IMG/VR virus record: IMGVR_UViG_3300032236_000862
Span: 36,329 to 100,328 of that record
Reading direction: 5' to 3' (one strand)
Origin: a virus
DNA length: 64,000 nt
Part shown: one piece after another, positions 1 through 64,000 of the stretch
How the letters are laid out: every line of letters starts with the position of its first letter
How positions within the stretch are numbered: the first letter of the stretch is position 1
Notes under the pieces: generated by a model
What the model saw: only the letters and a program-made list of their open reading frames with translations
What the model was told of the DNA's origin: nothing
Databases searched by the model: none
Translations under genes and position numbers: made by a program

Positions 1-3000
1 AGAACTTACCTTAAGTTCTAGAGCCTCAGACTTTGAGATATGTCCAGCAGCTCTTGCAGCATCAATATCAGTGTTTGCCGCAGGTCTTCCAGAAAATCCA
101 GCATTTCCTAGGTTCTTACGAGCCTTTGTAGCACCTGCGGAAGTGCTCACATCAATGAACCTACCTTCAGACCTGTCAGCCTTAGGAAGAACTTCTTGTC
201 CTTCTTCATTTAGGTTCTTGATACCAGAGTCAACCTTTGGAACAATCTTTCCGTTAACCATGATAGCTGCAGATTCAGCTGTAGGGGCACGTTCTGGACC
301 CTCAGCTTCTCCAGCTCTAACAGCAAGGTTATGGGACATAATCTTGGCGTCAAGTGATTCAGGATCAAATGCACTTGCAGCATCTCTTGAGTTAGCTCTA
401 GAGTTTGCACTAGATGTCTTACTACATGCTGGGCAAGTAGGGCTGTTGATGCCGTTAGCAACGTGATTCTGGTGATCTGGTGATGGAGAGGTAAAGCTTT
501 GTAGAGGCCCATCTTGTCCGGCTCTGTAAGTAATCTTAGAGCCTCGCTTGAGGGAACCAATCATCCTTCCAAATGAGCGGCCCTTCTTGATAGCATCCTT
601 GTATACATCTCCCATATGGGTGGCACCTGTTACGTCGTGCTTTTCAAATACACGGTGTCCTGCTTCATCAGTATATGGGTGCCAGCCTTGATGCCAGTAC
701 TCTACTGATCCGCCTGCTGAACCCTTACCTACAACTCCATAACCTGTAGGACGAATTCCCTTAGGATCATTAGCATCTCCGTGGAATCCTTGGAACCTAG
801 ACTCAGAACCAGTTAATTCTTCTCCAGGATGTTCTGGGTGTGAGGTGTTAGCAAGGCTAACCTTTTCCCCAGACTTTGTCCTAAAGTAATCTGTTGTAGG
901 ATTCAAAGTACCATTAGCAGCACTATAGGTAGTTTGTTTTCCACTCTTGAAGCGCTCTTGCTCATTAATGGTTTGATAAGCCTCATGTAGATTTGCGGCA
1001 AAGTTGGCTTCGTTTGTTCCTGTAAACTTTTTAAGGTGCTCATAATCAGAAGTACCCTCTTTATCCTCTGCAATACCTGCATGGTGCATGACATATGCAG
1101 CCTTAGCATGAATGCCTGTTTCAAACATAGGATCGTTAACATCCACGTTTGGATCTAACTTCTTAGCAAGGCGCTTACCACGCTCGATGATTTCAGGGCT
1201 ATTGCGGCTAACAAATGTACCAGTTGATACACCGGTATTGATTTGTCCTTGGAACTTACCTTTACGGATAAGCTCCTGCTCCTTGGATTCCCCTGGAGTA
1301 GCAGCACCTGGAAGCTTATTTTGGTCTAATTGGTGAACACCAGCAACATTTACTCTGCTTGCTCTACGAGCCTCATCTTCATTCTCGATGTCTTCGATAG
1401 ACCTGTCCCTATCACCTTCAGTGGCTGTAGAGATATTAACAATGTTGCGGGCTGATCCTGCACGCTCTTCTTTAGGTTCGGCAGGAACAGAAAGAGGTGA
1501 AGCAACAGTCTTAGTATCCTTGTATGCCTTGGCACCTTCTTCGTTAAAGTACCCGCCTTCTGGCTCTTTATGCATCTCTTCTACGGCAGCACGCTCATTC
1601 ATGTGCCTTATGCTAAGGCCACGAAGGTGCTGGGAAGAGGCATCCATAGGAACTGAGGCACGCTCTGCTTCATGCTTTTCATTAAGGGATGCGAGAGCTT
1701 TGTTACGAGCCTTAAACATCTTCTCATGTGTTGGAGACTTAAATGTAGGGGTATATTCACTAATAGTAGTTGTAGCCAGTGGATTTGCACCAGGCTTAAC
1801 AGGCTGACCCTTTTCATCAAAGTGGTCACTATTGATGTCGTATTCAGGCTTTACATTGCCTTCTTCATCCCAAAGATCTTGTTCACTCCAGTCTTTGGCT
1901 GGCTTAATAGCATTTGCATTGGCATCAAATTCACCCTTTTTATTGGAACCTGCAATTTGAGCAGAACGCCAAGCATCTTTTGCACCGTACGCAGTAAGTG
2001 CCTTATCAAGACGATCCTGACGCTCAGCACGTGTGAGCATGCGAGGAGTACCGTCTGGATTCTTTTCTTCTTCATGGTGTGTGGCGTAGGCCCAAGACAT
2101 AGGTGGGGCATACGGTGCAGAGTTTTTAGCGGCAGAGTTGGTGAATCCAGCACCGGCCCAATTAGCACCCTTTTTATCTTTACCCTCATCATTTGAGTTT
2201 TCTTTATTGTCTTCTTCTCCACCCTCATGATCTTCAAGCCCAACAGTTTCAGGATTAACGGATGTGTCTACCTCTTCACCAGGACTTGCATCAGCTGAAG
2301 ACTCTTTAGCTACTACATCTTTACCTGAACCAGAACGAATTTCATCATCTTCATTGCTTGAAGGTGCGCCGGATTCTACTGCCTCGTTGTATCCACCACT
2401 GACCTTATCAAGTGTTGCACGCTCGCCTCTAACAGCGCCTGTGCTCTCACCTGGACGTTCAGGACGATCGCCAACAGGTGTACCCTTGTTTGCATTTCTA
2501 CTTTCAGGTATAACTGACTCAATAGTTTCAACAGGTGCGTTTATTTCAGAAAACTTCTTATGTGGGTCAGTCTTCTTCTCCTTCTCAGGACTTGGCTTCC
2601 ACTTCTGACTTGTAGCAGAGAGTACGTCTTTTCTTAGGTCAAGAAACTCTGATGTAGTTCCTGCTTCTGGGTGTTCATAGCTCATTCCGCCTTCAGAACG
2701 AAGGGTGCTACCCTCTGCCCGCATCTTCTGATTAAATTCACGTTCTCCGGCCAGAAGATCTTCACGATTTTCGTCGTATGCTCTATCCCTATATGCAGCT
2801 TCAGGGTCAACACCCATAGCAAATCCAGTTAGACGTGCTGAGTTTCCTGGTGCTCGAGTCTGTGCAATTCCAGTAGATTTTTCAATGGCTGTGCGTACAG
2901 AACGATCTGGTTCAGGAGCTGCAGGTCCAGTAGGGCGTAATGTCTCATCTGTATCAACAGCTTCGCCGTTACGTTCACGCATAGATGTGGTCAACAAGTC

Positions 3001-3327
3001 TTGCTTCTGTTCATTTGCTACATCTTGCAAAGCTTCTTCATGAGCAACGTTTACAGCGTCTTTTCCACGATTACGTGTTACTGCTTCACGTACTCTGTTC
3101 TTACTACGGTCAGACTTAATCTGTTGAACAATAAGACCGGAATCTCCACCAAAATCAGCAGTAGCGCCTCCGCCTGTGCGGTTAGCCTCTTCTTCTGGAC
3201 TAACTTGTGCTCCTGACATAGGCAGAGCAAGTTGCGGTGTCTGACCCTTCTTAGTAACAGCTACTGGTAGCTCTAAAGCGTTGCGTCCTCCGGCAATGCG
3301 CTTCTTAAATGCATCAAATTGACCCAT
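1..3327 (-). CDS. Very large hypothetical protein (>=1109 aa, runs off the window edge), low-complexity and acidic; possibly virion-associated
   Basis: Absent from the ORF track because no stop lies in the window. ATG at 3327 with AAGGA upstream; manual translation MGQFDAFKKRIAGG...DIDAARAAGHISKSEALELKVSS appears open down to base 1. Confidence 0.85.
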   Translation of the reverse strand, partial: MGQFDAFKKRIAGGRNALELPVAVTKKGQTPQLALPMSGAQVSPEEEANRTGGGATADFGGDSGLIVQQIKSDRSKNRVREAVTRNRGKDAVNVAHEEALQDVANEQKQDLLTTSMRERNGEAVDTDETLRPTGPAAPEPDRSVRTAIEKSTGIAQTRAPGNSARLTGFAMGVDPEAAYRDRAYDENREDLLAGEREFNQKMRAEGSTLRSEGGMSYEHPEAGTTSEFLDLRKDVLSATSQKWKPSPEKEKKTDPHKKFSEINAPVETIESVIPESRNANKGTPVGDRPERPGESTGAVRGERATLDKVSGGYNEAVESGAPSSNEDDEIRSGSGKDVVAKESSADASPGEEVDTSVNPETVGLEDHEGGEEDNKENSNDEGKDKKGANWAGAGFTNSAAKNSAPYAPPMSWAYATHHEEEKNPDGTPRMLTRAERQDRLDKALTAYGAKDAWRSAQIAGSNKKGEFDANANAIKPAKDWSEQDLWDEEGNVKPEYDINSDHFDEKGQPVKPGANPLATTTISEYTPTFKSPTHEKMFKARNKALASLNEKHEAERASVPMDASSQHLRGLSIRHMNERAAVEEMHKEPEGGYFNEEGAKAYKDTKTVASPLSVPAEPKEERAGSARNIVNISTATEGDRDRSIEDIENEDEARRASRVNVAGVHQLDQNKLPGAATPGESKEQELIRKGKFQGQINTGVSTGTFVSRNSPEIIERGKRLAKKLDPNVDVNDPMFETGIHAKAAYVMHHAGIAEDKEGTSDYEHLKKFTGTNEANFAANLHEAYQTINEQERFKSGKQTTYSAANGTLNPTTDYFRTKSGEKVSLANTSHPEHPGEELTGSESRFQGFHGDANDPKGIRPTGYGVVGKGSAGGSVEYWHQGWHPYTDEAGHRVFEKHDVTGATHMGDVYKDAIKKGRSFGRMIGSLKRGSKITYRAGQDGPLQSFTSPSPDHQNHVANGINSPTCPACSKTSSANSRANSRDAASAFDPESLDAKIMSHNLAVRAGEAEGPERAPTAESAAIMVNGKIVPKVDSGIKNLNEEGQEVLPKADRSEGRFIDVSTSAGATKARKNLGNAGFSGRPAANTDIDAARAAGHISKSEALELKVSS

Positions 3328-3331
3328 AGTA

Positions 3332-4411
3332 TTATTCCTTTTCCTGTCCTGCGCTGAACTCGCCAATGCGAGTAGAATCACCAAACGTATTTAGACCGGC
3401 TTTACGATGCACCTGCTCTGCAGACATGCTGTAATTTCCTGTGCCAGAACCAAATGAGTTGTCACCCATGTGATCATTTGCTTCTTCATCTGTAATTAGG
3501 CCTGCGATATGTGCTTGAGCAACATCATACCTAGATGCTTTGTGTTCTGGTGCGTCAAATGGAGAAGGTGTGCGTGTAGGTGCGGGCTTAAATGCTTCAC
3601 CAAGAGATGGAAGCGGTGAACCAAACACTGGCTTGGATGGCCCGTTATGAGCACGGTCTATCTCAGCATCACTATCTGGGGAGTCTTTTAAAATAGGGTT
3701 AAAAATTCTTGCATGAGCAGGACTTAAATCGGCTGCTTCACCCATGGTGATGTGTCCACCGGCAAATGCTTCAGATACTTCATCTGGGTGTGGTGTTGAT
3801 CCATCAACAGCAGCTGGGGCAGAAAATGCTTTAGCTCCTGATGCTGCGGGTGTTACCTCTTCAAATTGATTTGGTGTACGTGTTGGAGGAGTATTATCAT
3901 CTTCTACATCAGTAACATTCTCAGTGCCTGTCTCTTTATCAGCACCCTTTGTAACTTTAGTAGAGTCGTACATTTCCTTTTGAAGGTTAGCTCCAATAAT
4001 ACCGTTACCCAAGCTACCTTTATCTAAACCTGCTAGCTGTGCATGTTGCCAGTGTGCTTTAGCTCCTGCAAGTTTTGCTGCTTCAAATTCAGGAGTACCC
4101 TCTTTATGTCCAGAGGCACGAGCAGCGGCAAGGCCGTAGTGCTCACTATTTTGTTCAAAATTAATACCTGCACCAGCTAATGGGGCGGCTACCTTGTAAA
4201 CTTCTTTATTCTTGTTCTCAGTGTCCCTATGCTTATGAGCAAGTTCGTCACGTTCGATACGCTGTTGTTGGCCGTAGTCCATGACAAGCTTCTGTAGGGC
4301 AAACTTTTGCTTGACAGATCGGTTACTACCCCGAGCCCCTCTAAGCATACCTAGGTAGTTAATACCACCTGGTTGAACAATGTTCTGTCCGCCGGCGCTA
4401 TTCAGGTTCAT
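3332..4411 (-). CDS. Hypothetical protein with two SHOCT-like motifs
   Basis: 359-aa ORF containing EAFAGGHITMGEAADL and QAHIAGLITDEEANDH. Confidence 0.75.
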   Translation of the reverse strand: MNLNSAGGQNIVQPGGINYLGMLRGARGSNRSVKQKFALQKLVMDYGQQQRIERDELAHKHRDTENKNKEVYKVAAPLAGAGINFEQNSEHYGLAAARASGHKEGTPEFEAAKLAGAKAHWQHAQLAGLDKGSLGNGIIGANLQKEMYDSTKVTKGADKETGTENVTDVEDDNTPPTRTPNQFEEVTPAASGAKAFSAPAAVDGSTPHPDEVSEAFAGGHITMGEAADLSPAHARIFNPILKDSPDSDAEIDRAHNGPSKPVFGSPLPSLGEAFKPAPTRTPSPFDAPEHKASRYDVAQAHIAGLITDEEANDHMGDNSFGSGTGNYSMSAEQVHRKAGLNTFGDSTRIGEFSAGQEKE

Positions 4412-4616
4412 CTGAGGTTCCTATCTGTTCCGAGAGCAAAAGTTTAGCAACTCCGCCTTGTTCTGTAAGGGCTTGAGTGTTTTTATTATAGTGGTGCAGG
4501 CAAAAGGCCAAATCCCCATATGGAAGGGATACTACAACCTGGGCCCTAGCAGAACAGCCGTCACACTGGATTCTGCCCTGAGAGGGGGTTTCAACTTCCA
4601 GAACGGTCTGAGTCAT
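4398..4616 (-). CDS. Small zinc-finger protein, probably leaderless
   Basis: CDGC...FCLHH; TAGAAT 6 nt upstream of the ATG. Confidence 0.75.
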   Translation of the reverse strand: MTQTVLEVETPSQGRIQCDGCSARAQVVVSLPYGDLAFCLHHYNKNTQALTEQGGVAKLLLSEQIGTSDEPE

Positions 4617-4639
4617 GGGGCTATTCTACCCGTTAAAGC

Positions 4640-4666
4640 AAAAAGCCGGGAGCGTTAACTCCCGGC
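4640..4666 (-). terminator. Intrinsic terminator
   Basis: 8-bp stem GCCGGGAG/CTCCCGGC followed by T5 on the - strand, just after the 4684 gene. Confidence 0.8.
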
Positions 4667-4683
4667 CAATTGTTTTTAGGCTA

Positions 4684-5664
4684 TTAGGCCCAAGGTGTGA
4701 TTGTAACTGCGGTACCTGCTGCAATTGAAGCTGCACCGGCTGCGACGCTCTGGGTCTTGATTGTTCCAGTTGTACCAGCGACTGTACCAGCAACCAAGCC
4801 TGTGAGGGCAAGAGCTGTTGTACCGCCAGATACGAATGAAACTGTGTTAGTTGCGTTAGCTGTTACTGTCCAAGTACCGTTAAGTTCAGTACCTGAGTTA
4901 GTAAGAGACGCAACTGTAATCTTTGTACCAACTGGGAATGCTGCACCAGCACCTGTAGCGGTGAGTGTTGCAGTTGCTGAGCCAGCAGTACGTGAAGCGG
5001 CTGTTACTGAGATTGGTGTGTTTGTAGCAGCTGTAGCTGTTGTTGGTGCCAACTCAATGTTGGTTAGCTCAGCTGTAGCATTAGCTGTTGTCTGTCCAAG
5101 AACTGATAGGACAGATACATAAGCAACGCCGCCAACGTATGAACCGTCTGAATCAGCAGCACCAGCACCAAGCTGTGCGATAGCTGTCTGACCTGTGATT
5201 GATACGCCTGAACCAGCTGCGTTAGTTACTGTGAACTGATAAGCAGTAGCTGTAGCGATTGTTGCGTTTGTTAGGTTAAATGCTGAGTTTGTGCAACCAG
5301 TGATGGTTACGTTCTGTCCTGGTGCAAACAAGAAGTTAGGGTTCTGAGCTGTGTAGGTTACGGTTGTTCCGTCGCCCTTAGCAGCTGTTACACGAAGAAC
5401 AGGATCTGCAGCAATAAATCCTGGGTGACCTGAGTAGTCAGCTTCTACGATAGCGTGGCTATCATAAGCATAGTTAAGAAGGGCTGAGGCTACTGTTGAA
5501 GTATTTGTCCAACCAACGTTCTGTGAACCGCCAACGGTTACAGTTGCTGTTGGTGTACCGGCTGTACGCTGATCATTTGGCTGGATAGGGAAGTTACCCC
5601 ATACAAAGTCAACTGCTACGTTACCGGCATCGTCAAGGCGATTGCCTTCGAGGCTATTTGCCAT
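4684..5664 (-). CDS. Thr/Ala-rich beta protein with a split PASTA-like domain and two FCCH-like repeats; likely virion surface protein
   Basis: PASTA-like halves VLSVLGQTTANATAELTNIEL and GTIKTQSVAAGA...GTAVTITP; repeated FxxGxxVTIxG...N motif. Confidence 0.6.
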   Translation of the reverse strand: MANSLEGNRLDDAGNVAVDFVWGNFPIQPNDQRTAGTPTATVTVGGSQNVGWTNTSTVASALLNYAYDSHAIVEADYSGHPGFIAADPVLRVTAAKGDGTTVTYTAQNPNFLFAPGQNVTITGCTNSAFNLTNATIATATAYQFTVTNAAGSGVSITGQTAIAQLGAGAADSDGSYVGGVAYVSVLSVLGQTTANATAELTNIELAPTTATAATNTPISVTAASRTAGSATATLTATGAGAAFPVGTKITVASLTNSGTELNGTWTVTANATNTVSFVSGGTTALALTGLVAGTVAGTTGTIKTQSVAAGAASIAAGTAVTITPWA

Positions 5665-5734
5665 TATGTTACCTTTTTCTCTAGAGAGGGTTAAAGTCCC
5701 ATGCGCTTGGGACTAGAGAATAGTAACAGAGAGA

Positions 5735-6301
5735 CTAGCCTTCTTGTACGTAAGTGTGAATTTCTCCGCCCGAATAAATGTCATGTTTGATGGCAATTTC
5801 AATTGCTTTCTTTAAAATCTTCTCGGCAGCCTCAGGAGTTGTAGCTCTTGTATAGTTCAAAGCTTCCAAAGCACCCAGTGCTAGGTCTCCGCCGCTACCT
5901 GAGTAGTATACGTTACGAGCTTCACGGTCCCAGCTGTAGTCATTGAAGATAGGGTAGATGACGCCACAGATGGATACGATTAACTGAGAGTCATGCTCTG
6001 CAGCCGCTCCATCATCTTTACCTTCATAGCCTGCATCCTGAAAAGCTTTGCGTAGTGAAGGTATGAACTTATTTGTCATAAATAAGTCTAGGTTCTCATT
6101 GACACGGGGTTTTGGGGCTTTCCAACCGAATTGTGCAATGTTGCCACCACGAGATGCGCCGGATACTGCAATAAGGGCACCGTTGTTCTCTACGATCTTA
6201 TGAGTAGCAAGATCCATAAAACGTCCACCCTCATCGGATGCACGTGAGTCACAGCCTATAACGGACCAACCATCACCTTGGATTGCGGCAAGCGTAGTCA
6301 T
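5735..6301 (-). CDS. Proteasome beta-subunit/HslV-like Ntn hydrolase
   Basis: N-terminal MTTLAAI, GCDSRAS, GSGG and DIYSGG motifs. Confidence 0.85.
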   Translation of the reverse strand: MTTLAAIQGDGWSVIGCDSRASDEGGRFMDLATHKIVENNGALIAVSGASRGGNIAQFGWKAPKPRVNENLDLFMTNKFIPSLRKAFQDAGYEGKDDGAAAEHDSQLIVSICGVIYPIFNDYSWDREARNVYYSGSGGDLALGALEALNYTRATTPEAAEKILKKAIEIAIKHDIYSGGEIHTYVQEG

Positions 6302-6336
6302 AGTTCCCTCTCGTCGTGGTACCTAATGGTAGCAGG

Positions 6337-6729
6337 TTACTCTTCAAAACCCAACTCAAAGTTTTGGCTGCGGGTACGTGGGAGATTGCCGTAATTGACT
6401 ACTTGCCATGGCCAATTAGCTAGAACTGTATCTACGTAGTCGTTGGTAGACACGGAGTTTACTAGGATTGACCACATATCGGGGGTTACCTGGTCGTATT
6501 GGATCCAGGTGTAGTTATCCCGCATGATTATCACTAAAGTTTCGTTGTTTGGGTTATACCCAGCCTTCATAGCTCTAGGACGTGGGCCACCAGAGGTAGG
6601 GGCGTATATCTCCTCATAGCCGGGCCCAAAGACCCGACTACGATTCGCATCACGATCAATAGCGGATATAGTCGCAGCGTAGTCCTCATAGCTTGCTGGT
6701 TTATACCGGCTGCTTCTATATCTATCCAT
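6337..6729 (-). CDS. KTSC-like domain protein
   Basis: AGYNPNNETLVIIMR...YDQVTPDMW...S.ST pattern. Confidence 0.6.
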   Translation of the reverse strand: MDRYRSSRYKPASYEDYAATISAIDRDANRSRVFGPGYEEIYAPTSGGPRPRAMKAGYNPNNETLVIIMRDNYTWIQYDQVTPDMWSILVNSVSTNDYVDTVLANWPWQVVNYGNLPRTRSQNFELGFEE

Positions 6730-6743
6730 AGGGACAGTTTACC

Positions 6744-6905
6744 TTACTGTCCACCCCAACCGCCGCCTTTAAAAACGGCGGGGGTCGCTTGAAAAATTTT
6801 ACTCATAGATTGCTGGCAGCAGACAGGAACGGTGCTATCACCGAACTGTTGGTAGATTTCTTGTACGCCTCCACAGACGTTGCACTTATAGTCGTAGTTT
6901 GGCAT
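6744..6905 (-). CDS. FmdB-family zinc-ribbon protein (53 aa)
   Basis: Manual translation MPNYDYKCNVCG...PVCCQQSMSKIFQATPAVFKGGGWGGQ. Confidence 0.85.
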   Translation of the reverse strand: MPNYDYKCNVCGGVQEIYQQFGDSTVPVCCQQSMSKIFQATPAVFKGGGWGGQ

Positions 6906-7117
6906 TAGCGGCACTTCATGCATTTCGTATCAACACGGACTTCTCCGTAGTTTACCCAACTCATCTGACCACAATGGTTGCAGCGGACTTCTACAGTACC
7001 ACGCTGTTCAACTTCTTCCTTGTAAGTCTTTCTTGCATGAGGCGAAGCAAACACAAGCCACCCCCAAGCCAACAACATCCCACTAATCACACCCAATGTA
7101 TACATGTAGTTCTCCAT
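6905..7117 (-). CDS. Membrane-anchored zinc-ribbon protein
   Basis: N-terminal hydrophobic helix, then CNHC...CMKC. Confidence 0.7.
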   Translation of the reverse strand: MENYMYTLGVISGMLLAWGWLVFASPHARKTYKEEVEQRGTVEVRCNHCGQMSWVNYGEVRVDTKCMKCR

Positions 7118-7146
7118 CTTTTTCGGACGCCGGACCGGTGTCAGTA

Positions 7147-7311
7147 CTAATCGTGTATCTGCTGATCCCAGTAAGGGATTCCATTCTCATCGTAGTCGCC
7201 TAGCTTCTCTAGGAGTTCTGCATGCTCTTCCATAGTTCTACGGATAGATTCTGCTAACTTCTTATCCCTACGTGCGTTATCAATAGCTTCTTTTGCTTCT
7301 TCGTTATCCAT
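7147..7311 (-). CDS. Hypothetical protein (54 aa)
   Basis: Manual translation MDNEEAKEAIDNARR...IPYWDQQIHD; fills the gap between neighbours. Confidence 0.6.
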   Translation of the reverse strand: MDNEEAKEAIDNARRDKKLAESIRRTMEEHAELLEKLGDYDENGIPYWDQQIHD

Positions 7312-7392
7312 CGTTATCTTTCTAATATCAAGAAGCCCCTAGCCACGTATTCGCCGTAGAAACTAGGGGCTCTGCTAATAGTATAGCGTATA

Positions 7393-7905
7393 TTACTTGA
7401 TCTTGATTACCTTTGGTTGAAGAGCTTCGGGTAGCTCCTGCTCTAGGGTAATACGAAGCAGACCGTCCTTAAGCTCTGCTCCCTTGACTACGACGTACTC
7501 CGCCAGTACGAACTCTTGCTTGAAGTCACGGGTAGCGATTCCCTTATGGATCGGCTCCTTCTTAGATGCCTCTAATTGGCCTTCTACGGTCAGCTGGAGC
7601 TCTTTCACGCTAATGGTGATGTCATCCTTACTAAAACCGGCTACAGCCAGTTCTAGGACGTATGTGTCCTCATCCTTGTAGATGTTGTATGGAGGATAGC
7701 TTGCTGCCTTAGCTTGGGCTGCGACATGCTTGAATGTATCCAATAGGGGATCAAATCCGATTGCCCATCGGTTGAACTGTGGGAATAGCGAAGTAATGGT
7801 TACTTCTGCTGGAGTTGATACCTTTGGATAGGACTTAGGTGCCCATGGATCTGGAAAACGATCGCTATGTGGGTCTTTGCCTGGGTTTTGATATGGGTGT
7901 GCCAT
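7393..7905 (-). CDS. hsp20: Small heat-shock protein, Hsp20/IbpA family
   Basis: YPPYNI, LELAVAGF, IHKGIATRDF, GAELKDGLLRITL. Confidence 0.95.
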   Translation of the reverse strand: MAHPYQNPGKDPHSDRFPDPWAPKSYPKVSTPAEVTITSLFPQFNRWAIGFDPLLDTFKHVAAQAKAASYPPYNIYKDEDTYVLELAVAGFSKDDITISVKELQLTVEGQLEASKKEPIHKGIATRDFKQEFVLAEYVVVKGAELKDGLLRITLEQELPEALQPKVIKIK

Positions 7906-7977
7906 GATTAATTTCTCCTTAGACGAAATTAGTTAAGATAGGTAGCCATCCGGCCTACCTGTATATAGTATAGCCGA

Positions 7978-8529
7978 TTATTCACCAAATTCGCTAACTA
8001 AAGCCTCAATACTGGTTCTATCGTTCTTGGTTGCCAGATCAGTGACACCAGAGTCAATGAGCCACCTACCGGTAGACTCAGCCACCTTTAGGTCCTCCCA
8101 ATCATCCTTGCTCACCCCAGCATACCTAATGAATGGCGGCTCCCCGGCATTTGACGAAATTCTATTACCTAGCCCATCTTTGATGACTAGAGTAGGTGCT
8201 CTGAAGACTATGACTAGTAACTCCGCAGCTGCATTGTATGCACACTCGATAGCACGGTTTCTCTTATCAGCTTTCTTTGACTTATCGCTGGTAGGAGCAT
8301 CAATTACCTCGAAGGAGGATGGCCAGAAGTATCTGCCTTGATAGGTGCTGTAGTTAGCGTTGTACCCACCTAGGACGTCAGAACTGTTATCAGCATCTGA
8401 TTCAGCTGCTTGAGCTTCCCGTTCAGCACGCTCACGAGCTGTGCGATCTAGGAGTGACTCACGCTTAGCTGGATAGAGCCTACCATTCTTACCTCGATAG
8501 TAACCCTCTGGAATGTTATCTTCTGCCAT
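7978..8529 (-). CDS. KTSC-like domain protein (second copy)
   Basis: AYNAAAELLVIVFR...YAGVSKDDWEDLKVAESTGRWL. Confidence 0.6.
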   Translation of the reverse strand: MAEDNIPEGYYRGKNGRLYPAKRESLLDRTARERAEREAQAAESDADNSSDVLGGYNANYSTYQGRYFWPSSFEVIDAPTSDKSKKADKRNRAIECAYNAAAELLVIVFRAPTLVIKDGLGNRISSNAGEPPFIRYAGVSKDDWEDLKVAESTGRWLIDSGVTDLATKNDRTSIEALVSEFGE

Positions 8530-8794
8530 GGTGTAACTCTACCACAGGCCACTGCCTGAAGTTATAGTTTCCTGAGAATTATAAAACCTAGCACCTCTAA
8601 AACGTCTCCCTATGATCATAGGACGCTTGGAATCCCCCGCCAATTTTTTAAAATGTAACATGCGTCACTTCGGCCACTGCCCACCTGTATATAGTCTCAA
8701 CCCTCCGTCTGGTCTGCCAAAAGCACTAGGCGACGAAGTTTAACCATAGGGGTATCCCATAAGGGGCAGAAGGAAAGGAAAGAGACTCTCTCGC

Positions 8795-8840
8795 TCCCTA
8801 GCATCAGGTGGTGTTAGCCGTTCGAATCGGTACTAGGGGC
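8795..8840 (+). ncRNA. tRNA-like element (acceptor stem plus T-arm, no anticodon arm)
   Basis: TCCCTAG/CTAGGGG stem, GCCG-TTCGAAT-CGGT T-arm, CATC-AGGT-GGTG mini-hairpin. Confidence 0.5.
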
Positions 8841-8882
8841 GGAATAAGGGAAGTGTAGTACCTTATCCAGAAAGGTAGACCT

Positions 8883-9389
8883 ATGTCTACAATTCTAGAG
8901 GCGTTTCAGCCTATCGCCAAGATAGCCAACTCGTATGAGGAGACTATCGTGTCAATGTCCGCCAAGGCATTTGCGGATTACCCGCTTGCTAATGTCGGAG
9001 ATGTTGCTGGTCTATTCAAGACCAAGTCAGCCGTTGACCTAGTCTGGGCAGGTTATATCTGCTCTAAGGCTACCAATGCTCAGGGTACACACCTCTCATA
9101 CGCAGAGGTTAAGCCGTATCTTGAGGCGATTCGGCAGTTCCGCTCGCAAATCACCATTCACGATTCAAGCGTGATGATGATTGCTGAACTCATCACTTGG
9201 GATGCCCAAGTGGTTGAGGCAGATGTAGTGCTTGACCGCCAGTTGAGCACTATCAAGAACGCTCTTGTCAAGGCTCTTGACGAGACCGTTACGAAAGACC
9301 CAGCGAAAGTGGCTCAACTCCGCCTTGACATCTTGGAATTGCTTCCAAAGGTGTTCGCTGTTGAGGCTGGCGTTCTTCAGAACGCTTAG
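8883..9389 (+). CDS. Hypothetical protein, first gene of the + strand block
   Basis: 168-aa ORF with AGAAAGGT RBS. Confidence 0.85.
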   Translation: MSTILEAFQPIAKIANSYEETIVSMSAKAFADYPLANVGDVAGLFKTKSAVDLVWAGYICSKATNAQGTHLSYAEVKPYLEAIRQFRSQITIHDSSVMMIAELITWDAQVVEADVVLDRQLSTIKNALVKALDETVTKDPAKVAQLRLDILELLPKVFAVEAGVLQNA

Positions 9390-9400
9390 TCTCTAGGAGA

Positions 9401-9680
9401 GTATGGGGTGTAACGCCCCATACCCTTCCTATGTTCATAGGTAATTGCTATCTATGAGCATAGGTGGGGGAATCAGATGGCTTTATGCCTATAACCTGGT
9501 GACGTATGTCTGCCACACAGTGCTATGGAACGTTAGCACGCCCCAGAGAGAGTCTCTAGTCCTTTATTCAACGAATAGGCCACTGGCCGTATAGCCCTTC
9601 CGCTGTGTAGGCGTAAGACCAGGCTATACGGCTGGTGGCTTGTCTATTATCAGGTAGTTCCAAGAACCAACTATCTACCT
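9401..9680 (+). other. Array of intergenic hairpins
   Basis: Stems at 9401-9423 (10 bp), 9428-9464 (16 bp) and 9578-9640 (19 bp including GU pairs). Confidence 0.7.
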
Positions 9681-9693
9681 GAGGAGGTAAGAA

Positions 9694-9816
9694 ATGGGTG
9701 ATAACTGTTATCACTGTGGTGATGTATGTACCTGTTCGATTCGGGATTGGATGTGTGCTGATTGTCAGCGCAACGCCTTCTCCTGTGAGTGCGGGTCATA
9801 TGAAGATGAAGACTAA
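9694..9816 (+). CDS. Cys-rich micro-protein (40 aa, 8 Cys)
   Basis: GAGGAGG RBS; MGDNCYHCGDVCTCSIRDWMCADCQRNAFSCECGSYEDED. Confidence 0.75.
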   Translation: MGDNCYHCGDVCTCSIRDWMCADCQRNAFSCECGSYEDED

Positions 9817-9836
9817 TGCTCAGAAAGGAGCAAACT

Positions 9837-10058
9837 ATGAAGATGATCTATCTCGCATATATCTATGGCTGGGCTAGTGGAGAGCCATACAACAAGATGC
9901 TTGGCGTTTATAGCACTCGTGAGAAGGCTGAGCGTGCCATTAAGCAGTATCTTGCTAAGTACCCTAAAGACTACGATGGTGAAGCCTTCGAGTCAGATGT
10001 ATTCCCTGAGGTGCTGGACTCTTATACAGCCAAGGTAACAAAGGATATGATGCTATGA
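9837..10058 (+). CDS. Hypothetical protein
   Basis: AGAAAGGAG RBS before ATG 9837; LGVYSTREKAE motif typical of small phage proteins. Confidence 0.75.
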   Translation: MKMIYLAYIYGWASGEPYNKMLGVYSTREKAERAIKQYLAKYPKDYDGEAFESDVFPEVLDSYTAKVTKDMML

Positions 10059-10156
10059 GCCTCCTAGACCCTATGCAATCAGGTCTGCCTATCACTATCT
10101 TGTGGTTGGGTAGTACCTCTTTCTTCCTCTATGCCTGGTTCACAAGGAATAAGTAG
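10055..10156 (+). CDS. Single-TM micro-protein (33 aa)
   Basis: ATGA overlap with the upstream gene; MSLLDPMQSGLPITILWLGSTSFFLYAWFTRNK. Confidence 0.55.
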   Translation: MSLLDPMQSGLPITILWLGSTSFFLYAWFTRNK

Positions 10157-10197
10157 GTTGGGAAGTCCCCGCCGATTTTTTCAGAAAGGATGCACCT

Positions 10198-10398
10198 ATG
10201 GAATGTACTGAGTGCGGTACACCTGTTGACCCTGAGAGATGGGCGATAGGTAAGGACACCTGTCCACCCTGTGGTAGTGCGCAAGCCAACCACCAGATTA
10301 GATCCAATTACAACCTTGTCCTTATGCCTAAGCAAGGCTTTGGCATAGTCACGGCAAATAGCCCTGACTTACTCAATGGAAGGAGTTCCGGACGATGA
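10198..10398 (+). CDS. Small zinc-finger protein (DksA/TraR-finger-like)
   Basis: CTECG..V..ERW....TCPPC; AGAAAGGA RBS. Confidence 0.7.
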   Translation: MECTECGTPVDPERWAIGKDTCPPCGSAQANHQIRSNYNLVLMPKQGFGIVTANSPDLLNGRSSGR

Positions 10399-10613
10399 GC
10401 ACAGAGAACTGGATTGAACCATACGAATGTATGGAGGATTACCAAGGCCACAACTTCATTGAGTTGGATGGCAACACCGGCACTATGTTCTGTACCCGAT
10501 GCCGGATGCGTACCTATGTAGATATCTGTATTGGTATCTGTGGTAAGTCTATTGACCCACGTGATACAGATATTGAGCGTGACACTATCTATGTATGGCA
10601 CACCGCTTGCTAG
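10395..10613 (+). CDS. Cys/His-rich hypothetical protein
   Basis: CTRC, CGIC-like and HTAC motifs; ATGA overlap. Confidence 0.7.
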   Translation: MSTENWIEPYECMEDYQGHNFIELDGNTGTMFCTRCRMRTYVDICIGICGKSIDPRDTDIERDTIYVWHTAC

Positions 10614-10739
10614 TGCTCCCAACATAAACATTCCCCGCCCATTTTTCCAGGCTGTAGTCTTTGAGAGATACACAGGTCGCCACGTGCTGGCGTAAAGGTA
10701 TTCCTGTGTGTCTCTTACCCTCTACAGAAAGGAAATACT

Positions 10740-10853
10740 ATGTTCGGCTGGCTTATCACCTTCCTGCTTGCAGGTTGGCTCGTAATGACCCTTATCAACA
10801 AGCAGTATGAAATTGACCAAGAAGACTACGATTTTAGAGAGGAAGGACGATGA
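10740..10853 (+). CDS. Single-TM micro-protein with acidic tail (37 aa)
   Basis: AGAAAGGA RBS; MFGWLITFLLAGWLVMTLINKQYEIDQEDYDFREEGR. Confidence 0.65.
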   Translation: MFGWLITFLLAGWLVMTLINKQYEIDQEDYDFREEGR

Positions 10854-11164
10854 ATGGTAACAACATCGCAGTACTCACAGAGCGGAACGACCTATCTTGG
10901 CACGATAGGGCTAGTTGCGTGGGAATGGACACGGAGTTATTCTACTTTGAGCCTAAACTCAAAGGGCAAGCGAAGCGAGATAAAGCACGTATCGCTAAGG
11001 CTATCTGCGCAGGTTGTCCGGTCAAACTCCAATGCCTCGTTGACGCTGTCACCAGAGATGATAGACACTCTATTCAGGGAGGTACTACCCCAGAGGAGCG
11101 AGGTTCTCTCCACGAGAGCGTTGCCTGCTGGCCATTAGAAAAGGTGCTAGCGTGTATCAAGTAA
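10850..11164 (+). CDS. whiB: WhiB-family transcription factor
   Basis: W..RASC, AKAICAGCPVKLQC, and IQGGTTPEER (variant of the GIWGG turn). Confidence 0.9.
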   Translation: MNGNNIAVLTERNDLSWHDRASCVGMDTELFYFEPKLKGQAKRDKARIAKAICAGCPVKLQCLVDAVTRDDRHSIQGGTTPEERGSLHESVACWPLEKVLACIK

Positions 11165-11400
11165 TCACACAGACCAGCACATATGAGGTCAACACAAACA
11201 ACCGCACATTCCGCCGTATCCCAGACAAAGGCCCTGGCCTAGTTAGGGATTTAGAGTGGACACCATATATCAGCATTAAGCACCCATTCATTGGCCAACC
11301 TATGACCATAGAGTGGTCACTCAATGGCTCCCGCAAAATTCGTACCACAACACCCGTTGTGGACATAGACCTACTGGAAGGAGGGGACGATGAAGGCTAG
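11152..11400 (+). CDS. Hypothetical protein
   Basis: 82-aa ORF in operon context. Confidence 0.7.
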   Translation: MYQVITQTSTYEVNTNNRTFRRIPDKGPGLVRDLEWTPYISIKHPFIGQPMTIEWSLNGSRKIRTTTPVVDIDLLEGGDDEG

Positions 11401-11533
11401 ACACAAGACTTGGCAGTTTAATAAGTTCTGGATATCTGTTGGTATGAGCAAGCAGTTTGCTATCAGTATCTATATCAACGAGTTATTCGCAGGCATTGAT
11501 ATTGGATGCTTCTACTTCTCCATCGAATACTAA
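11390..11533 (+). CDS. Hypothetical micro-protein (47 aa)
   Basis: GGAGG RBS; MKARHKTWQFNKFWISVG...FYFSIEY. Confidence 0.6.
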   Translation: MKARHKTWQFNKFWISVGMSKQFAISIYINELFAGIDIGCFYFSIEY

Positions 11534-11545
11534 TCTTATGTGAGG

Positions 11546-11589
11546 AGGCGGGGTTGAGCGTGTGAGGGTACGCTCCCCCGCCTGTTTTT
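11546..11589 (+). terminator. Intrinsic terminator
   Basis: AGGCGGGG..GAGCGT/ACGCTC CCCCGCCT stem followed by GTTTTT. Confidence 0.75.
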
Positions 11590-11923
11590 CTGTGTGATGC
11601 GATGCCTCCACAGCACACCCGATGAAAATCTCTGTGCTGTGCTGGCTTCGGATTACATAGGTAATCCAGGGTCATACACATCCGCACAAAAGAAAGAGCG
11701 TGGTAGGCGTTGAGCTAAGGCTCCGAACGAAATAGTTCCGGCTATCTCTAATAGGGCTGAACCCATCGGGCCGATCCCCTTGTCCTCGTAAGACTTCGTG
11801 GGCTTACACGGCATTGTGCTGCTATCGAGTACTGCGGAATAGTATGCAAATGAACTCACAACGCACGGAGAGTATAAACCGTGTATGCACCAACACAAAC
11901 AACTACACAAAGGAGGGCCAGTA

Positions 11924-12337
11924 ATGGCTAGAATCACCAACCTCATCAACAAGGCTGATGCTCTCAAGCAGTTAAACGCTGCACTGAAGAAGGCTAACGC
12001 TGAGTACGATAAGGACTCCAAAGCATATGTGGCCGCTAAAGCCATCTATGACAAAGAGATAGTTGCATACAACAAAGCCGTTGTTGCAGCCGGTATCGCA
12101 TACCTAAAGTCTGTTGATACCAACAAAGCAAATCAATTCAGTGCTAGGTACGGAAGTACCATAACACACGTTGACTTCAACATCAACATTGGATTGAAAG
12201 AACCAAGCCTAGACAAGGCACAGCCGTATAGAAATATGATTGAGCGTATTGAGAAGCAGATTCGTTCTGTTTCAATTATGTCCGGCGAAACCTTCAATGC
12301 CAGCATGTTGCATGACGATTTCTTCAACTGCTTGTAA
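11924..12337 (+). CDS. Hypothetical coiled-coil protein
   Basis: AAGGAGG RBS before ATG 11924 (MARITNL...). Confidence 0.8.
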   Translation: MARITNLINKADALKQLNAALKKANAEYDKDSKAYVAAKAIYDKEIVAYNKAVVAAGIAYLKSVDTNKANQFSARYGSTITHVDFNINIGLKEPSLDKAQPYRNMIERIEKQIRSVSIMSGETFNASMLHDDFFNCL

Positions 12338-12389
12338 TACGGGTAACGCCGGTTGGTTTCTAAAGTTCTTCCTGAGGTAAAAGAACTCC

Positions 12390-12420
12390 TGTCCTAAGCA
12401 TGACAAGGCTAAACTGCTTA
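12390..12420 (+). ncRNA. Small H-type pseudoknot, copy 1
   Basis: TGTC-CTAAGCAT-GACA-AGGCTAAAC-TGCTTA. Confidence 0.6.
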
Positions 12421-12421
12421 C

Positions 12422-12494
12422 GCCCTCATAGTTCAATGGATAGAACATCATCGTCCTAAGGTGAGTGTTGCCAGTTCGATTCTGGCTGAGGGCA
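12422..12494 (+). tRNA. tRNA-Arg(CCU), CCA not encoded
   Basis: Full cloverleaf: GCCCTCA/TGAGGGC acceptor, GTTC/GAAC D-stem, TCATC-GTCCTAA-GGTGA anticodon arm, GCCAG-TTCGATT-CTGGC T-arm. Confidence 0.92.
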
Positions 12495-12541
12495 CGGCAC
12501 GGAGTGCGGGATGACTTGTAGTCAGAAAACCTCCCTCGCCA

Positions 12542-12569
12542 AGAGCTGAGCATCTCTATAAACTGCTCA
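12542..12569 (+). ncRNA. Small H-type pseudoknot, copy 2
   Basis: AGAG-CTGAGCAT-CTCT-ATAAAC-TGCTCA. Confidence 0.6.
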
Positions 12570-12591
12570 TTACTAATAGAAAGGAGGAACT

Positions 12592-13685
12592 ATGGAACCG
12601 GAAGACTTGCACGGTAAGTTTGAGTATTCAGCCACACCAGAGCACAAGACCAACATCTTGCCACTCAGGTGGTTTGCCAATGCTTGCAATCATCTATCAA
12701 GTTTTGCGATAGAGCGAGCATTAGATCATGAAGACTTTGCCCATTACAACGGCACTGAACTATCACGAGCAGGATATAGATGGTGGAAGATTTGGGCCAT
12801 CATCAACATTCCCTACGATAAGTGGGGCACAACCTATCTAGTAGATTGGCATAAATAATGCAACCAACACAAACAACCCTCTCACAGATAAAAGCCGAAG
12901 CCGCAAGCCGAGGCAACGTCGTATTCATTGATGATTCCCTACTTGAATCGGCCAAACGATTAGAATTCATTGTAGATGCAGTTGCCCACAAGGGACTCAC
13001 CTACAAGGAAGCGTCAGCCTTATGGGCTGATGGCATTGACACTCTGCACACAAGTGTAGAGACAATAACAACCTCCGAAAGGGGCCTATAAAATGGCAAA
13101 AGGTAAAGGCGGAGCACCAGCTCCTAAAGCAAACACAGCAGGCGAACGCCAGAATGGCAAAGCCCGCAAGAAAAACCCAGGACCAGCACAGCCAGAGAAG
13201 ACCAACTTCACACACGTGAATGGTCGTTCGGCTGCTAGTCACGCCAAGCGTGAGGCTTGGAAGGCTGCCGGTGGTCGTGCAAACCACGAGTCAATCCCTC
13301 ACTGGAAGACCGGCAAGGTGTACAAGGCACCGGTCTATTCAGTATTTGCTAAGGCACTAGTGTGAGCAAGAAGATAAAGCGCAAGCACGTTGTTGCCACA
13401 CTTGAGCAACAGATACTCGAGGAGCACGATGACCTGCATTGGGATGACCATCAGCATAGTCGTGCATATCACAGCGGGCTTATGGATGGCTTGGGGTTTG
13501 CCCTCAAGTTACTCAAGCCTGATTCAACTGTGCTTCCCCTCACATCCGTGTGGTTCGATGAGGAACCAACACAAACATCCGAGCGCCAGCGTGAACAACT
13601 CATCGAAATTCAGTATGTTGACATGGCCGATCCTATTCCTGTAGCCTGTTATGCAGGGTTGTTTGAAACAGTGGAGGCACCATGA
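12592..13685 (+). CDS. Four small hypothetical genes (12592-12858, 12858-13091, 13093-13365 basic and disordered, 13362-13685)
   Basis: Abutting or overlapping ORFs with RBSs. Confidence 0.75.
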
Positions 13686-14437
13686 GTTATAAGTTACGTT
13701 CATACCAATACTGGTGTGATTACTTAGAGGGCGGGCGTAAGAAATATATACGCCCACTCTATGAGTATGGCATGACCATCGAGAAAGCTAGCAAGTTTCA
13801 GCTTCCCGGTGGTGACCTACACATTAAGGCTAATTGGGCCGGTAATTACCCATTCATCATTGTTCACAGTGATGACTCATTCACCCTACAAGGTGGTGTC
13901 ATTAACAGTTATTGGGGTGGGAGCTGGAACATACTGAAGTCACAGGGTGTTCGCTATCGCATCTGGAAGTACACAGGCGTAAACGTCTTTCAACGTAACT
14001 ATGAAATCAAGGTTATAGATGAAAACGCAGGTCTTACCCCATCCAAGATACAAGGTTGTCGCCAATGTAAGCAAACAGGTAAACAAGACGGTTGGTGTAG
14101 TCCAACTACTTGTTTTGATGGCGACTTCTATGACACACCTAACGGAGATTCTGTGTATGCATGCCCTGAACACCCTGATGCCCAATCACCACATGGATCG
14201 TGGCACAGGTTTCACCTTATAGCGTGCACCCACGGACAAATGAAAGGCCACACACTACCACGAAGCCAAGAGTGTTATTACTGTAAGGGTTCAGGCAAGC
14301 GTGACTATGGCAACAAACCGATTTCTTTACTCTGGGATGGTTCCCCACTTAGGGTAAAGGATAAAAAGATAGTAAAGAAACCACTAACCGAACTAGAAAG
14401 GATACTAGCCAATCATGTCCAATCGAGTAGCGTATGA
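13682..14437 (+). CDS. Hypothetical protein with DnaJ-type CxxCxGxG zinc motifs
   Basis: CRQCKQTG and CYYCKGSG separated by a Cys/His-rich insert. Confidence 0.75.
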   Translation: MSYKLRSYQYWCDYLEGGRKKYIRPLYEYGMTIEKASKFQLPGGDLHIKANWAGNYPFIIVHSDDSFTLQGGVINSYWGGSWNILKSQGVRYRIWKYTGVNVFQRNYEIKVIDENAGLTPSKIQGCRQCKQTGKQDGWCSPTTCFDGDFYDTPNGDSVYACPEHPDAQSPHGSWHRFHLIACTHGQMKGHTLPRSQECYYCKGSGKRDYGNKPISLLWDGSPLRVKDKKIVKKPLTELERILANHVQSSSV

Positions 14438-14879
14438 CATGGCAGAACCAATCAACGGAATGATAAATCACTCTGTTGCTGGGAATATGCTAGACCACGT
14501 AATTGCTCTCAACAGCATGCAGTTACCGGGTAATTTTCTAAATTACACGAGTAACAACAGCAGTTATCGAGATGCAATCCTCAATCGCTTGATTGAATCG
14601 CCTGTGTATGCATTGCAACTAATGCTTGCAGGTGTTAGGTCATCTAAAAACAATACAGACAACCTGCGTATCTTTAGCGAGTATGCAGCCGCTCTGTCCT
14701 ATGTTGCAGGTGATACGGAACTAGCCGGAGAGATTATCCTCCGCAATGATCCATCAACAAATAGTCCTCTGCTCAGGAGCATTGCAGAGTCACTATCAGT
14801 AGGCGTCAGCTCTGACACCTTCAAAGAGTTACTACGTGCTAGCACAACACAGGCAGCCCAACTGCTTGCTAATGCGTAG
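14415..14879 (+). CDS. Helical protein, possibly DUF4192-like
   Basis: YRDAIL...AALSYVAGDTELA pattern. Confidence 0.5.
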   Translation: MSNRVAYDMAEPINGMINHSVAGNMLDHVIALNSMQLPGNFLNYTSNNSSYRDAILNRLIESPVYALQLMLAGVRSSKNNTDNLRIFSEYAAALSYVAGDTELAGEIILRNDPSTNSPLLRSIAESLSVGVSSDTFKELLRASTTQAAQLLANA

Positions 14880-14921
14880 CCAACACAAACAAACCAACAG
14901 CCTGAGAAAGGGAACCGTTCA

Positions 14922-15233
14922 ATGGCAATAGATGGACCAGTTAATCCTTGGTCAGACCAGATGCCCGCCCAAGACTATATAAGTTGTGATAGTTGCGGTC
15001 ATGGTATCGGTAAGACTCAAGCATTCACACAAATCTACAACCTTAGATATCGTGCAAATCAGTATTTCCATGCCGACCATCTGGGTTGTTCTGCAGCTAC
15101 TCAACTCAAGAATAGCCGCCCACGTATAGTGCTCAATCGTTACCGCAAAGGCATCATCAGCGAGCTGATGTATGGCGGAGATGGTGGCGAGGGAGACAGC
15201 TATGCCGATAAGGTTGATGATCTTGTCGAATAA
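14922..15233 (+). CDS. Zinc-finger hypothetical protein
   Basis: CDSC...FH...GC. Confidence 0.7.
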   Translation: MAIDGPVNPWSDQMPAQDYISCDSCGHGIGKTQAFTQIYNLRYRANQYFHADHLGCSAATQLKNSRPRIVLNRYRKGIISELMYGGDGGEGDSYADKVDDLVE

Positions 15234-15427
15234 GTAACACCGTTGTTGGTTGGTCAAGCCTACTTCAAGCATACTTGATCGAACCTAGACCAGAGTAATT
15301 TAAAGGCTCACGCATTAGTAGTACGTGATAACTAATGTATGCGAGATGAGAAGATAATGTGCGGAGGCATCCAGTCCCTGTGAGCATCAGGGGTAGGCCA
15401 ACCAACAACCCTTACTAAGGAGAGCAT

Positions 15428-15667
15428 ATGTGTCACGAATGTGGCGATGAAAACTACGGAGATATGAATCAGATTCCACCTGAAGAGATGGAAGAGTTCA
15501 TTGACTTCGCATGTCTGCAAGTATCTAAAGTAATAGATAAAGCAGAAGATAAAGGATTCCTTTACCAACTCATTACTGAGTGGCCAAGGGAAAGGCAAGC
15601 GGCATTCGCTCTTGCTACGATACTAGAGGAACGATTAAACTCGTCCTGGCAAGAAGAAGGGGAATAA
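15428..15667 (+). CDS. Acidic hypothetical protein
   Basis: AAGGAG RBS; 79-aa ORF. Confidence 0.7.
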   Translation: MCHECGDENYGDMNQIPPEEMEEFIDFACLQVSKVIDKAEDKGFLYQLITEWPRERQAAFALATILEERLNSSWQEEGE

Positions 15668-17056
15668 ATGGACATCTCAATGTTCGTTGAATCGTACGAG
15701 CCTACTATGGGCAACCACCGTCGTCAGATATTGGTGGTTCCATACAAGGACGGCATCAATCTCTACTCTCGTGTGACTGATGGTACTAAGGGCACTCACA
15801 ATAAGTGGGAGCCAACAACCCTAGACACACTAACAAGTGAGGTTAAAGATAACGAGCAAACAACTCGTCGTCCTGTAGGTGTGTACGTAACATCTGCTGA
15901 TGTGCGTGCCATTGATAGCAAGGGCTATTCTCCAGTCCTAACTACCAAGGCAGTAGGCGCACATAACAAGTCCATTGCAGAAGTTAAATCCGATGTGATG
16001 GATATCGTAACAGGCTTCTACTCTCAAATCGAGGTAGGAGATGACCAACTGGAGGAATACGTGATAGATAACCGAGCAACAACTAGCCCGCTAGTCGTTC
16101 CCGTGCCAACACAAACACTCGATGCTCCGGCCCAACAAGCCGCTCCTGCATTCAATGTGTCGTTGGCCACAGTTCCACCATTGCATCTAGCACAACGCTA
16201 TGTGCATCGCAAGGTCTACAACGTTGAAGACTTTGCTATCTTTGATACCGCTCGTGCTGATGGTATCAACGTGCTTATCTACGGCCCAACCGGCCCTGGT
16301 AAGACAACAGCTGTAGAAGCGTGGGCCGCTGATCGTGGCTTGCGTATGGCTACAGTATCTGGCAACGCATCTATGGAGTCACGCCAGTTGTTCGGTGGCT
16401 TCATTCCTGACGGCAATGGTAGTTATGGCTGGATTGACGGTCCAGTAACTGACGTTGTCCGTAACGGTGGTGTTCTACTACTGGACGAGATGAACTTCAT
16501 CAGTCCTAAAATCTACACCACACTCTATCCACTAACCGATGGTCGTCGTACTATCACTCTGCTCGACCATATGGGCGAGACAATCACAGCGCATCCTGAT
16601 CTTACGATCTTTGCGACTATGAATCCTGACTACGTAGGTACAACACCTCTCAACTATGCAATGCGTAACCGCTTTGATATCCAGTTGATGTGGGATTACG
16701 ACGATGCTGTCGAGGAGAAGCTTGTTAGTAGCAAGGCTCTTCGTACACTAGTCAAGTCTCTTCGTACTGAAGCAGCTAAGGGTCAGTACGATACTCCAAT
16801 CTCTACTAACATGCTGATCGAGTTCAGTGACTTTGTAACCAAGCTTGGTTATGACTTCGCAGTTGAGAACTTTATCGCTCACTTCGGCTCTGACGAGCAA
16901 GCGTCTGTACGTCTGGTCTTCCAGACACATCAGTACAACATCCAATCTGACTTCGGTATTGCACCGGAGATCAAGAACGATGAGTCAGAATCAACACAAA
17001 CACAATCTGATCGTTTAAAAGCATGGGTCGCAACAGCCAATTCAATGACGGTCTAA
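15668..17056 (+). CDS. MoxR/CbbQ/CobS-type AAA+ ATPase
   Basis: Walker A GPTGPGKT, WIDGPV, Walker B LLLDEMN, ATMNP, AMRNRF. Confidence 0.92.
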   Translation: MDISMFVESYEPTMGNHRRQILVVPYKDGINLYSRVTDGTKGTHNKWEPTTLDTLTSEVKDNEQTTRRPVGVYVTSADVRAIDSKGYSPVLTTKAVGAHNKSIAEVKSDVMDIVTGFYSQIEVGDDQLEEYVIDNRATTSPLVVPVPTQTLDAPAQQAAPAFNVSLATVPPLHLAQRYVHRKVYNVEDFAIFDTARADGINVLIYGPTGPGKTTAVEAWAADRGLRMATVSGNASMESRQLFGGFIPDGNGSYGWIDGPVTDVVRNGGVLLLDEMNFISPKIYTTLYPLTDGRRTITLLDHMGETITAHPDLTIFATMNPDYVGTTPLNYAMRNRFDIQLMWDYDDAVEEKLVSSKALRTLVKSLRTEAAKGQYDTPISTNMLIEFSDFVTKLGYDFAVENFIAHFGSDEQASVRLVFQTHQYNIQSDFGIAPEIKNDESESTQTQSDRLKAWVATANSMTV

Positions 17057-17067
17057 GGAGGTGGTAA

Positions 17068-18897
17068 ATGTTTGACGACAATCTAAATGAGCGTTATATG
17101 GAACAGCGTGATGAGGAATCTCAATTACGCTCTATCAGATTAAACGCTCTATGCCGTGTCTACGAACAAGCTGACAGGGTTATTACCGGTGATCCGGTTC
17201 TAGTCCACGTGGTGCCTGATGGTCCTGCGCCTGCTTGGTCTGATGGCCAGGCTATCTACATCAACGCTAGTGAGATCGAAGACATTGATCTTGAAGCGTT
17301 ATCTCAGGTCAATGGCCTGAACTTCCACGAGCTAGCTCACCATCTGTATACTCCCCGCAAGGGAACAGTATTCATGAAGGAAGTTATCAATCGTGGACTA
17401 ATGCAAGCGGCCAATATGCTGGAGGACCAGCGTATCGAGACGTTGCTTGTAGCCCGCTATCCATCAGTAGCGCCGTTCTTAACTGCAACGTGCGCTCGTT
17501 ATCTAGGTAGTACCCCTGAGGAAGCGGAAGGTGCTTATATGCTCCTACGTGGTCGCAGGTATCTACCTATTCAGATACGTGAAGCATTCAGGGACTTGTT
17601 CTATGAGCCTAAGCTCATCCCTGTAATTGCTGACATCGTAGACCAGTATAGGTTGCTTGTATTCCCCCGTGATTACGACAAAGCAATCGAACTCATCCAA
17701 CGTTGGAACGATGAGGTAATCGGCCAGTTGCCTAACCCACAGAATCTTCCTAAGGGTATGACCGGCTGTACTGATCGTGATGCCGTAGGTAAAGGTCGTC
17801 CTGAACCTGGCAAAGCCCAGGAGAAAGACGCTGAACGTGCCAAGGGTATGGGTAAGGCGGAATCAACTACGCCCAACACAAACAAACCCACAGCACCTGC
17901 ACCAACAACACAGCAAGAAGCACTTGATATGGCAAATGCTAAGCCAACAAATGGTGAAGCATCGCCCCCATCAATCACTCCTGGTACAGGCCATCATGAA
18001 AGCCTAGGTGGTATCCCAGACAGTGTGCACGACATGCTAACGGATGTTATTGACACCGTTATGTCTAGCAAGGAAGTGCTTCAAGATCTAAAAACCAAGC
18101 AAAAGGTAATTGTAGGTGGTGACGGTAAGCATACCGATACCATCAAGCGTGGTCGTTATGACACAGCGCCTGTTCCATCAGACGCAATGGTTACCTATCG
18201 TAAGTTCGCACGTGAACTAGAACGCTTACGTGATGAATGCGAGCCTGCTTGGCACAAGGAGGAGGCTAGTGGCAAGCTCAATGTCCAGCGTGTTATTCGT
18301 GGATGTGAGATTGATGAAGCCTTTGACCGCTGGGATGAAGGCACGGACGGCACTGATGTGGAGGCTGTGATCCTCGTGGATCGCTCAGGCTCTATGTCCG
18401 GTGGCAATGACCGTGGCGCATCCATTGCGTCTTGGACTATCAAGCGTGCACTAGAAGGCATCGGCGCTCCGGTGACCGTGTACTCGTTTGATGACGAGAC
18501 GGAGTTGGCTTACAATCGAACAGAACTAGCCAACAAGACGCACTACAAGTTCATCTACGGCAGTGGTGGCACAGAGCCTTATAGTGCCTTGCTTGCTGCA
18601 GAGCAAGTTCTTCTATCATCTCGTAAGAAGAACAAGATGTTGTTCATTGTTACTGATGGCGCCTTTGGTGAAAAAAGTGACGAGGTTATCGAACGTATGG
18701 GTAAGCGTGGCATTCTTACCGCTATGTCCTTAATCATGGGCGACAATGACATGAAGTTCTACCAAGAACGATATGGCTACAGTGACGATACGTTTAGACA
18801 CGGTGTAGAAATCTATGCCCGTATCAATACGGCTCGTGACCTGCTGCCATTTGCTAGATCAGTAGTTACCGGAGCAATCAGAAAGCGAGGAAGATAA
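17068..18897 (+). CDS. HExxH metallopeptidase-like plus vWA domain protein (CobT-like AAA partner)
   Basis: FHELAH, NMLEDQRIE, MIDAS DRSGSM, GGT, VTDG. Confidence 0.9.
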   Translation: MFDDNLNERYMEQRDEESQLRSIRLNALCRVYEQADRVITGDPVLVHVVPDGPAPAWSDGQAIYINASEIEDIDLEALSQVNGLNFHELAHHLYTPRKGTVFMKEVINRGLMQAANMLEDQRIETLLVARYPSVAPFLTATCARYLGSTPEEAEGAYMLLRGRRYLPIQIREAFRDLFYEPKLIPVIADIVDQYRLLVFPRDYDKAIELIQRWNDEVIGQLPNPQNLPKGMTGCTDRDAVGKGRPEPGKAQEKDAERAKGMGKAESTTPNTNKPTAPAPTTQQEALDMANAKPTNGEASPPSITPGTGHHESLGGIPDSVHDMLTDVIDTVMSSKEVLQDLKTKQKVIVGGDGKHTDTIKRGRYDTAPVPSDAMVTYRKFARELERLRDECEPAWHKEEASGKLNVQRVIRGCEIDEAFDRWDEGTDGTDVEAVILVDRSGSMSGGNDRGASIASWTIKRALEGIGAPVTVYSFDDETELAYNRTELANKTHYKFIYGSGGTEPYSALLAAEQVLLSSRKKNKMLFIVTDGAFGEKSDEVIERMGKRGILTAMSLIMGDNDMKFYQERYGYSDDTFRHGVEIYARINTARDLLPFARSVVTGAIRKRGR

Positions 18898-19356
18898 TGT
18901 ACACAATCTATGACAGCCTAACGGAGACCTTGATAGAGGTATTCAATGACTATGAATCAGCCCAGATGTTCCTGCTTCATATATCAGATGAAATCAACGA
19001 TGGTGGGGCTAACCTATCTATCGAAGCTATCACTCCAGCACACGAGTGGGCTCAAGATAATGGCATCATGTTGGCATCATTAGCATGACCACTCGTCAAG
19101 AAGATCCGGCAGCATGGCTCAGTGAGATGTTGAGGCAGAGGGAACTTGACCTGCTCAACACAAACAAAGCTATCGTACGCAACCTACTAGTCAAGCATGG
19201 GGCTGAAGATCTTATCCCTATGCTGTTGGAGGACTAATGATCAAATGCAATCTATGTAAGAACGTATTGGGCCAAGACGACTCGTACGTAGTTCACAGTC
19301 AAACAGCAACGTGCTGGGACTGTTACTTCGGAGAAGACACGGGAGAACGATGGTAA
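18897..19356 (+). CDS. Three micro-genes (18897-19088 acidic; 19085-19237; 19237-19356 CxxC..CxxC finger)
   Basis: Coupled TAATG/ATGA overlaps; manual translation. Confidence 0.65.
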
Positions 19357-19802
19357 ATACATTCCTGCCATATGCAGACTTCAAGCAAGTGGCGCAATCC
19401 CTAGACGATAGGAGACTCGGCAAGCAACGTGTAGAGGCGTTGCAGATTCTGAGGGCCAACCTGGGTCTAACTGTGGGATGGCGCAATCATCCGGCTGCTG
19501 TAATGTGGCGGGGGCATGAAGGTCTACTAGCCAAATACACCATAACAATCTGTAATGAGTGGACTAAGCGTGGCTATGTAGACAATACCAAGCAGCAAGT
19601 GATCGAACTAATGAAGCAGTACAACCTAAAGCCAATCAAGAAGCCTTGGTGGCTTGGGGCAAGCACGTTTCATGAGAGTCATCAGTCTAACCTCAAGCGT
19701 AAGCTTCCAGAGCATTACGACTTTGATGTAGCTGACGACATGCCATACCAATGGCCAACCCCTGAAGGTACGTTCCGAACAACTAAAAAGGAGAAAGAAT
19801 GA
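19350..19802 (+). CDS. MSMEG_6728-family / pyrimidine-dimer glycosylase-like protein
   Basis: NTFLPYADF..LDDRRLGKQRVEALQI, GWRNHPAAVMWRG, PWWLG, HESHQSNL. Confidence 0.88.
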   Translation: MVNTFLPYADFKQVAQSLDDRRLGKQRVEALQILRANLGLTVGWRNHPAAVMWRGHEGLLAKYTITICNEWTKRGYVDNTKQQVIELMKQYNLKPIKKPWWLGASTFHESHQSNLKRKLPEHYDFDVADDMPYQWPTPEGTFRTTKKEKE

Positions 19803-20254
19803 TAACTACAACCCGCAAAGAAGCAATCACCTTGATTGAGGAAAGCATCAACAATGTTATTCCCCTGCAAGATGACAGGCTTGAGAAGGTCATTTATGCA
19901 GTTAACAATGACCTCGCAGTCAGGGACTGGGTCTTGGGTATGCCTAATAGGTTTACCCTTGAAGAGTCTATTGACTTTGTACGTTATATGGCCGTGCACA
20001 CCACAGCATTGGATAGTGTGCCGTTCATCACAATCAATGCCGTGTTTGAGTATGAGCGTGGCAATTCAGACAAGGCTCTGTTAATGATTGACTATGTCAA
20101 TGCGGTTAATAATAACTACCCATTGGCTAAGCTAATCACCAGGACTTTTGATGCAGGTTGGGCACCAGAAATGTTTGCTCAAATGCGTCAAGAGCTGGAC
20201 GCCAAAGTAATGGCGGACTGCAATGAAGAACCAATCAGAGAGGAAGACAACTAA
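19799..20254 (+). CDS. DUF4192-like helical protein
   Basis: DLAVRDWVLG...YERGNSDKA...YPLAKLI. Confidence 0.55.
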   Translation: MITTTRKEAITLIEESINNVIPLQDDRLEKVIYAVNNDLAVRDWVLGMPNRFTLEESIDFVRYMAVHTTALDSVPFITINAVFEYERGNSDKALLMIDYVNAVNNNYPLAKLITRTFDAGWAPEMFAQMRQELDAKVMADCNEEPIREEDN

Positions 20255-20563
20255 TGTCAGACAAAATCATATGGCAAGCAGCAATAACAGCAGATATGGT
20301 AGAAGACTGGACGGAAGATGAGATTGAAATGCTCATAGCTGACCTAGATGACGCAGTTAAATCAACCTATGAAGATTGGGAGCTACGTGACTAAATACAG
20401 AGTAACTATCCATGAGCACATTATCAGTGATCTTTGGGTGGAAGCAGACAACCAAAGTGATGCCAGAGACATAGCCGAGGAGCACATCAGCGAAGGCTTC
20501 AACGGATGGGTTGTGGATGAGATGGCCGGTTGGATCGAGACCGGTGACATCGAGGAGGTTTGA
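20254..20563 (+). CDS. Two acidic micro-genes (20254-20394; 20387-20563, DpnD/PcfM-like)
   Basis: Manual translation; KYRVTIHE....VEADNQSDARDIA. Confidence 0.6.
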
Positions 20564-20588
20564 CCAACACAAACAACCGAGTTATACT
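20560..20588 (+). promoter_or_regulatory. Sigma70/SigA-type promoter containing the 11-bp repeat
   Basis: TTGACC-17 nt-TATACT; CAACACAAACA occupies 20565-20575. Confidence 0.8.
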
Positions 20589-20607
20589 ATATACAGAAGG
20601 GAAGTAA

Positions 20608-20835
20608 ATGAGCGATGACAGTGACCTATATGACCTGCGCCTTACCTTTAGGGTTAAACTAAAGAAATGGCGTGTAGACGACCAGCATGATCGTAACAAT
20701 CAAGAGTGGTCTCTAAGATTCTGGGATAGAAACCTAGAGGAGTGGAAGATCGCTAACGAGTCGGATCTAAATAGGCCAGGTGAGCAGGGCTATATCGAAA
20801 GCATACAAATCATTACTAATAAAAAGGGAGGGTGA
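20608..20835 (+). CDS. Hypothetical protein
   Basis: 75-aa ORF directly downstream of the promoter. Confidence 0.7.
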   Translation: MSDDSDLYDLRLTFRVKLKKWRVDDQHDRNNQEWSLRFWDRNLEEWKIANESDLNRPGEQGYIESIQIITNKKGG

Positions 20836-20842
20836 GCATGTA

Positions 20843-21079
20843 ATGCAATTTGCACAGTTTACAATCAAAACCAAGGAGATAAAGAAACTGGTAGACGCCT
20901 TAGAGACAGCCGGATTAGAGGTCAGCATGACCAACGGCAAACACCATGTAAAGGTAGTCAATCCAGGGACTAAGAAAGTAGTCTTCTTTGGACCGCAATC
21001 TCTGGGCGACCCCAGAGCTGGTAAGAACATACTAAGGGACCTGAAGAAGGTCGGATTCAATCAACAAATAAAACTATAA
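20843..21079 (+). CDS. HicA-like protein
   Basis: KEIKKLVDALETAG..V..TNGKHHVKV...GDPRAGKNILRDLKKVG. Confidence 0.7.
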   Translation: MQFAQFTIKTKEIKKLVDALETAGLEVSMTNGKHHVKVVNPGTKKVVFFGPQSLGDPRAGKNILRDLKKVGFNQQIKL

Positions 21080-21089
21080 GGAGGGCCTC

Positions 21090-21698
21090 ATGGCCAAGGT
21101 AACTAAAACACTAAAGGCAACACTAACCAAGAACTTGTCAGTAGAAAAGGGTGGAGCATGGCTTCTCACCATCACTGAGAGTCATCTATCTGATAGGCCT
21201 ACACATTCTGCATGGGCCAACCCATCTGCTGCAAAGCGTTTCTTGAAGCAGTGGGTTATTGAGAACACACCACGCAAGTCAATCAAGATGGTAGTTGGGG
21301 CCACAAATGACCTAGGTAAGCCAACCCATCTATCAGGTGAGCTAACATGGAAGGCTGATGCATGATGGACATGGAGACTGTACTACCCCGTACCTGCAAT
21401 ATGTGTCATGGTACGGGGGTCGTTTACTGGGAATCAGATGACGACTTTGATGTAGAACAATGCGAGTGCCAATACAAAGGAGAAACAAGTGCCTAAGTTC
21501 CGTGTACAGTTTGATACAACCCGCCAAGGTACATTTATCTTTGATGCTGAAGATAAGGACCACGCAATAGAAATATATACCGGCCTAGTCGAGGGTACGA
21601 CATACCCCGATGAAATTGATGGCTATGAGGATACAGAGGTATCAGACAGCACATACTATGAGCTAACCGATAACTCAGGTAAGCACATAGCTGACTAA
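21090..21698 (+). CDS. Three small genes (21090-21365; 21362-21496 CxxCxGxG; 21489-21698 DpnD/PcfM-like, acidic)
   Basis: Coupled ORFs with RBSs. Confidence 0.7.
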
Positions 21699-21707
21699 TA
21701 GATAACC

Positions 21708-21743
21708 AAAAAGCCCCCGGCTCTTAATTGAGTCGGGGGCTTT
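21708..21743. terminator. Likely bidirectional terminator at the convergence point
   Basis: A5-GCCCCCGGCTC/GAGTCGGGGGC-TTT. Confidence 0.85.
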
Positions 21744-21767
21744 ATGTTTGTGTTGGCCTTTTTTGGC

Positions 21768-21902
21768 CTACTCGATAGGGTCAGTAATGTCGTTTTCTAA
21801 TTCGTCAAGGTCATCCTCATCGAAGTCGAAGTCATCAAAACCATCTTCGAAGTCATCTTCGAAGTCTTCGTCGTATAGGTCTGGGTTAATCTCGTCTGAC
21901 AT
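21768..21902 (-). CDS. Extremely acidic micro-protein (44 aa, 24 D/E, no K/R)
   Basis: AAGGAG RBS; MSDEINPDLYDEDFEDDFEDGFDDFDFDEDDLDELENDITDPIE. Confidence 0.75.
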   Translation of the reverse strand: MSDEINPDLYDEDFEDDFEDGFDDFDFDEDDLDELENDITDPIE

Positions 21903-21910
21903 GTTTCTCC

Positions 21911-23941
21911 TTAGGCGTTATCTTTGATTAGTTTTACTTCACACGCATCTGTAGTGCAATAGGCCTCACCGATTGCATCAAATGCCATGCCTGCATACAC
22001 ACCGCTCAAATCAATTGGGAAGTGGGTCATGCGGGCTTCTTCGTACTCTTCAGCATTACTCTGAGTGTAAGGCATCTGAGGATATAGCGTATCATCCATG
22101 GCTAGGAAGGATACGGTCTTTAGTTGACCATCATACATATGCAATACGGTTCCGATTGCATCAGACTCGGTCTTTGGGTCAAACGATACGGTAACAGAAA
22201 CAGAGTTATCTGACCAGTACCTCTGAGCAGTGGCAGCGATTGCCATCTTCTCATAGATAGAGACTTCCTTCTCAGAACGCATAGCATCTGACTTCACTGG
22301 GAAGTATACAACAGATGTTCCGTCCGGATCTGAAGCTGACGGCTCAACCTTGTAGTTAGCCATCTTGAACAATGGGAGCATAGGGTCGCTATTAGAGAAC
22401 CTAATTGTGCGCATAAAGAACTTACCGCCTGGAGTCCAGTGAACTCCTGGGGATTCTCCCGCTAGGATTGAGACTGTGCCGGATGGCTTTACTGTGGTCA
22501 TCTTGATTGACTCACGGATACCAAGCCATTCGGAGTAACTCTTATCATAGCCTTGGATGACTGCATAGCCGTCGTCCATCCAGGTACGAAGCAAGGGAAG
22601 ACCCTTCGTATCTGCAAAGTTTGCGATACCGGAGATTGAAGTACCGATGCGGCGGTTGCGCTGCATGATGGCGTTTGTCTCTTCCCAGTGGGTAGGGATG
22701 AGAGTTACAGTCTTGGCATAGAGATAGGCGAACTTGAGCGTGCGCTTAAAATCTTCCAGGCTGTCGTGGCGCCCAATGTAGGTCTCTACCAATGTACAGC
22801 ACTCCATTGATTCCAATGATTGTTCAGCACATGGGTTGTACCCGGCCGCTCTCCAGTCCTTGTTGTTGATCGGATCAGCTAGACGCCCGTACTTACGGGT
22901 GGTGTCCATCCAGATCACGCCAGGCTCACCATTGCGGGCAATACCCTCAATGATCTTTGATAGGTCTTGGCCAACCTCTACCTCAACGGAGTTGTTGGAC
23001 ATCCAGCCCCAACCAGGATTGGCAGGATCATAGGAGTTACGCTCTGGGAACATCTCGGCGTTCTTAAGATTAATAAACTCTTCGTCATCCAAACGGCCAA
23101 TTAGGAGCTCGGCTGAGCGACGGACGTTACCGGAGACTACACACACGCCGATTAGGTTACCGATGTCTGCGATGTCACGGCGAGTCAGCTTTTGGCCAGC
23201 TCTGTTATCAAAGATCTTAGCTAGTTGGTCGTGGAGTTTGATGAGCGGATCGGGTCCAGCCGCAGTACCTCCGAAGGTCTTGATTGGAGTTCCGTATGGT
23301 CGGATTGCCGAGTAGTCAAATGTAGGCTTCTTCGTATCTGGCTTAAGGTAGCTATTGATGACGGCAGCCGTAGATTCGTACCAGCCTTCTCTGGTGTCGG
23401 GGATGACATAGGTGTCTCCTTCTGTAGGTGCATAGATAGTGAAGTCCTTGTCTGCACCCTTGTCATCGAATCCTACGCCTACGCCCAGCATTGATGCCTC
23501 CATCAAGAAAGAGAAAGGCTTAGCCGGATCGTTCTTAGTCATAGCATTTGTAGATACAAAGCTGCAGTTCTGCAACGCTGCAGAGTTTTTCTGTTCATTA
23601 ACCTGAGGAGTTCCCATCATCCATAGGCCTCGGCCAGGTGGGGTCCACTTCAGGTTAAATAGTCGGTCGAAAGCTTCTTTGGCTGAAGTAGCAGCCTTGA
23701 TATCAGACCAAGGCAGGCGGTTCTGCTTGGCATGGTCTTTTTGGAGAGAGTACATGCCGTTGATGACACGCTCACATACATCTGTCCAAGTCTCTTTGGT
23801 ACCGTCCTCTTTAAGACGAGAGTAGGTACGCAAGAAAGTAATTTCCCCAAGAGAGTTGCCAGCAGCATCCTGATAACCCCACGGGACCTTCTTTGACCGG
23901 TACGGAGTTACAAAATCATCTGCGAGTTTAAACGAAAACAC
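21911..23941 (-). CDS. nrdJ: Class II (B12-dependent) ribonucleotide reductase, monomeric RTPR type
   Basis: PPGRGLW, LQNC, GNVRRSAE, NPCAEQSL, TVKPSGTVS, C-terminal YCTTDAC. Confidence 0.95.
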   Translation of the reverse strand: MFSFKLADDFVTPYRSKKVPWGYQDAAGNSLGEITFLRTYSRLKEDGTKETWTDVCERVINGMYSLQKDHAKQNRLPWSDIKAATSAKEAFDRLFNLKWTPPGRGLWMMGTPQVNEQKNSAALQNCSFVSTNAMTKNDPAKPFSFLMEASMLGVGVGFDDKGADKDFTIYAPTEGDTYVIPDTREGWYESTAAVINSYLKPDTKKPTFDYSAIRPYGTPIKTFGGTAAGPDPLIKLHDQLAKIFDNRAGQKLTRRDIADIGNLIGVCVVSGNVRRSAELLIGRLDDEEFINLKNAEMFPERNSYDPANPGWGWMSNNSVEVEVGQDLSKIIEGIARNGEPGVIWMDTTRKYGRLADPINNKDWRAAGYNPCAEQSLESMECCTLVETYIGRHDSLEDFKRTLKFAYLYAKTVTLIPTHWEETNAIMQRNRRIGTSISGIANFADTKGLPLLRTWMDDGYAVIQGYDKSYSEWLGIRESIKMTTVKPSGTVSILAGESPGVHWTPGGKFFMRTIRFSNSDPMLPLFKMANYKVEPSASDPDGTSVVYFPVKSDAMRSEKEVSIYEKMAIAATAQRYWSDNSVSVTVSFDPKTESDAIGTVLHMYDGQLKTVSFLAMDDTLYPQMPYTQSNAEEYEEARMTHFPIDLSGVYAGMAFDAIGEAYCTTDACEVKLIKDNA

Positions 23942-23981
23942 ACATCACCCATTTCTATAGTTTTTGGCTTGTTATCAGGTA

Positions 23982-25451
23982 TTACTTATTTAGATTGTCA
24001 TCTATGATCTTGCTGACTTCACCCTCATTGAGCCCACCGTTGGGGATCTCCCGCAGTGTATTCGCCCGGTCTCCGAAGAGAGCGGAAAGCATACCACCTG
24101 AGGATTGCCGCTGAGCTGTGATCTGGATGAACTCCTTGTTTTCCTCTAACTTCTTGACTTCTCCTACCAATTTAAATAGGCGGTCAATTTCCTGACCGGT
24201 GTTAGGATCTGGGTACCCACCGTTCAATTCTTCAGCAAAACGTGCAAAAGCGACCCTAGCACCCTGCATTTCGATAACTGCGTTGAGCAAACCCTTCAGC
24301 TGTTCTTTAGTCTTTACTTCGACTGGGAGGTTAAACGCACAACTGTTGTTAGGTTTGAACGCCGGACAATTCGCCGCAACGAAGCAAGTATTGCATTGCC
24401 TGAACGATGAGGTCGTACTTTTAAGGACCGGTACATCACTGATTACATCCCTTCCTAGGTCATCTTTTTCCATGATGGTCTTGTTTGAAACGCCAAAAAC
24501 GGGCAGCGTCATGGTCTCATTTGGGTCTCTAGGCGTGAATTCTTTCCGCACCTCAACCCCCCTGTTATCAGGTTCCACACCCCTGGTTTCCGCTAAACCT
24601 GGATCATCCATTGCACCACTGTTATCAGATAACTTCTTACTATTCAAGGACTTCTCCAACTGCAGGTAGGACCAAATAGCGAGGCGGGTTACCTCGTTAC
24701 TATCATCATTCATAATCTTATCGAAGTCGAGTCCGGCCTTCTCGATGATCGCCTTGTAGCGAGGACGAGCTTGGTCTTTCTGCTTCTTCTGATACCGGAC
24801 AAGTCTAGTGCCGTCCCAGACAATAGTCTCACCTCTCATCATTGGGCTAAGCCATGAGAGAGTGCTGGCGGTTGCCAACGGGACTTGTCGTAGATTATCT
24901 GGTTTAGCACAGGCAACCCCGTGAAACTCTAGATCTGGGAACTGAGCCAGAAATGCCCTAGAACGTGCTGACAGGCTGGTGTCGTCCTCTAAGGACTCTC
25001 CAAGCAGTGCGACGTTGGGATACTGGGATGCCAAGGCGTAGAGACCATTGTGGCCCGTTTCCTGGTGCCATACCACAGCATACTTGTCTAGCCCAAACTC
25101 CTCGCCAAAGGTTTTCCTCTGGTAGTTGATCCAGGTAGATCCAAGAGCTTTGGCATCCAACTCGGTAGCCATAGTGATCCTATCGGCATTGATAGCCAGG
25201 AAGTCCTGGTAATCAGCCGCATAGTCCTCGAGCTCTCGCTCTGTCATGTTCAGGTCGTTGACGTTATGGCCGCCGCCATCCAGGTAGATCTTTACATCAT
25301 CTGGGAAGCGATCGGCCAGAATATAGTCCTTGGTCTTTGGCAAGCCACGCTTGACTAGACGCCAGTAGTTGATGCTTATGTGTTTAGCCCCTACAGAAGT
25401 AAGGAGAGTTCTATGACTGGGTACTTCTCCGCCCATGAAGACTATGTTCAT
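23982..25451 (-). CDS. TGT/DpdA-like TIM-barrel protein fused to a Cys4 finger and a helical C-terminus
   Basis: IYLDGGG, ELD, VVWH, FHG, STLSW; CNTC...NC...SC. Confidence 0.6.
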   Translation of the reverse strand: MNIVFMGGEVPSHRTLLTSVGAKHISINYWRLVKRGLPKTKDYILADRFPDDVKIYLDGGGHNVNDLNMTERELEDYAADYQDFLAINADRITMATELDAKALGSTWINYQRKTFGEEFGLDKYAVVWHQETGHNGLYALASQYPNVALLGESLEDDTSLSARSRAFLAQFPDLEFHGVACAKPDNLRQVPLATASTLSWLSPMMRGETIVWDGTRLVRYQKKQKDQARPRYKAIIEKAGLDFDKIMNDDSNEVTRLAIWSYLQLEKSLNSKKLSDNSGAMDDPGLAETRGVEPDNRGVEVRKEFTPRDPNETMTLPVFGVSNKTIMEKDDLGRDVISDVPVLKSTTSSFRQCNTCFVAANCPAFKPNNSCAFNLPVEVKTKEQLKGLLNAVIEMQGARVAFARFAEELNGGYPDPNTGQEIDRLFKLVGEVKKLEENKEFIQITAQRQSSGGMLSALFGDRANTLREIPNGGLNEGEVSKIIDDNLNK

Positions 25452-25912
25452 TCGAACCTACTAGTCCTACTCCCGAGGTGGGCATCTAGCAACGCTAGTC
25501 TTTGCCGCTCTACCTCGTCACGAAGGGCATCCCATTGTTTTACTTGGCGCTTTGAGCGCACGAACTTGGGAGATGCAAACATTATGGATGGGACGCCTTT
25601 AGCCAGAGCTTCAGCACAGTAGTCAGCATCCGCATCTACGAATAGCTCTACCCTGCCCTTGCTCATAGCATAATCGAGCTGGCGCATCCTTAGTTCTTGG
25701 CCCTCAAAGAAGTACCTATCATCATAGACATCGCCGTAACCAAAGATCATATTACTACGAAGCCAGTGCTCAGTCTTTGCCTGTGTCATGTCAGAGGTAA
25801 TGACAACACGGTAGTGCTCAGCTAAAACACGGAAGAGGCGTACGCCATCAGGGATTGGATCCCCTACTTCCGTCATTAGCACTCCCTCTAGGGAGACCAG
25901 TGCTGTTGCCAT
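25448..25912 (-). CDS. HAD-fold protein with degenerate motif I
   Basis: LVSLEGVL (DxDG degenerate), PIPDG, VVITS, LFVDAD. Confidence 0.6.
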   Translation of the reverse strand: MATALVSLEGVLMTEVGDPIPDGVRLFRVLAEHYRVVITSDMTQAKTEHWLRSNMIFGYGDVYDDRYFFEGQELRMRQLDYAMSKGRVELFVDADADYCAEALAKGVPSIMFASPKFVRSKRQVKQWDALRDEVERQRLALLDAHLGSRTSRFE

Positions 25913-26139
25913 TTATATCCTCATCTTCGTCCAAATGCTTCTGCTCGCAATGTCTTGCTAGAGAAGCGACCACGTATACCTTGTCACACAGTGCGCATTG
26001 CCACGGATTAGCCATGGCCTAAGTATAGTTACTTATACTTGTTTTCGCTCTTCAACTTCTTCTGCTCACGCTTCTCTTTAAGGCTCATCTTTGCCTCTTT
26101 TTTATCGTTTGCGTTACCTTTTTGTTCTTTATTGGCCAC
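25848..26139 (-). CDS. Two micro-genes: zinc finger (25848-26015) and Lys-rich peptide (26029-26139)
   Basis: CALC...C..H with leaderless TATACT; VANKEQKG...SLKEKREQKKLK. Confidence 0.5.
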
Positions 26140-27064
26140 GAAGTGCTCTCCTAACTAGTGTATTTGTATCGGGTAGCTCCATGCCATAGAGCTCTTTCTG
26201 TTTACCGGCATTAAATGCATTTTGGTTATCCTTGATGGAGCGTAACGCCTGGATAGCACCGGAGCGTTTGCCTGCCTGCCAACGATAGTTGTTGTAGTCG
26301 GCGTAACCTTCTCCAACCTTGCTAAAGGCAACATGCCTGCTCTTATGAATATCATCATAGAAGGCAATAGCCTGTTCCATAGCAAGCTTTAGCTTACGCT
26401 CTGCGTTAACTTTGTACGCAGGGTTAGTGGAGTTGCGAACCTCATTCAACGCATCAGTGTAACGCTTTACCATTTCGGTAGCGTTATCGTGGTCACGCTG
26501 TGTTCGTTGTTCCCAAGCCCTGCTGTACGGAGGTTGTGGATTTAGATCTGGCTTTACAGTCCAAGTATCTGTGGTTAGGTCGTAGGCAGCATACGGGTTG
26601 ATATCACGTATGTCTGACTGAGGATTAACATAATAGGTAAGCTCATAGCCTTCCCAATTAGAAGTCTTAGGCATCAACTCTCTATTGAATCCCTCATTGA
26701 ATTCTTTTGCAATCTCTTCATCAGAGAAGCCTGAGAACTCTGGATTACTTCTACGGAAGTTAACGTAGTTGATGCCCACTAGACAATCTAAATCACCGGG
26801 TTGACGTGCAGCTTCCCATTGGTAAGATACGCCGGATCCGGCTAACCAGACATGTGTCCAAGAACCGGGAGCGTTGTACTGAGTGCCAAGGTAATCAAAG
26901 AGCATAGATAGGATACCCATACGGACCCAATGCTTTAGCTCTTCACCCTGAAATAGGTTGGGATCTAGCTCTCGAGAAGGAGCGCTGAAATAGGAAGTAG
27001 ACCCCGGTGTAATCACCGGGGCTACATCTGAAAAGTCTCCATAATCCATAAGCGTATTCTCCAC
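26129..27064 (-). CDS. Pol-beta-superfamily nucleotidyltransferase
   Basis: VWLAGSGVSYQW...GDLDCLV, distal YELTYY; ELDPNLF N-terminus. Confidence 0.8.
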   Translation of the reverse strand: MENTLMDYGDFSDVAPVITPGSTSYFSAPSRELDPNLFQGEELKHWVRMGILSMLFDYLGTQYNAPGSWTHVWLAGSGVSYQWEAARQPGDLDCLVGINYVNFRRSNPEFSGFSDEEIAKEFNEGFNRELMPKTSNWEGYELTYYVNPQSDIRDINPYAAYDLTTDTWTVKPDLNPQPPYSRAWEQRTQRDHDNATEMVKRYTDALNEVRNSTNPAYKVNAERKLKLAMEQAIAFYDDIHKSRHVAFSKVGEGYADYNNYRWQAGKRSGAIQALRSIKDNQNAFNAGKQKELYGMELPDTNTLVRRALRGQ

Positions 27065-27097
27065 CCTAATCGTCGTTACGTCACGGCATAGAGCAGA

Positions 27098-30000
27098 TTA
27101 CGCTGAAGGAGTTGCGTCCTCGACTGGTGGCTGCTGTGCTGCAGCAAGGCGTAGAGATACGTATTCTGCGGCTGACTGAGCCTGTAGATCCATAAGGATT
27201 TCTGATGTGTAACGGCGAACCTCGATAAGGCTTGCCTCACGCTGAACCGGAACTGTTATGATACCTGGGTTGCGCTCTACATATACATTACCGTCTTCGG
27301 TAACTAGTACTGCATAACCAAAGGCAATAGCTGGCCCTGTTGCTTCAGCAGTGTCGTGTGTGTGGTCTGCGGTCTCTTCTGACATGTTATATCCTATTCG
27401 TATAGTCCGGCTTTTTTACGGTTTTGTTCAACTACAAAGGTCTTAGCAGGGCAGAAATCACACAAGTACACCGTTGTACTTGCAGATTTCGCTGCACTCT
27501 CAAGACCAAGATCTTTGCGAAGCTCGTCTGTACCCTTAGGAACTAGACGCTTGTTCTTATTCTTCCAGTCATAACATCCCTCTACTGGACGCAAGTGAAG
27601 GTTAAAGCACTTCATGGCATCTTCATAGAAGGTTGCCTTAGTAGTATAGTAGTCAGGATCAATATCTGCAAGTCCGCCGCCAACTTTGTCACGCAAGTTC
27701 TTAATTACTTGCTTACGTACCTCTGGGCGTGAATAGGTTTTGATTCCGATCTTTGATAGAAAACCTGAGTGCGGAATACCTGCAGACTCGTGCTTATCAA
27801 TCATCACCTGCAGTAAGACGTCATCGTCTGGGTGGCCTTCGTAATCTGGCAACTCTTCGATACTCTTACAGTTATAGCAATAGAGCAGGCGAATATAAGG
27901 ACCTTCGTCCTTGATATTTGTCCAGGTCTTGCCCTCATCAGCGGGATTAGCTCCCCCGCCTAAAATTGGTAGTGACATCATGCCTCCTTGTGTTTATAGT
28001 ATATCCGATAAATTAGGATACGCCAAATCCTAGTCTTCCCAGAAGTTATCTCTCTGTGGGCCAGGAGTCTCATCATCGTAAGGGGTTACAGCCCTGCCAC
28101 CATTTTGTTCAGCTTGGTCAATAACCGGAGTTACATGGTCAATAGTCAAGCCTTGTTTTCCGTAATCTTTCATAAGGTCTTCGTCTACAGTTGTTTGACT
28201 GCCTGTTGGGCGACCTGAAGTCTGAAGTAATGGTGCTACTCCCGTAGCTCTAAATGTTGCATCAGCAGCGGAGTTACGCAAGCCCACCCTTCTTAGGTAG
28301 CTACGACGATTGGCCGCCTTATTTCCCTCTGCACTTAGGGACAAGTCTTGAGTTCCAACCAGGGTTGGGTCATGAAGAAACTGCAATGCATGTACATCGC
28401 ACATAGCGACTGTTGAATTACCGTACTTCTCGTGCCCGTCAAACATTAGGTTGCGTGTGGCAGGCAAATGATTGCGCTTGGTGTACTCGCACTTAGGGCG
28501 GGAAGCACGATTAACACGAGGTGTTTTAGCCTCGTCACTTGCATCCAAAGGTATAAACCTATTACGATCATCTACGCCGCTGGTGGCCTTGAGAATAGGC
28601 TTTTTCTCAATGGACATGCCACTGGTAGCACCAGTGCCTTCATTATCGAAAAGCTCCTCGGCACCGACCTGTTGGCCAGTAGAGGTGGTGATGCCTTGGG
28701 TACGCTTACCAGATTTTTTTCTTTCTTCGGCCATATCTAATCCTTTGTTGGGTCGTCCATGTTAATCATGCGCATAACGGATTCATCTCCGGCCCGCATA
28801 TTACGCTTAATGCGCTGATCTTTGAGAGAATGGATTGTAGCCTCTTGTTGACCTATTTCAAAATGTTCGGTGCGTGGCAAGATTGCCTTATACTCATCGG
28901 TATTTTGAGCATCGTTTAGGTAATTATCTAGGGCGCCTTCTACGGGCTTAGGAGGTTCGTAACTTACTTGCTCTGGCTCAAAGAGTGCGCCTTTAATCTT
29001 ATTAACTTTATGGCGAAGCTTAGTGCGTCGAGACATGGGAAGATTTACTACGTTGTTTGGGGTATCTAACCCCCTACGAGCAGGATGGTTAGGACCAGCG
29101 TTGCCCATATCGTCCATGTTAGTAGTTAGCACCCATTTGGTTATTGGATACATCAGCTACTGGCATTGGAGAGCGTGGCTTTACTGAGCTCTTAATATCT
29201 GTTGGGGCAACCATTGAAGATGCCTCTTGATCAATGAAGTCATAGTTCCAGTAAGGATGAAGACCACGGCGATTAGCCAAGGTGATATCGTCACCGGTAC
29301 CTACAGCAACCTCTGTGTTAGGACGGACCTTACGGTACTTGCCGTCAGTTGAGCCTTCTTCTAGTCCACCATTGAGTGAACGGGAGTTATTTACGGCCAT
29401 AATTGGCTCCTTTGTCTCTTTGTTCTGCTGTGGTTGCAGATACCTTTACATGATGCATCTTGTCTTCAAATTCCATAGAGTCCCAATCGGTTTCATCAGG
29501 CTCAAAATATTTTTTAGCATGTCCTGCACCTACTGCAAAGCCACGGTTATTTGTGGCTGGTGCTTTTTTTCCTGCCATAGGTCCTGCAGGATGATCTTCT
29601 TCATACCGTTCCCAACCTGAAGCGTTGCCTAAAGCTGCCATTGCAGCCTTGTGGCCGGCAATGCCTCGCTCGGTGGCACGTGCCGCTACAACCTTCTTAC
29701 GATTGCGAATCGGACGAATCATAGGGTGCTCCTAATTTCTTAGATATCTAGTAGGAATACTACCATTTCCGTGTACTGATGGGTACTCAATCATTACAAT
29801 TGTTTACTTACCGTGGGCCTTTTTCTTGGTTGGGGCAGCTTTCTTATCTTTAAGAGCTTGCTCAGCCATCTTTGCCTTGGCAGCGTCTGCTGGGGTAAGG
29901 ACCTTCAGGTTCTTGACCTTGTAGCCCTTCATGTGCTCCCCGTTAGGGTTCTTGATCTTTCCTTCTGACTTCTTCTTTGTCATTTCTCACTCATTCCTTG

Positions 30001-31933
30001 TCTGACAAGCTGTTCCATCTTAGAGCTTCGGCAGTTACCGCAAACGCCCTTATGAACTTGCATAGCTTCGTAGGGTCCCATAATGTTGCCGCATGAGCGG
30101 CACTCTTTACTTCCGCCATAAATAGTCTCGGTGTAGATATCGCTGTCAGTCATCTTGACCTTTTTCAAAGCTATCATTACGGCCTTCAGACTCCGGCTTT
30201 TTAGAGGTACCACGGTACTCAAATACGATTCCGCTTACAGATCCCTGTTGGGTGTCAATTACTCTTTGGTAGATAGGTTGCTTAGCCATTACCACATACC
30301 TTCATTCATATTGCGAGCTGTTCCCTGGTAACCGGCTTGGCTCTTAGTGTAGTCAACACGCTGTGGCTCATCATAAGCCTCGTTAACATCCATTACGTCC
30401 ATGATACCCAGCTCACGTGTGCGATAGCCAAATCGTGGTGGGAATAGGTTCACCTGTGGAAGAGGTGGGCGGACAATATCTTGCAACAATACGCCGGGCA
30501 TAGTCAAAGAATAAAGAGCACGGGACATCAAGCCCTCTTGCATAGAGGAGAATGGGCCCATGTAGTCGTAACGAAGAAGACTTGGTTCAGGCTCTTCGTT
30601 AACAATAGGGCGGCCCTTGCTATGATCATAAACACCATCTTGGTTCATTCTGGGGCCTTCCAGTCAATGTTACGAGGCGAACCGTACCTACGGTCAATCT
30701 CAACGGGTGTGATTCTCTTGATAGGCTTAAAGCGATTTTCTCTAAAAGCTGACTTAAGATCATTGGTATTATACGTGGCTCCGGTAAGTCTGTCTGTAGC
30801 TATACGAGGTCCACGGAAAGTTCTGTTTTCAAATCCAGCATTGCGGCGATCTGGTTGATTATGTGTATCGTAAGGTGTCTGACCATTTCTACGCATGTTG
30901 TTATTAGCCATATCAGCGTTAAGCAAGCGATTCTTAAGGTCCTCATGGATATGGCCCCAACGAAGCTCTCGAGCTTGCTGGTCCTCACCTTTAGTAGCTG
31001 GGTGTGTGCCGTAGCGTAGGGAGGCCACATGATCTGCAACATCTCTGGTACTGAACCACACACGGTGCTTACCTAGTACACCCTGGTTTGTTCCTCCACC
31101 TTGTCCTTGAAATTCAATGTGCTGGTTGATGCCGGTTTCCCACGCAAGACGTGCACTATCTTTTCTACCTAGAATCTCACCTAACTTACCATGAGACATA
31201 AATGGAATGCCGTCATCGTCAACGGGGACATCTTTGGCTTGTGAATCAACAAGAGGAACTCCAGGAAAGACTGCACCTGGCCGCACACCTTTAGCAGCAC
31301 GTTCTTCAGGTGTAGGATTCCAGGCGCTACCATCATAGGTATTGGCCTCATCCTTACCTGATAGTAACTGTGCTTTTAAAGAGTCATCCACTATTGCCAC
31401 CTAGGCTTTAGATGGGAGAAGGTATCTGCTGTGCGAGGATTGAACTCGGCAGGGACATTAGATGAAATATTAGACTTACCATCGTTAACAAGATGCGGTG
31501 CTGGGGCTAGCTGAGTTAGAGGAGAGTTCCTCTTCATGTCCATAGTAATAGAGCCATCGTTATCTACAAGCTGTGGACGTGCCATAACTCTACGATCTGG
31601 CTGCATGTTCTGTGGCCACAAGTACTGAGCCGGATCAATGCGCTCTCCACGGTGCACGCCACGTTGGTATGCACGTTGGTTCTGACGATTCTTAAGAGAG
31701 TCAAGAACTACATCTGAGACTGCATAAGGCTTGCCCTTATCATCTCGACGTGAGCGAATAGATCCTAGGTAACCGTCTGGATACTCTGCTTGAGGGGCAC
31801 GGCCAACACCGATGCGGAGGAAGTCCATCTCGCTTCGTGGGACGACAGGAGTACCGCCACCACCTGTAGTGGTGTACGCTCCAATGAAACCGCTAGCACC
31901 TAGGTACTGCCAGTTTTGATGCGACTCAGCCAT
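27098..31933 (-). CDS. Cluster of about 11 hypothetical genes (27098-27385, 27394-27981 Zn-binding, 28030-28734, 28737-29117, 29119-29400, 29387-29722, 29804-29983 Lys-rich, 29980-30222, 30289-30648, 30645-31400, 31391-31933)
   Basis: Tightly packed co-oriented ORFs; no family recognised. Confidence 0.75.
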
Positions 31934-31971
31934 GTTTACTCCTTAGACGGTCTCAGTATACCCGTAAAAGC

Positions 31972-31998
31972 AAAAGGCCGGGGTGTAATTCCCCGGCC
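31972..31998 (-). terminator. Intrinsic terminator
   Basis: GGCCGGGG/CCCCGGCC followed by TTTTGCTTTT. Confidence 0.8.
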
Positions 31999-32013
31999 CG
32001 TTACTAGACTTAA

Positions 32014-32193
32014 TTACTTAGCAGATGGTGAGGCGTGGTTAATTGCGCCCTTGAGGACTGGACCAAGAACACCAACTAGAGCTGCCCAGGCTACCTTTTT
32101 AAGATCGTGGTTGCCGGTCTGCCAGATAGCTACGCCTGCAGCTGCAGTTGCGTATACATAATGTTCTACCAGTGACTTTGTCTTTGGATTCAT
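32014..32193 (-). CDS. Holin-like membrane protein (59 aa)
   Basis: Two hydrophobic segments; downstream of the endolysin. Confidence 0.55.
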   Translation of the reverse strand: MNPKTKSLVEHYVYATAAAGVAIWQTGNHDLKKVAWAALVGVLGPVLKGAINHASPSAK

Positions 32194-32255
32194 TTTATAT
32201 TCCTTCTCTAGAAGACACCTTTGTGTCCCTGGTAATAGTATACAGGGAGTCTTGT

Positions 32256-32489
32256 CTACTCGTCAACTTCTAGATTGTTTACGTAAGGAGTAATGATATG
32301 AGATTCTGCGGAAACGTTAGGCTTAGCGGTATTTGTAGTGGGAACTGCAGACCCCGCCAGGAGAGTGGACGCAACAGCAACTAGATGCTTTGGGTCAGTT
32401 GGGTAACCCATCGCCGCCCAAGCAGTCATGCCTGCTGATCCGGATATACCCATGGTGACTGGGTTAGTTAAGTTTAATTTGACACCCAT
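32256..32489 (-). CDS. Holin-like membrane protein
   Basis: Two hydrophobic segments; coupled to the endolysin stop. Confidence 0.55.
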   Translation of the reverse strand: MGVKLNLTNPVTMGISGSAGMTAWAAMGYPTDPKHLVAVASTLLAGSAVPTTNTAKPNVSAESHIITPYVNNLEVDE

Positions 32490-33340
32490 TATTTTTTAGC
32501 CTCCGCTACCAAAGCAGCATAGGTTACCGGACCTACGATACCATCAGCTTTTCCTAGTGAAGGATTGGCTTTCTGATAGGCTAGCACGGCAGCCTCTGTT
32601 GCAGCATCAAATGCATTATCAGCAAGAGTAAGAAGCTTTAGTTTAACCAGACCCTGCTCAATAACAAATACGGCTTGGTTCTTTGCACCTATAACAAAAC
32701 TGCCCGTTCCTGGAAAGGCTGGGGCACTGATCGTTGTAGTTGGTTTAGTGGTTGTAGGAGAAGAGTTATTATTAATAACAGCTGCCCCACCTCCGCCTAA
32801 AGCAGTGGCTCCAGCTACAGCTCCCGCAACTTTTTTATTTTGTGACAAGGTTGCGGCCGGCTTTGTTGTTACAGGATAATTAGGGCGAGCAATAGCCATA
32901 ATGTTTAGATAAGGACGGTGACGTAACCAAACGCCATCGCCATTTGCTTGGCTTCCCATCTTATGATCAGCGCTAGTATTGCCCTCAACTGTTGTGATTC
33001 CATCTTTAGAGGCCGCAACAATTATACCTACATGCTCTGCTGTATGACCTGACCAGCTGAAGAATACGATATCTCCTGGTTGTCCAGCATACTTATCAAC
33101 AATCTGACCCTTTTTTTGAAACCAAGATAGGCCATCAGGGCAATAAGAAAAACCTTTAGATGTAGTGGCTGCAACAATAGAGCTCAACCCTGCTTGTGCA
33201 AAACACCATGAAACGAACATTGCGCAATAAGGCTCATGGTTCATTCCGTACCAGACGCCATACTTATTATCATTGTTAGGGCCCTCAACGAAGCCCACTT
33301 CTTTACGTGCGAAGCTTACGACATCAATTCCGCTGCTCAT
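32489..33340 (-). CDS. Endolysin: CHAP domain plus peptidoglycan-binding domain
   Basis: YCAMFVSW, PGDIVFF, HVGI, TVEGNT; C-terminal AVLAYQ...ADGIVGPVT. Confidence 0.9.
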   Translation of the reverse strand: MSSGIDVVSFARKEVGFVEGPNNDNKYGVWYGMNHEPYCAMFVSWCFAQAGLSSIVAATTSKGFSYCPDGLSWFQKKGQIVDKYAGQPGDIVFFSWSGHTAEHVGIIVAASKDGITTVEGNTSADHKMGSQANGDGVWLRHRPYLNIMAIARPNYPVTTKPAATLSQNKKVAGAVAGATALGGGGAAVINNNSSPTTTKPTTTISAPAFPGTGSFVIGAKNQAVFVIEQGLVKLKLLTLADNAFDAATEAAVLAYQKANPSLGKADGIVGPVTYAALVAEAKK

Positions 33341-33819
33341 TTGTATACCAATACTTCTGCTAGATCGCCTGGGGTTACTAAGTCATCCTTCTTATTAATG
33401 ATAGGAAGACCGACCGTACGATAGGAGTAAGCTACCAATTCGGAACAAAACCAGCTCTGTGTGTTAGCTATCTTTTTCCAAAATACGTTTGGACGTATGA
33501 ATCTTAGCCCTACAATACGAAAGAATAATGCCGCAATGTCAAGGAATGCGTATGGCTTGCCAACCTCTTTTAGAGCGGTCTGGACTATCTCTTCCCTTAC
33601 AGCATCGTCTATGGAATCGTGATGATTCCAAGCAATACTTGGGTATTTGCTAGAAGGGCTGATAGCTACTCCGGTGGGATTGGCTTCAACAATAGTGCCG
33701 CTACCTATGTAGATAAAAGCATGGTTCCACCTAGATGCGGTACCTACTCGGATAAGCTTACCGATAATTCCGTTTGTCTTTACTACCCCGTAGTCTCCTG
33801 GGCGTGGTTCGTATGACAT
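33337..33819 (-). CDS. Permuted papain-like (YaeF/YiiX) amidase
   Basis: PGD, WNHAFIY, GKPY, FCSELV, VTPGDL. Confidence 0.85.
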   Translation of the reverse strand: MSYEPRPGDYGVVKTNGIIGKLIRVGTASRWNHAFIYIGSGTIVEANPTGVAISPSSKYPSIAWNHHDSIDDAVREEIVQTALKEVGKPYAFLDIAALFFRIVGLRFIRPNVFWKKIANTQSWFCSELVAYSYRTVGLPIINKKDDLVTPGDLAEVLVYK

Positions 33820-33820
33820 G

Positions 33821-34132
33821 TTACCCCCTATTGAGGGAGTGCTCTTCGATATGCTGCTCAAACTTTCCCTCAAGTTTTGAAACGCTTTGCTGAACCTCTA
33901 CCTGATTTGTACGAAGTTCCTGGAGTAAAGGTAGTACCTGCAGTTTAAGAACATCGCTCATAGAAGAACCGTGATTAGGGGTTACTTCGGCTTTAATAAC
34001 CTTTAGATCTTCTTTGCTCTCTTCAATGAGATGCTTGACTGTCTTTTTAGCTACAAACCACAAGGCACTTCCTACACCTGCTATTACGAAGAAGTACGAA
34101 TATACAACGGTGGCCCAGTCACTAGCGGTCAT
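33821..34132 (-). CDS. Membrane protein with coiled-coil tail (lysis-associated)
   Basis: N-terminal TM, PNHGSSM.D motif. Confidence 0.65.
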   Translation of the reverse strand: MTASDWATVVYSYFFVIAGVGSALWFVAKKTVKHLIEESKEDLKVIKAEVTPNHGSSMSDVLKLQVLPLLQELRTNQVEVQQSVSKLEGKFEQHIEEHSLNRG

Positions 34133-34209
34133 TAGGGATCTCCTATAATAGAAACGGTGTAATGCACATATTGTGCACTACACCGGTCTATTTGTGTTGC
34201 TAAACGTAA

Positions 34210-35373
34210 CTACTGTATAGCTAGTTTTGTAGATACAATCTCTTGCCCACGGTACATGGTCTTGCCCTTATGGATATGAACCTGGTCAAAGTGGAAGCTA
34301 TCGTCATCCCCATCTTTAAAGAAGATAACGCTTACTCCTTGCTGCCAGTTCTCAAAATACTGAAGCGCTTGGCCTTTGATGTCCACACCACCTTTAACGG
34401 AAGGGACTGCACCATCAACCCTGCAGAGACATCCCGGGCTAAAAGAGACACTTTTAATGGCCTGGTCACGATCAAATACAGTCTTGGACTGCTGTTCCAT
34501 GCGATGAGTATGACCAAATAACGTAGAGATATTTGGATTCGAATTTGCATACTGAGCAGCCGTAGAACCAGACGCATTAGCACGATCACCGTGCATAGCA
34601 CGAAGACGCTTATTAATCCAGTGTGCAGCAGCTGGGTAGCCATCAATAAACTCCACTCCTAACTCATCACAACGAAGCAGATTCTGCAAGCTGTTTACAG
34701 GCCATGAGTTTGGCATGTTAGCCACCTTCAAACCATAAGCTGCAGCAGCATTTGTATTGATGAAGCGGTTAAGACGCTTGTCGTGGTTTCCTTCTAGAAG
34801 GATGATACGAGCATCTGCACCGGCCTCAGCACGCTGCTCTGCTAAGAACAAGTGGCCACGATCAATAGCCAGTTGTGCGGTATGCGCAAAGACAGCTTCT
34901 TGTTCATAGGTGCCGTACATAGGTAGGTCTAGGAAGTCCCCTAGGTTAATTACCTGATCTACAGGATGGCCATGATCTAAACCTACTACCTGAAGTGCTA
35001 CGTCCATAGCGTCCTCATCGTGGAATGGGTCTAGCGTACCGTCTTCATAACGGCGATAGCCAATCTGTGGGTCTGGAAGTGCTACTGCAACTTTCCAGTT
35101 ACTGCTAATTAGAGCAGGTGTACGAACCTTTGGCTGTACGACTGTAGGTGCGGCCTGCTGTACAGGCTGCCACTTTGGACCCTCGTTCCAAGCAGGAGAC
35201 AAGATGATCTTAGTGTCATCAGGGTTATTAGACAAACTAACCTTGCTGATCTTGCCAACATCTTCTGGAGTTAGTCCGTTAGCTTTAAGAAGCTTTTCAA
35301 TAGAGTTAATGGCATTGTTGGTAACGACCTCTGCCTTGGCCTCGTTATATGATTCGCCTAGCGACATCCGCAC
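34210..35373 (-). CDS. Calcineurin-like metallophosphoesterase
   Basis: LPDPQ, NLGDFLD, EGNHD, HGD, FGHTH. Confidence 0.9.
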   Translation of the reverse strand: MRMSLGESYNEAKAEVVTNNAINSIEKLLKANGLTPEDVGKISKVSLSNNPDDTKIILSPAWNEGPKWQPVQQAAPTVVQPKVRTPALISSNWKVAVALPDPQIGYRRYEDGTLDPFHDEDAMDVALQVVGLDHGHPVDQVINLGDFLDLPMYGTYEQEAVFAHTAQLAIDRGHLFLAEQRAEAGADARIILLEGNHDKRLNRFINTNAAAAYGLKVANMPNSWPVNSLQNLLRCDELGVEFIDGYPAAAHWINKRLRAMHGDRANASGSTAAQYANSNPNISTLFGHTHRMEQQSKTVFDRDQAIKSVSFSPGCLCRVDGAVPSVKGGVDIKGQALQYFENWQQGVSVIFFKDGDDDSFHFDQVHIHKGKTMYRGQEIVSTKLAIQ

Positions 35374-36010
35374 TCTCCTAATCTATGGGCACGGAGAGAC
35401 GAGATACTAAAGGTAGCCCCGGCATCTTTGTAAAGGTTATATAGATTCTTATTGGAGAACTCATCGTCTGAAATAGACTGATTGAATGCGTCTCTATCTG
35501 CGCCCTCAAACTGAATGCCCCACTGAGCTACAACACAACGGTTTGCAGCGTTTTCGATCTTTGCTTTTTCGTACAGCCCTTGTAACACATTGCCCCCAAT
35601 GTTTAGATTAACAGGGCCCTGTTACAGGCCCTGCTAATAGTATATCCGATTTAGTAGGAAGTTTCCATTCCTTCAGACCATGAGTCCTTCTGACGAATGA
35701 CTGATGGGCTGATGATCTTGCTGTTAGCCTGTGTAAGACCAGCAGCAGGTTCTGTCTGTGGTGCATAGCTTGCCTTAACGCCGTAGCGAGCGCCTAGACG
35801 CTCCTGTCCTGCGTAAGGACGGTTAGCACGGTTCTTCTTTGTGCCTGCTGCGGTAGGATCACCGGCTGCAGTGTTCTTCTTCTTTACAAGTGTTCCTCGT
35901 TCAGGCTTAACTGAAGGAGAAGTGAATGAAACAGGCTTCTGGCCCATTGGCTCACGTGGTGCGCCAACCTTTGCCATTCCCGCCAATGCTTCTTGTTCTG
36001 GAGTTGCCAT
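35358..36010 (-). CDS. Two hypothetical genes (35358-35588, 35651-36010)
   Basis: ORF track; the first ends in HR.GECGC. Confidence 0.7.
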
Positions 36011-36053
36011 GTTGGTACCTAACTGTTAGAGATCTCTTGGTACTAATAATAGA

Positions 36054-36332
36054 TTAACTTACCGAGATTGTAAAGACTATTGCTGAGATGTTGCCATCCC
36101 TAGACTCTACAGTGGTAAATCCTGGACGGCAGCTAAGGTCTAAACCACGAGGGGCTACATAGCCTCTTGCGATTGCAATTGCCTTTACTGCCTGGTTTAC
36201 TGCTGATGCTCCTACTGCCCGGAGCTTTACCTGTGGTGATTCATACAGTGCGTGTGCAATGGCTGAGCCTACGGCTTGGGCATTAGATCCAGCGCCTACA
36301 CGCAAGAATCCGTCTTCTTTTTCTTCAGTCAC
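36054..36332 (-). CDS. spoVS: SpoVS-family (Alba-like) protein
   Basis: LRV...SN..AVGSAIA...AVGASAVNQAVKAIAIARGYVAP.G.DL...PGF; probable GTG start at 36332. Confidence 0.92.
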   Translation of the reverse strand: MTEEKEDGFLRVGAGSNAQAVGSAIAHALYESPQVKLRAVGASAVNQAVKAIAIARGYVAPRGLDLSCRPGFTTVESRDGNISAIVFTISVS

Positions 36333-36383
36333 GATTTGTAGTCCTTTAGGTTCGATTTTTAGTCGCCCACCTAGGAACATATC

Positions 36384-36731
36384 TTACGGTGTATCGCCGT
36401 ATCCCGCATCCCTAATTAGCTTCACAAAATCTTCTAACCGAAGGCAGGTCATAAACTCCCCTACAGAAGCCTCTCCTTGGCCGTTTAAGCGGAGAACTAC
36501 CACAGGTAGATCATTCTCATTAGCACGATCCTTGAGCTGCTTCATGGCCCCACTAGGGTTGAAATCAGCCCTAGCCTTTACTTCCCAATCAATACCAACA
36601 GTACCGGTAATATCAGTGCCAGATCTACCAGCACCCGTACTTTCTGCGAACGGAAAGCCTCGTTTAGCAAGATACTCAGCTACTAACTTCTGTGTCCGGT
36701 AGCCCCGGTGTTTCCGACTCTGGCTCGGCAT
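36384..36731 (-). CDS. Holliday junction resolvase (Hjc-type PD-(D/E)XK)
   Basis: RG...Q..VAEYL...G.D...WEVKAR. Confidence 0.8.
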   Translation of the reverse strand: MPSQSRKHRGYRTQKLVAEYLAKRGFPFAESTGAGRSGTDITGTVGIDWEVKARADFNPSGAMKQLKDRANENDLPVVVLRLNGQGEASVGEFMTCLRLEDFVKLIRDAGYGDTP

Positions 36732-37463
36732 ATAGACCCTCCCGCTTTAGATACTCGTCAATAATAGTTTGGTTTTCAGCTATTTGGTCCTCTAGCATAG
36801 CGATCTCACCATCGGTAAGTTTATCTTTACCTTCTTCAAACATCTGCTTACCCAAGTAGTGGGCCTGCATGAAGCGAGACATATTAAACCGCTCACGGGC
36901 TTTAAGAAAGAGCTGCTGTTCTTCGATACGTGCGGCAATCTTTTCCTGGCGCTTACTCATGTATTGAACCTCCTAGTCCTAGCTCGCATGCCTCCACCAT
37001 CGGATGTGCGGCGGGTCAGCTCACGAGACACTACTTGTGAATCCCTCTCAACATTGAGAGTTCTTGTTTCAATGATCTTACGGAAAGCATACTTAACATC
37101 CAGCTCATGCTGCAGCTCTTTAACCTCGGTAGTAGAAGCAATCTGAGCTTTGATCAAAGCTACACGATCTCCCTTTGCACCAGTCCAGTGTCGCAGCATA
37201 CTGGCAGCTTCCTGGGTGTCAAGGTTTCGTTGAGCTTCTCTCTCATTAATAATAGCAATAGCGTGAGCACCGGCTAGGTGATCGTTCCATTGAGTAAACT
37301 GAACAAAGAGATCCATGAGACCTTCGTCATCCAGCTCAGTAATGTCACGGGGTAACGCCGGAATCTCGTACTCAGGCTTTGCAGTCAAGGAGAAACCTAG
37401 CTCGTTAACTGCACTTAACACATCCCTGCTAATGCTCATTTTGCCTCCTGGAATGGGGCGCAA
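36676..37463 (-). CDS. Two helical hypothetical genes (36676-36960; 36957-37463, possible recombination mediator)
   Basis: Coiled-coil composition; C-terminal SRELTRR; recombination context. Confidence 0.55.
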
Positions 37464-38347
37464 CGTGTGCAGCCCTTTTCAATGTTTATACTACAAAGCG
37501 GTGGGCGGTCGTTGTTAGCAGCCCACGCTACATCTAGAGCCTTGTCAAAGATTTCCTTTGTAAACTCTGGATTGTAAGCTACAACAAATTCTTTGTACTC
37601 TTGGTTAGCCTTAAGCTCATAGATAAAGACAATCTCTTTGGGAGCAGAATCTAGCGACCCCTCCTCAACCATCAGATGGCAAAGGTGGAGGTAGACCTGA
37701 CCCTGAAGCTGGTGTGCACGGAAAGGAGTCTTGATGTTTTTCCAAGCAAGTTCTACGTTACCGTTAGCCTGCTCCATTACAGCAGGAGCTTCCATGCGTA
37801 TACCGCCAGAACCTAGGGACTTGATCTCAATTAAGCAATCATCGCCTAGACCTTTGATCCAGCCGTCAGCATGTCCACGCATCATGTGTTTATCACTGCG
37901 CAAGGATACTTCTCGATACTCAATAGTGCCCGGTGCGTAACCAACTAAATCTTTAGAGGTAGCCCATGTATAATCTTTGGTCTTAGTGTCGTACCACTTA
38001 CCATATAGAACGCCCATCTCTTTAAACCAGTTCTGCCACTTAGCGTGGATGGTGTGGCCCTCTGCAAAGATAGATGCAAGTCGGGCTGTAGGCTTATCTC
38101 GAGTCTCTACATAGTTACCCTTAAGTGCGTGGTACTGCGCAAGTGCACACCAATCATCTTTAATAATATCTGAAGGGTGGATGTAGCTCATGTCCCGATC
38201 ATCGAACGGGCGGGATAATACGTGGCGCTCTACAGCACCCATTAAACGAGTCTCACGCTTACTGGTTGCTAGAAATGCCTTTAGATCTTTACTGGCAATA
38301 GTCTTAGGTTTGCCCATACTTTCTGCCCTCTTTCTCCAACCACTCAT
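37436..38347 (-). CDS. Cas4-like exonuclease
   Basis: HPS...C, G..IH, GHADG, IEIKS, Q.Q.Y, terminal C..C..C. Confidence 0.85.
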   Translation of the reverse strand: MSGWRKRAESMGKPKTIASKDLKAFLATSKRETRLMGAVERHVLSRPFDDRDMSYIHPSDIIKDDWCALAQYHALKGNYVETRDKPTARLASIFAEGHTIHAKWQNWFKEMGVLYGKWYDTKTKDYTWATSKDLVGYAPGTIEYREVSLRSDKHMMRGHADGWIKGLGDDCLIEIKSLGSGGIRMEAPAVMEQANGNVELAWKNIKTPFRAHQLQGQVYLHLCHLMVEEGSLDSAPKEIVFIYELKANQEYKEFVVAYNPEFTKEIFDKALDVAWAANNDRPPLCSINIEKGCTRCAPFQEAK

Positions 38348-38642
38348 CTAGAGTGATCCCCTGTTTTTTGATCTTACGCTCTACAGCATTTCTTTCTCTA
38401 TGCGACATGCCGCCAAATATTCCGTGCTGCTCCGATACCAGTATAGCTTCCTTAAGACACTCTTGTCTAACTGGGCAAGGAGGGCGACCGTCCTTACCCC
38501 AACAAATAGCTTTAGCTTTATCTGCAATCGGTTTGTACAATGCTTTATCTCTTGGAGGAAAGAAGATCTCTGTGTCTTCTCCCTGACACTTGGCGTCATA
38601 CCGCCAAGTCCATGATGGGTCGTCTGAGTAACGCAATACCAC
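38304..38642 (-). CDS. whiB: WhiB-family transcription factor
   Basis: AKC, FFP, AKAIC...CPVRQEC, GIFGGMS..ER. Confidence 0.92.
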   Translation of the reverse strand: MVLRYSDDPSWTWRYDAKCQGEDTEIFFPPRDKALYKPIADKAKAICWGKDGRPPCPVRQECLKEAILVSEQHGIFGGMSHRERNAVERKIKKQGITLDEWLEKEGRKYGQT

Positions 38643-38645
38643 TTA

Positions 38646-38990
38646 TTAGTCCAATTCGTTGTGGCCCCCCACACCGCTATTGTACATGGCATTTGTTAAT
38701 TCATGAAAATGGTGCTCTTGGATAATCACATAGTCTTGGCCATCTAGGTGAAAGGCCAGCACCGGCTCCCTGCTGTCTAAGATAGCCTCTGTGGTTATCT
38801 TGTCCAGGATAGAGGACTGGATGCTAAAAGACTTCTTACTGGTCCACTTATGCTCGAACAGGTAGTGGTCATTTCTGACATCACCTTTACGAGACCAAAA
38901 GGATCCTGAACCAGCACTGCGCTGGCCACCCGTTAGGGCAGCCAGACGCTTCTCGTGCTTAAGGGACTGCTTCTGACCCTCACTCTTCAT
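38646..38990 (-). CDS. PD-(D/E)XK nuclease/resolvase
   Basis: HEKRLA...GSG...KGDV...FEHK. Confidence 0.75.
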   Translation of the reverse strand: MKSEGQKQSLKHEKRLAALTGGQRSAGSGSFWSRKGDVRNDHYLFEHKWTSKKSFSIQSSILDKITTEAILDSREPVLAFHLDGQDYVIIQEHHFHELTNAMYNSGVGGHNELD

Positions 38991-40041
38991 CAGGAGTCTC
39001 CATCATTAGGGCTGGGCTGTTCTTAAGGGTATCCATAACTGCAGCGCTAATCTCGGAACTGAGGTCTAACTCTTCACGAAGAGAGTCAATCAGAGCCTGT
39101 GCACCCTGCCACTTACGATCCTTATAATACATCCAGCCGCCACGACGTTCTACAATGCCATTCAAGATGGCTAGAGAGACAATCTCTTTACCGGTGTCAT
39201 AGCTACCGGCATCAATAGGTCCACCCTCTGAGAAGTAGAAGTCCAGGTAAGCAGTCTGCTGTGGGGGATAGGTCTTGTTCTTAATAGTACGGACACGAAT
39301 CGTTTGCCCCACACGACGCTTCTCTTGTCCGGTGCCTACCTCAAGCCAATCGTCACGCTTTACTTCGCAACGAACGCTGTAGGCGTAGTCTTTGCCAAGA
39401 CCTCCTGGTGTTGTACGAGGGTCGCCGTGCATGACGCCGATCTTCATACGGTACTGATTGATCATAATGCCCAGCACTGGACGTTCTGATTCGATAAGGT
39501 CACGCTTGGTAGCGGACGAAACTTTACGGAAGAACTTGTTGGTTATTAAAGCTCCTCGTCCCACAGTAAACTCTTCCATGTGCTTTTCATCTTCTGCACT
39601 AGGAACAAGAGCAGGAAGGCTGTCAATAACAACCATGTCAACCGCTTTGCTTTCCATGAATTGAATAACTGCGTCAAATGCATCCTCCATACTATTAGTC
39701 TCTACGATAATTACACGTTCTGTATCAACCCCGCAAAGCTCTGCGTACTCGGGATCAAAATCTTCTGCAGCAATCCACACGGCAGTGAACTCTGGGTTCT
39801 TAGCCTGGTTAGCTGCGATGGTGCGCAAGGCAATGGCAGTCTTTCCATGAGACGCTTCGCCTACAAGTTCTACCCAACGGTTCATAGGCCAACCCCCACC
39901 AAGAACTACGTCTAGGGTTAGAGATCCGGTAGGGATACGGTTAGGAAGATTGACCTCACTAGCACGGACAACCGTACCAGCACCAAGCTTCTTGTTAATG
40001 TTTGCAACTACCTTGAGTGCATCTGGACTGATTACTGCCAC
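38980..40041 (-). CDS. recA: RecA recombinase
   Basis: IPTGSLTLD..LGGG.P, GEASHGKT, VIDSL.ALVP, INQ.R.KIGV..GDP.TTPGG. Confidence 0.95.
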   Translation of the reverse strand: MAVISPDALKVVANINKKLGAGTVVRASEVNLPNRIPTGSLTLDVVLGGGWPMNRWVELVGEASHGKTAIALRTIAANQAKNPEFTAVWIAAEDFDPEYAELCGVDTERVIIVETNSMEDAFDAVIQFMESKAVDMVVIDSLPALVPSAEDEKHMEEFTVGRGALITNKFFRKVSSATKRDLIESERPVLGIMINQYRMKIGVMHGDPRTTPGGLGKDYAYSVRCEVKRDDWLEVGTGQEKRRVGQTIRVRTIKNKTYPPQQTAYLDFYFSEGGPIDAGSYDTGKEIVSLAILNGIVERRGGWMYYKDRKWQGAQALIDSLREELDLSSEISAAVMDTLKNSPALMMETPDEE

Positions 40042-40875
40042 TATCCGATCCTATCTACTATGACGTTTGGGTTAAAGCCACCTGATTGCCCGACTTGTTT
40101 AGCTGGGGTTGCAGCGCCTCCGCTACCTCCGCCAGGCATTCCTGCGCCGGAGCCTTGCTGCAACAATGGGTATCCACAGTCGTAGCATCGAGCACGACCA
40201 GTACCTTGAGGAGCAAAGTAGTTGCCTGAGAAACAGTTTGGACAACTATCGTTGTTGCGTGCGCTTACTGCTTTGGTTACTGTTTGGTCCCTGCTAGGAT
40301 CATAGGTAACCGGAGTGTTTACCGTGGTAGGTTGATATACGTTTCCAGGCAAAGGTCCGGTTGCGGGAGTGCTTGCAGGAGCAGACGCACCGCCACCTAA
40401 CTTGTTTGCCCACCAATTAGTTGACACTATGGATATCCCTTTCTTGTATGAGTTCTAGATTAAACAATGTTGATAGGCAGGACATGGTTGCAGATAGAGA
40501 CACTAGCCTGAACATCTTGGCTAAGGAGTCAATGTCATCGTCCGTATACTTCTCCTCTTTAGGGGAATCTTCTTCTTCAATTAGATAAGCTGCTATAGCT
40601 ATTTTTGAGCAGATATCTGCGTGGGAGTCTATAAAAGGTATGAGGTGAGCAAACCTCTCTAGACGCTCCTGGCTTGCCCGTTCTTCCATCTCGGATACTT
40701 CTTCTGAGATAGGCGGTAAGCCCATAACCTCTGCGATCTCTTCTGCAGGCATAAGCATAGTATCGTAGATAGTCTGCCTAATGAGTACCGGCAAAGGGAT
40801 GTGCTTATTGAGGGAGTCCTCAAAAACAACCATCCTTTTCTTTTTGCGCCCGAACATTACTTTGCCTCTCCCCAA
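40041..40875 (-). CDS. Two hypothetical genes (40041-40427 Zn finger; 40417-40875)
   Basis: CPNC...CYDC; ORF track. Confidence 0.7.
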
Positions 40876-42833
40876 CGCTGAACTGTCTTAACATCTGCGA
40901 TCATAGGGATCTGCAGAGCATTGATGCCTTCCATGGCCTCACGAATTGCTGCCTCAGTCTCTTCAACAAGATTGTCAGGAGTGACTGTAACAAGTTCATC
41001 ATGAATTGTTAAGATCAAACTTGACTCATCAGGGATAAGCTTATTAGCCCTAATCATTGCTAGCTTAATAAGATCTGCTGATGAACCTTGGATAACCGTG
41101 TTAAACGCCTGACGTTCTGCCCTAGAGCGTTCCCATTGTACATCTGATCTGAGTTCTGGCAGATAACGGCGACGGCCCATGTAGGTTAGCGCATACGGGA
41201 TAGGACTACGGTTACGGCTCTCCTTGATTACCTGCTTCTTATAACGAGCGATAGCAGGGAACTTATGAGAGAACTCATCAAGCAACCGTCGTGCCTCAGG
41301 AACCGTTACCCCAATAGAGGTAGCGATCTTGTCAGGTCCCACACCATACATCATGGCTAGAACCAAAGTTTTGGCAGCAGAGCGATCTACTCCAACTGTG
41401 CTGCCGATGGTGGTATAGATATCCACACCATCCATATATGCGCCACACAAGATCCTGTCTTTAGAGAAAGAAGCAAGGACACGTGGTTCAATCTGGGAAT
41501 AGTCAGCAACGACAAGCTTATAACCTTCTGGGGCAATAAACAAGTTGCGGATAGCTTTACCGTTTTTAGTACGTGGGTTAGGTACGTTCTGTAGGTTAGG
41601 GTTACGACTAGAGAAACGACCAGTCTCTGCACCATACTGAATGAAGTCGGTGTGGATGCGGTTCTTAATCATAATAGACTTCTTAGCCACAACCTTAGCT
41701 TTACCGCCGGTTGTGCGAGTAATGTCTCCGCCTAGATATGGAATTACATAAGTAGTAAGAAGCTTGTTAAGGTCTGAGTACTCTAGTAGTGCGTCTACCA
41801 AAGCGTCCTTGCCCTCAAACATCTTGATGGCAGGCTCTGATACAGAAAAGTCATTTACCGTAGGTTCGGTGCCGGCATCGGCCCTCTTCTGTCCTGCAGG
41901 TGTGAGAACCTTAGGACGTAGCCCCCGCCCACCATCAGCCTTCTTAGAGAACAAGATAGTCTGCTTCTCTGGAACGCTGTTGATGTTAAAGGCCTTGCCG
42001 GCAAACTTGTAGATCTTTGCCTTAGTGGTCTCTAACTGAACCTCTAAGTCAGCTTTCAATGTAGATAGGGAGTTGACGTCAATGTCTGCACCTCGAAGCT
42101 CCATGCGGCAGATAACCTCAAGAACATCCATCTCAAGCTTAAAGATACCGGCTAGCTTATCGGTGCCCAAGTCAGCGAGATACTTCTGGTAAAGCTTCCA
42201 AGTCCACTCTGCGTCTAACCCAGCATAGGTGGCAACCTCATCAAAGGAGTACGCCTCTACTTCTTTACCTACGCCCTTGACCATCTCGTAGCCAAGCTCA
42301 CGCTTCAAACAATCGGCTAGGCCAAGGTGTAGGCTGTTCCTTGTATTAAGAACAAAGGCAGCATTGAGTGTGCAGAAGTAAGGTTGAGCAGGAAGTTCTT
42401 TTACATACTTAGTTACGCTTTGTAGGTCAAACTTTAAGTTGTGGCCGATCTTGAGCTTATCGCCAGTAAACAATGGCTTGAGGGTCTTGAACACTTCTCC
42501 AGCAGTAAGTTGTTCTGGAGCCTCTGTAAAAATCTTAGTGGCCTTACGCTCATCCTTGCTGTAATCAGAAGGACGGATAGGCAAACCTTTTATAATGCGA
42601 TCTTGCGCAGAAGGGAGCAGCGGGAACTCAGTACGAACATAGTCGCCGTTAGGGTGGCCCATAGGAATAACGTCTACACGGCCTTCGGTTGCCATAGCAA
42701 TCCACGTAACAATATTTAGGCGTGGGTCACCTCGGTGATCGCCTACAGTTTCTACGTCAAATACAAAAGCGTCTTGCGCCATGTAGGCGTCAAGCACCTC
42801 GGCAAGTTGTTCTGTGGTGGTAACTATATTCAT
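40857..42833 (-). CDS. polA: Family A DNA polymerase with 3'-5' exonuclease
   Basis: FDVET, HNLKFD, YAGLDA, TGRFSS.NPNLQN, ADYSQIEPR, R..AK...L..MYG, IHDEL. Confidence 0.95.
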   Translation of the reverse strand: MNIVTTTEQLAEVLDAYMAQDAFVFDVETVGDHRGDPRLNIVTWIAMATEGRVDVIPMGHPNGDYVRTEFPLLPSAQDRIIKGLPIRPSDYSKDERKATKIFTEAPEQLTAGEVFKTLKPLFTGDKLKIGHNLKFDLQSVTKYVKELPAQPYFCTLNAAFVLNTRNSLHLGLADCLKRELGYEMVKGVGKEVEAYSFDEVATYAGLDAEWTWKLYQKYLADLGTDKLAGIFKLEMDVLEVICRMELRGADIDVNSLSTLKADLEVQLETTKAKIYKFAGKAFNINSVPEKQTILFSKKADGGRGLRPKVLTPAGQKRADAGTEPTVNDFSVSEPAIKMFEGKDALVDALLEYSDLNKLLTTYVIPYLGGDITRTTGGKAKVVAKKSIMIKNRIHTDFIQYGAETGRFSSRNPNLQNVPNPRTKNGKAIRNLFIAPEGYKLVVADYSQIEPRVLASFSKDRILCGAYMDGVDIYTTIGSTVGVDRSAAKTLVLAMMYGVGPDKIATSIGVTVPEARRLLDEFSHKFPAIARYKKQVIKESRNRSPIPYALTYMGRRRYLPELRSDVQWERSRAERQAFNTVIQGSSADLIKLAMIRANKLIPDESSLILTIHDELVTVTPDNLVEETEAAIREAMEGINALQIPMIADVKTVQRWGEAK

Positions 42834-42906
42834 TGCTCTCCCTAAGTTGAGTTAGGGGCCCGTAGAAAGGAGGTTAAAACCGGGCCCCCAACAGTAATGG
42901 ACTAGA

Positions 42907-43602
42907 TTAGTTGGCTGCGATTTCTCGAGCGATCTCTGCCAACTCAGCCTTTGTAGAGATGTGAAGAGCATCCCTGCCTAGAGGCTTCATTGTCTTGATC
43001 AACTCAGCGCAAGCGACTGGGTCTAGTTGCCATTCCTCAGCGAGGTCACGTTCCTTTACAGGAACGATTGAGTAAGCAGTCTTGGTACCTGTACCGGTCT
43101 TGCTTACTGCCCAATAGAGATCAGGACGGTTCAAGGGACCCGTCTTTGCATTAGAGGCGAGCTTCTCTAACTGACCACATAGGCGTACCCCTACGATCAT
43201 CATTTGGAGTTGTGGTTCTTCATCGGAGAGATTAAGAACTGTGAATGCAAACTTCTGGTCAGGCTTGCTTCCTACAGCAATAAGTGGGTCGCCCTCACCA
43301 ATGCTAATGAAGGACTTCTTGCCTGGACGATTGATCCAGTGTTGCATGAACACGTGTGGTTCATCAGAGATGAACTTAATAAGCTGAACATCCTCATCAA
43401 AACGGAAGTCAGTAGCGAAAGTCTTGGTTGTCTTTGCGGTAGCCTTCTTAGCGGCTGCCCAACCAGTTTGGATTACAGAAGATTGCTCAGGGGCTTCGTT
43501 CTCATCTTCTTCTGTAAAGAGTTCAACGAGTTCCTCCTCTGTAGGAGCTGCGTACTCGTTAACGTTTGGTACTGCGGTCTTGACTTTAAGTGAGCTGGTC
43601 AT
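42907..43602 (-). CDS. Putative ssDNA-binding protein
   Basis: F.QHW, SKTG.G.KTAY motif; position beside the polymerase. Confidence 0.6.
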   Translation of the reverse strand: MTSSLKVKTAVPNVNEYAAPTEEELVELFTEEDENEAPEQSSVIQTGWAAAKKATAKTTKTFATDFRFDEDVQLIKFISDEPHVFMQHWINRPGKKSFISIGEGDPLIAVGSKPDQKFAFTVLNLSDEEPQLQMMIVGVRLCGQLEKLASNAKTGPLNRPDLYWAVSKTGTGTKTAYSIVPVKERDLAEEWQLDPVACAELIKTMKPLGRDALHISTKAELAEIAREIAAN

Positions 43603-43662
43603 GTTGACCCTTTCGGTAGTTGGCTGATATCTGGGACTCTGTCGAGTCCGTACGATAGGTGG

Positions 43663-44130
43663 TTACTCGGTTTCTTGACTATGAATAAGCGTCCATGATT
43701 CCATCAATTCAATTGATAGATCTGGATGCTTATTCCAGTCAACTCTGGGGGCACCGATGAGGCCCCGGTCTTGGAAACTTTTGATAGCAGATTCAATCAT
43801 AGCTTTGGAATACATACGCCATCCTGGCTTCTTTACTCCATCTACAATCATAGACTTGAGACGATAGGGTGCACGTGGTATATAACCCTTGCGTTCCCAA
43901 AGTCTTACGGTCACTATCGGTCTTCCCAATGCTTGGCACAATGACCCAACACTGTAAAGTTCTACCGTCTTTCCATTCGGTAGATTTTTAACCTGTGGAC
44001 TTGCATCCCAGGAATCTAAATTAACTGGCTTCTTAGGAGCTACATCTGGATCTAAGGCACGACGTTTCCTCTTTGAACCAGGATAGTACTCATCCAGGTC
44101 CTCAAAGAACTTATCTACCTTGTCTTCCAT
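43663..44130 (-). CDS. MerR-like HTH DNA-binding protein
   Basis: YSVGSLCQALGR..VTVRLWERKGYIP...RMYS. Confidence 0.8.
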   Translation of the reverse strand: MEDKVDKFFEDLDEYYPGSKRKRRALDPDVAPKKPVNLDSWDASPQVKNLPNGKTVELYSVGSLCQALGRPIVTVRLWERKGYIPRAPYRLKSMIVDGVKKPGWRMYSKAMIESAIKSFQDRGLIGAPRVDWNKHPDLSIELMESWTLIHSQETE

Positions 44131-44131
44131 A

Positions 44132-44563
44132 TCAACCCTTTGCTAAGAACACATATGATACGCTTTTAGGAAACATAGCGTCAATTTCTTCTTCTGTGAT
44201 AAGACCCTCGTATAAGCAAGCCATAACTTCTGCCTCGTCTAATACCGGAACCATCTGGTAACAACGGTCGTATAGACCCTTTTCTTTTAACATAGGTTCA
44301 GCAACACTGGAGTCTAATCTTTGCGATACCTTGCGCTGACGCTGTAATGAATTGATGCCCTCTACTTCTTCAGGCAACCGGTACCAAATATGGCCCTTCT
44401 CATCTGGCTCACCCTCAGTATCCACTAACTCTATAAGATCCTTCTTCAAAGAATCACGCTCAGCAGACAGGTCATCTACTTGGTTTTTAAGAGTAATGTA
44501 CGTACGTATTTTGCCCATGATTCCTGGGTCTTTTGGATCGTCTTTCTTTATAACCTTTGGCAT
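44132..44563 (-). CDS. Hypothetical coiled-coil phage protein
   Basis: 143-aa ORF. Confidence 0.75.
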   Translation of the reverse strand: MPKVIKKDDPKDPGIMGKIRTYITLKNQVDDLSAERDSLKKDLIELVDTEGEPDEKGHIWYRLPEEVEGINSLQRQRKVSQRLDSSVAEPMLKEKGLYDRCYQMVPVLDEAEVMACLYEGLITEEEIDAMFPKSVSYVFLAKG

Positions 44564-44592
44564 GTCTTACCCCCTGGTTATAGGATACCCGA

Positions 44593-44754
44593 TTACTCTA
44601 GGGATTGCAAATCAGTATCAATATAGGCTCTAAGAGCCTCTACAATCACATCTGTGACGGTACGGCTATCCTCGGCTGCTTTAATTTTGACAGCAGACCA
44701 GAGCTCATCTGATACCCGGATGGTGCGGGTTGGGGTCTTAGGTGCGTTTGGCAT
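44593..44754 (-). CDS. Ribbon-helix-helix DNA-binding protein (53 aa)
   Basis: Manual translation TPTRTIRVSDELWSAVKIKAAEDSRTVTDVIVEALRAY; leaderless TAGACT. Confidence 0.85.
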   Translation of the reverse strand: MPNAPKTPTRTIRVSDELWSAVKIKAAEDSRTVTDVIVEALRAYIDTDLQSLE

Positions 44755-44763
44755 AGGATAAGT

Positions 44764-46299
44764 CTAGACCGAAACGTTCTCTAAAAAAGCCCTAAGTGTG
44801 CCAACAGTTAGGTTGACACCACCGGCTTCGTTGATACCCTCACCATCAATGATTGCGTTAGCAACAGAGGTCTTTTGTACTAGCATCTCGTGCTGCCTTT
44901 CCTCGATAGAGCCTTCCATAAGAAAGTCTTGGATTACTATAGAAGGCCACGTACTAGAAGCACGACGAATTCTTCCATTGCGTTGGATCGCAAGGCCCGC
45001 ATTCCACGGGAGGTCGTAATTAATAAGTAGGTTAGCCTGAGGAAGATCCACCCCATAGCCACCGGCATCACTAGAAACAAGAATACGACAATCTGGATCG
45101 GTTTGAAACCTAACCTTAGAAGCCTCTTTAGTTTTTGCATCCATCTCTCCTGTATATCCCGCCGAAGCGTATTCTATATTCTCTCTGATTAAAGAAACCA
45201 TATGTACATAGCTAGTAAAGATAACAACCTTATTGCGCTCGTCTTGATCCAGGAAGTTGTCTACATACTCTTTGAGTGTCTCGAGCTTAACAGACCTTGA
45301 GATCTTATCAAGCTTGCCTGACTCCTCTAACTCTCCTACGTATTTTGAGGTAGCACGGGACTTAAGAACTAGCTCTGGGTGGTCGCACAGCATACGAAGA
45401 GCCGTAAGCTTTGACATAACCTTTCCCTTTAGGGCATCCATTATAGGGTTTGTACTTTCTCCTGAATAATGGCTAAACAAATCAAAGGATGAACCAAAAG
45501 AGTCCACAGCCTCATCTAGATCTTGCAGCAGTTCTCTAGCAATATGCTTGTAAAGCTTTGCCCCAGCACTATCAAACTCTACAAGAATAGGCTCTGCAAA
45601 AATAGTATCCGGTAGATATGGTGCTACGTCTGGATCTTGCTGGCGCTTGCGTACTGACGCTTCCTTCATCTTGGTACTTAACGTAGATAGGTTGCGGTAG
45701 CTTTGTACGCCCCCAAAATGGTTACGAACAATGAATGTCTTATCAAATAAGTCGAAACGACCTAGGACTTTTTTGTCTACAAACTCCATAATGCTGTAGA
45801 GTTCTTCCGGCTTTCCGTTTTCAATAGGCGTACCTGTCAAGGCAAAACGGATAGGGCTTTCAAGCTTCTTTACGTATTTGGATCGTTTTGATCTGAAAGA
45901 TTTAATTGCTGTGGCTTCATCGCATACGATAAATCCCTTTGGGAGCCCGTTAACTCCATTATCCCAGTCGTTAACAATTTGCTCATAGTTGAGGATGATA
46001 TGCGTGTACTCTCCTGAAAGGGCATCGGCGTATTGAAGCTCCCGTTGTTTCTTCGTTCCATCAATGACCAAAGGACTTGCAGTGCCATTAGTGAATTTCC
46101 TAATCTGCTCTGCCCACTGATACTTCAGTGAGGATAGACAAATTATGATACCAGGTTCTGTTGGTGCAAGTTCCTCAAGTGCAGCAATTGTTAGAACAGT
46201 CTTACCTAAACCAAGATCGTAAGCTACAAGCATTTTTTTGCGTGCAACCATAGCCTCTACGGCTTCTACTTGGTAAGGTAAGAGTGTTCCTGTAAACAT
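44764..46299 (-). CDS. SNF2-family helicase
   Basis: LLPYQ, DLGLGKT, CDEA, LTGTP.EN, G.G.DL, WN...QR.GRI.R. Confidence 0.92.
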   Translation of the reverse strand: MFTGTLLPYQVEAVEAMVARKKMLVAYDLGLGKTVLTIAALEELAPTEPGIIICLSSLKYQWAEQIRKFTNGTASPLVIDGTKKQRELQYADALSGEYTHIILNYEQIVNDWDNGVNGLPKGFIVCDEATAIKSFRSKRSKYVKKLESPIRFALTGTPIENGKPEELYSIMEFVDKKVLGRFDLFDKTFIVRNHFGGVQSYRNLSTLSTKMKEASVRKRQQDPDVAPYLPDTIFAEPILVEFDSAGAKLYKHIARELLQDLDEAVDSFGSSFDLFSHYSGESTNPIMDALKGKVMSKLTALRMLCDHPELVLKSRATSKYVGELEESGKLDKISRSVKLETLKEYVDNFLDQDERNKVVIFTSYVHMVSLIRENIEYASAGYTGEMDAKTKEASKVRFQTDPDCRILVSSDAGGYGVDLPQANLLINYDLPWNAGLAIQRNGRIRRASSTWPSIVIQDFLMEGSIEERQHEMLVQKTSVANAIIDGEGINEAGGVNLTVGTLRAFLENVSV

Positions 46300-46508
46300 T
46301 AACTATCTCGTCTCCAATGTAGATAAGAACGTATGTATGTTGCGGTGTAAGCTAGCGATGCAAATATAAACCCGTACTGGTGTGAGGTAATAGCATAGAT
46401 CATCCATAGCGATTCGTTAAAGCATAGTACAAACCAACCCCAAATGCTTTTACGACCAACAAAGTAAATGCCGGTTACTCCGATAACAGCTAGTACCCAA
46501 GACCACAT
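46299..46508 (-). CDS. PnuC-like small membrane protein
   Basis: G....G.K..WGW......LW..Y....QYG...Y..W. Confidence 0.6.
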   Translation of the reverse strand: MWSWVLAVIGVTGIYFVGRKSIWGWFVLCFNESLWMIYAITSHQYGFIFASLAYTATYIRSYLHWRRDS

Positions 46509-47047
46509 CAGACGTACTGCATCAATCTAGTCTTGACTGCAAACTCTAAGTCCTCGATTGTGGAGTTGTTGTGAAGGTATGCGTCAAAGTCCCAGTTATC
46601 CATATCGTGTTCTGATACGTGAGAGTTAACTGCCTCAACACCGGTGCGCTCTACACGCCAAATCTGCCCGCCATTGGCCCGTATCATGTCAGCTTCATTA
46701 AAGAATCTAACGTCTGTAATAACATATTTAAGGTCTAGTCTAGGTTCATCTAGCATAGACTTCATTGCTTGATGTACCCAAAACCCTTCACCAAATACCT
46801 TGCGAGCACCAACCCCAAGCTCTTGAAGCAACCTGCGAACTTCCGGAGTTTGTTTGGAAACCTCCCAACCATACTCATCAACCAAATCAGATAAACGTGA
46901 GTTGCCTGAAATAAGTGGGTTGAGCGTATACAGCAATGTTCTAATTGGATCCGCAAAGGCGACCCTTGTAAACCCATGGTTTTCTACTAGATACTTAGCC
47001 ACGGTATCTTTACCTGACCGTGCGTAACCTGATAGACCAATAATCAT
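46508..47047 (-). CDS. Deoxynucleoside monophosphate kinase
   Basis: GLSGYARSGKDT, FADP, R.LLQ.LG, ITDVRF.NE, H.SE. Confidence 0.92.
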   Translation of the reverse strand: MIIGLSGYARSGKDTVAKYLVENHGFTRVAFADPIRTLLYTLNPLISGNSRLSDLVDEYGWEVSKQTPEVRRLLQELGVGARKVFGEGFWVHQAMKSMLDEPRLDLKYVITDVRFFNEADMIRANGGQIWRVERTGVEAVNSHVSEHDMDNWDFDAYLHNNSTIEDLEFAVKTRLMQYV

Positions 47048-47183
47048 TCTTCCCCCTTTGTTGCTCTACGCTTCATGCAGCACGTGCAGTAGCTGTATGT
47101 ATATCCTGTAAATGGGCATTGGGTTCCAGAACCCTCAATATAAGAGTGCCCCCATATATAACACTCAAGCTTATCTAACAACT

Positions 47184-48152
47184 TCACGCAAAAGCCGCCT
47201 CTCCAAATACAGAATGCTTAGCAGTCTGTAGTCCCAGTATAACCGATTCCACCCCCATATCGCCAATATCCTTGGCTTCGGTGGTATAGCTAAAGAACTT
47301 GCACTCAAGCCCGTTCTCTCGGATCTTGGCAAGCATCTCTTTAGAAGCTTTAAGACCGGCAGCATCTACTTTTGGATTGTCAAAGGCAACAACTAAGCTG
47401 TCGGCTGAACGCATGAGATCTAACTGATCTTTGCTGAAGGAAGCTCCGTAGGTTGCGACACCTCCGGTGATTCCCAATGACAAGAGCTTTACGCAATCAA
47501 GTGGAGACTCCACTATGATCATAGGGCCGTTGGAGTAGTTACCAAAACCAAACAAAGTCTGAGACTTCTTAACTCCAGTTGGTCGGTTGCGGAACAACCT
47601 ACTCTTCTGCCCTTTCTCCTGCCAACCCATGAGCTTATTACTAAATGGCTCACGGATGGGCAGGATCCAGGATTCGGCATTAGTATCCCAAAGGACTCCG
47701 TAAGAGTTTGCGGCCTCTAGGGACAATCCTCGGGCTTCTAATGCCCATTCAGGAGGAGATGTAAAGACTGCGAGCCTAGCTTCGGACATCTCAATAACCC
47801 TTTGGATAGGGATATAAGAGTTCTTAGATTCTTCAAGCTGCTTTACAAGCAGGTCAAAGTTAACCTCGATATTCTGACGCAACCAATCTTTGGCGGCATC
47901 AAAGTCCAAGCGTCCAAACTCTGTCTCAAACTCGTTAACCTCGGCTACAAGGGTAAACAAGTTACCTTTGTATCCGCAAGAGAAACAGTGGTGTACACCG
48001 GTCTCAACGTTAACTGACCATGATGGATTTGAATCTGGACGTCCTGTGCGCTCTAAGTGCATAGGACATAGACCCAAAAGCTCATCTCCCCGCTGGGTAG
48101 TCTCAATACCCATGCGGAGTAAAGCACTCTCTACATCGCCCTCACGATACAT
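47184..48152 (-). CDS. DNA primase (CHC2 zinc finger plus TOPRIM)
   Basis: CPMH...HCFSC, VESPLD, FDN..D.AG, KDIGD. Confidence 0.92.
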   Translation of the reverse strand: MYREGDVESALLRMGIETTQRGDELLGLCPMHLERTGRPDSNPSWSVNVETGVHHCFSCGYKGNLFTLVAEVNEFETEFGRLDFDAAKDWLRQNIEVNFDLLVKQLEESKNSYIPIQRVIEMSEARLAVFTSPPEWALEARGLSLEAANSYGVLWDTNAESWILPIREPFSNKLMGWQEKGQKSRLFRNRPTGVKKSQTLFGFGNYSNGPMIIVESPLDCVKLLSLGITGGVATYGASFSKDQLDLMRSADSLVVAFDNPKVDAAGLKASKEMLAKIRENGLECKFFSYTTEAKDIGDMGVESVILGLQTAKHSVFGEAAFA

Positions 48153-48153
48153 A

Positions 48154-48372
48154 TTAGTCCTCTTCTAGATAGTCGTCCTTAGGCCTGTCATCTACACGTA
48201 CATAATCTTCTGGCATATCTACTGGGGTTGGGGCGGTTGCCTTAGTTCCACAGAGTACGCACTCCATCTCAAGCATATACATTGAGATCTCATAGTCTTC
48301 GAACATACACTGCACATTCCAAAGCATTGAACCGCAAGGGCAAACGTGTGTTGGCTCTCCTGTAATGTCCAT
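48154..48372 (-). CDS. Small zinc-ribbon protein
   Basis: CPCG...CVLCG. Confidence 0.7.
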   Translation of the reverse strand: MDITGEPTHVCPCGSMLWNVQCMFEDYEISMYMLEMECVLCGTKATAPTPVDMPEDYVRVDDRPKDDYLEED

Positions 48373-48404
48373 TGCTTCTGAATAATCTGGCTTAGGGATA
48401 TCTC

Positions 48405-48653
48405 TTATATTTTTGATAATCGTAACCGCTTTCTTTCTCTAGGTGTTGTACCTCCCCAGATGCCCTGTAGCATCGGGGTCTGCATTGCGTAATCTAGGCA
48501 CTTGTCTTTGATCCAGCAGTTGTCACAAACTGCTTTAGCTTTTTCAACCTGTGCTGTATCCGAGTAATACTCTGGAAAGAAAAGATTTGAGTCTTCTTCA
48601 ATGCAGAGTTGAGTACCGTCAAACGGACTAGATCTGAGTACCAAAGGATCCAT
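48405..48653 (-). CDS. whiB: WhiB-family transcription factor
   Basis: C...LFFP, AKAVCDNC...C, GIWGGTTPRER; probable ATG at 48653. Confidence 0.9.
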   Translation of the reverse strand: MDPLVLRSSPFDGTQLCIEEDSNLFFPEYYSDTAQVEKAKAVCDNCWIKDKCLDYAMQTPMLQGIWGGTTPRERKRLRLSKI

Positions 48654-49863
48654 ACTCTTCAAAGCGTCCGCCCTCCCAGTCCCAAAGTAAGTCGCTAGTA
48701 GCTGGGCCGGAGTTACGGCTAGCCACGATGCGAAGTTCACGTGAGGAATCATCTTCCTCGTCTTGCTTTTGAAGTCCCAAGATAACGTCTGAGTCTTGGA
48801 AGAATGATGATGAGTAACCGATAGAGTCTGCGCTTACCTGGCCACGCTTCATCTTCCAAAGAAGAACCTGGGTTGAGATAACGATAGGGATGTTCTGCCT
48901 TTGCGCCAAACGCTTTAGGTTACGAGTAATGCTGGTAAGTGCTCCCGGAGTATTTGACTCTCCGCTTGCCTCGTCCACCATCAAGTACACGCCGTCTACA
49001 AAAACAATATCTGGACGAATCTTTTCGATCTTTGCTTGAAGTCCTGAGACAGTCATAGCAGAGGAAGAATCCGTAAGATAGAACTTCTGCATGGAGTCCA
49101 TCTTCTTAAGCGCCTCTTTGTACCGGCGTTCTTCGTCAAGGTTGAGGTTTCCACGAACAAGTCGAGAGTGGGCAATCTTAGCTCGCATTGCATCGTGACG
49201 GTGTTGCTGCTCAATGTTGGTCATCTCAAAAGACTGGAACATAGGGACGTAACCATCTTCGTGCACGTTAACAGCAATCTGCATAGCTAGCACAGACTTA
49301 CCTGTCTTAGGAGGAGCAATGATAGTAATTAGCTGACCTGGCTGTAACCCGGCAGTAGCTTCGTCAATAGTCTTGAAGCCGGTGCGGTAGCCAAGCAGAC
49401 CCCCATCACGAGTCTTGATAGACATGTACTCATCAAAGCGCTTTTCAGGCGCCTCAGTAAGATCTATATCAGAGGTCTGTGCGATGCCCTCGTCAAAGAT
49501 TGTAGAGATACCTTGAGCCATCTCTGCGATAGCCTTCTCGTGATCTCCAGAAGCAATGGACTCTGCGGCGTTCTGCACAACCTCGATAGTCTTCTGGCGC
49601 TTACGGTAGTCAACTAGTTGATCTACAAGATACTCAAGCGAATCCTCTACGGCAAGCAAACGATAAGTAGGGAAGTTATCCTTAACCGTTACGGCTGTTG
49701 GGACCTCTTCGTACTTTGTCCAGTGCTGCCTAATAAACTTCCAGACAGCTCGGTTCTCCGCATTGTAAAACCAGTTGTCTTCTAACCCGGCCTCTAAGGC
49801 AGGTATGATCTCACGGGTACGTACTACCCTAGAGATTAACCTCTCTTCGTTATCTGCCGCCAT
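48628..49863 (-). CDS. dnaB: DnaB-like replicative helicase
   Basis: TGF..ID..T.GLQPG, APPKTGKS, SFEM, VDGVYLM, LK.LA, QDSDV. Confidence 0.93.
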   Translation of the reverse strand: MAADNEERLISRVVRTREIIPALEAGLEDNWFYNAENRAVWKFIRQHWTKYEEVPTAVTVKDNFPTYRLLAVEDSLEYLVDQLVDYRKRQKTIEVVQNAAESIASGDHEKAIAEMAQGISTIFDEGIAQTSDIDLTEAPEKRFDEYMSIKTRDGGLLGYRTGFKTIDEATAGLQPGQLITIIAPPKTGKSVLAMQIAVNVHEDGYVPMFQSFEMTNIEQQHRHDAMRAKIAHSRLVRGNLNLDEERRYKEALKKMDSMQKFYLTDSSSAMTVSGLQAKIEKIRPDIVFVDGVYLMVDEASGESNTPGALTSITRNLKRLAQRQNIPIVISTQVLLWKMKRGQVSADSIGYSSSFFQDSDVILGLQKQDEEDDSSRELRIVASRNSGPATSDLLWDWEGGRFEEYGSFGTQI

Positions 49864-50568
49864 TATCTGCCCCCAGATTCATGTACCAGTGCCCATAACG
49901 TAAACCACGCTCGGGTATATCAATAACATGCTTTACCTCTGGCCTGTAAGGTAGTTCTGCCACAAGGTCTGCCACAACGCTATACGCACTGGCATAATTA
50001 AACGGATTAGTTCCTAGATTATCTAGGTCCTCAAGCACCTCATCCATTTCTTTCTGACTATACTCAAAGCCAACAAGCTCTAGCGTATACTCGTAACTAT
50101 CTCTGAATCTCCAAAACGTGGCCAGAGCTAAGCGGTTATATGTAACCTCTTCTTCTGGAATCGTTAACCCCAATACTTTTTTCAAAGAGGGGCGACGATC
50201 TATAATGCAGTCAAGAGTAACTAAGACTCTTTGGGGAACTTCGTTTGATATGTCGCCCCCACGCATATCTAGAGAACCTCTACCCGACCATACTTGACAA
50301 GAAACTGTCTAAAGTTTTCAGGATCTTCTTTTGCAATAGACGACTCTTCCCTAGAAGCTTTGTTAGAAACTTCTACCGGATAGATGCCGTTGTTTGCTAG
50401 CATCTTCTTCTGAACAAACGAGGTATGCTTACAACGAGTTCTAGAAGAGTGGCCCGGACAATCGCAACGAAGGCGAGCAGTCTCTAGGTTAATCTCTACG
50501 CTGTGAACTCCGGTGTCGGACAAGAAGATCTGCGTTGCCTGCCATTCTTTCATAGTCATATCCTTCAT
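49850..50568 (-). CDS. Hypothetical gene (49850-50266) and SWIM-type zinc-finger gene (50269-50568)
   Basis: CDCP...CKH in the latter. Confidence 0.7.
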
Positions 50569-51239
50569 TTACGTCGGTCCCCCTTAGGTGCAATTATCGC
50601 AAGATTCATAAAAGCTTCACGGGCAAAACTCTCCATAGATTCGCCGTAGATGTACCAGTCCTTGAGAGGAACGTTTGTCGTAACAATCGTTGGTAACCCT
50701 GCGTTGTATCTGGAACGTAGCAGAGCATCAAACTGATTCTCTGACCACTTAGAGCCTGTGCGGTATTCCTTGCCTAGGTCGTCCAGTACAAAGACTGGAA
50801 CGTTGTTGGACTTGTCAGCGTCTCCGTAGATGCTATCAAGCTTAAGTTGGACATTTTCGTCCATTTCGTCAAACTGAGACTTCTGAAGCCGTAGAAGCTT
50901 TGGATAGTCCATAAAGACCCCTACACGCTTTGGAAGCTTTCCTGGAGTTCCTAGTGTCTCTCCTGAGATACCCCTAATAAGGCTTTGGAGGGCCGTAGAA
51001 GCCAGCGTAGTCTTCCCGTGACCTGGTTCCCCTACTAGCAGTACACCAAGGCCGCATTTAGGGCTTCCAACCTTTTTAATGACCTCTCCAGCTAGAACAC
51101 TGTCCACCCATTTCTTGACGGCCAAAACTTCTGCTGTCTGGTCTAGATCTGAGAACTCTTTGCCGATTGACTTTAGTGGGACTCCGGAGTTGAGAATCTG
51201 CTTCTGGATTGTTGGAGACTCTTTGGTGATATCAAACAT
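50565..51239 (-). CDS. DnaC/IstB-like helicase loader
   Basis: GEPGHGKT, LDDLGKE, R..A.LPTIVTTN. Confidence 0.9.
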   Translation of the reverse strand: MFDITKESPTIQKQILNSGVPLKSIGKEFSDLDQTAEVLAVKKWVDSVLAGEVIKKVGSPKCGLGVLLVGEPGHGKTTLASTALQSLIRGISGETLGTPGKLPKRVGVFMDYPKLLRLQKSQFDEMDENVQLKLDSIYGDADKSNNVPVFVLDDLGKEYRTGSKWSENQFDALLRSRYNAGLPTIVTTNVPLKDWYIYGESMESFAREAFMNLAIIAPKGDRRK

Positions 51240-52172
51240 TTACTCCCCCTCTAGTAGTCGCATCATCTTTTCTTGCTGGGCTAAGAAGTCTTCATCTACG
51301 TAAACCTTCTTAGTAGTTCCTTTAATCTGTGCTTGGGTTGTTTGGTAGTAAGCAAAGAACCTCTGCCACAAAGGCTTGCCGTTTCCTACATCGTGTAAGT
51401 TGCGAGGATCTGCAAAGAACATTCGGATGCCCTTTAGGATAACTACACGCTCAGTGCCTTCGCCAACCTTCTTGTTGATCCATGTGCTGAGAGTCTGGCT
51501 GTTAACCTGATCGGACATTCCGTGATTGGCTTTGTCTGAAAGGTCGTAGAACTCTGAAACAAGATCGCTAGTGGACCAAAGCTCCTCTGGAGTGTTGATC
51601 CTGTCCTCGCCGTAACGTTGGGCTTTGACTGGCTTCTTGTATTTTGCGTTCAGACGAGCCTGACGGTCTTCAAGCTTTCCTACAGCTCCAACAACATCAT
51701 CGCCCTTCATAGCCTCTAGGCGACGAAGTTGGCTCTTGGTTAGCGGGGTTTCTTCTTCCCCATCAAGATTCCACGCCACTGTTTCCTCCTTAAGAGGCGC
51801 TTGCGCCTCAATAGATACAGTTACGTTAGTAACTGTATCTATGTTAGTACTAGTAGTTATATCACTAGTAGTTGCATAGTTGTCTATATACAGGTGCCCT
51901 GAAAACCCGTTATTCAGAGACATGAGCTTTACAGCCTCGTCCGTGAACTTAAGTTGAGATACCCACTGGTTGTTGTTCCGTACCCGGACAGTCTTGATGT
52001 ACCTAAAGTCCTTGAGTTCGTTGATGGCAGCCTGAAGAGCGTCACGGCCTTCCATGACGTCTTGACTTGCCCTGAGTTCATCTGCTGAAATTACTCTACC
52101 CTTTTCCGCAAAATGGTAGAACAAAGCTTTAGCCCTAAGCGAAAGCTTAGGATTTGAAATTGGTTTTAACAT
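51240..52172 (-). CDS. Replication initiator-like protein (N-terminal wHTH)
   Basis: LSLRAKAL...EGRDALQAAINELKDFRYI; directly upstream of the loader and helicase. Confidence 0.75.
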   Translation of the reverse strand: MLKPISNPKLSLRAKALFYHFAEKGRVISADELRASQDVMEGRDALQAAINELKDFRYIKTVRVRNNNQWVSQLKFTDEAVKLMSLNNGFSGHLYIDNYATTSDITTSTNIDTVTNVTVSIEAQAPLKEETVAWNLDGEEETPLTKSQLRRLEAMKGDDVVGAVGKLEDRQARLNAKYKKPVKAQRYGEDRINTPEELWSTSDLVSEFYDLSDKANHGMSDQVNSQTLSTWINKKVGEGTERVVILKGIRMFFADPRNLHDVGNGKPLWQRFFAYYQTTQAQIKGTTKKVYVDEDFLAQQEKMMRLLEGE

Positions 52173-52192
52173 ATTACCCTCCTGGTTATAGT

Positions 52193-52468
52193 TTACCGCC
52201 TAGGTATACGGTTTGGCAAACCACGAGCCGTTCTAGGATTCACTCCCGTAAAAAGTTGCTCGACAAGGTATGACAAAGTGAGCCCCACGAATGTGGAGGC
52301 TAAGGAGTAGACGAATAAATATTTTGTCCGTGTATCTAAGTTTAGACAAAACAAAGTAGAAAGTACAAGAGCTGTTAAGCCCCTCCACTTACCGAGATTG
52401 ATTAACAACCCCTCCACAGCCGTTAGTAAACATGCTGTGGCAAGTCCCGAGATAATTACTAGTGTCAT
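52193..52468 (-). CDS. Multi-pass small membrane protein
   Basis: Hydrophobic segments; leaderless TATACT 6 nt before ATG 52468. Confidence 0.7.
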   Translation of the reverse strand: MTLVIISGLATACLLTAVEGLLINLGKWRGLTALVLSTLFCLNLDTRTKYLFVYSLASTFVGLTLSYLVEQLFTGVNPRTARGLPNRIPRR

Positions 52469-52472
52469 GGCA

Positions 52473-55400
52473 TTAGTATACGGGGCGAAGAACCACCCTG
52501 TCAATTCCGAACGCAACAGTGTTGCTGTTGCCTCCTGTTGGAGTACACGTTACACTTATAACTGCATAAGCTGCGCCCACTAAGTTAGATGTGTAGAACG
52601 TAGTTCCTAAGTATGCCCAACGGTTTGTTTGAGTAACCGTTGCAGTAACAGGTGTGTTAGTTGGAGAACCTGTAGTTGCAGTCCATACCGCAGTTCCCGC
52701 AGCATTGTAGAAAGTAGTTGTAAGAGTAAACGTTCCAACAGCCGCAGTCTCTGGTCGTACTGCTACAGCTAGATAAAGTTTTGTGTTACCTGGAATATAA
52801 ACGTTTCCAGTTGTAATACCAAAACTAGATCCGGTACCGGCGCTTAACACTCTTGCGTACGCTTGTCCATGAGAAACGTTATCACCAAACAACATACCTC
52901 TAGATACTTGTCGAGTAAGAGTTGCAGTTACTCCGCTCCAGTTACCTAAGCTTGATTCAAAAGAAGAGTTAGGTACAAGTGACGAAGTTAGATCAGAATA
53001 GCCAGGGGTACTAACTCCAGAGTCAATCCTCCATGAGTTACCTAAGGCAACTAAAGAACCAAGACTATTCTTAAGACGAGATGCTTTAACACTGTAGTTA
53101 TAGAAGTAACTTCCTTTTCCACTACCAATGCTGGCTCGTCTTGCAGACCAAATTGTCTTTGCCGTGTTTAGCGGGTTAGGTACAGAAACCGTAGGGCTTG
53201 AGGTAACCAAGAATTGATTAGGTACCCGGCCGTATTCCACCTGAACAGCGTCAATGTGGAAGTATGTGTTACCTGTTCCTGTTATTGTAAAGGTTGGTGC
53301 AGTTGCGCCAGCCGCCAATGTTTGCACGGTACTGATCCTAGTCCAATTAGAAGATTGCGCAGCAGGTACAGTAAATGTGCTTGAGCCAATAGTGTATGTG
53401 TAGGCGACACCTGCAGGTCCACGAACGTAAGCAGAGATTACAACGTCTTCTCCACCCAAAGCTGCTCCAGGAAGATAATAGGTTCCCGTAATTGTTCCAA
53501 GAGTGGTGTAAGTTACCTTACCCCAAGATGTTCCGTCATAAGCCAATGTGTAGCCGTTGTCACTAGAACTTTTTGTAATGGTTGTTCCGGTACCAGCAGA
53601 CCAATCTGACGTGTCTGTTTCAAACGAACTGTTGGACATAAAGTTAGAGATAACCTTGGTCTCCCAAAGACAGTTATTGATATTGTGGTAAGGGGCTTTG
53701 GTTGGATCTGTTGGAGTAACTCCGCCGTTTCCAGAGTAGTAGTTGTTAACTGTAGAAGACGGCTCTAACATTGCTGCGTCTACCCAAAACGTTTGGCCGG
53801 TAGTTGCGTTAGGGAAGTACACAGAACACTTAGCTAACGGCATGCCTGAATCTTGGTCATACTGCGGAGCAATAGCTGTTACACCAAGCTGCGTAGTAGT
53901 TGTACCAATGGTGGCATTATTTGTTTGGGTATACACAGTAGTTGGGTAGTACTGGCCATTAGCGTCAGAGTAAATAGTTCCAGTACTTACTGGAATAATT
54001 GAGTTACCGTTGCTTGAAGTTTGGTAGCTAGGTTGATTAGAAAATTCAATCTGAACATAGGCAGGTTGAGAAGTGCCTGCGGTTATGTAAGCACTAAAGG
54101 TAAACAAAGTTCCAGGATCAACAGGAACCCAATCAGTTACATAGCCTACATATACGCTGCTACTTGCGTTAGCCGTAGCTGTCAGTTTAGCTGAATAAGT
54201 TCCGTGGACTACGTTTGTGGTATCTAGTGCAAGAGTTCCATTTAAACCTGCCCAAGAGTGCAAGCTTCCTGTAGAGACTAACGTAACTGCAGAAGCAGGG
54301 CTTTCAAAGTCTGGGTTAGGAAGGTAGTTCTCACCCTCACCCTTAATACCTACGTGAATAGTCCTTGAGTCTTCAAAGTAAAGCGACTGGTTAGCTACCT
54401 TAAGTTGGAAGTAGTCAAAAGCGTAGTTGGTTGCAGTGGCTGCTGATGGAGTTATTGTAAGAATGATCTTAGCAAACGATGCGTTAATAGGTGCGGTGCT
54501 TCCTACCAATCCAGCATACGTACTGAATCTTTGCCACGCAGTTGAAGAGGTTGTGGTAGGGCCGGCAGCGGTAGTGCTGATATACAAACCTGTGTAGGTG
54601 TACCAAGCAATCTGGGCGGCGATGGTTGCTGAAACTCCACCAGTCTGATGTGTGATATATCCACTAAAGATATAGTTAGTACCGGCAGCTACGGGAATAC
54701 CGTAGGTGGTGATGTCTGCTGCCGAAGATGGCAACGACATGGTTACAGCAGTTGTTGCAGCAGTGGCAAGCTTGGCATAGCCTACGCTTCTAGGAAGAAA
54801 CGCAGTGTCATAAACCATAGTTGTTGGATACAGAGTAGCGGGGAAAGTCCCGGTATAGTTTCCGTTAACATCCTTGGTATAAATGTTCTGCGTAAAAGTT
54901 CCGCTGCTTACGTTCCAAGCACCAAGAGATTCTTCAAAAGAAGAATCGTTATAGGTTAACATTAGGTTAAGGCCTGTAGTAACGGTGTTTTCTAGGTGGG
55001 TAGCCGCAACTGTATAGTTCTTAAGTCCAAGAGGTTGACCTTTGTATGAAGAGATGACGTTTCCTGCAGATGCCAATGATCTATGGTAGCTATCTCCCAA
55101 AGATGGTTGGTAGGTAAATCCAAAGTCTAAGATCTTAGGGTATAGGAATGCATTTGGTGTGTAGACAAAGTTATTAGATTTGGCTAAAAGCTCGCCTTCA
55201 GTTCTAAACAGGTCGTACATAAAGGCAAACTGCTGCATTACTTTATAAAAGGTAGTGTTAGTGTCCCCAGTATTACCAGAATTTGGTACACCTGTTTGAT
55301 CTAGAGACTCAGAATCGTTAAACCAAACTCTTGGAAGCCAAGAAGAGAGTTGAATTAGCGATTCTTTATCTTCTACAATCTTTGCATAGCTGTCTCCGCA

Positions 55401-55766
55401 GAAGTGCCAGATAGACCCATCAAAAACCCAAATAGAGTAGCTTGCTTCTTTTCCAACAGAGTCATAGTTAATGTCTATATAGTTTGAGCCATAGCCTGTA
55501 TAAGTAACACCACTAGATGAGTAAGGTCCTCCAGCAAGCTTGATACCATCATTAGGGTTATCAAGAGTACTAGTGTAGCTTTTAACTAGCATCCAGTATG
55601 TAGGTGCAGAGTCAGAAGACGGCCATGTAATGGTGGTCCAACTAACCGATACAGTTCCATATGTGGTAGCCGTAGCAACTACATTAGCATTGTAGTACGC
55701 TGTTGTGTTAGACGCTGTGCCGTACTTAAACCCTGAGTTATATATCGAGGTATTATACTTAGCCAT
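52473..55766 (-). CDS. Baseplate/tail protein with repeated carbohydrate-binding-like modules
   Basis: Four N/D-S/P-S/D-FE...W repeats; YKG...G motif; follows baseplate J. Confidence 0.75.
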   Translation of the reverse strand: MAKYNTSIYNSGFKYGTASNTTAYYNANVVATATTYGTVSVSWTTITWPSSDSAPTYWMLVKSYTSTLDNPNDGIKLAGGPYSSSGVTYTGYGSNYIDINYDSVGKEASYSIWVFDGSIWHFCGDSYAKIVEDKESLIQLSSWLPRVWFNDSESLDQTGVPNSGNTGDTNTTFYKVMQQFAFMYDLFRTEGELLAKSNNFVYTPNAFLYPKILDFGFTYQPSLGDSYHRSLASAGNVISSYKGQPLGLKNYTVAATHLENTVTTGLNLMLTYNDSSFEESLGAWNVSSGTFTQNIYTKDVNGNYTGTFPATLYPTTMVYDTAFLPRSVGYAKLATAATTAVTMSLPSSAADITTYGIPVAAGTNYIFSGYITHQTGGVSATIAAQIAWYTYTGLYISTTAAGPTTTSSTAWQRFSTYAGLVGSTAPINASFAKIILTITPSAATATNYAFDYFQLKVANQSLYFEDSRTIHVGIKGEGENYLPNPDFESPASAVTLVSTGSLHSWAGLNGTLALDTTNVVHGTYSAKLTATANASSSVYVGYVTDWVPVDPGTLFTFSAYITAGTSQPAYVQIEFSNQPSYQTSSNGNSIIPVSTGTIYSDANGQYYPTTVYTQTNNATIGTTTTQLGVTAIAPQYDQDSGMPLAKCSVYFPNATTGQTFWVDAAMLEPSSTVNNYYSGNGGVTPTDPTKAPYHNINNCLWETKVISNFMSNSSFETDTSDWSAGTGTTITKSSSDNGYTLAYDGTSWGKVTYTTLGTITGTYYLPGAALGGEDVVISAYVRGPAGVAYTYTIGSSTFTVPAAQSSNWTRISTVQTLAAGATAPTFTITGTGNTYFHIDAVQVEYGRVPNQFLVTSSPTVSVPNPLNTAKTIWSARRASIGSGKGSYFYNYSVKASRLKNSLGSLVALGNSWRIDSGVSTPGYSDLTSSLVPNSSFESSLGNWSGVTATLTRQVSRGMLFGDNVSHGQAYARVLSAGTGSSFGITTGNVYIPGNTKLYLAVAVRPETAAVGTFTLTTTFYNAAGTAVWTATTGSPTNTPVTATVTQTNRWAYLGTTFYTSNLVGAAYAVISVTCTPTGGNSNTVAFGIDRVVLRPVY

Positions 55767-55777
55767 TTACTGCCTCC

Positions 55778-57616
55778 TTAGGATGTAATACCGCCACTGG
55801 CGTTAATAACTAGGTTTGTAGCCGTTAAGAACGGAATCTGGTTTGCTGCCAAAGACAAGTCGCTTGGTAAAACTCCTGCAGATGGGGTAGAGCCGTCTGT
55901 GCTGAATTGAGTTGGTACTACCGACACTACTCCGTTTACAGCCTGCAGTGTGCTAATAAGCTGAGACACGGGGATGCTTGCGCCAAACGTATTATTGTTA
56001 TATTCAAATAAACCACCTGCTCCAAGAACAGCCTGGTAGATACCTAAGACAACATCCGAGTTTTTATACGCAGGGTTTACTTTTACGGTTAAGGTTAGAT
56101 AAACCGGTACGTAAACTGGTGGAAGAATAGTAAGTGTGGTTCCTAACATAATCTTGTCAGCCATATAGCTAGCTACAGTTGACTTTAAGGAATTAGATAA
56201 GGAAGTGCCCGATACAGATCCCCAAGCACTGGTAGGTGTTAGGTTAACTACAGTTCCAGAAACAAAAGGATCTAGTCCTCCTGTAGTTAACGTTCCTGTT
56301 ACAGCACTGGCAATAGTAAAGGTATTTGCCCCAGTAACTGTAATAGCCTGGCCTTGTAAGTTGTATGTGTACGGACGAATTCCAGAGATGTTTACTAAAT
56401 CTCCAGTTGCAAAGTTGTGGGCATACTTAGTTGTATATGAAACAAGAGATCCTGTTCCACCGCTGCCAGATGTTCCGACATCGGTAATTACTGCCGAAGG
56501 AAGGCCCGGGGTTGGTGAGGTAGATCCCGCAGAGATTGGCTGCACATAAAGGTTGACTGATGTAAAGACGTTTGCAGTTGCAGCCGCCTTTCCTACACCA
56601 AAAGCCTTTAGAGCAATGTTTCCATAATCAGCTAAAGTCACAGCCCTATTTCTAGACCTGATAGCAGCTTGTACTTTTGTTCTAATCTGTGTGATGCTAT
56701 CCCCATCAGCACCGCCAGATGCTGCAAGAGAGTTAGTAACAGTAAAGTATGTAGAGACCTGTGGGTCAACGTTTCCAGGAACAAAAGAAATTTCTGCAAT
56801 AGCTCCAGCCAAAACGTTTCCAGAAGAACCTACGCTATTCCTATACAGGGAGCTGATAAGTTGTCCAGACAAAGGTACTGCACCATTAATTCCATCACCA
56901 AACTGAATGTTAATGGTACCGTCAGCATTTCTAACAGTAGTAAAGACCGTGTCCTTAGGTCCTGCTTCTAATAGGTTGTCTAAGTATGTCCAAGTATTAA
57001 AAGCAACGCCCTGTCCTACGTACACGTAGATAGAGCTGTCAATCACACCAAGATCAATAATTGTATAGGACTGGTTAGCACTTCCATCCGAAGTGCCCAA
57101 GCTTAGAGGAAGTGCCTGGTTATATGTGCTGTCAATCAAGTCAGGACGGTCAGTGTTTACTGTCTTTCCTTCAGTAGCTGTTACTGTAACTTGAGCGCCA
57201 GGCTGAACTGCTGTAGCTGCTTGAGTTGTTTCAAAGTACGCCAAAGAATAGGGACCGTATGTAAGTGGGGCAATGACCTGAGTTCCAACCGGAAGCGTAA
57301 CTGTGTTGGTACTTGTGTTAGTAAAGGTTACAGATACCGTTGCAGGTACCGGACCACTTGGGTGGTAGTCGTAAAGGGTAGCAAGGTTTAAAAGACTCTG
57401 TGTTTGAATAGCTGTTTGAATGGATGTTTCATTAGCTGCTCGGTCAAGGTAGTGTGACATGATGTCACCCATGTAAGCAAAGGTTTCAACCAAGACGTTA
57501 CCCAAATCTGAGTAATCTGTAGGATTCCACTGAGTACCGGTAGCGGTAGAGATCAGGTTAATAAGGTCCGACTTTAAAGCATTAAAGTCTCTGGAGGTGT
57601 AGTCAATTTGAGTCAT
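55778..57616 (-). CDS. Baseplate J / gp6-like wedge protein
   Basis: IDYTSRDF, SDLG..L.E..AY.GD, FGDG.NG.VP, GGAD.DS, RAVT..DY. Confidence 0.9.
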   Translation of the reverse strand: MTQIDYTSRDFNALKSDLINLISTATGTQWNPTDYSDLGNVLVETFAYMGDIMSHYLDRAANETSIQTAIQTQSLLNLATLYDYHPSGPVPATVSVTFTNTSTNTVTLPVGTQVIAPLTYGPYSLAYFETTQAATAVQPGAQVTVTATEGKTVNTDRPDLIDSTYNQALPLSLGTSDGSANQSYTIIDLGVIDSSIYVYVGQGVAFNTWTYLDNLLEAGPKDTVFTTVRNADGTINIQFGDGINGAVPLSGQLISSLYRNSVGSSGNVLAGAIAEISFVPGNVDPQVSTYFTVTNSLAASGGADGDSITQIRTKVQAAIRSRNRAVTLADYGNIALKAFGVGKAAATANVFTSVNLYVQPISAGSTSPTPGLPSAVITDVGTSGSGGTGSLVSYTTKYAHNFATGDLVNISGIRPYTYNLQGQAITVTGANTFTIASAVTGTLTTGGLDPFVSGTVVNLTPTSAWGSVSGTSLSNSLKSTVASYMADKIMLGTTLTILPPVYVPVYLTLTVKVNPAYKNSDVVLGIYQAVLGAGGLFEYNNNTFGASIPVSQLISTLQAVNGVVSVVPTQFSTDGSTPSAGVLPSDLSLAANQIPFLTATNLVINASGGITS

Positions 57617-57618
57617 GA

Positions 57619-58029
57619 TCAGATTCCCGTTGGTCCGTAGTAGTTGAAGGTAGCAAGGTTAGCGGTTAAAGAGGCAATGTCGTCGTTAGGAAGCACAATA
57701 CTTATAGACACAGTATCTACTCCTTGATAGTCTACCCCGGAGGTAGTGACCGTAACATCTTTAATATCTGGCAACCAGGTCTTGATGGCTGTCTTGATGG
57801 CTTGTGGAATAGCAAGTTTAGCATCATTATCGTTTTCAAACAAGGCGGATGCCCAGTTGACCCCGTAGTTAGGCAGCATAGGTCGTTGACCGATGTTGGT
57901 ACTTAATAGGGTAAGAACCCTATCCAGATAAATCTTAACTAGGCTTTGGGCCTGGTTTACTACTCCAGTGTTTGGATCAACACTGTAAGGATAGCTTAAA
58001 GCTGCTGTCATGACTGTACTCCAATCCAT
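57619..58029 (-). CDS. gp25/W-like baseplate wedge protein
   Basis: LLST..GQRPM.P.YG...LFE...W.P. Confidence 0.88.
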   Translation of the reverse strand: MDWSTVMTAALSYPYSVDPNTGVVNQAQSLVKIYLDRVLTLLSTNIGQRPMLPNYGVNWASALFENDNDAKLAIPQAIKTAIKTWLPDIKDVTVTTSGVDYQGVDTVSISIVLPNDDIASLTANLATFNYYGPTGI

Positions 58030-58643
58030 ACTGGGTATTCAGGATCCCCCGCAACAAACATAACCCACACCAGCTGACCCACTTCAGGTACAGAACGGTG
58101 GAAGGTATGCTCAGGGCTGTTTGGGCTAGGTGCTGTGCCGGCTACGGTGCCCGGTGCAGATATCCCACTAGCAGAAGTATAGGTACTTATTTCTTTAGCG
58201 TCCGTAGAACTAGCGTTAGAGTATGGAGATGATGAAACTACGCTAGTGCTTGCTTTGTACATTGGGTGGGTAGTTTGATGGGCATGGTTAAGCTGTTTGG
58301 TAGAATCTTTTGCAACTACCGTAAGAGCTGGAATGCTGACCGTTACCGTACCGCCTTGAGGATCCGAGCCTGATGCACTAGATGTGGAGGTTGTAAGAAG
58401 TGCTGCAATCTGGCTAGCTGTATGCGGGTTATGGTCCGGGTGATATGAGTTATCAGTAATAGGAAGACATGCCAAAGCCCAGTTAGTTACTTCCCCGCCG
58501 GTTGGTTGTGGGATTTGAACTTGAATTCGGTTTCTTCCGGTAGGGTCTTGGTTATTAATTACCTTGGCAGAGTAGATACCGTAAAACCGTGTCCTACCCA
58601 TGAAATCCATACCATAGTCTGTCTCGTTTGGTAGCGCCATCAC
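58008..58643 (-). CDS. gp5/gpV-like baseplate spike (OB fold)
   Basis: YGIY.AKV..N.DP...RIQV.IP...WA; VPEVG..VWV.F..GDP.YPVW.G. Confidence 0.85.
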   Translation of the reverse strand: MMALPNETDYGMDFMGRTRFYGIYSAKVINNQDPTGRNRIQVQIPQPTGGEVTNWALACLPITDNSYHPDHNPHTASQIAALLTTSTSSASGSDPQGGTVTVSIPALTVVAKDSTKQLNHAHQTTHPMYKASTSVVSSSPYSNASSTDAKEISTYTSASGISAPGTVAGTAPSPNSPEHTFHRSVPEVGQLVWVMFVAGDPEYPVWIGVQS

Positions 58644-59257
58644 TTCACAACCTTACTGTTAGTTTTAGACGACCATTGTACCGTCCTTTTAACATTGCTG
58701 TTATTCGGTGCCCTTGTAGCGTTAGGGCTTACCCCTGCAACAGCGGGGACTGCGGTAGGCGACTGAGAAACTACAGCGCTGTTTGGTACGGCTGTTGTTT
58801 GAGGACTCAAAGAGTTTAAGTTAGGACTGGTGTTGTATTGGGACAATGCCGCCCCTGAGGAACTCAAAGATTGTCCAGATAGGTCGCCTTGGATATCCCG
58901 TTGCTGAGCCCTTGTTGCCGCATCAGGGTCTACTTCCCCAATAACATCCGTACCTACTTCTATCTCCATAATGTAGTTAGCCGTAGTTCCACCAAAACGA
59001 TGTGTAATAGATAACACAGTCCAGTATCCGGACATGTTATTAGGAAGGCCATCTAAGTAAATAGGGTCAAAAAGTTTTAATGTAGGATCGGGAAAGAGAG
59101 TCACAATAGCCCTGTGTTGATACCTATGGTTCTCAGCAAAGTTGGCTGCAATTGTTTTAGACTCTGTTAAGCTAGTAGCTACCTCGTGTACATGGTGTTT
59201 TTTAAATACAGATGTAGGGGCGCTCTTAGGGCTATTGTTAGAGAAGTTACTGGTCAT
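58640..59257 (-). CDS. Baseplate hub, C-terminal part
   Basis: DP.L....IYLDG....SGYWTV.SITH.F. Confidence 0.7.
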   Translation of the reverse strand: MTSNFSNNSPKSAPTSVFKKHHVHEVATSLTESKTIAANFAENHRYQHRAIVTLFPDPTLKLFDPIYLDGLPNNMSGYWTVLSITHRFGGTTANYIMEIEVGTDVIGEVDPDAATRAQQRDIQGDLSGQSLSSSGAALSQYNTSPNLNSLSPQTTAVPNSAVVSQSPTAVPAVAGVSPNATRAPNNSNVKRTVQWSSKTNSKVVK

Positions 59258-60141
59258 GGCGCACCTGTAGGAGAACCAAAAGACGGCGAATTAAAGTACT
59301 GCGGATTAGGGATGACCACGCCAGACGTACTTGTCTTAGGGGCTTTGTATTTGTGCGTACTATTCAATATCGCATTTGTTTGATGGTTTGTTCCAGCAAT
59401 AACACGATCTACCCTAACACCTGCTTCGGGAGCTTGGTCTGAGATAATAGGGTGGAATGACAAGATGTCCCCAAGAACTTTTCTTTCTCTAGGGATTGCT
59501 CCAGCATTTTCATCATTAAGATACTTAAAGTAAGGGGCAGAGTTCTTCTTGCTCTGATAGATCTTATCCTTAGATACAAAGTAGATAGTTGTATTTTCAG
59601 ATAACAAAGTAAAGCCGGTCTGCTTTGCTAGGCGGCGAAGCAGTTGCCAAAAGCTTTCTCCCGAATGTACGATGGCAGAACGTTGACGTGGGTGACGCTG
59701 GGTTACAGCTTCAAATCCAAAACGTTGGCACACCTGTGTTACAACTTGGTCGGCTGTTACATTCTTGTATACCTTTTGGTCCGTATCTTTTAACACCCAG
59801 GTAGCTCCTACACATACCATGTCTGTATTTCCACCTTGGTACGTATTTGTTTGGTCTATGTGGTTTACATACCCGTTCCATGTAGTCTTCTTCTTACCGG
59901 AAACAATGGTAAAGATAACTGGATCTCCTGAGACAATAGCCGCTCTTTTTAGGAAGGGGTTTCCTTTAAAGTGCAGCACTAAACGGTCATGCTGTTCTAT
60001 GCCTTGATGAAGTTCAGCTCCCAATAAAAATAGGTCCATGTCAGGGGCTTTTGGAAAAGACACAGTGAAAGAAGCCTTGTAGCTTTCAGCTCTCCATACA
60101 AAAGACTGAAGCGCAGGTGAGCTAGAGTAATCAGTTGCCAT
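59254..60141 (-). CDS. Baseplate hub (gpD/gp27-like), N-terminal part
   Basis: GYV, Y.N.TA..VV, ESFWQLLRRLA..TG. Confidence 0.8.
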   Translation of the reverse strand: MATDYSSSPALQSFVWRAESYKASFTVSFPKAPDMDLFLLGAELHQGIEQHDRLVLHFKGNPFLKRAAIVSGDPVIFTIVSGKKKTTWNGYVNHIDQTNTYQGGNTDMVCVGATWVLKDTDQKVYKNVTADQVVTQVCQRFGFEAVTQRHPRQRSAIVHSGESFWQLLRRLAKQTGFTLLSENTTIYFVSKDKIYQSKKNSAPYFKYLNDENAGAIPRERKVLGDILSFHPIISDQAPEAGVRVDRVIAGTNHQTNAILNSTHKYKAPKTSTSGVVIPNPQYFNSPSFGSPTGAP

Positions 60142-60412
60142 AAGGAACCCTTAGAACAGTTCCAGGAGATATATGAAATGGGTTCAATATCTCTGGATTG
60201 ATGTCCATAATTTCCCACCAAAAGTTTGCACCTAAGCCATAAGCATGCGCTAGTGCCGCTAAGCTATCTCCTTCTTTCCAGGTATAGTTAACGTAGCTAA
60301 TTGCTTGAGCACCGGGCCAGCTTCTAAATACAGAGATTTCATAGTCCCCAGTATACTTATTAGGTGTTTGGGCCAAAGGACCATCGTAATAACGTGAGAT
60401 TCTTTCTATCAT
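60131..60412 (-). CDS. LysM / tail X-like protein
   Basis: EGDSL..LA..Y....WWEI.D.NP...I.PG..LRVP. Confidence 0.9.
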   Translation of the reverse strand: MIERISRYYDGPLAQTPNKYTGDYEISVFRSWPGAQAISYVNYTWKEGDSLAALAHAYGLGANFWWEIMDINPEILNPFHISPGTVLRVPYGN

Positions 60413-62286
60413 GATGTAGCAACTCCATTAGCAGCGTCTTGAGCAGCCTTAATTTTTGCAGCAGTTGTCCCCTTTGTATGTGAACCTGTTGCCGCATCAA
60501 AGCCAAGAGCAGGTATTCTAGAGAACGTAATACTTACAACGCTTAGAATAGGCACCATTCTGGCATCAAAGATTACGTGGTTAACACTAAAGCTTGCCAT
60601 AGATCCGTAGTATCTCATATTGTCGTTAAGCCATAACCAACAAGGCACAGCCGTAGTGTAACCAAAGTCTGAGCTATCTCCGCCATAGTTTGAGTTAAAC
60701 AGTAAAGGACTAGAGTCTGGATCTCCATTAAGTACTCTATATAAGAACTCAATATCGTATTCAGTTCCTCTATACGCTAAACCTGAACGCTCTTCTGGCC
60801 TAAGCTCTCTTCCGTAAACTGCAGACTCAGAAAGATCATTAGCTGGGTTGTAGTTAAGCAAGTAACGCATATCAGGGATACGGTTAATATAGATCTCAAA
60901 GCTAACCTGGGAGTTTCCAGCAAGCAATGCTGCAGAATTTTTTGGTCCTAAGGTCCAGTCAATATTGTTAAGGCTAGAGGTTTGATACATAAAGCTTGTA
61001 GGGTTATACATAAACCTAAAGCCCCATTGATTTACGGTACCTAAAGTCTTACCCTTACCTGGGCTAACCTTGTTTAAAATTTGAGCGCCGTTACTATCTT
61101 GGAATAGTCGGCCCCTTTCAAAAGAAGTCCCAGAATCAAAAAGACCTGCTAGTGCATTAGGGTTGTTTACAGTCCAGCCATTGTTGTTAGCAACTCTTTG
61201 GGCGTACTGAGTATCTCTAGCAAACTTATGAGGAGGAGGGTTCCACCTAACATCTCCTGATGGGGGATTATAGGTAACTGCAACGTCGGTGTTTGCTCCG
61301 TTACCAGCAGGTGGTGGGGTTGTACCCCCGCCTCCACCAGGAGGTTTTGGACCAACTTGATTGTGCGGATCTGCGCAGTTTGCTTTGGTGTAGTTAAGGA
61401 ATCCTGTTACAAGTGCTTTATATTTACTACCGTCTTTGTCGGTAATAAGTCCGCCTACCTTTGTAGGCTTACCACTTACTGTGCACTCGTATTCTTGATA
61501 GACAACTGTTTTTACGCCAGCTAAGTTGTTATTTGGAGCTTTATATACTCCGTGCCATTTTTGGTTGCAGTAATCCCATACGTAGTCTCCTGGAATTGGG
61601 AAGGTATATCCCGCAGGCGTAGAGCTAATTGCATCTAAAAATGATTGAGGAACATGCGGGGTTACTGGAACCTTTTGACCTTTTGGAATAGGGGTACCTA
61701 AAACTGTAGGGTTAACGTTTAACAGCATAGATGATGAAATAGAGTAGGTGCCGCTATCGCCATTTAAACCACCGGCATTGATAGTTCCGCTTAAAGTAAA
61801 TGGGGTAGTTGAGCTGGCTACATATGCAGTAGGGCTAATAGTAAACCAGAAAGTATCCCCAACGCCTTGATGTGAGATATTAGGTCCAGCAGCAAAAGTG
61901 TTGTGGTCGGTGTTGACTTTACCCAGGGTAAATCCAGATACGCTTGTGGCATTGTGTACAGTGACATAGCTATTTGTCAACCAGTAGTATGTACCACCAA
62001 ATAGTTGATAGAATCTAATTCTATACTGGACTTGATATCCAATAGGAAGAGTAAAGGTTGTAGCAGCCGGCGCAGTTTTACTTGTAGCTTTTGTGCTAGA
62101 TTCTCTATACAAGCAATAAAATGATGGAGGTTGTTTTGCCAAATCTGTCAAGTTATTTAAAGCAGGGGTATATACGCCAGCATTAGTAGTATTGTCTGCA
62201 GTAGGTTGATCAAGATTAATATCTATATAGCTCCAGTTCATCCAAGCTTCTATAGTGTAAAAATACTGGTAGGTAGGTGTAGGCAT
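60409..62286 (-). CDS. Tail tube initiator-like protein with N-terminal extension
   Basis: FRFMYNPTS, G...S.SV.H..F...MVP; position after the tape measure. Confidence 0.65.
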   Translation of the reverse strand: MPTPTYQYFYTIEAWMNWSYIDINLDQPTADNTTNAGVYTPALNNLTDLAKQPPSFYCLYRESSTKATSKTAPAATTFTLPIGYQVQYRIRFYQLFGGTYYWLTNSYVTVHNATSVSGFTLGKVNTDHNTFAAGPNISHQGVGDTFWFTISPTAYVASSTTPFTLSGTINAGGLNGDSGTYSISSSMLLNVNPTVLGTPIPKGQKVPVTPHVPQSFLDAISSTPAGYTFPIPGDYVWDYCNQKWHGVYKAPNNNLAGVKTVVYQEYECTVSGKPTKVGGLITDKDGSKYKALVTGFLNYTKANCADPHNQVGPKPPGGGGGTTPPPAGNGANTDVAVTYNPPSGDVRWNPPPHKFARDTQYAQRVANNNGWTVNNPNALAGLFDSGTSFERGRLFQDSNGAQILNKVSPGKGKTLGTVNQWGFRFMYNPTSFMYQTSSLNNIDWTLGPKNSAALLAGNSQVSFEIYINRIPDMRYLLNYNPANDLSESAVYGRELRPEERSGLAYRGTEYDIEFLYRVLNGDPDSSPLLFNSNYGGDSSDFGYTTAVPCWLWLNDNMRYYGSMASFSVNHVIFDARMVPILSVVSITFSRIPALGFDAATGSHTKGTTAAKIKAAQDAANGVATS

Positions 62287-64000
62287 TAGAGGGCGCTCGC
62301 AATCTTATCTAGAACTCCCTTAGAAGTTAATCTCTGTGACACGGCTCTAACTAACCTTTCAGTTTCTTCAATGCTTCCTTGAGCGATATGAACATTCATA
62401 TCCAGCTTAATTGTAACATTAGACCTTGCGTTAAACGTTGCGCTACTTCCTGACGAGGAGTGCACAGATGGTGCATCCGGAGTAGTGCTAATGCCTAAAC
62501 CTTCTGGGCCTCCACCTTGTCCAATATCGTGGGCAGCAGTCTGAGCTTCTTTAAGGTACTTGACAAAAGAACCGCTTGTGTAGGTAGACCAAGGATTAAA
62601 GTTACGTCCCTTGCTACTAATCGTGTACCCCGCACCAGCGTTAAAACTTGCGTCACGTAGACGAGAGCCGTCTCTATAAGGTTCGTTATATGTTTTCCAG
62701 TTTTTAAGAGAACGAACTTGGAATAGGCCATAGCTTGGACCCCACTTATCATCCTGCAACTTTACGTCGCCCACCGCTCCAGGACGTCCACCAGACTCTG
62801 CCAAAGTAATAGCAAAGGCTGTTTGCAGAGCTTTGCCCTTAAAACCTTTAGCACTAAGTGTTCTAATAAGACTATCTTTACCACCAGGAATCATCTTATT
62901 GTCAATTTGTGGGCCAGAAATGCCGGACATAATATCTGCAGCTTTGCCTGCACCAACCTTTTTAACAAGGTCAGAGTAGGTCATTGCCTTACCATTAAGC
63001 GAGCTGCTAAGAAGAGAAGCAATATCTGTAGAAGCGTATTGTCCTAGATTAGACGTGCCGTCAGTGTTTAGGAAGTTAGCAAATCCATTTGATCCAGCAG
63101 CAGCAGCAGTATGTGTGCCAACAGACATGCCGACCGGCACAGAAGCCCTAGATGTTCCAGCACCAGTTAAGTACGGTTTTGGATCAACCCTAACACCTTT
63201 GCTGTTCATTACTTCAAGGTGAAGGTGTGAACCTGTAGAGTTTCCTGCACCTGGAGTTCCACGCTTACCGCCTGAACGTGCAATTACTTGACCTGCTTTT
63301 ACCTTTTGATTCTTTGAAACCATGATAGAAGACAGGTGAGCATAACGAGAAGAGTGGCTTCCATGATCAATAACAACATAGTTACCCCAGCCGCCACCTT
63401 GAGATACTGTGGTTACAGTACCGTCACTGATAGCATATACAGGGCTACCCTGATCTACACCAAAGTCAATACCCCTGTGATTAAGACTGATTTTAGGATC
63501 TCTTTTATGTGCTGCTGGGCGAGGACCATAAGGAGATGTAATAGGTGCGGACTTTGATACAGGCAAAACAGTTTTACTTGGGTTTAAAGTATTCTTTTTA
63601 TTTCCAGTACCTAAGTTACCAAAGTCGTGAGGACCACCGTGAGCAGCACCCACAGCAAAATCTTTAAAGACAGATGCGTCTTGAGCAGCAATTGCTGCCT
63701 CTTCAGCAACAGCGGCTGGGGTAGCCGCACCGCCTGTAACAACCTCTTCCGCAGCAACGCCTGCTTCTTCAACAGCTGTAGCGCCCAGCTTAAGAATGTC
63801 GCCAGGGTGCCTAAGAACATTCTTAACTCCACCAAACAATCTACCAAAGAATGAAGGTGCGGCTTTCTTAAGAAGTCCCTTTTCAGCAGACTTTGCTGCA
63901 GATTTTGCTACGTCCTTTTCTAATACTTTAGCTTCCTTACCAAACATCTTTTCTATGGACTTCATAAGCAGCTTATTATTTACGGCATTTACGCCTCCAC
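62286..64000 (-). CDS. Tape measure protein, C-terminal part (partial), with M23 peptidase and lytic transglycosylase-like domains
   Basis: Frame open to the window end; HRGIDF, YAHL, HLHLE; AESGG, SYGLFQV, PWSTY. Confidence 0.85.
   Translation of the reverse strand, partial: GGVNAVNNKLLMKSIEKMFGKEAKVLEKDVAKSAAKSAEKGLLKKAAPSFFGRLFGGVKNVLRHPGDILKLGATAVEEAGVAAEEVVTGGAATPAAVAEEAAIAAQDASVFKDFAVGAAHGGPHDFGNLGTGNKKNTLNPSKTVLPVSKSAPITSPYGPRPAAHKRDPKISLNHRGIDFGVDQGSPVYAISDGTVTTVSQGGGWGNYVVIDHGSHSSRYAHLSSIMVSKNQKVKAGQVIARSGGKRGTPGAGNSTGSHLHLEVMNSKGVRVDPKPYLTGAGTSRASVPVGMSVGTHTAAAAGSNGFANFLNTDGTSNLGQYASTDIASLLSSSLNGKAMTYSDLVKKVGAGKAADIMSGISGPQIDNKMIPGGKDSLIRTLSAKGFKGKALQTAFAITLAESGGRPGAVGDVKLQDDKWGPSYGLFQVRSLKNWKTYNEPYRDGSRLRDASFNAGAGYTISSKGRNFNPWSTYTSGSFVKYLKEAQTAAHDIGQGGGPEGLGISTTPDAPSVHSSSGSSATFNARSNVTIKLDMNVHIAQGSIEETERLVRAVSQRLTSKGVLDKIASAL

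Follow-up and report, generated by a model that had tools for sequence, protein, structure and literature searches.

Gene content of the block and distribution of the repeated word

The window analysed here comprises 64,000 nt (positions 36,329 to 100,328) of the 100,328-bp IMG/VR record IMGVR_UViG_3300032236_000862, an uncultured, 100-kb phage from a lake that infects actinobacteria. It contains the genome's sole + strand gene block (Table 1), whose genes include WhiB, tRNA-Arg(CCU), a CobS/MoxR-like AAA_5 ATPase, a VWA (CobT-like) protein and a DenV glycosylase; this content suggests an early-type block. No intrinsic terminators were found inside it. The phage also encodes RecA, a Cas4-type exonuclease, a DnaB/DnaG pair and an HNH protein and, with its contractile tail and its own replication genes, looks lytic. 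In line with the preliminary description, which had seen neither an integrase nor an L5-type repressor, Pfam and PHROG scans found none. Likewise, no partition gene was recognised in the genome, no sigma factor, NusG paralog or N/Q-like protein was found in the phage, and the large ORFs yielded no Pfam match to a phage RNA polymerase of any known type (nor a DxDxD motif in ORFs >450 aa). Cumulative GC skew is lowest near genome position 87 kb and highest near 31 kb, neither extreme coinciding with a block border.

Repeated along the block is an 11-base word, CAACACAAACA, with an asymmetric extended form of 12–13 bases, YCAACACAAACA-A. It is made of A and C alone (no G, no U; the complement is GT-rich), consists of two tandem hexamers (CCAACA and CAAACA) and follows a pyrimidine at position –1; its A/C-only composition excludes stop codons in all frames and limits its ability to fold. 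The ten exact + strand copies, the near-copy and the inverted copy listed previously were all recovered, and the pattern proved stronger than first described. The earlier statement that exact copies are lacking elsewhere holds for the window, yet a one-mismatch copy on the – strand, possibly an out-of-block member of the array, had been missed. The full record holds ten forward and two reverse exact copies, the second reverse one at genome position 27212 (–), beyond the window. CAACACAAACA is the most frequent 11-mer of the genome, and matches with at most one mismatch number 13 compared to 1.6 expected from dinucleotide shuffles, none of 100 of which reached 13, confirming that the word lies well above chance. 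For composition-matched words (7 A + 4 C), the mean copy number was 0.10 within the block and 0.05 elsewhere.

All ten exact block copies are in sense orientation, so that the reported alignment with transcription is real. About half of the copies are intragenic; among the intergenic ones, many lie in leaders 10–45 nt before start codons, some just 10–12 nt from the ATG. Copies are spaced ~1 kb apart, with gaps kept at or below ~1.8 kb, and much more evenly than random (CV 0.20–0.28 and P ≤ 0.0013 in five of six genomes; CV 0.48 and P = 0.02 in the sixth). Apart from the word itself, nothing was conserved within ±60 nt, and a –10 or –35 partner was absent. The first promoter region of the block (8530–8882) contains no copy. 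In predicted RNA, the probability of the word being unpaired was 0.24, compared to 0.25 with shuffled flanks.

Table 1. Block, word copies and associated features (window coordinates).
Feature	Position	Strand	Context
Gene block	8883–21698	+	Sole + strand block of the genome; ~29 ORFs
One-mismatch copy CAACATAAACA (C6>T)	10620–10630	+	Intergenic, 6 nt past stop codon
Exact copy	11190–11200	+	26 nt past WhiB stop, or in 5′ part of possible 82-aa ORF
Exact copy	11891–11901	+	5′ leader, ~42 nt before ATG with AAGGAGG ribosome-binding site
Exact copy	12865–12875	+	Where ORFs 12592–12858 and 12858–13091 meet
Exact copy	13567–13577	+	3′ part of ORF 13362–13685; kept in relatives
Exact copy	14881–14891	+	1 nt past stop codon, 30 nt before following ATG
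Exact copy	16107–16117	+	CobS-like gene, indel-rich linker preceding AAA domain
Exact copy	16992–17002	+	Close to 3′ end of CobS-like gene; lineage-specific
Exact copy	17874–17884	+	VWA gene, hypervariable linker
Exact copy	19156–19166	+	Within small ORF 19085–19237
Promoter TTGACC-17-TATACT	20560–20588	+	Best sigma-70/sigma-A-type match of the block
Exact copy	20565–20575	+	1 nt past stop codon; fills spacer of promoter 20560–20588
78-aa basic protein (pI 10.1), HicA/dsRBD-like fold	20843–21079	+	Candidate reader or effector
Bidirectional intrinsic terminator hairpin, strong	21710–21743		+ block and – strand operon converge here
Exact inverted copy	21745–21755	–	3′ UTR of last – strand gene; hairpin directly follows
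One-mismatch sense copy CAACACAAATA	34189–34199	–	Directly past stop; then hairpin, ribosome-binding site, ATG
155-aa protein, weak MerR/excisionase-type HTH match	43663–44130	–	Candidate DNA reader

Conservation of the word in related phages

The same exact word was present in at least 17 related IMG/VR phages, whose divergence is reflected in amino acid identities of 68–83% for CobS and down to 67% for DNA polymerase. Each relative carries 3–10 sense copies in the same block. The proposed confinement to this block stands only as a concentration, as relatives harbor 1–3 stray sense copies elsewhere, ~25 times the chance level. Nine of ten out-of-block copies in relatives are sense-oriented, linking the word to transcriptional direction. 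In relatives, the 5′ UTR of the tail-sheath gene contains an exact copy; the one-mismatch variant CAACACAAACT is found in the 5′ UTR of another structural gene, just past a terminator hairpin.

Orthologous genes of the related phages clearly passed the check for conservation that had been proposed. Across 13 orthologs of the CobS-like gene, no invariant nucleotide run is longer than CCAACACAAACA at the 16107 site, and the most distant relative (G006) has a copy in the first third of a CobS-sized ORF. At the VWA site, the word is read as PTQT in L016 versus xNTNK in others, and L013 and L014 carry the variant CAACACAAACC. The preliminary description had noted two reading frames for intragenic copies, which was correct but an understatement: copies are read in each of the three sense frames (PTQT, xNTNx, QHKQ). 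Sites turn over between genomes while the spacing persists; in place of the copy at 16992, other relatives have one directly past the VWA stop codon. The position of the 11891 copy is kept in relatives, several of which have a hairpin immediately 3′ of the word, and the variant CAACATAAACA of the 10620 site recurs in L021 and G010. Exact copies number ~110, compared to eight with one mismatch, and each of the three interior variants observed is a transition. Invariance within hypervariable protein linkers, different frames in orthologs and site turnover with preserved spacing together argue for selection on the nucleotides, as suggested earlier. As an identical word recurs on the coding strand about once per kb along one 13-kb block, even within genes and in at least 17 relatives, the word is, judged by this pattern, a selected control signal.

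Promoter- and terminator-linked copies

The last forward copy lies within a predicted promoter, and the –35/word/–10 arrangement is shared by the window and all 11 other relatives scanned at the block end; G006 differs in that its copy directly abuts a TTGACA –35 hexamer. Going by these predicted elements, the last copy is at an operator position. A second conserved promoter-like sequence (TTGAC-N-TAnnnT, 13618–13646) starts 51 nt downstream of the 13567 copy. The gene for the 78-aa protein, which ranks with the most conserved small proteins encoded in the block, lies downstream of the word-carrying promoter and is predicted to be transcribed from it. The 155-aa HTH protein was found in 13 of 13 relatives tested (62–85% identity).

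That the inverted copy sits just past the convergent terminator could be corroborated: it starts 1 nt past the end of the scanned stem and 3 nt past the G+C-rich stem core, and on the + strand its complement, TGTTTGTGTTGG, makes up the U/G tract that follows the hairpin. An inverted copy is found here, 3 nt from the terminator, in 15 of 16 relatives with the block end covered, L022 being the exception.

Possible functions of the word

The sites exist, are oriented, evenly spaced and conserved at the nucleotide level, one being linked to a promoter and one to a terminator. We tentatively interpret them as an array of docking sites for one factor controlling transcription through the block, closest to stoperators, a reading by analogy that we regard as possible rather than probable. 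YCAACACAAACA(A) would be the cis-acting site for a single sequence-specific factor, either phage-encoded (e.g. the conserved MerR/Xis-type HTH protein) or from the host, that presumably binds double-stranded DNA of the block. The site in the promoter spacer may act as operator of a strong sigma-A-type promoter, while the other sites, pointing with transcription and at most ~1.8 kb apart, might be polar roadblocks to elongation. RNA polymerase stopped anywhere in the 13-kb terminator-free operon would shut off or silence the early-type block, and the single inverted site would guard the end of the opposing operon. Several observations are consistent with docking sites: the word is far above chance, its sense copies are concentrated in the sole + strand block, a layout repeated in the relatives' contigs, selection acts on the nucleotides and spacing is more even than random. 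Further support comes from the operator position of the last copy within a conserved promoter, the inverted copy fixed beside the convergent terminator, the sense orientation of stray copies in relatives, predicted RNA that gives no sign of the word being kept single-stranded, and the precedent of cluster A stoperators (PMC6550527).

Speaking against docking sites, neither a repressor nor an integrase or partition gene was recognised in a genome that looks lytic, about half of the copies are intragenic, and the first promoter of the block lacks a copy. Moreover, the word is identical across lineages with 30–35% protein difference, whereas stoperator words co-vary with their repressors (PMC6550527), and tandem hexamers, A/C-only composition, the –1 pyrimidine and the transitions are at least as compatible with recognition as a single strand or by base pairing. 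As the main alternative, which we consider somewhat less likely, the word could be a co-transcriptional sense-strand signal whose reader, a conserved factor of the host (or phage), would travel with RNA polymerase or act on the transcript and recognise either nascent RNA or the exposed non-template strand. Placed at intervals of roughly one kb for reloading or tagging, the signal would either sustain transcription of the 13-kb operon through an ops/BoxA-like resistance to Rho or decide what happens to each mRNA segment, by protecting it or by timing its cleavage (e.g. by the HicA-fold protein). Sense orientation, also out of the block, would be expected of such a signal, and even spacing with sites in the linkers of long genes is what a limited reach of the signal would require. 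Invariance and few near-misses suit a conserved machine or base pairing, as do the –1 pyrimidine and the transitions; the stop-free, poorly folding tandem hexamer, the copies in leaders and in 5′ UTRs of relatives' structural genes, and a conserved basic protein of RNA-binding fold encoded in the block point the same way. Since neither internal intrinsic terminators nor a phage RNA polymerase were found, host polymerase would have to cross the 13 kb. However, the word is no more accessible than with shuffled flanks, NusG paralogs and N/Q-like proteins were not found, and the copy embedded in the promoter precedes the point at which that promoter's transcript begins. A copy just before the opposing operon's terminator would be counter-productive for antitermination, and cutting the transcript at intragenic copies would ruin the CobS and VWA mRNAs. 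In addition, BoxA and NusA-bound spacers require U-containing cores (PMC2724277), whereas the word has no U.

A DNA-metabolism signal for an enzyme tracking along or cutting DNA appears improbable. Strand-specific nicks (as in T5, phiKMV and tf), a Chi-like signal for a recombination nuclease, priming sites or a polar fork barrier would accord with the restriction-like exactness, strand specificity, even spacing and intragenic tolerance of the word, its GT-rich complement, and the encoded RecA, exonuclease, DnaB/DnaG and HNH proteins. The forward array also faces the inverted copy across 1.2 kb containing the convergent terminator, which, as a fork barrier, would form a trap at the convergence point, keeping replication co-directional with transcription; yet ten forward copies versus one inverted is not the imbalance that a trap supplied by a nearby origin would call for, and the GC-skew extremes lie away from the block borders. 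Stray copies follow local gene direction rather than a genome-wide strand, and there is no reason for nicks or priming sites to stay in one block. Besides, the 12-mer was not over-represented in 401 sampled Actinomycetia genomes, being absent or single-copy there, so that in these genomes the word does not appear to be a host Chi/KOPS/USS-type signal; the earlier idea of a DNA-entry signal found no support. Many copies at gene junctions and the variable gene content upstream of CobS would fit a PeSL-like recombination linker, shuffling early-gene cassettes between co-infecting relatives. This is very improbable: 43 of 803 ends of pairwise homology segments lay near the word versus 30 in a random control, a bare enrichment, 11–13 bp is very short for homologous exchange, and the CobS/VWA intragenic copies, the terminator copy and the even spacing would be left unexplained. 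Equally doubtful is the idea that the phage has a transcription system of its own for which the word is the promoter or start site, each copy giving one transcription unit. Oriented identical words before early genes of lytic phages are usually promoters, and many copies here precede start codons by 10–45 nt; but neither an RNA polymerase of any known type nor a sigma factor was found, conservation is limited to the word, and some copies lie 10–12 nt from the ATG, others mid-way through long genes.

Comparison with known repeated signals

SAS of cluster K mycobacteriophages are oriented 13-base words before many genes, with no known reader. They resemble the present word in being repeated in orientation before many actinophage genes, but SAS, which contain the ribosome-binding site, precede start codons by 3–8 bp, whereas the copies here are 10–35 nt or much further away, lack an SD-like core and also occur mid-gene. 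PeSL cassettes of T4-type phages, in which a promoter is combined with a stem-loop, mark recombination breakpoints; the word is likewise an oriented repeated element in the early region of a large phage, but neither this make-up nor breakpoint marking was found for it. Like Chi, KOPS and DNA uptake sequences, it is exact, evenly spaced, tolerated in genes and has very few near-misses; those words, however, fill host chromosomes, whereas the phage word is concentrated in one operon. BoxA is repeated in the leader and spacer of rrn operons. With ops/RfaH and BoxA/nut (NusB-NusE/NusA), which conserved host machinery reads on the non-template strand or nascent RNA, the word shares the features of a short, sharply conserved, oriented signal in long operons, but it differs in consensus (no G or U), in copy number (ten per operon versus one or two), in that no NusG paralog or N/Q-type protein was found, and in having one copy directly before a terminator.

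Cluster A stoperators are asymmetric 13-bp words oriented with transcription, a few of which serve as promoter operators while most block elongation, and their sequence co-varies with the repressor between lineages (PMC6550527). In contrast to the identical word described here, they belong to temperate phages with an identified repressor and are distributed genome-wide and mainly between genes, whereas repressor and lysogeny genes were not found in the present phage and the copies, half of them intragenic, are regularly spaced in one 13-kb block. Nevertheless, the stoperators of L5 (gp71) and relatives, to which the preliminary description had already pointed, are still the closest known system: both sets comprise many near-identical, transcription-oriented copies of an asymmetric 12–13-bp word, with proposed polar control of elongation over a long operon, and here, too, one copy lies in a promoter while most do not.

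An oriented A/C word is concentrated in the only forward gene block

A pattern search of the window recovered every copy in the preliminary description of the 11-base word CAACACAAACA (ten exact forward copies, a one-mismatch forward copy and an exact inverted one) and added a one-mismatch reverse copy absent from that list. Dinucleotide shuffles of the window gave an expectation of 1.6 matches with at most one mismatch, and none of 100 shuffles reached 13. In the full IMG/VR record (100,328 bp, with ends that repeat over 123 bp; the window spans its positions 36,329–100,328), the word is the most frequent 11-mer, with ten forward and two reverse exact copies. The earlier statement that no exact copy occurs elsewhere holds for the window; the second reverse exact copy of the genome lies outside it. 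The 330 words of the same composition (seven A, four C) averaged 0.10 copies in the block and, counted in sense orientation only, 0.05 copies in the other 87 kb.

A crude ORF map assigns almost all transcription of the genome to the reverse strand, which carries genes for terminase, portal, capsid, a contractile tail and baseplate, DnaB, a DnaG-type primase, an SNF2 helicase, family A DNA polymerase, RecA, a Cas4-type exonuclease, an endolysin, a DpdA-like protein and a class II ribonucleotide reductase (RNR). Assignments within the forward block comprise WhiB, tRNA-Arg(CCU), a CobS/MoxR-like AAA_5 ATPase, a VWA (CobT-like) protein and a DenV-type glycosylase. Judging by consensus scans, which returned one strong promoter match in the block, one strong terminator at its convergence with the reverse-strand operon, and weaker divergent promoter matches at ~8.6 kb, the block looks like one long operon devoid of internal intrinsic terminators.

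Coordinates of word copies and neighbouring features (window positions unless marked as genome)
Feature	Position	Strand	Remarks
Forward gene block	~8.9-21.7 kb	+	only + strand block; ~29 ORFs, mostly small
Divergent promoter region	8547-8681		between strand blocks
Palindrome CTATGATCATAG	8610; 47513; genome 32194		perfect, 12 bp
Word, one mismatch	10620	+	
Word, exact, ten copies	11190 to 20565	+	
90-aa protein	13093-13365	+	very basic, pI 10.7, low-complexity
Promoter-like site	13618-13646	+	TTGAC-N-TAnnnT; within ORF 13362-13685
251-aa protein	13682-14437	+	no family match
CobS-like ATPase	15668-17056	+	
Predicted promoter	20560-20588		TTGACC-17-TATACT
78-aa basic protein	20843-21079	+	conserved GKHH motif
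Basic ORF	21090-21365		no family match
Terminator	21710-21743		
Word, exact	21745	-	
489-aa DpdA-like protein	23982-25451	-	adjoins class II RNR
Word, one mismatch	34189	-	
1142-aa ORF	genome 36284-39712 (L025:16284-19712)	-	upstream of terminase gene
MerR/excisionase-type HTH protein	43663-44130		

A logo of 96 distinct copies reads Y-CAACACAAACA-A, with conservation limited to positions −1 through +11: the base at −1 is C in 85 copies, T in 11 and never a purine, and +11 is mostly A. Stop codons account for a weak T-G-A signal at −5 to −3, and no −35 or −10 partner of the word lies within 60 nt on either side. Across the blocks of 16 genomes, ~110 exact sense copies compare with eight carrying one mismatch, and antisense-strand near-misses were absent; five of these eight variants deviate at the last position of the word, and the three interior ones are all transitions. 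The word, which can be read as two tandem hexamers (CCAACA + CAAACA), is made of A and C only. Lacking T and G, it is free of stop codons in all six frames and therefore fits any reading frame.

Copies lie in leaders, in linkers and at the end of the block

Intergenic copies usually start 1–2 nt past the upstream stop codon and end 10–35 nt before the next start codon, some directly abutting the ribosome-binding site, and intragenic copies lie ~90–1040 nt from the next start. The last forward copy (20565) fills the −35/−10 spacer of the predicted promoter, and the block's first promoter region carries no copy. The window shares this embedding with each of the 11 other relatives scanned at the block end; in G006, the most distant complete genome, the word directly abuts a TTGACA −35 hexamer instead of filling the spacer. 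Where the block ends, the inverted copy sits 3 nt past the G+C-rich core of a bidirectional terminator hairpin in 15 of 16 relatives with the block end. On the forward strand, its complement forms the U/G tract of the terminator, and on the reverse strand it falls into the 3′ UTR of the opposing operon's last gene.

Within the block, a conserved promoter-like site begins 51 nt downstream of the 13567-type copy. Relatives keep its TAnnnT frame while the inner bases vary, a pattern that suggests a real internal promoter.

Outside the block, nine of ten stray copies in the relatives were sense-oriented, and strays were ~25-fold more frequent than expected from composition. One of them is an exact sense copy in the 5′ UTR of a tail-sheath-like gene (L128; G004:C1:13666); in addition, a one-mismatch sense copy (L131; G008:C1:74261) separates a terminator hairpin from the ribosome-binding site of the structural gene after the capsid gene.

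The word is retained across a clade of lake phages

A clade of uncultured lake-metagenome phages emerged when the CobS-like protein and the DNA polymerase were used as queries (68–100% and 67–99% identity, respectively). Conservation in related phages, proposed earlier as a check on the motif, was borne out: the same exact word occurs in every relative locus covering the block (4–10 sense copies), the exception being the distant outlier L023, which has no copies, and no relative departs from it, even where DNA polymerase identity is as low as 67%. Sense copies number 3–10 per relative and 10–11 in the window. In whole relative contigs of 48–104 kb, copies are confined to the same block save for 0–3 strays, and the inverted copy follows ~1.2 kb past the last forward one. 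G006 carries only three forward copies and the inverted one; the ~1-kb tiling is therefore typical, not obligatory.

None of 50,697 deposited phage records gave a nucleotide match. By CobS, the nearest named relatives are Gordonia, Brevibacterium and Microbacterium phages (28–47% identity), and no oriented word is repeated in a comparable way near the CobS/CobT genes of Gordonia phage DalanDe.

Selection on nucleotides and on spacing

Codon alignments of the CobS and VWA genes (13 orthologs) revealed how the word is kept inside coding sequence. The CobS copy is located in an indel-rich linker between the N-terminal extension and the AAA domain; here the 12-base CCAACACAAACA is the longest invariant nucleotide stretch of a gene in which only 44% of alignment columns are invariant. 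The linker that holds the VWA copy is hypervariable and of low complexity, so that alignment fails there; the copy is read xNTNK in most orthologs and PTQT in the relative locus L016; the VWA genes of L013 and L014 have the variant CAACACAAACC. With the word invariant in the CobS linker and its frame differing between VWA orthologs, these alignments indicate that selection acts on the nucleotides, not on the protein reading, as the preliminary description had argued. That description counted two frames among intragenic copies; the use of more than one frame stands, and the actual count across all copies is all three sense frames.

As a side observation, the ~150-aa N-terminal extension of the CobS-like ATPase is absent from the homologs in Gordonia and Brevibacterium phages, whose matches begin at residues 138–167. 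The A/C word falls exactly in the linker that joins this extension to the ATPase.

Sites turn over between lineages, with spacing retained: where the window has copies at the 3′ end of CobS and within a small ORF, other lineages have one directly after the VWA stop codon. Spacing was far more even than random, with a coefficient of variation (CV) of 0.20–0.28 in five genomes (P 5e-5 to 1.3e-3) and of 0.48 in the sixth (P = 0.02). The word is pressed into the coding sequence of long genes, and gaps do not exceed ~1.8 kb in most measured genomes, the largest being 1.3–1.8 kb in five of six and 2.8 kb in L014, which carries the one-mismatch variant in its VWA gene. The array thus exemplifies, in a clean and testable form, a spacing rule under selection along an operon.

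Resemblance to stoperators

Transcription-oriented regulatory words in phages are known mainly from temperate mycobacteriophages, where they serve a repressor in silencing the prophage. The stoperators of cluster A phages are asymmetric 13-bp sites that point along transcription; a few lie in promoters, most block elongation, and their words co-vary with the cognate repressors between lineages (PMC6550527). The likeness lies in a ~13-bp asymmetric word present in many near-identical copies oriented with transcription. However, stoperator words are lineage-specific, whereas the word described here is identical in all relatives; and cluster A phages are temperate and encode a repressor, whereas Pfam and PHROG scans of ~130 ORFs showed no integrase, ParAB or repressor family among the matches listed (25 families for the 93 smaller ORFs), in agreement with the initial impression that neither an integrase nor an L5-type repressor is visible. 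By analogy, then, this is a stoperator-like array of oriented words that comes without a recognisable repressor, signs of a temperate lifestyle or a lineage-specific word, and the outward pattern here belongs to an apparently lytic lineage of large phages from uncultured lake actinobacteria.

Possible modes of action

The data support the block-wide, nucleotide-level control signal proposed from the sequence alone; how it would work is what we infer in the following. The reading that we tentatively prefer, as a real possibility rather than a probability, is an array of oriented docking sites acting on block transcription, in which a factor bound to the promoter-embedded site would act as at an operator and the other sites would serve as polar roadblocks. 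The conserved copy within the promoter, the one beside the terminator, the word's length and asymmetry and the close formal match to cluster A stoperators (PMC6550527) favor DNA. So does the folding of the flanks, which give no sign of keeping the RNA unpaired (mean probability of being unpaired 0.24 vs. 0.25 with shuffled flanks at 70 sites); an RNA held single-stranded by its flanks was set aside on these values. Only a little less likely, in our judgement, is a co-transcriptional RNA or non-template-strand signal, a reading favored by the A/C-only tandem-hexamer composition, the pyrimidine at −1, the restriction of interior variants to transitions, the spacing rule, the leader positions of copies and the lack of a recognisable repressor or lysogeny gene, together with an extreme sharpness that leaves the word letter-perfect though the surrounding proteins have diverged by one third. 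We consider it unlikely that the word is specifically an elongation or RNA-fate signal of a new kind, read by a conserved single-strand nucleic-acid factor, which would meet the host RNA polymerase or its transcript at least every 1.8 kb; an A/C signal in leaders and linkers could then secure complete transcription, or else selective clearance, of a foreign 13-kb operon inside a freshwater actinobacterium with a streamlined genome.

A role in DNA metabolism appears improbable. The forward array does face one inverted copy, an opposed layout, but the GC-skew extremes lie away from the block: the cumulative minimum is at about genome 87 kb and the maximum at ~31 kb, which does not place a replication terminus at the convergence and lends no support to a fork trap. 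A host genome-wide word such as Chi, KOPS or an uptake sequence was discarded, the 12-mer being present in 33 of 401 sampled Actinomycetia genomes, mostly once, in a sample that may not include the true host. We give very little credence to a recombination linker of the PeSL cassette type: 43 of 803 homology-segment ends fell within 25 nt of a copy as compared with 30 in the random control, which is not a clear enrichment, and the word has no conserved flanks that would make up the PeSL unit of promoter and stem-loop. Equally remote is a promoter for a phage RNA polymerase, given that the scans turned up neither an RNA polymerase nor a sigma family and that the word lacks conserved flanks. The DxDxD motif is absent from all ORFs >450 aa, and the 1142-aa orphan, considered as a hidden polymerase, matched nothing in Pfam, PHROGs, PDB sequences or the ESM Atlas.

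Known elongation signals were also compared. As an elongation signal, the word would act like ops or BoxA, but its A/C-only consensus is unrelated to theirs and its layout is periodic and gene-embedded. NusA-bound RNAs need U-containing cores, AUU or AUA (PMC2724277), so a NusA/BoxC lead was dropped for a word without U. Scans detected no dedicated elongation factor of the NusG/KOW, N or Q families, and a host factor is possible. Start-associated sequences of cluster K do not fit either, as the word lies 10–35 nt or further from starts and lacks G, rather than lying at 3–8 bp with a Shine–Dalgarno sequence. For window positions 8000–22500, Rfam returned only tRNA-Arg, and no cis-regulatory match reached the gathering score of any family; full-text searching of the literature for the word or its complement produced only unrelated primers and probes.

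The 401-genome tally includes the unpublished G019 and G275 with one copy each, and its conclusion is independent of both. The one genome with seven copies, G234, an unrelated actinobacterium of 5.4 Mb, has all of them in identical long repeats (G234:C1:2854728-2899637; same strand, ~4.6 kb apart, five of seven flanks identical). The repeats are probably modules of a giant synthase gene, and the copies are coincidental and unrelated to the phage signal. In three small genomes the word has a conserved context, which most likely reflects an opposite-strand coding region. A search based on the RNR gave no host.

Candidate readers

If a reader of the word is found, it would define either a new elongation-blocker family of lytic phages or, for Actinobacteria, a new signal of host-dependent processivity or RNA tagging. 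Four proteins are candidates. The MerR/excisionase (Xis)-type HTH protein, which has a weak Pfam match (E = 0.004), is present in 13 of 13 relatives tested, at 62–85% identity. The 78-aa basic protein, also 62–85% identical across relatives and encoded downstream of the word-bearing predicted promoter, is among the best-conserved small proteins of the block, better than most neighbours. Its structure model (pLDDT 76) shows an alpha-beta-beta-beta-alpha order with a short extra helix before the last; together with a Pfam HicA match below threshold (E = 3.7e-4) and a weak best Foldseek match to HicA3 (probability 0.82, E = 0.12), this makes it a candidate reader with a predicted HicA/dsRBD-like fold. 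The HicA-like profile had no match among PDB sequences, and no obvious HicB partner is encoded beside the gene. HicA specificity, which the literature describes as poorly defined in E. coli, offers no link to the word. The 90-aa protein (56–80% identity across relatives) may be a non-specific nucleic-acid binder. The fourth candidate is a SpoVS protein encoded on the reverse strand, SpoVS being related to Alba (PMC2732212, PMC11621453).

Further features of the genome

The palindrome CTATGATCATAG in the divergent promoter region is flanked by two direct GGCCACTGCC copies, 125 bp apart; it resembles a classic dimeric operator and is distinct from the A/C word. The 251-aa protein of the block (42–58% identity in relatives) contains two zinc-finger motifs of the DnaJ type (CxxCxGxG) as well as other Cys/His clusters. 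Finally, the 489-aa reverse-strand protein matches phrog_887 (phage queuine tRNA-ribosyltransferase/DpdA-like; E = 8e-56), which suggests 7-deazaguanine modification of the phage DNA.

Follow-up and report, generated by a model that had tools for sequence, protein, structure and literature searches.

Flaviviral xrRNAs are said to stop bacterial RNase J1 in vitro. In bacteria and phages, the RNase III site hairpins of T7, REP and other intercistronic hairpins and the 5' stabiliser of ompA lie between cistrons and define or protect processed RNA ends; these are simple hairpins or long duplexes and are often tied to a specific RNase. Small pseudoknotted folds comprise preQ1-I, an H-type pseudoknot with an A-rich 3' linker, and the P1-pseudoknot core of the pistol ribozyme, in which the hexaloop of a hairpin pairs with a downstream strand and the linker of the env25 form begins with UUAAA.

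The nearest described relative of the phage RNA family reported here is an xrRNA of eukaryotic viruses, coremin (xrRNA-C), which together with its Watson-Crick variant xrRNA-WCC occurs in beny-, cucumo- and many other RNA viruses (PMC6546385, PMC10520033, PMC10321173). Coremin starts with a hairpin of 3-5 bp, in which the closing pair must be C-G and the loop is of the type YGAD or YGNNAD, the first loop base being C or U and longer loops starting with CG; the hairpin is followed by the spacer UUAAACUAC, of which A16-A20 are essential (AAACUA), and by an obligatory second hairpin (PMC6546385, PMC10321173, PMC10520033). Genetic data favour an H-type pseudoknot of the loop with the spacer, and in vitro coremin stalls Xrn1, blocks scanning ribosomes and promotes frameshifting; a G-C closing pair abolished Xrn1 resistance in the coremin of BNYVV (PMC6546385, PMC10321173, PMC10520033).

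Two pseudoknots beside a phage tRNA-Arg gene

The window analysed here is a DNA stretch of 64,000 nt, comprising bases 36329-100328 of an IMG/VR phage record that is 100,328 bp long and bears direct terminal repeats. It encodes, among others, a DNA polymerase of family A, a DnaB-like helicase, a ribonucleotide reductase of class II and baseplate J. The helicase is closest to that of Streptomyces phages of the BRock type (37% identity), so that the host is possibly actinobacterial. Two plus strand ORFs, 11885-12337 (150 aa, stop codon 12335-37) and 12592-12858 (88 aa), are separated by a gap of 254 nt, and both pseudoknot copies are located in this gap on the same strand as the flanking genes. 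The plus strand interval 12351-12389 carries the leader GGTTGGTTTCTA and a hairpin (stem 12364-70/12381-87, loop CCUGAGGUAA), which in this phage clade are always found beside pseudoknot 1.

Pseudoknot 1 (12390-12420, plus strand) begins 52 nt after the stop codon of the 150-aa ORF. Stem 1 is made up of TGTC (12390-93) and GACA (12402-05) and stem 2 of TAAGCA (12395-12400) and TGCTTA (12415-20); L1 is a C, L2 a U (the T between 12400 and 12402) and L3 is AGGCTAAAC (12406-14). This long L3, AGGCUAAAC, is a 9-nt linker common to the orthologues of pseudoknot 1. A single nucleotide, C12421, separates the pseudoknot from the start of the tRNA-Arg gene with anticodon CCT (12422-12495, plus strand; ARAGORN, 59.7 bits with Rfam RF00005), the sole tRNA in the window, whose CCA is not encoded. 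Behind the tRNA there is a trailer or spacer of 46 nt (12496-12541, plus strand), which is confined to the window lineage and contains a small predicted hairpin with fold z-scores that are not significant; its CCUCC (12530-34) could pair with the downstream SD. Pseudoknot 2 (12542-12569, plus strand), which starts right after these 46 nt, has the canonical 28-nt form with AGAG (12542-45)/CTCT (12554-57) as stem 1, TGAGCA (12547-52)/TGCTCA (12564-69) as stem 2, C as L1, U as L2 and ATAAAC (12558-63) as L3. It ends 13 nt ahead of the SD GGAGG (12583-87) and 22 nt ahead of the ATG (12592) of the 88-aa ORF (SD and ORF together 12583-12858, plus strand), for which PHROGs gave no family match. A first-pass annotation of the window had placed the two elements precisely, the first of them 1 nt before the tRNA, and our analysis reproduced these coordinates.

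Neither a sigma70-like promoter nor a plus strand terminator was predicted in 12338-12591. The tRNA is therefore probably part of a polycistronic RNA, and its excision should split an mRNA; a promoter within the conserved 39-nt leader is possible. Nearest-neighbour folding gave no stability signal at the pseudoknots and is uninformative for them, as its energy model does not include pseudoknots. In the MFE folds AGUUCUUCCU (12364-73) pairs with AGGAGGAACU (12582-91) and the CCUCC at 12530-34 pairs with the SD. We dropped these long-range pairings to the SD region because their z-scores are not significant and the change of the SD in contig L004 lacks compensation.

The skeleton AGCAT-N4-20-AAACTGCT was found twice in the window as opposed to 0.06 times expected from shuffles, and 0 of 100 shuffles reached two occurrences. 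With the family covariance model, for which both served as training members, pseudoknot 1 scores 28.4 bits and pseudoknot 2 scores 40.6 bits. A script scan of the entire 100,328-bp genome yielded no third copy, and neither did a search of the window by the covariance model with filters off, in which the next best hit had 8.8 bits (E 3.6).

Related phages carry the first pseudoknot without the tRNA

With the long, unusual linker of copy 1 as the query we found nine related phage contigs of 30-100 kb, all of which share the 39-nt leader, the hairpin and the pseudoknot (stem 1 UGUC/GACA, linker AGGCUAAAC). In these nine contigs the knot is directly followed by TTACT.., the SD and a homologue of the 88-aa ORF, and the tRNA is absent. 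The window lineage, whose arrangement is shared by three near-identical contigs, has instead the order leader, knot 1, C, tRNA, 46 nt, knot 2, TTACT, SD and ATG, and the TTACT.. flank on the 3' side of pseudoknot 2 is homologous to the flank behind the single pseudoknot of the tRNA-less relatives. As the relatives have knot 1 straight ahead of the same gene and no tRNA, the tRNA together with a second knot represents an insertion in the present lineage. The leader and hairpin (12351-12389) are identical or nearly so in the related contigs L164, L170-L172, L174, L176, L179 and L180, and the upstream gene differs: the 150-aa ORF is swapped for other genes in the relatives, and no relatives were found with this ORF as search anchor. 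The leader hairpin offers no covariation.

Both insertion junctions fall within conserved knot cores, and knot 2 has a stem 1 different from that of knot 1. After the insertion a knot is present at the 5' junction of the tRNA and in the gene leader alike. Regarding the donor of the tRNA cassette, a search for the exact copy-2 sequence yielded solely the three near-identical relatives. The second knot would suit a gene that requires one immediately before its RBS, or may be a by-product of recombination between knots.

Covariation in both stems

The family consensus reads NNNC-C-URRRYA-U-GNNN-NUAAAC-URYYYA. Members follow the order S1a(4)-C-S2a(6, URRRYA)-N-S1b(4)-(N)nUAAAC-S2b(6) with both stems pairable, as do the two window copies. 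Stem 1 was evaluated in 75 unique phage sequences, which were chosen among the matches listed by sequence alone (AGCAT-N5-TAAACTGCTYA). All four pairs can form in 56 of the 75 and three of four in a further 13, while between 0 and 5 sequences reach 4/4 in controls with shifted 5' arm; every pair type was seen at the three variable positions. For stem 2 we used another 42 elements, selected on stem 1 and linker without regard to stem 2, and found 6/6 pairs in 29 and 5/6 pairs in 11 of them, with shifted controls never exceeding 4. Clean double changes in stem 2 include UGGACA/UGUCCA, UAGACA/UGUCUA, UGGGUA/UACCCA and UGAGUA/UACUCA. In an alignment of 96 sequences, which is partly pairing-selected, so that the 75-sequence and 42-element sets constitute the unbiased tests, 94.2% of cells are paired compared to 23-37% for slid partners, and the covariation score amounts to 0.503 (at most 0.085 for slid controls) with 178 double-sided changes. 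Since each stem covaries where it was not used for selection and the two stems interleave, the fold is a real H-type pseudoknot.

The unpaired positions are conserved as well. L1 is C in 71/75 sequences and AAAC is invariant (96/96); the closing pair of stem 1 is C-G in 68/75, so that pseudoknot 2 with its G-C-closed AGAG/CUCU carries a minority variant. Among the element-1 orthologues of related phages stem 2 reads TGAGCA/TGCTCA, TAAGCA/TGCTTA or TGAGTA/TGCTCA. They thus differ by a paired change in which A-U replaces G-C, L179 having a G-U form, and this is direct evidence of selection on stem 2. The first-pass annotation had deduced a conserved pseudoknotted RNA fold from the two window copies, citing the A:T/G:C compensatory swap in stem 2 and the invariant AAAC linker. 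The fold is strongly supported by the two unbiased tests and the 96-sequence alignment, the swap recurs between orthologues of element 1, and the linker holds throughout the family.

A site that acts at the level of DNA only, as a recombination joint or cassette boundary or as a promoter or operator that brought the tRNA in, would require no RNA function at all. It would account for the tRNA and second copy having been inserted with junctions inside the conserved cores and for the shuffling of genes that flank family members among related contigs, and in one S. aureus phage record a BPROM 'promoter' is annotated across the copy. However, compensatory changes in two interleaved stems, tolerance of G-U and strand-specific orientation along the genes are the signature of RNA pairing and not of a duplex DNA site. 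The distance between the stem-2 arms also varies (11 and 14 nt in the two window copies), unlike in a dimeric operator, no sigma70 match is present at the locus, and the cores may recombine because they are conserved. We consider a function confined to DNA very improbable.

A widespread RNA family absent from Rfam

In IMG/VR the pattern AGCAT-N5-12-TAAACTGCTYA matched at least 118 loci. Among the matches listed, 76 of 122 have the shortest permitted gap, as opposed to the even spread expected by chance, and nearly all shortest-gap matches listed read NNNC-C-UR-AGCA-U-GNNN-N-UAAAC-UGCUYA. Good copies are present in the cultured Roseophage SIO1 (9 nt past the stop codon of ribonucleotide reductase), in Lentibacter and Celeribacter phages, in Synechococcus phages, in mycobacteriophage Labelle and in Arthrobacter, Clostridium, Lactobacillus and Streptococcus phages; crAss-like phages carry the knot in tandem, and Vibrio phage D456 has a well-formed copy. 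S. aureus phietaviruses carry a weaker copy with only 4 pairs in stem 2. The copies in phiEcoM-GJ1 and an Erwinia phage, with a stem 1 of just 2-3 bp, are doubtful members.

One strict 20-base version of the motif was found in 35 bacterial genome records, many of them Saccharibacteria, where about one is expected by chance. Some of these bacterial copies clearly belong to prophage head modules, in which they are located between a minor head/MuF gene and a scaffold gene; the copy of the S. aureus phages occupies this same site between minor head and scaffold genes. The hosts include Actinobacteria, Firmicutes, Alpha- and Gammaproteobacteria, Cyanobacteria, Bacteroidota and Saccharibacteria. Within 14 kb there can be up to 7 family copies, in front of unrelated genes and tRNAs.

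The two elements are thus members of a widespread, uncatalogued phage RNA family. A cmscan of 11500-13500 with Rfam 15 (E<=10) gave nothing at either element; in five cultured-phage loci and a prophage scaffold-gene leader there was likewise no match at E<=10, and none of 18 bacterial loci had one at the gathering score. Membership in preQ1-I, GP20-a/b, pistol or other ribozymes was rejected because the Rfam models have no match at the elements. In the literature the motif is undescribed as far as we found, although a phage catalogue of 10,006 motifs (PMC10690425) may contain it. The first-pass annotation had treated the pair as a local oddity; the pair turns out to be one example of a large family spread through IMG/VR contigs, cultured phages and 35 bacterial records. 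Whatever its function, a covarying and very widespread RNA family missing from Rfam merits cataloguing.

The resemblance to preQ1-I suggested in the same annotation is limited to topology: the Rfam model (RF00522) has no match at E<=10 and the SD lies outside stem 2. In contrast to preQ1-I, the phage copies are numerous and not associated with queuosine genes, and as the element precedes many unrelated genes and tRNAs, a riboswitch does not fit. More generally, the knot might be an aptamer or operator in which the C of L1, the U of L2 and UAAAC form a pocket or recognition surface for a ligand or protein. The strong conservation of the unpaired bases and the H-type topology with A-rich 3' linker, as in preQ1-I, would agree with such a binding site, but no Rfam riboswitch matches, and stem 2 is a stable 6-bp helix with SD and terminator outside, leaving no expression platform. 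The number of copies in front of unrelated genes and tRNAs is a further difficulty, a phage-specific protein is hard to reconcile with the spread over many phyla and unrelated phages, and intramolecular triples of the kind known from luteoviral and coremin-type knots suffice to account for the conserved bases. We regard a binding site as improbable.

The gene-boundary and tRNA-adjacent position of the knots would also suit a processing signal that punctuates polycistronic RNA as tRNAs do, the knot being cleaved either as a tiny self-cleaver related to pistol or as the target of an endonuclease (RNase P, III, E or Y). In its hairpin, its loop pseudoknot and its A-rich linker the knot is reminiscent of the pistol P1-pseudoknot core. 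Conservation, however, is limited to 28 nt; the flanks are neither conserved nor structured, so that the P2/P3 helices and the cleavage-site strand of pistol are absent, and the Rfam ribozyme models have no match. Moreover, RNase P would find no acceptor-like 3' tail on the knot, and RNase III no long duplex. A cleaved knot appears quite improbable to us.

Genomic placement of the family

Placement was analysed for 104 members obtained with a strict descriptor. None of the 104 lies inside an open frame, and since no frame is open across any member, frameshifting and readthrough are excluded. In 56 of the 104 a stop codon (ORF of at least 50 codons) is located 4-16 nt upstream, and the distance from stop to knot has a sharp lower bound at 5 nt, with 15 cases at 5 nt and one at 4. 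This minimum would correspond to roughly where the front of a ribosome halted at the stop codon comes to lie, the knot being placed as near as possible without becoming unwound. The next start codon follows 17-36 nt downstream in 56/104. Directly 3' of the knot G is scarce over the first 8 nt (5-10% G), and across 32 nt downstream the structure is weaker than in control windows (-1.99 vs -3.38 kcal/mol).

A pseudoknot ends 1-6 nt before a tRNA at seven strict-descriptor loci, in this genome and 6 others, and two more knots ahead of tRNAs were noticed by eye (L057, L128). Several of the tRNA-Asp loci are homologous, so that the tRNA-adjacent loci stem from three or more independent lineages. 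Behind tRNAs the spacing is nowhere comparably tight (46-97 nt). A role as terminator was rejected, given that a T-rich tract follows only 18/137 members and neither window copy. A promoter at the 5' edge was rejected as well: across the 137 members TATAAT-like hexamers do not cluster at any one distance, and the present locus lacks a sigma70 match. TATAAT does occur about 8 nt upstream of the knot at a few loci (L034, L035, L051).

These distances raise the question of whether the knot acts on ribosomes, either by insulating cistrons against post-termination sliding or scanning and against coupling, or as a standby platform that keeps the G-poor tract open for the 30S subunit. The sharp 5-nt minimum after stop codons and the usual 17-36 nt between knot end and next start would be in line with such a translation boundary, as would the unusually unstructured and G-depleted 32 nt downstream, which resemble initiation regions, the position of copy 2 at 13 nt before the SD, and the blocking of scanning ribosomes and stimulation of frameshifting by coremin. 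It leaves unexplained, however, the copies located 1-6 nt before tRNAs, where no translation follows, and the 18/137 members followed by a T-run; copy 1 itself begins 52 nt after the nearest stop codon. Overall we think it unlikely that translation is the main target.

Comparison with coremin

Coremin and the phage knots have in common a short 5' hairpin closed by C-G, a first loop C that serves as one-base L1, and a UUAAAC linker followed by U. In both the loop bases pair just after AAAC, and both can occur intergenically and in tandem. The string GACGUUAAACU of the BNYVV coremin is present letter-for-letter in many phage copies. Regarding the two window copies, the closing pair is C-G in copy 1 (TGTC/GACA), as coremin requires, but G-C in copy 2 (AGAG/CTCT). 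The loops CUAAGCAU and CUGAGCAU begin with the C of coremin, whereas their second base is U and not G, and they conform to neither YGAD nor YGNNAD. As for the spacer, UAAAC-U is found in both copies; the next base is G and not A in most family members, and some have UAC.

Further differences concern the architecture. Stem 2 of the phage family is a full Watson-Crick helix of 6 bp formed by an 8-nt loop (C-URRRYA-U), while coremin has 2-3 partly non-canonical pairs. The second hairpin of coremin (at least 4 bp after the spacer) has no counterpart in the phage family, in which the 32 nt downstream are less structured than in controls and G-poor; in copy 1 alone the acceptor stem of the tRNA, 1 nt later, could play this part. 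Coremin belongs to RNA viruses, whereas the phage family resides in DNA phages and some bacterial genomes, which lack Xrn1. By these four features, the full 6-bp stem 2, the loop other than YGAD, the missing second hairpin and the hosts without Xrn1, the phage knot is not coremin. It plausibly works like coremin by analogy, and on a cautious reading the likeness is one of convergence, with shared descent being unlikely.

The luteoviral -1 frameshifting pseudoknots (BWYV, PLRV), with which coremin has likewise been compared by its authors (PMC6546385, PMC10321173, PMC10520033), are of similar size and also have an L1 of 1-2 bases with a conserved C and an A-rich loop along stem 1. Their stem 2 comprises 3 bp instead of 6 bp, and in contrast to them the phage elements lie outside open frames and have no slippery site. 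The similarity to the intercistronic stabilisers mentioned above is an analogy of function only, as the phage element is not a simple hairpin but a conserved pseudoknot with invariant single-stranded bases and is spread across phyla.

A possible roadblock at RNA processing boundaries

The function that we rank first, at somewhat less than an even chance, is that of a mechanical roadblock or end-cap which would act without protein at RNA processing boundaries; the first-pass annotation had likewise proposed an exonuclease block, guarding RNA ends once the tRNA is excised. The ranking is based on the likeness to coremin, the recurrence of knots 1-6 nt before tRNAs and the occurrence of another copy ahead of the RBS at the tRNA insertion. 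Both elements would be transcribed within one plus strand polycistronic RNA. In each knot, with its stem 1 of 4 bp, for which C-G is the closing pair (G-C in copy 2), and its 6-bp stem 2, the single C of L1 is expected to cross the deep groove of stem 2 and the A-rich (N)UAAAC linker to run along stem 1. The conserved unpaired bases would thereby make the major- and minor-groove contacts that give small knots mechanical toughness, a property that would matter mainly against machines coming from the 5' side. RNase P cleavage at 12421/12422 would leave an upstream mRNA that ends in knot 1 plus one base, a tail probably too short for 3' exonucleases and hence a poor substrate. The downstream fragment would present, behind its new 5' end, knot 2 upstream of the RBS of the next gene, and 5'-to-3' attack by RNase J, or by RNase E scanning from the 5' monophosphate, could be stopped there short of the RBS.

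The spread over many host phyla argues for a mechanism that is independent of a partner or directed at universal machinery. To our knowledge the host of Vibrio phage D456 lacks RNase J, so that a pure RNase J block cannot be general; a correlation with RNase J hosts as a general rule was rejected on account of the well-formed copy in this phage. Several observations weigh against the roadblock. Coremin strictly needs a second hairpin after the linker, which the phage family does not have, the loop is neither YGAD nor YGNNAD, and the closing pair of copy 2 is G-C. A knot so near the RNase P site, at a distance of 1 nt, might impede binding of the leader, and the second knot could be an insertion by-product of the tRNA cassette instead of a functional need. 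Functions beyond the roadblock and the four alternatives discussed above take up the remaining probability.

A bolder form of the proposal, which we consider possible though doubtful, is that the family is the first xrRNA class of the bacterial world: a protein-free, direction-dependent knot resisting exonucleases and helicases, which phages of nearly all host phyla would use between genes and before tRNAs to define where RNA segments end and how long they last, a solution similar to coremin, with the cores doubling as joints for the swapping of cassettes such as that of tRNA-Arg. If the roadblock is true, a module of 28 bases would explain how phages set message boundaries and stability inside long operons and how tRNA genes can be embedded in mRNAs without loss of the flanking genes. 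The xrRNA concept would then reach bacteria and DNA phages, beyond the RNA viruses of eukaryotes, with one knot architecture used convergently, and a very small, portable RNA-stabilising part would become available for bacterial engineering. The locus itself constitutes a natural experiment, as the same gene leader carries one knot and no tRNA in the relatives and the succession knot, tRNA, knot here.

Insertion of the tRNA-Arg gene and neighboring conserved elements

Compared with the tRNA-less relatives L164, L174 and L176, which carry a single pseudoknot, positions 12421-12563 of the window constitute an insertion that comprises the tRNA-Arg gene, its trailer of 46 nt and, from pseudoknot 2 (12542-12569), the 5' portion. 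Both junctions of this insertion fall within a pseudoknot core, which suggests that these conserved cores provide microhomology for cassette exchange. A donor of the tRNA-Arg cassette was not found in a search with the exact sequence of pseudoknot 2, which matched only three near-identical relatives.

Directly 5' of pseudoknot 1 (12390-12420) lies a 39-nt leader (12351-12389), made up of GGTTGGTTTCTA and a 7-bp hairpin with the loop CCUGAGGUAA. This leader is kept across the phage clade (L164, L170-L172, L174, L176, L179 and L180), while the gene located 5' of it differs among the members. Candidate roles for the leader are those of a promoter, of a second RNA module or of a piece of a larger fold. 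The loop string CCUGAGGUAAAA(C) was found again in contigs L102 and L178, there in another setting. In MFE folds the leader hairpin engages, through its 5' arm, in a 10-bp pairing with the Shine-Dalgarno (SD) region of ORF 12592 (12364-12373 with 12582-12591), and a CCUCC anti-SD just 5' of pseudoknot 2 pairs with the SD itself (12530-12534 with 12583-12587). Either of these possible long-range pairings would sequester the SD of ORF 12592; neither reaches significance by z-score, and comparison with relatives gave no support, an altered SD in L004 being uncompensated.

An oriented motif, CAACACAAACA, is present at 11891 and 12865, in both cases just 3' of the ATG in the ORFs flanking the tRNA region and in differing reading frames. 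It is also present in the related contig L102 (around position 1185), just 5' of a tRNA-Met. A similar CAACACAAAGG was seen 3' of the pseudoknots in a Solirubrobacterales MAG contig (L145).

Pseudoknots in other phages and in bacterial genome records

Staphylococcus phage B236 carries a copy of the pseudoknot (L160:1192-1230, corresponding to NC_028915.1 21303-21341) that has the minor head protein gene on one side and the scaffold gene on the other, and a BPROM-predicted promoter, P5R, is annotated in its record exactly over this copy. Lactiplantibacillus and Planomicrobium prophages have a copy at the same head-module position. A look-alike, CC-C-UGAGCA-U-GG...AAAC-UGCUCA, whose stem 1 has only 2-3 pairs, occurs in the Chaseviridae phiEcoM-GJ1 (L158:1501-1525) and Erwinia phage Berlingot (L162). 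In phiEcoM-GJ1 it lies within an annotated 80-aa hypothetical CDS, and a tRNA-Arg follows some 215 nt further downstream; either the look-alike is a degenerate family member or this CDS call is wrong.

Among the matches in bacterial genome records, about one third belong to Saccharibacteria/Patescibacteria (L126, L129, L130, L132, L135, L143, L147, L150 and L153-L155), one of them a complete genome (CP128407.1); the proteins flanking these pseudoknots mostly have no Pfam match. Ordinary cellular genes, for a hybrid-cluster protein and an 8-oxoguanine glycosylase, precede the pseudoknot in an Omnitrophota (L149:957-1020) and a Planctomycetia (L156:5400-5460) MAG contig. Both contigs share a conserved hairpin, GUAGCCC-N10-GGGCUGC, 5' of the pseudoknot; hairpin and knot together look like a unit that passes from one phylum to another.

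A variant element, CCCG-UAAGCA-U-CGGG-GUAUAUC-UGCUU, is located directly 5' of a canonical pseudoknot in L102 (1300-1364) and likewise in L178, about 20 nt after a tRNA-Met. Its stem order is identical to that of the canonical pseudoknot, whereas its linker is not UAAAC, and it may represent a second pseudoknot subtype arranged in tandem with the canonical one.
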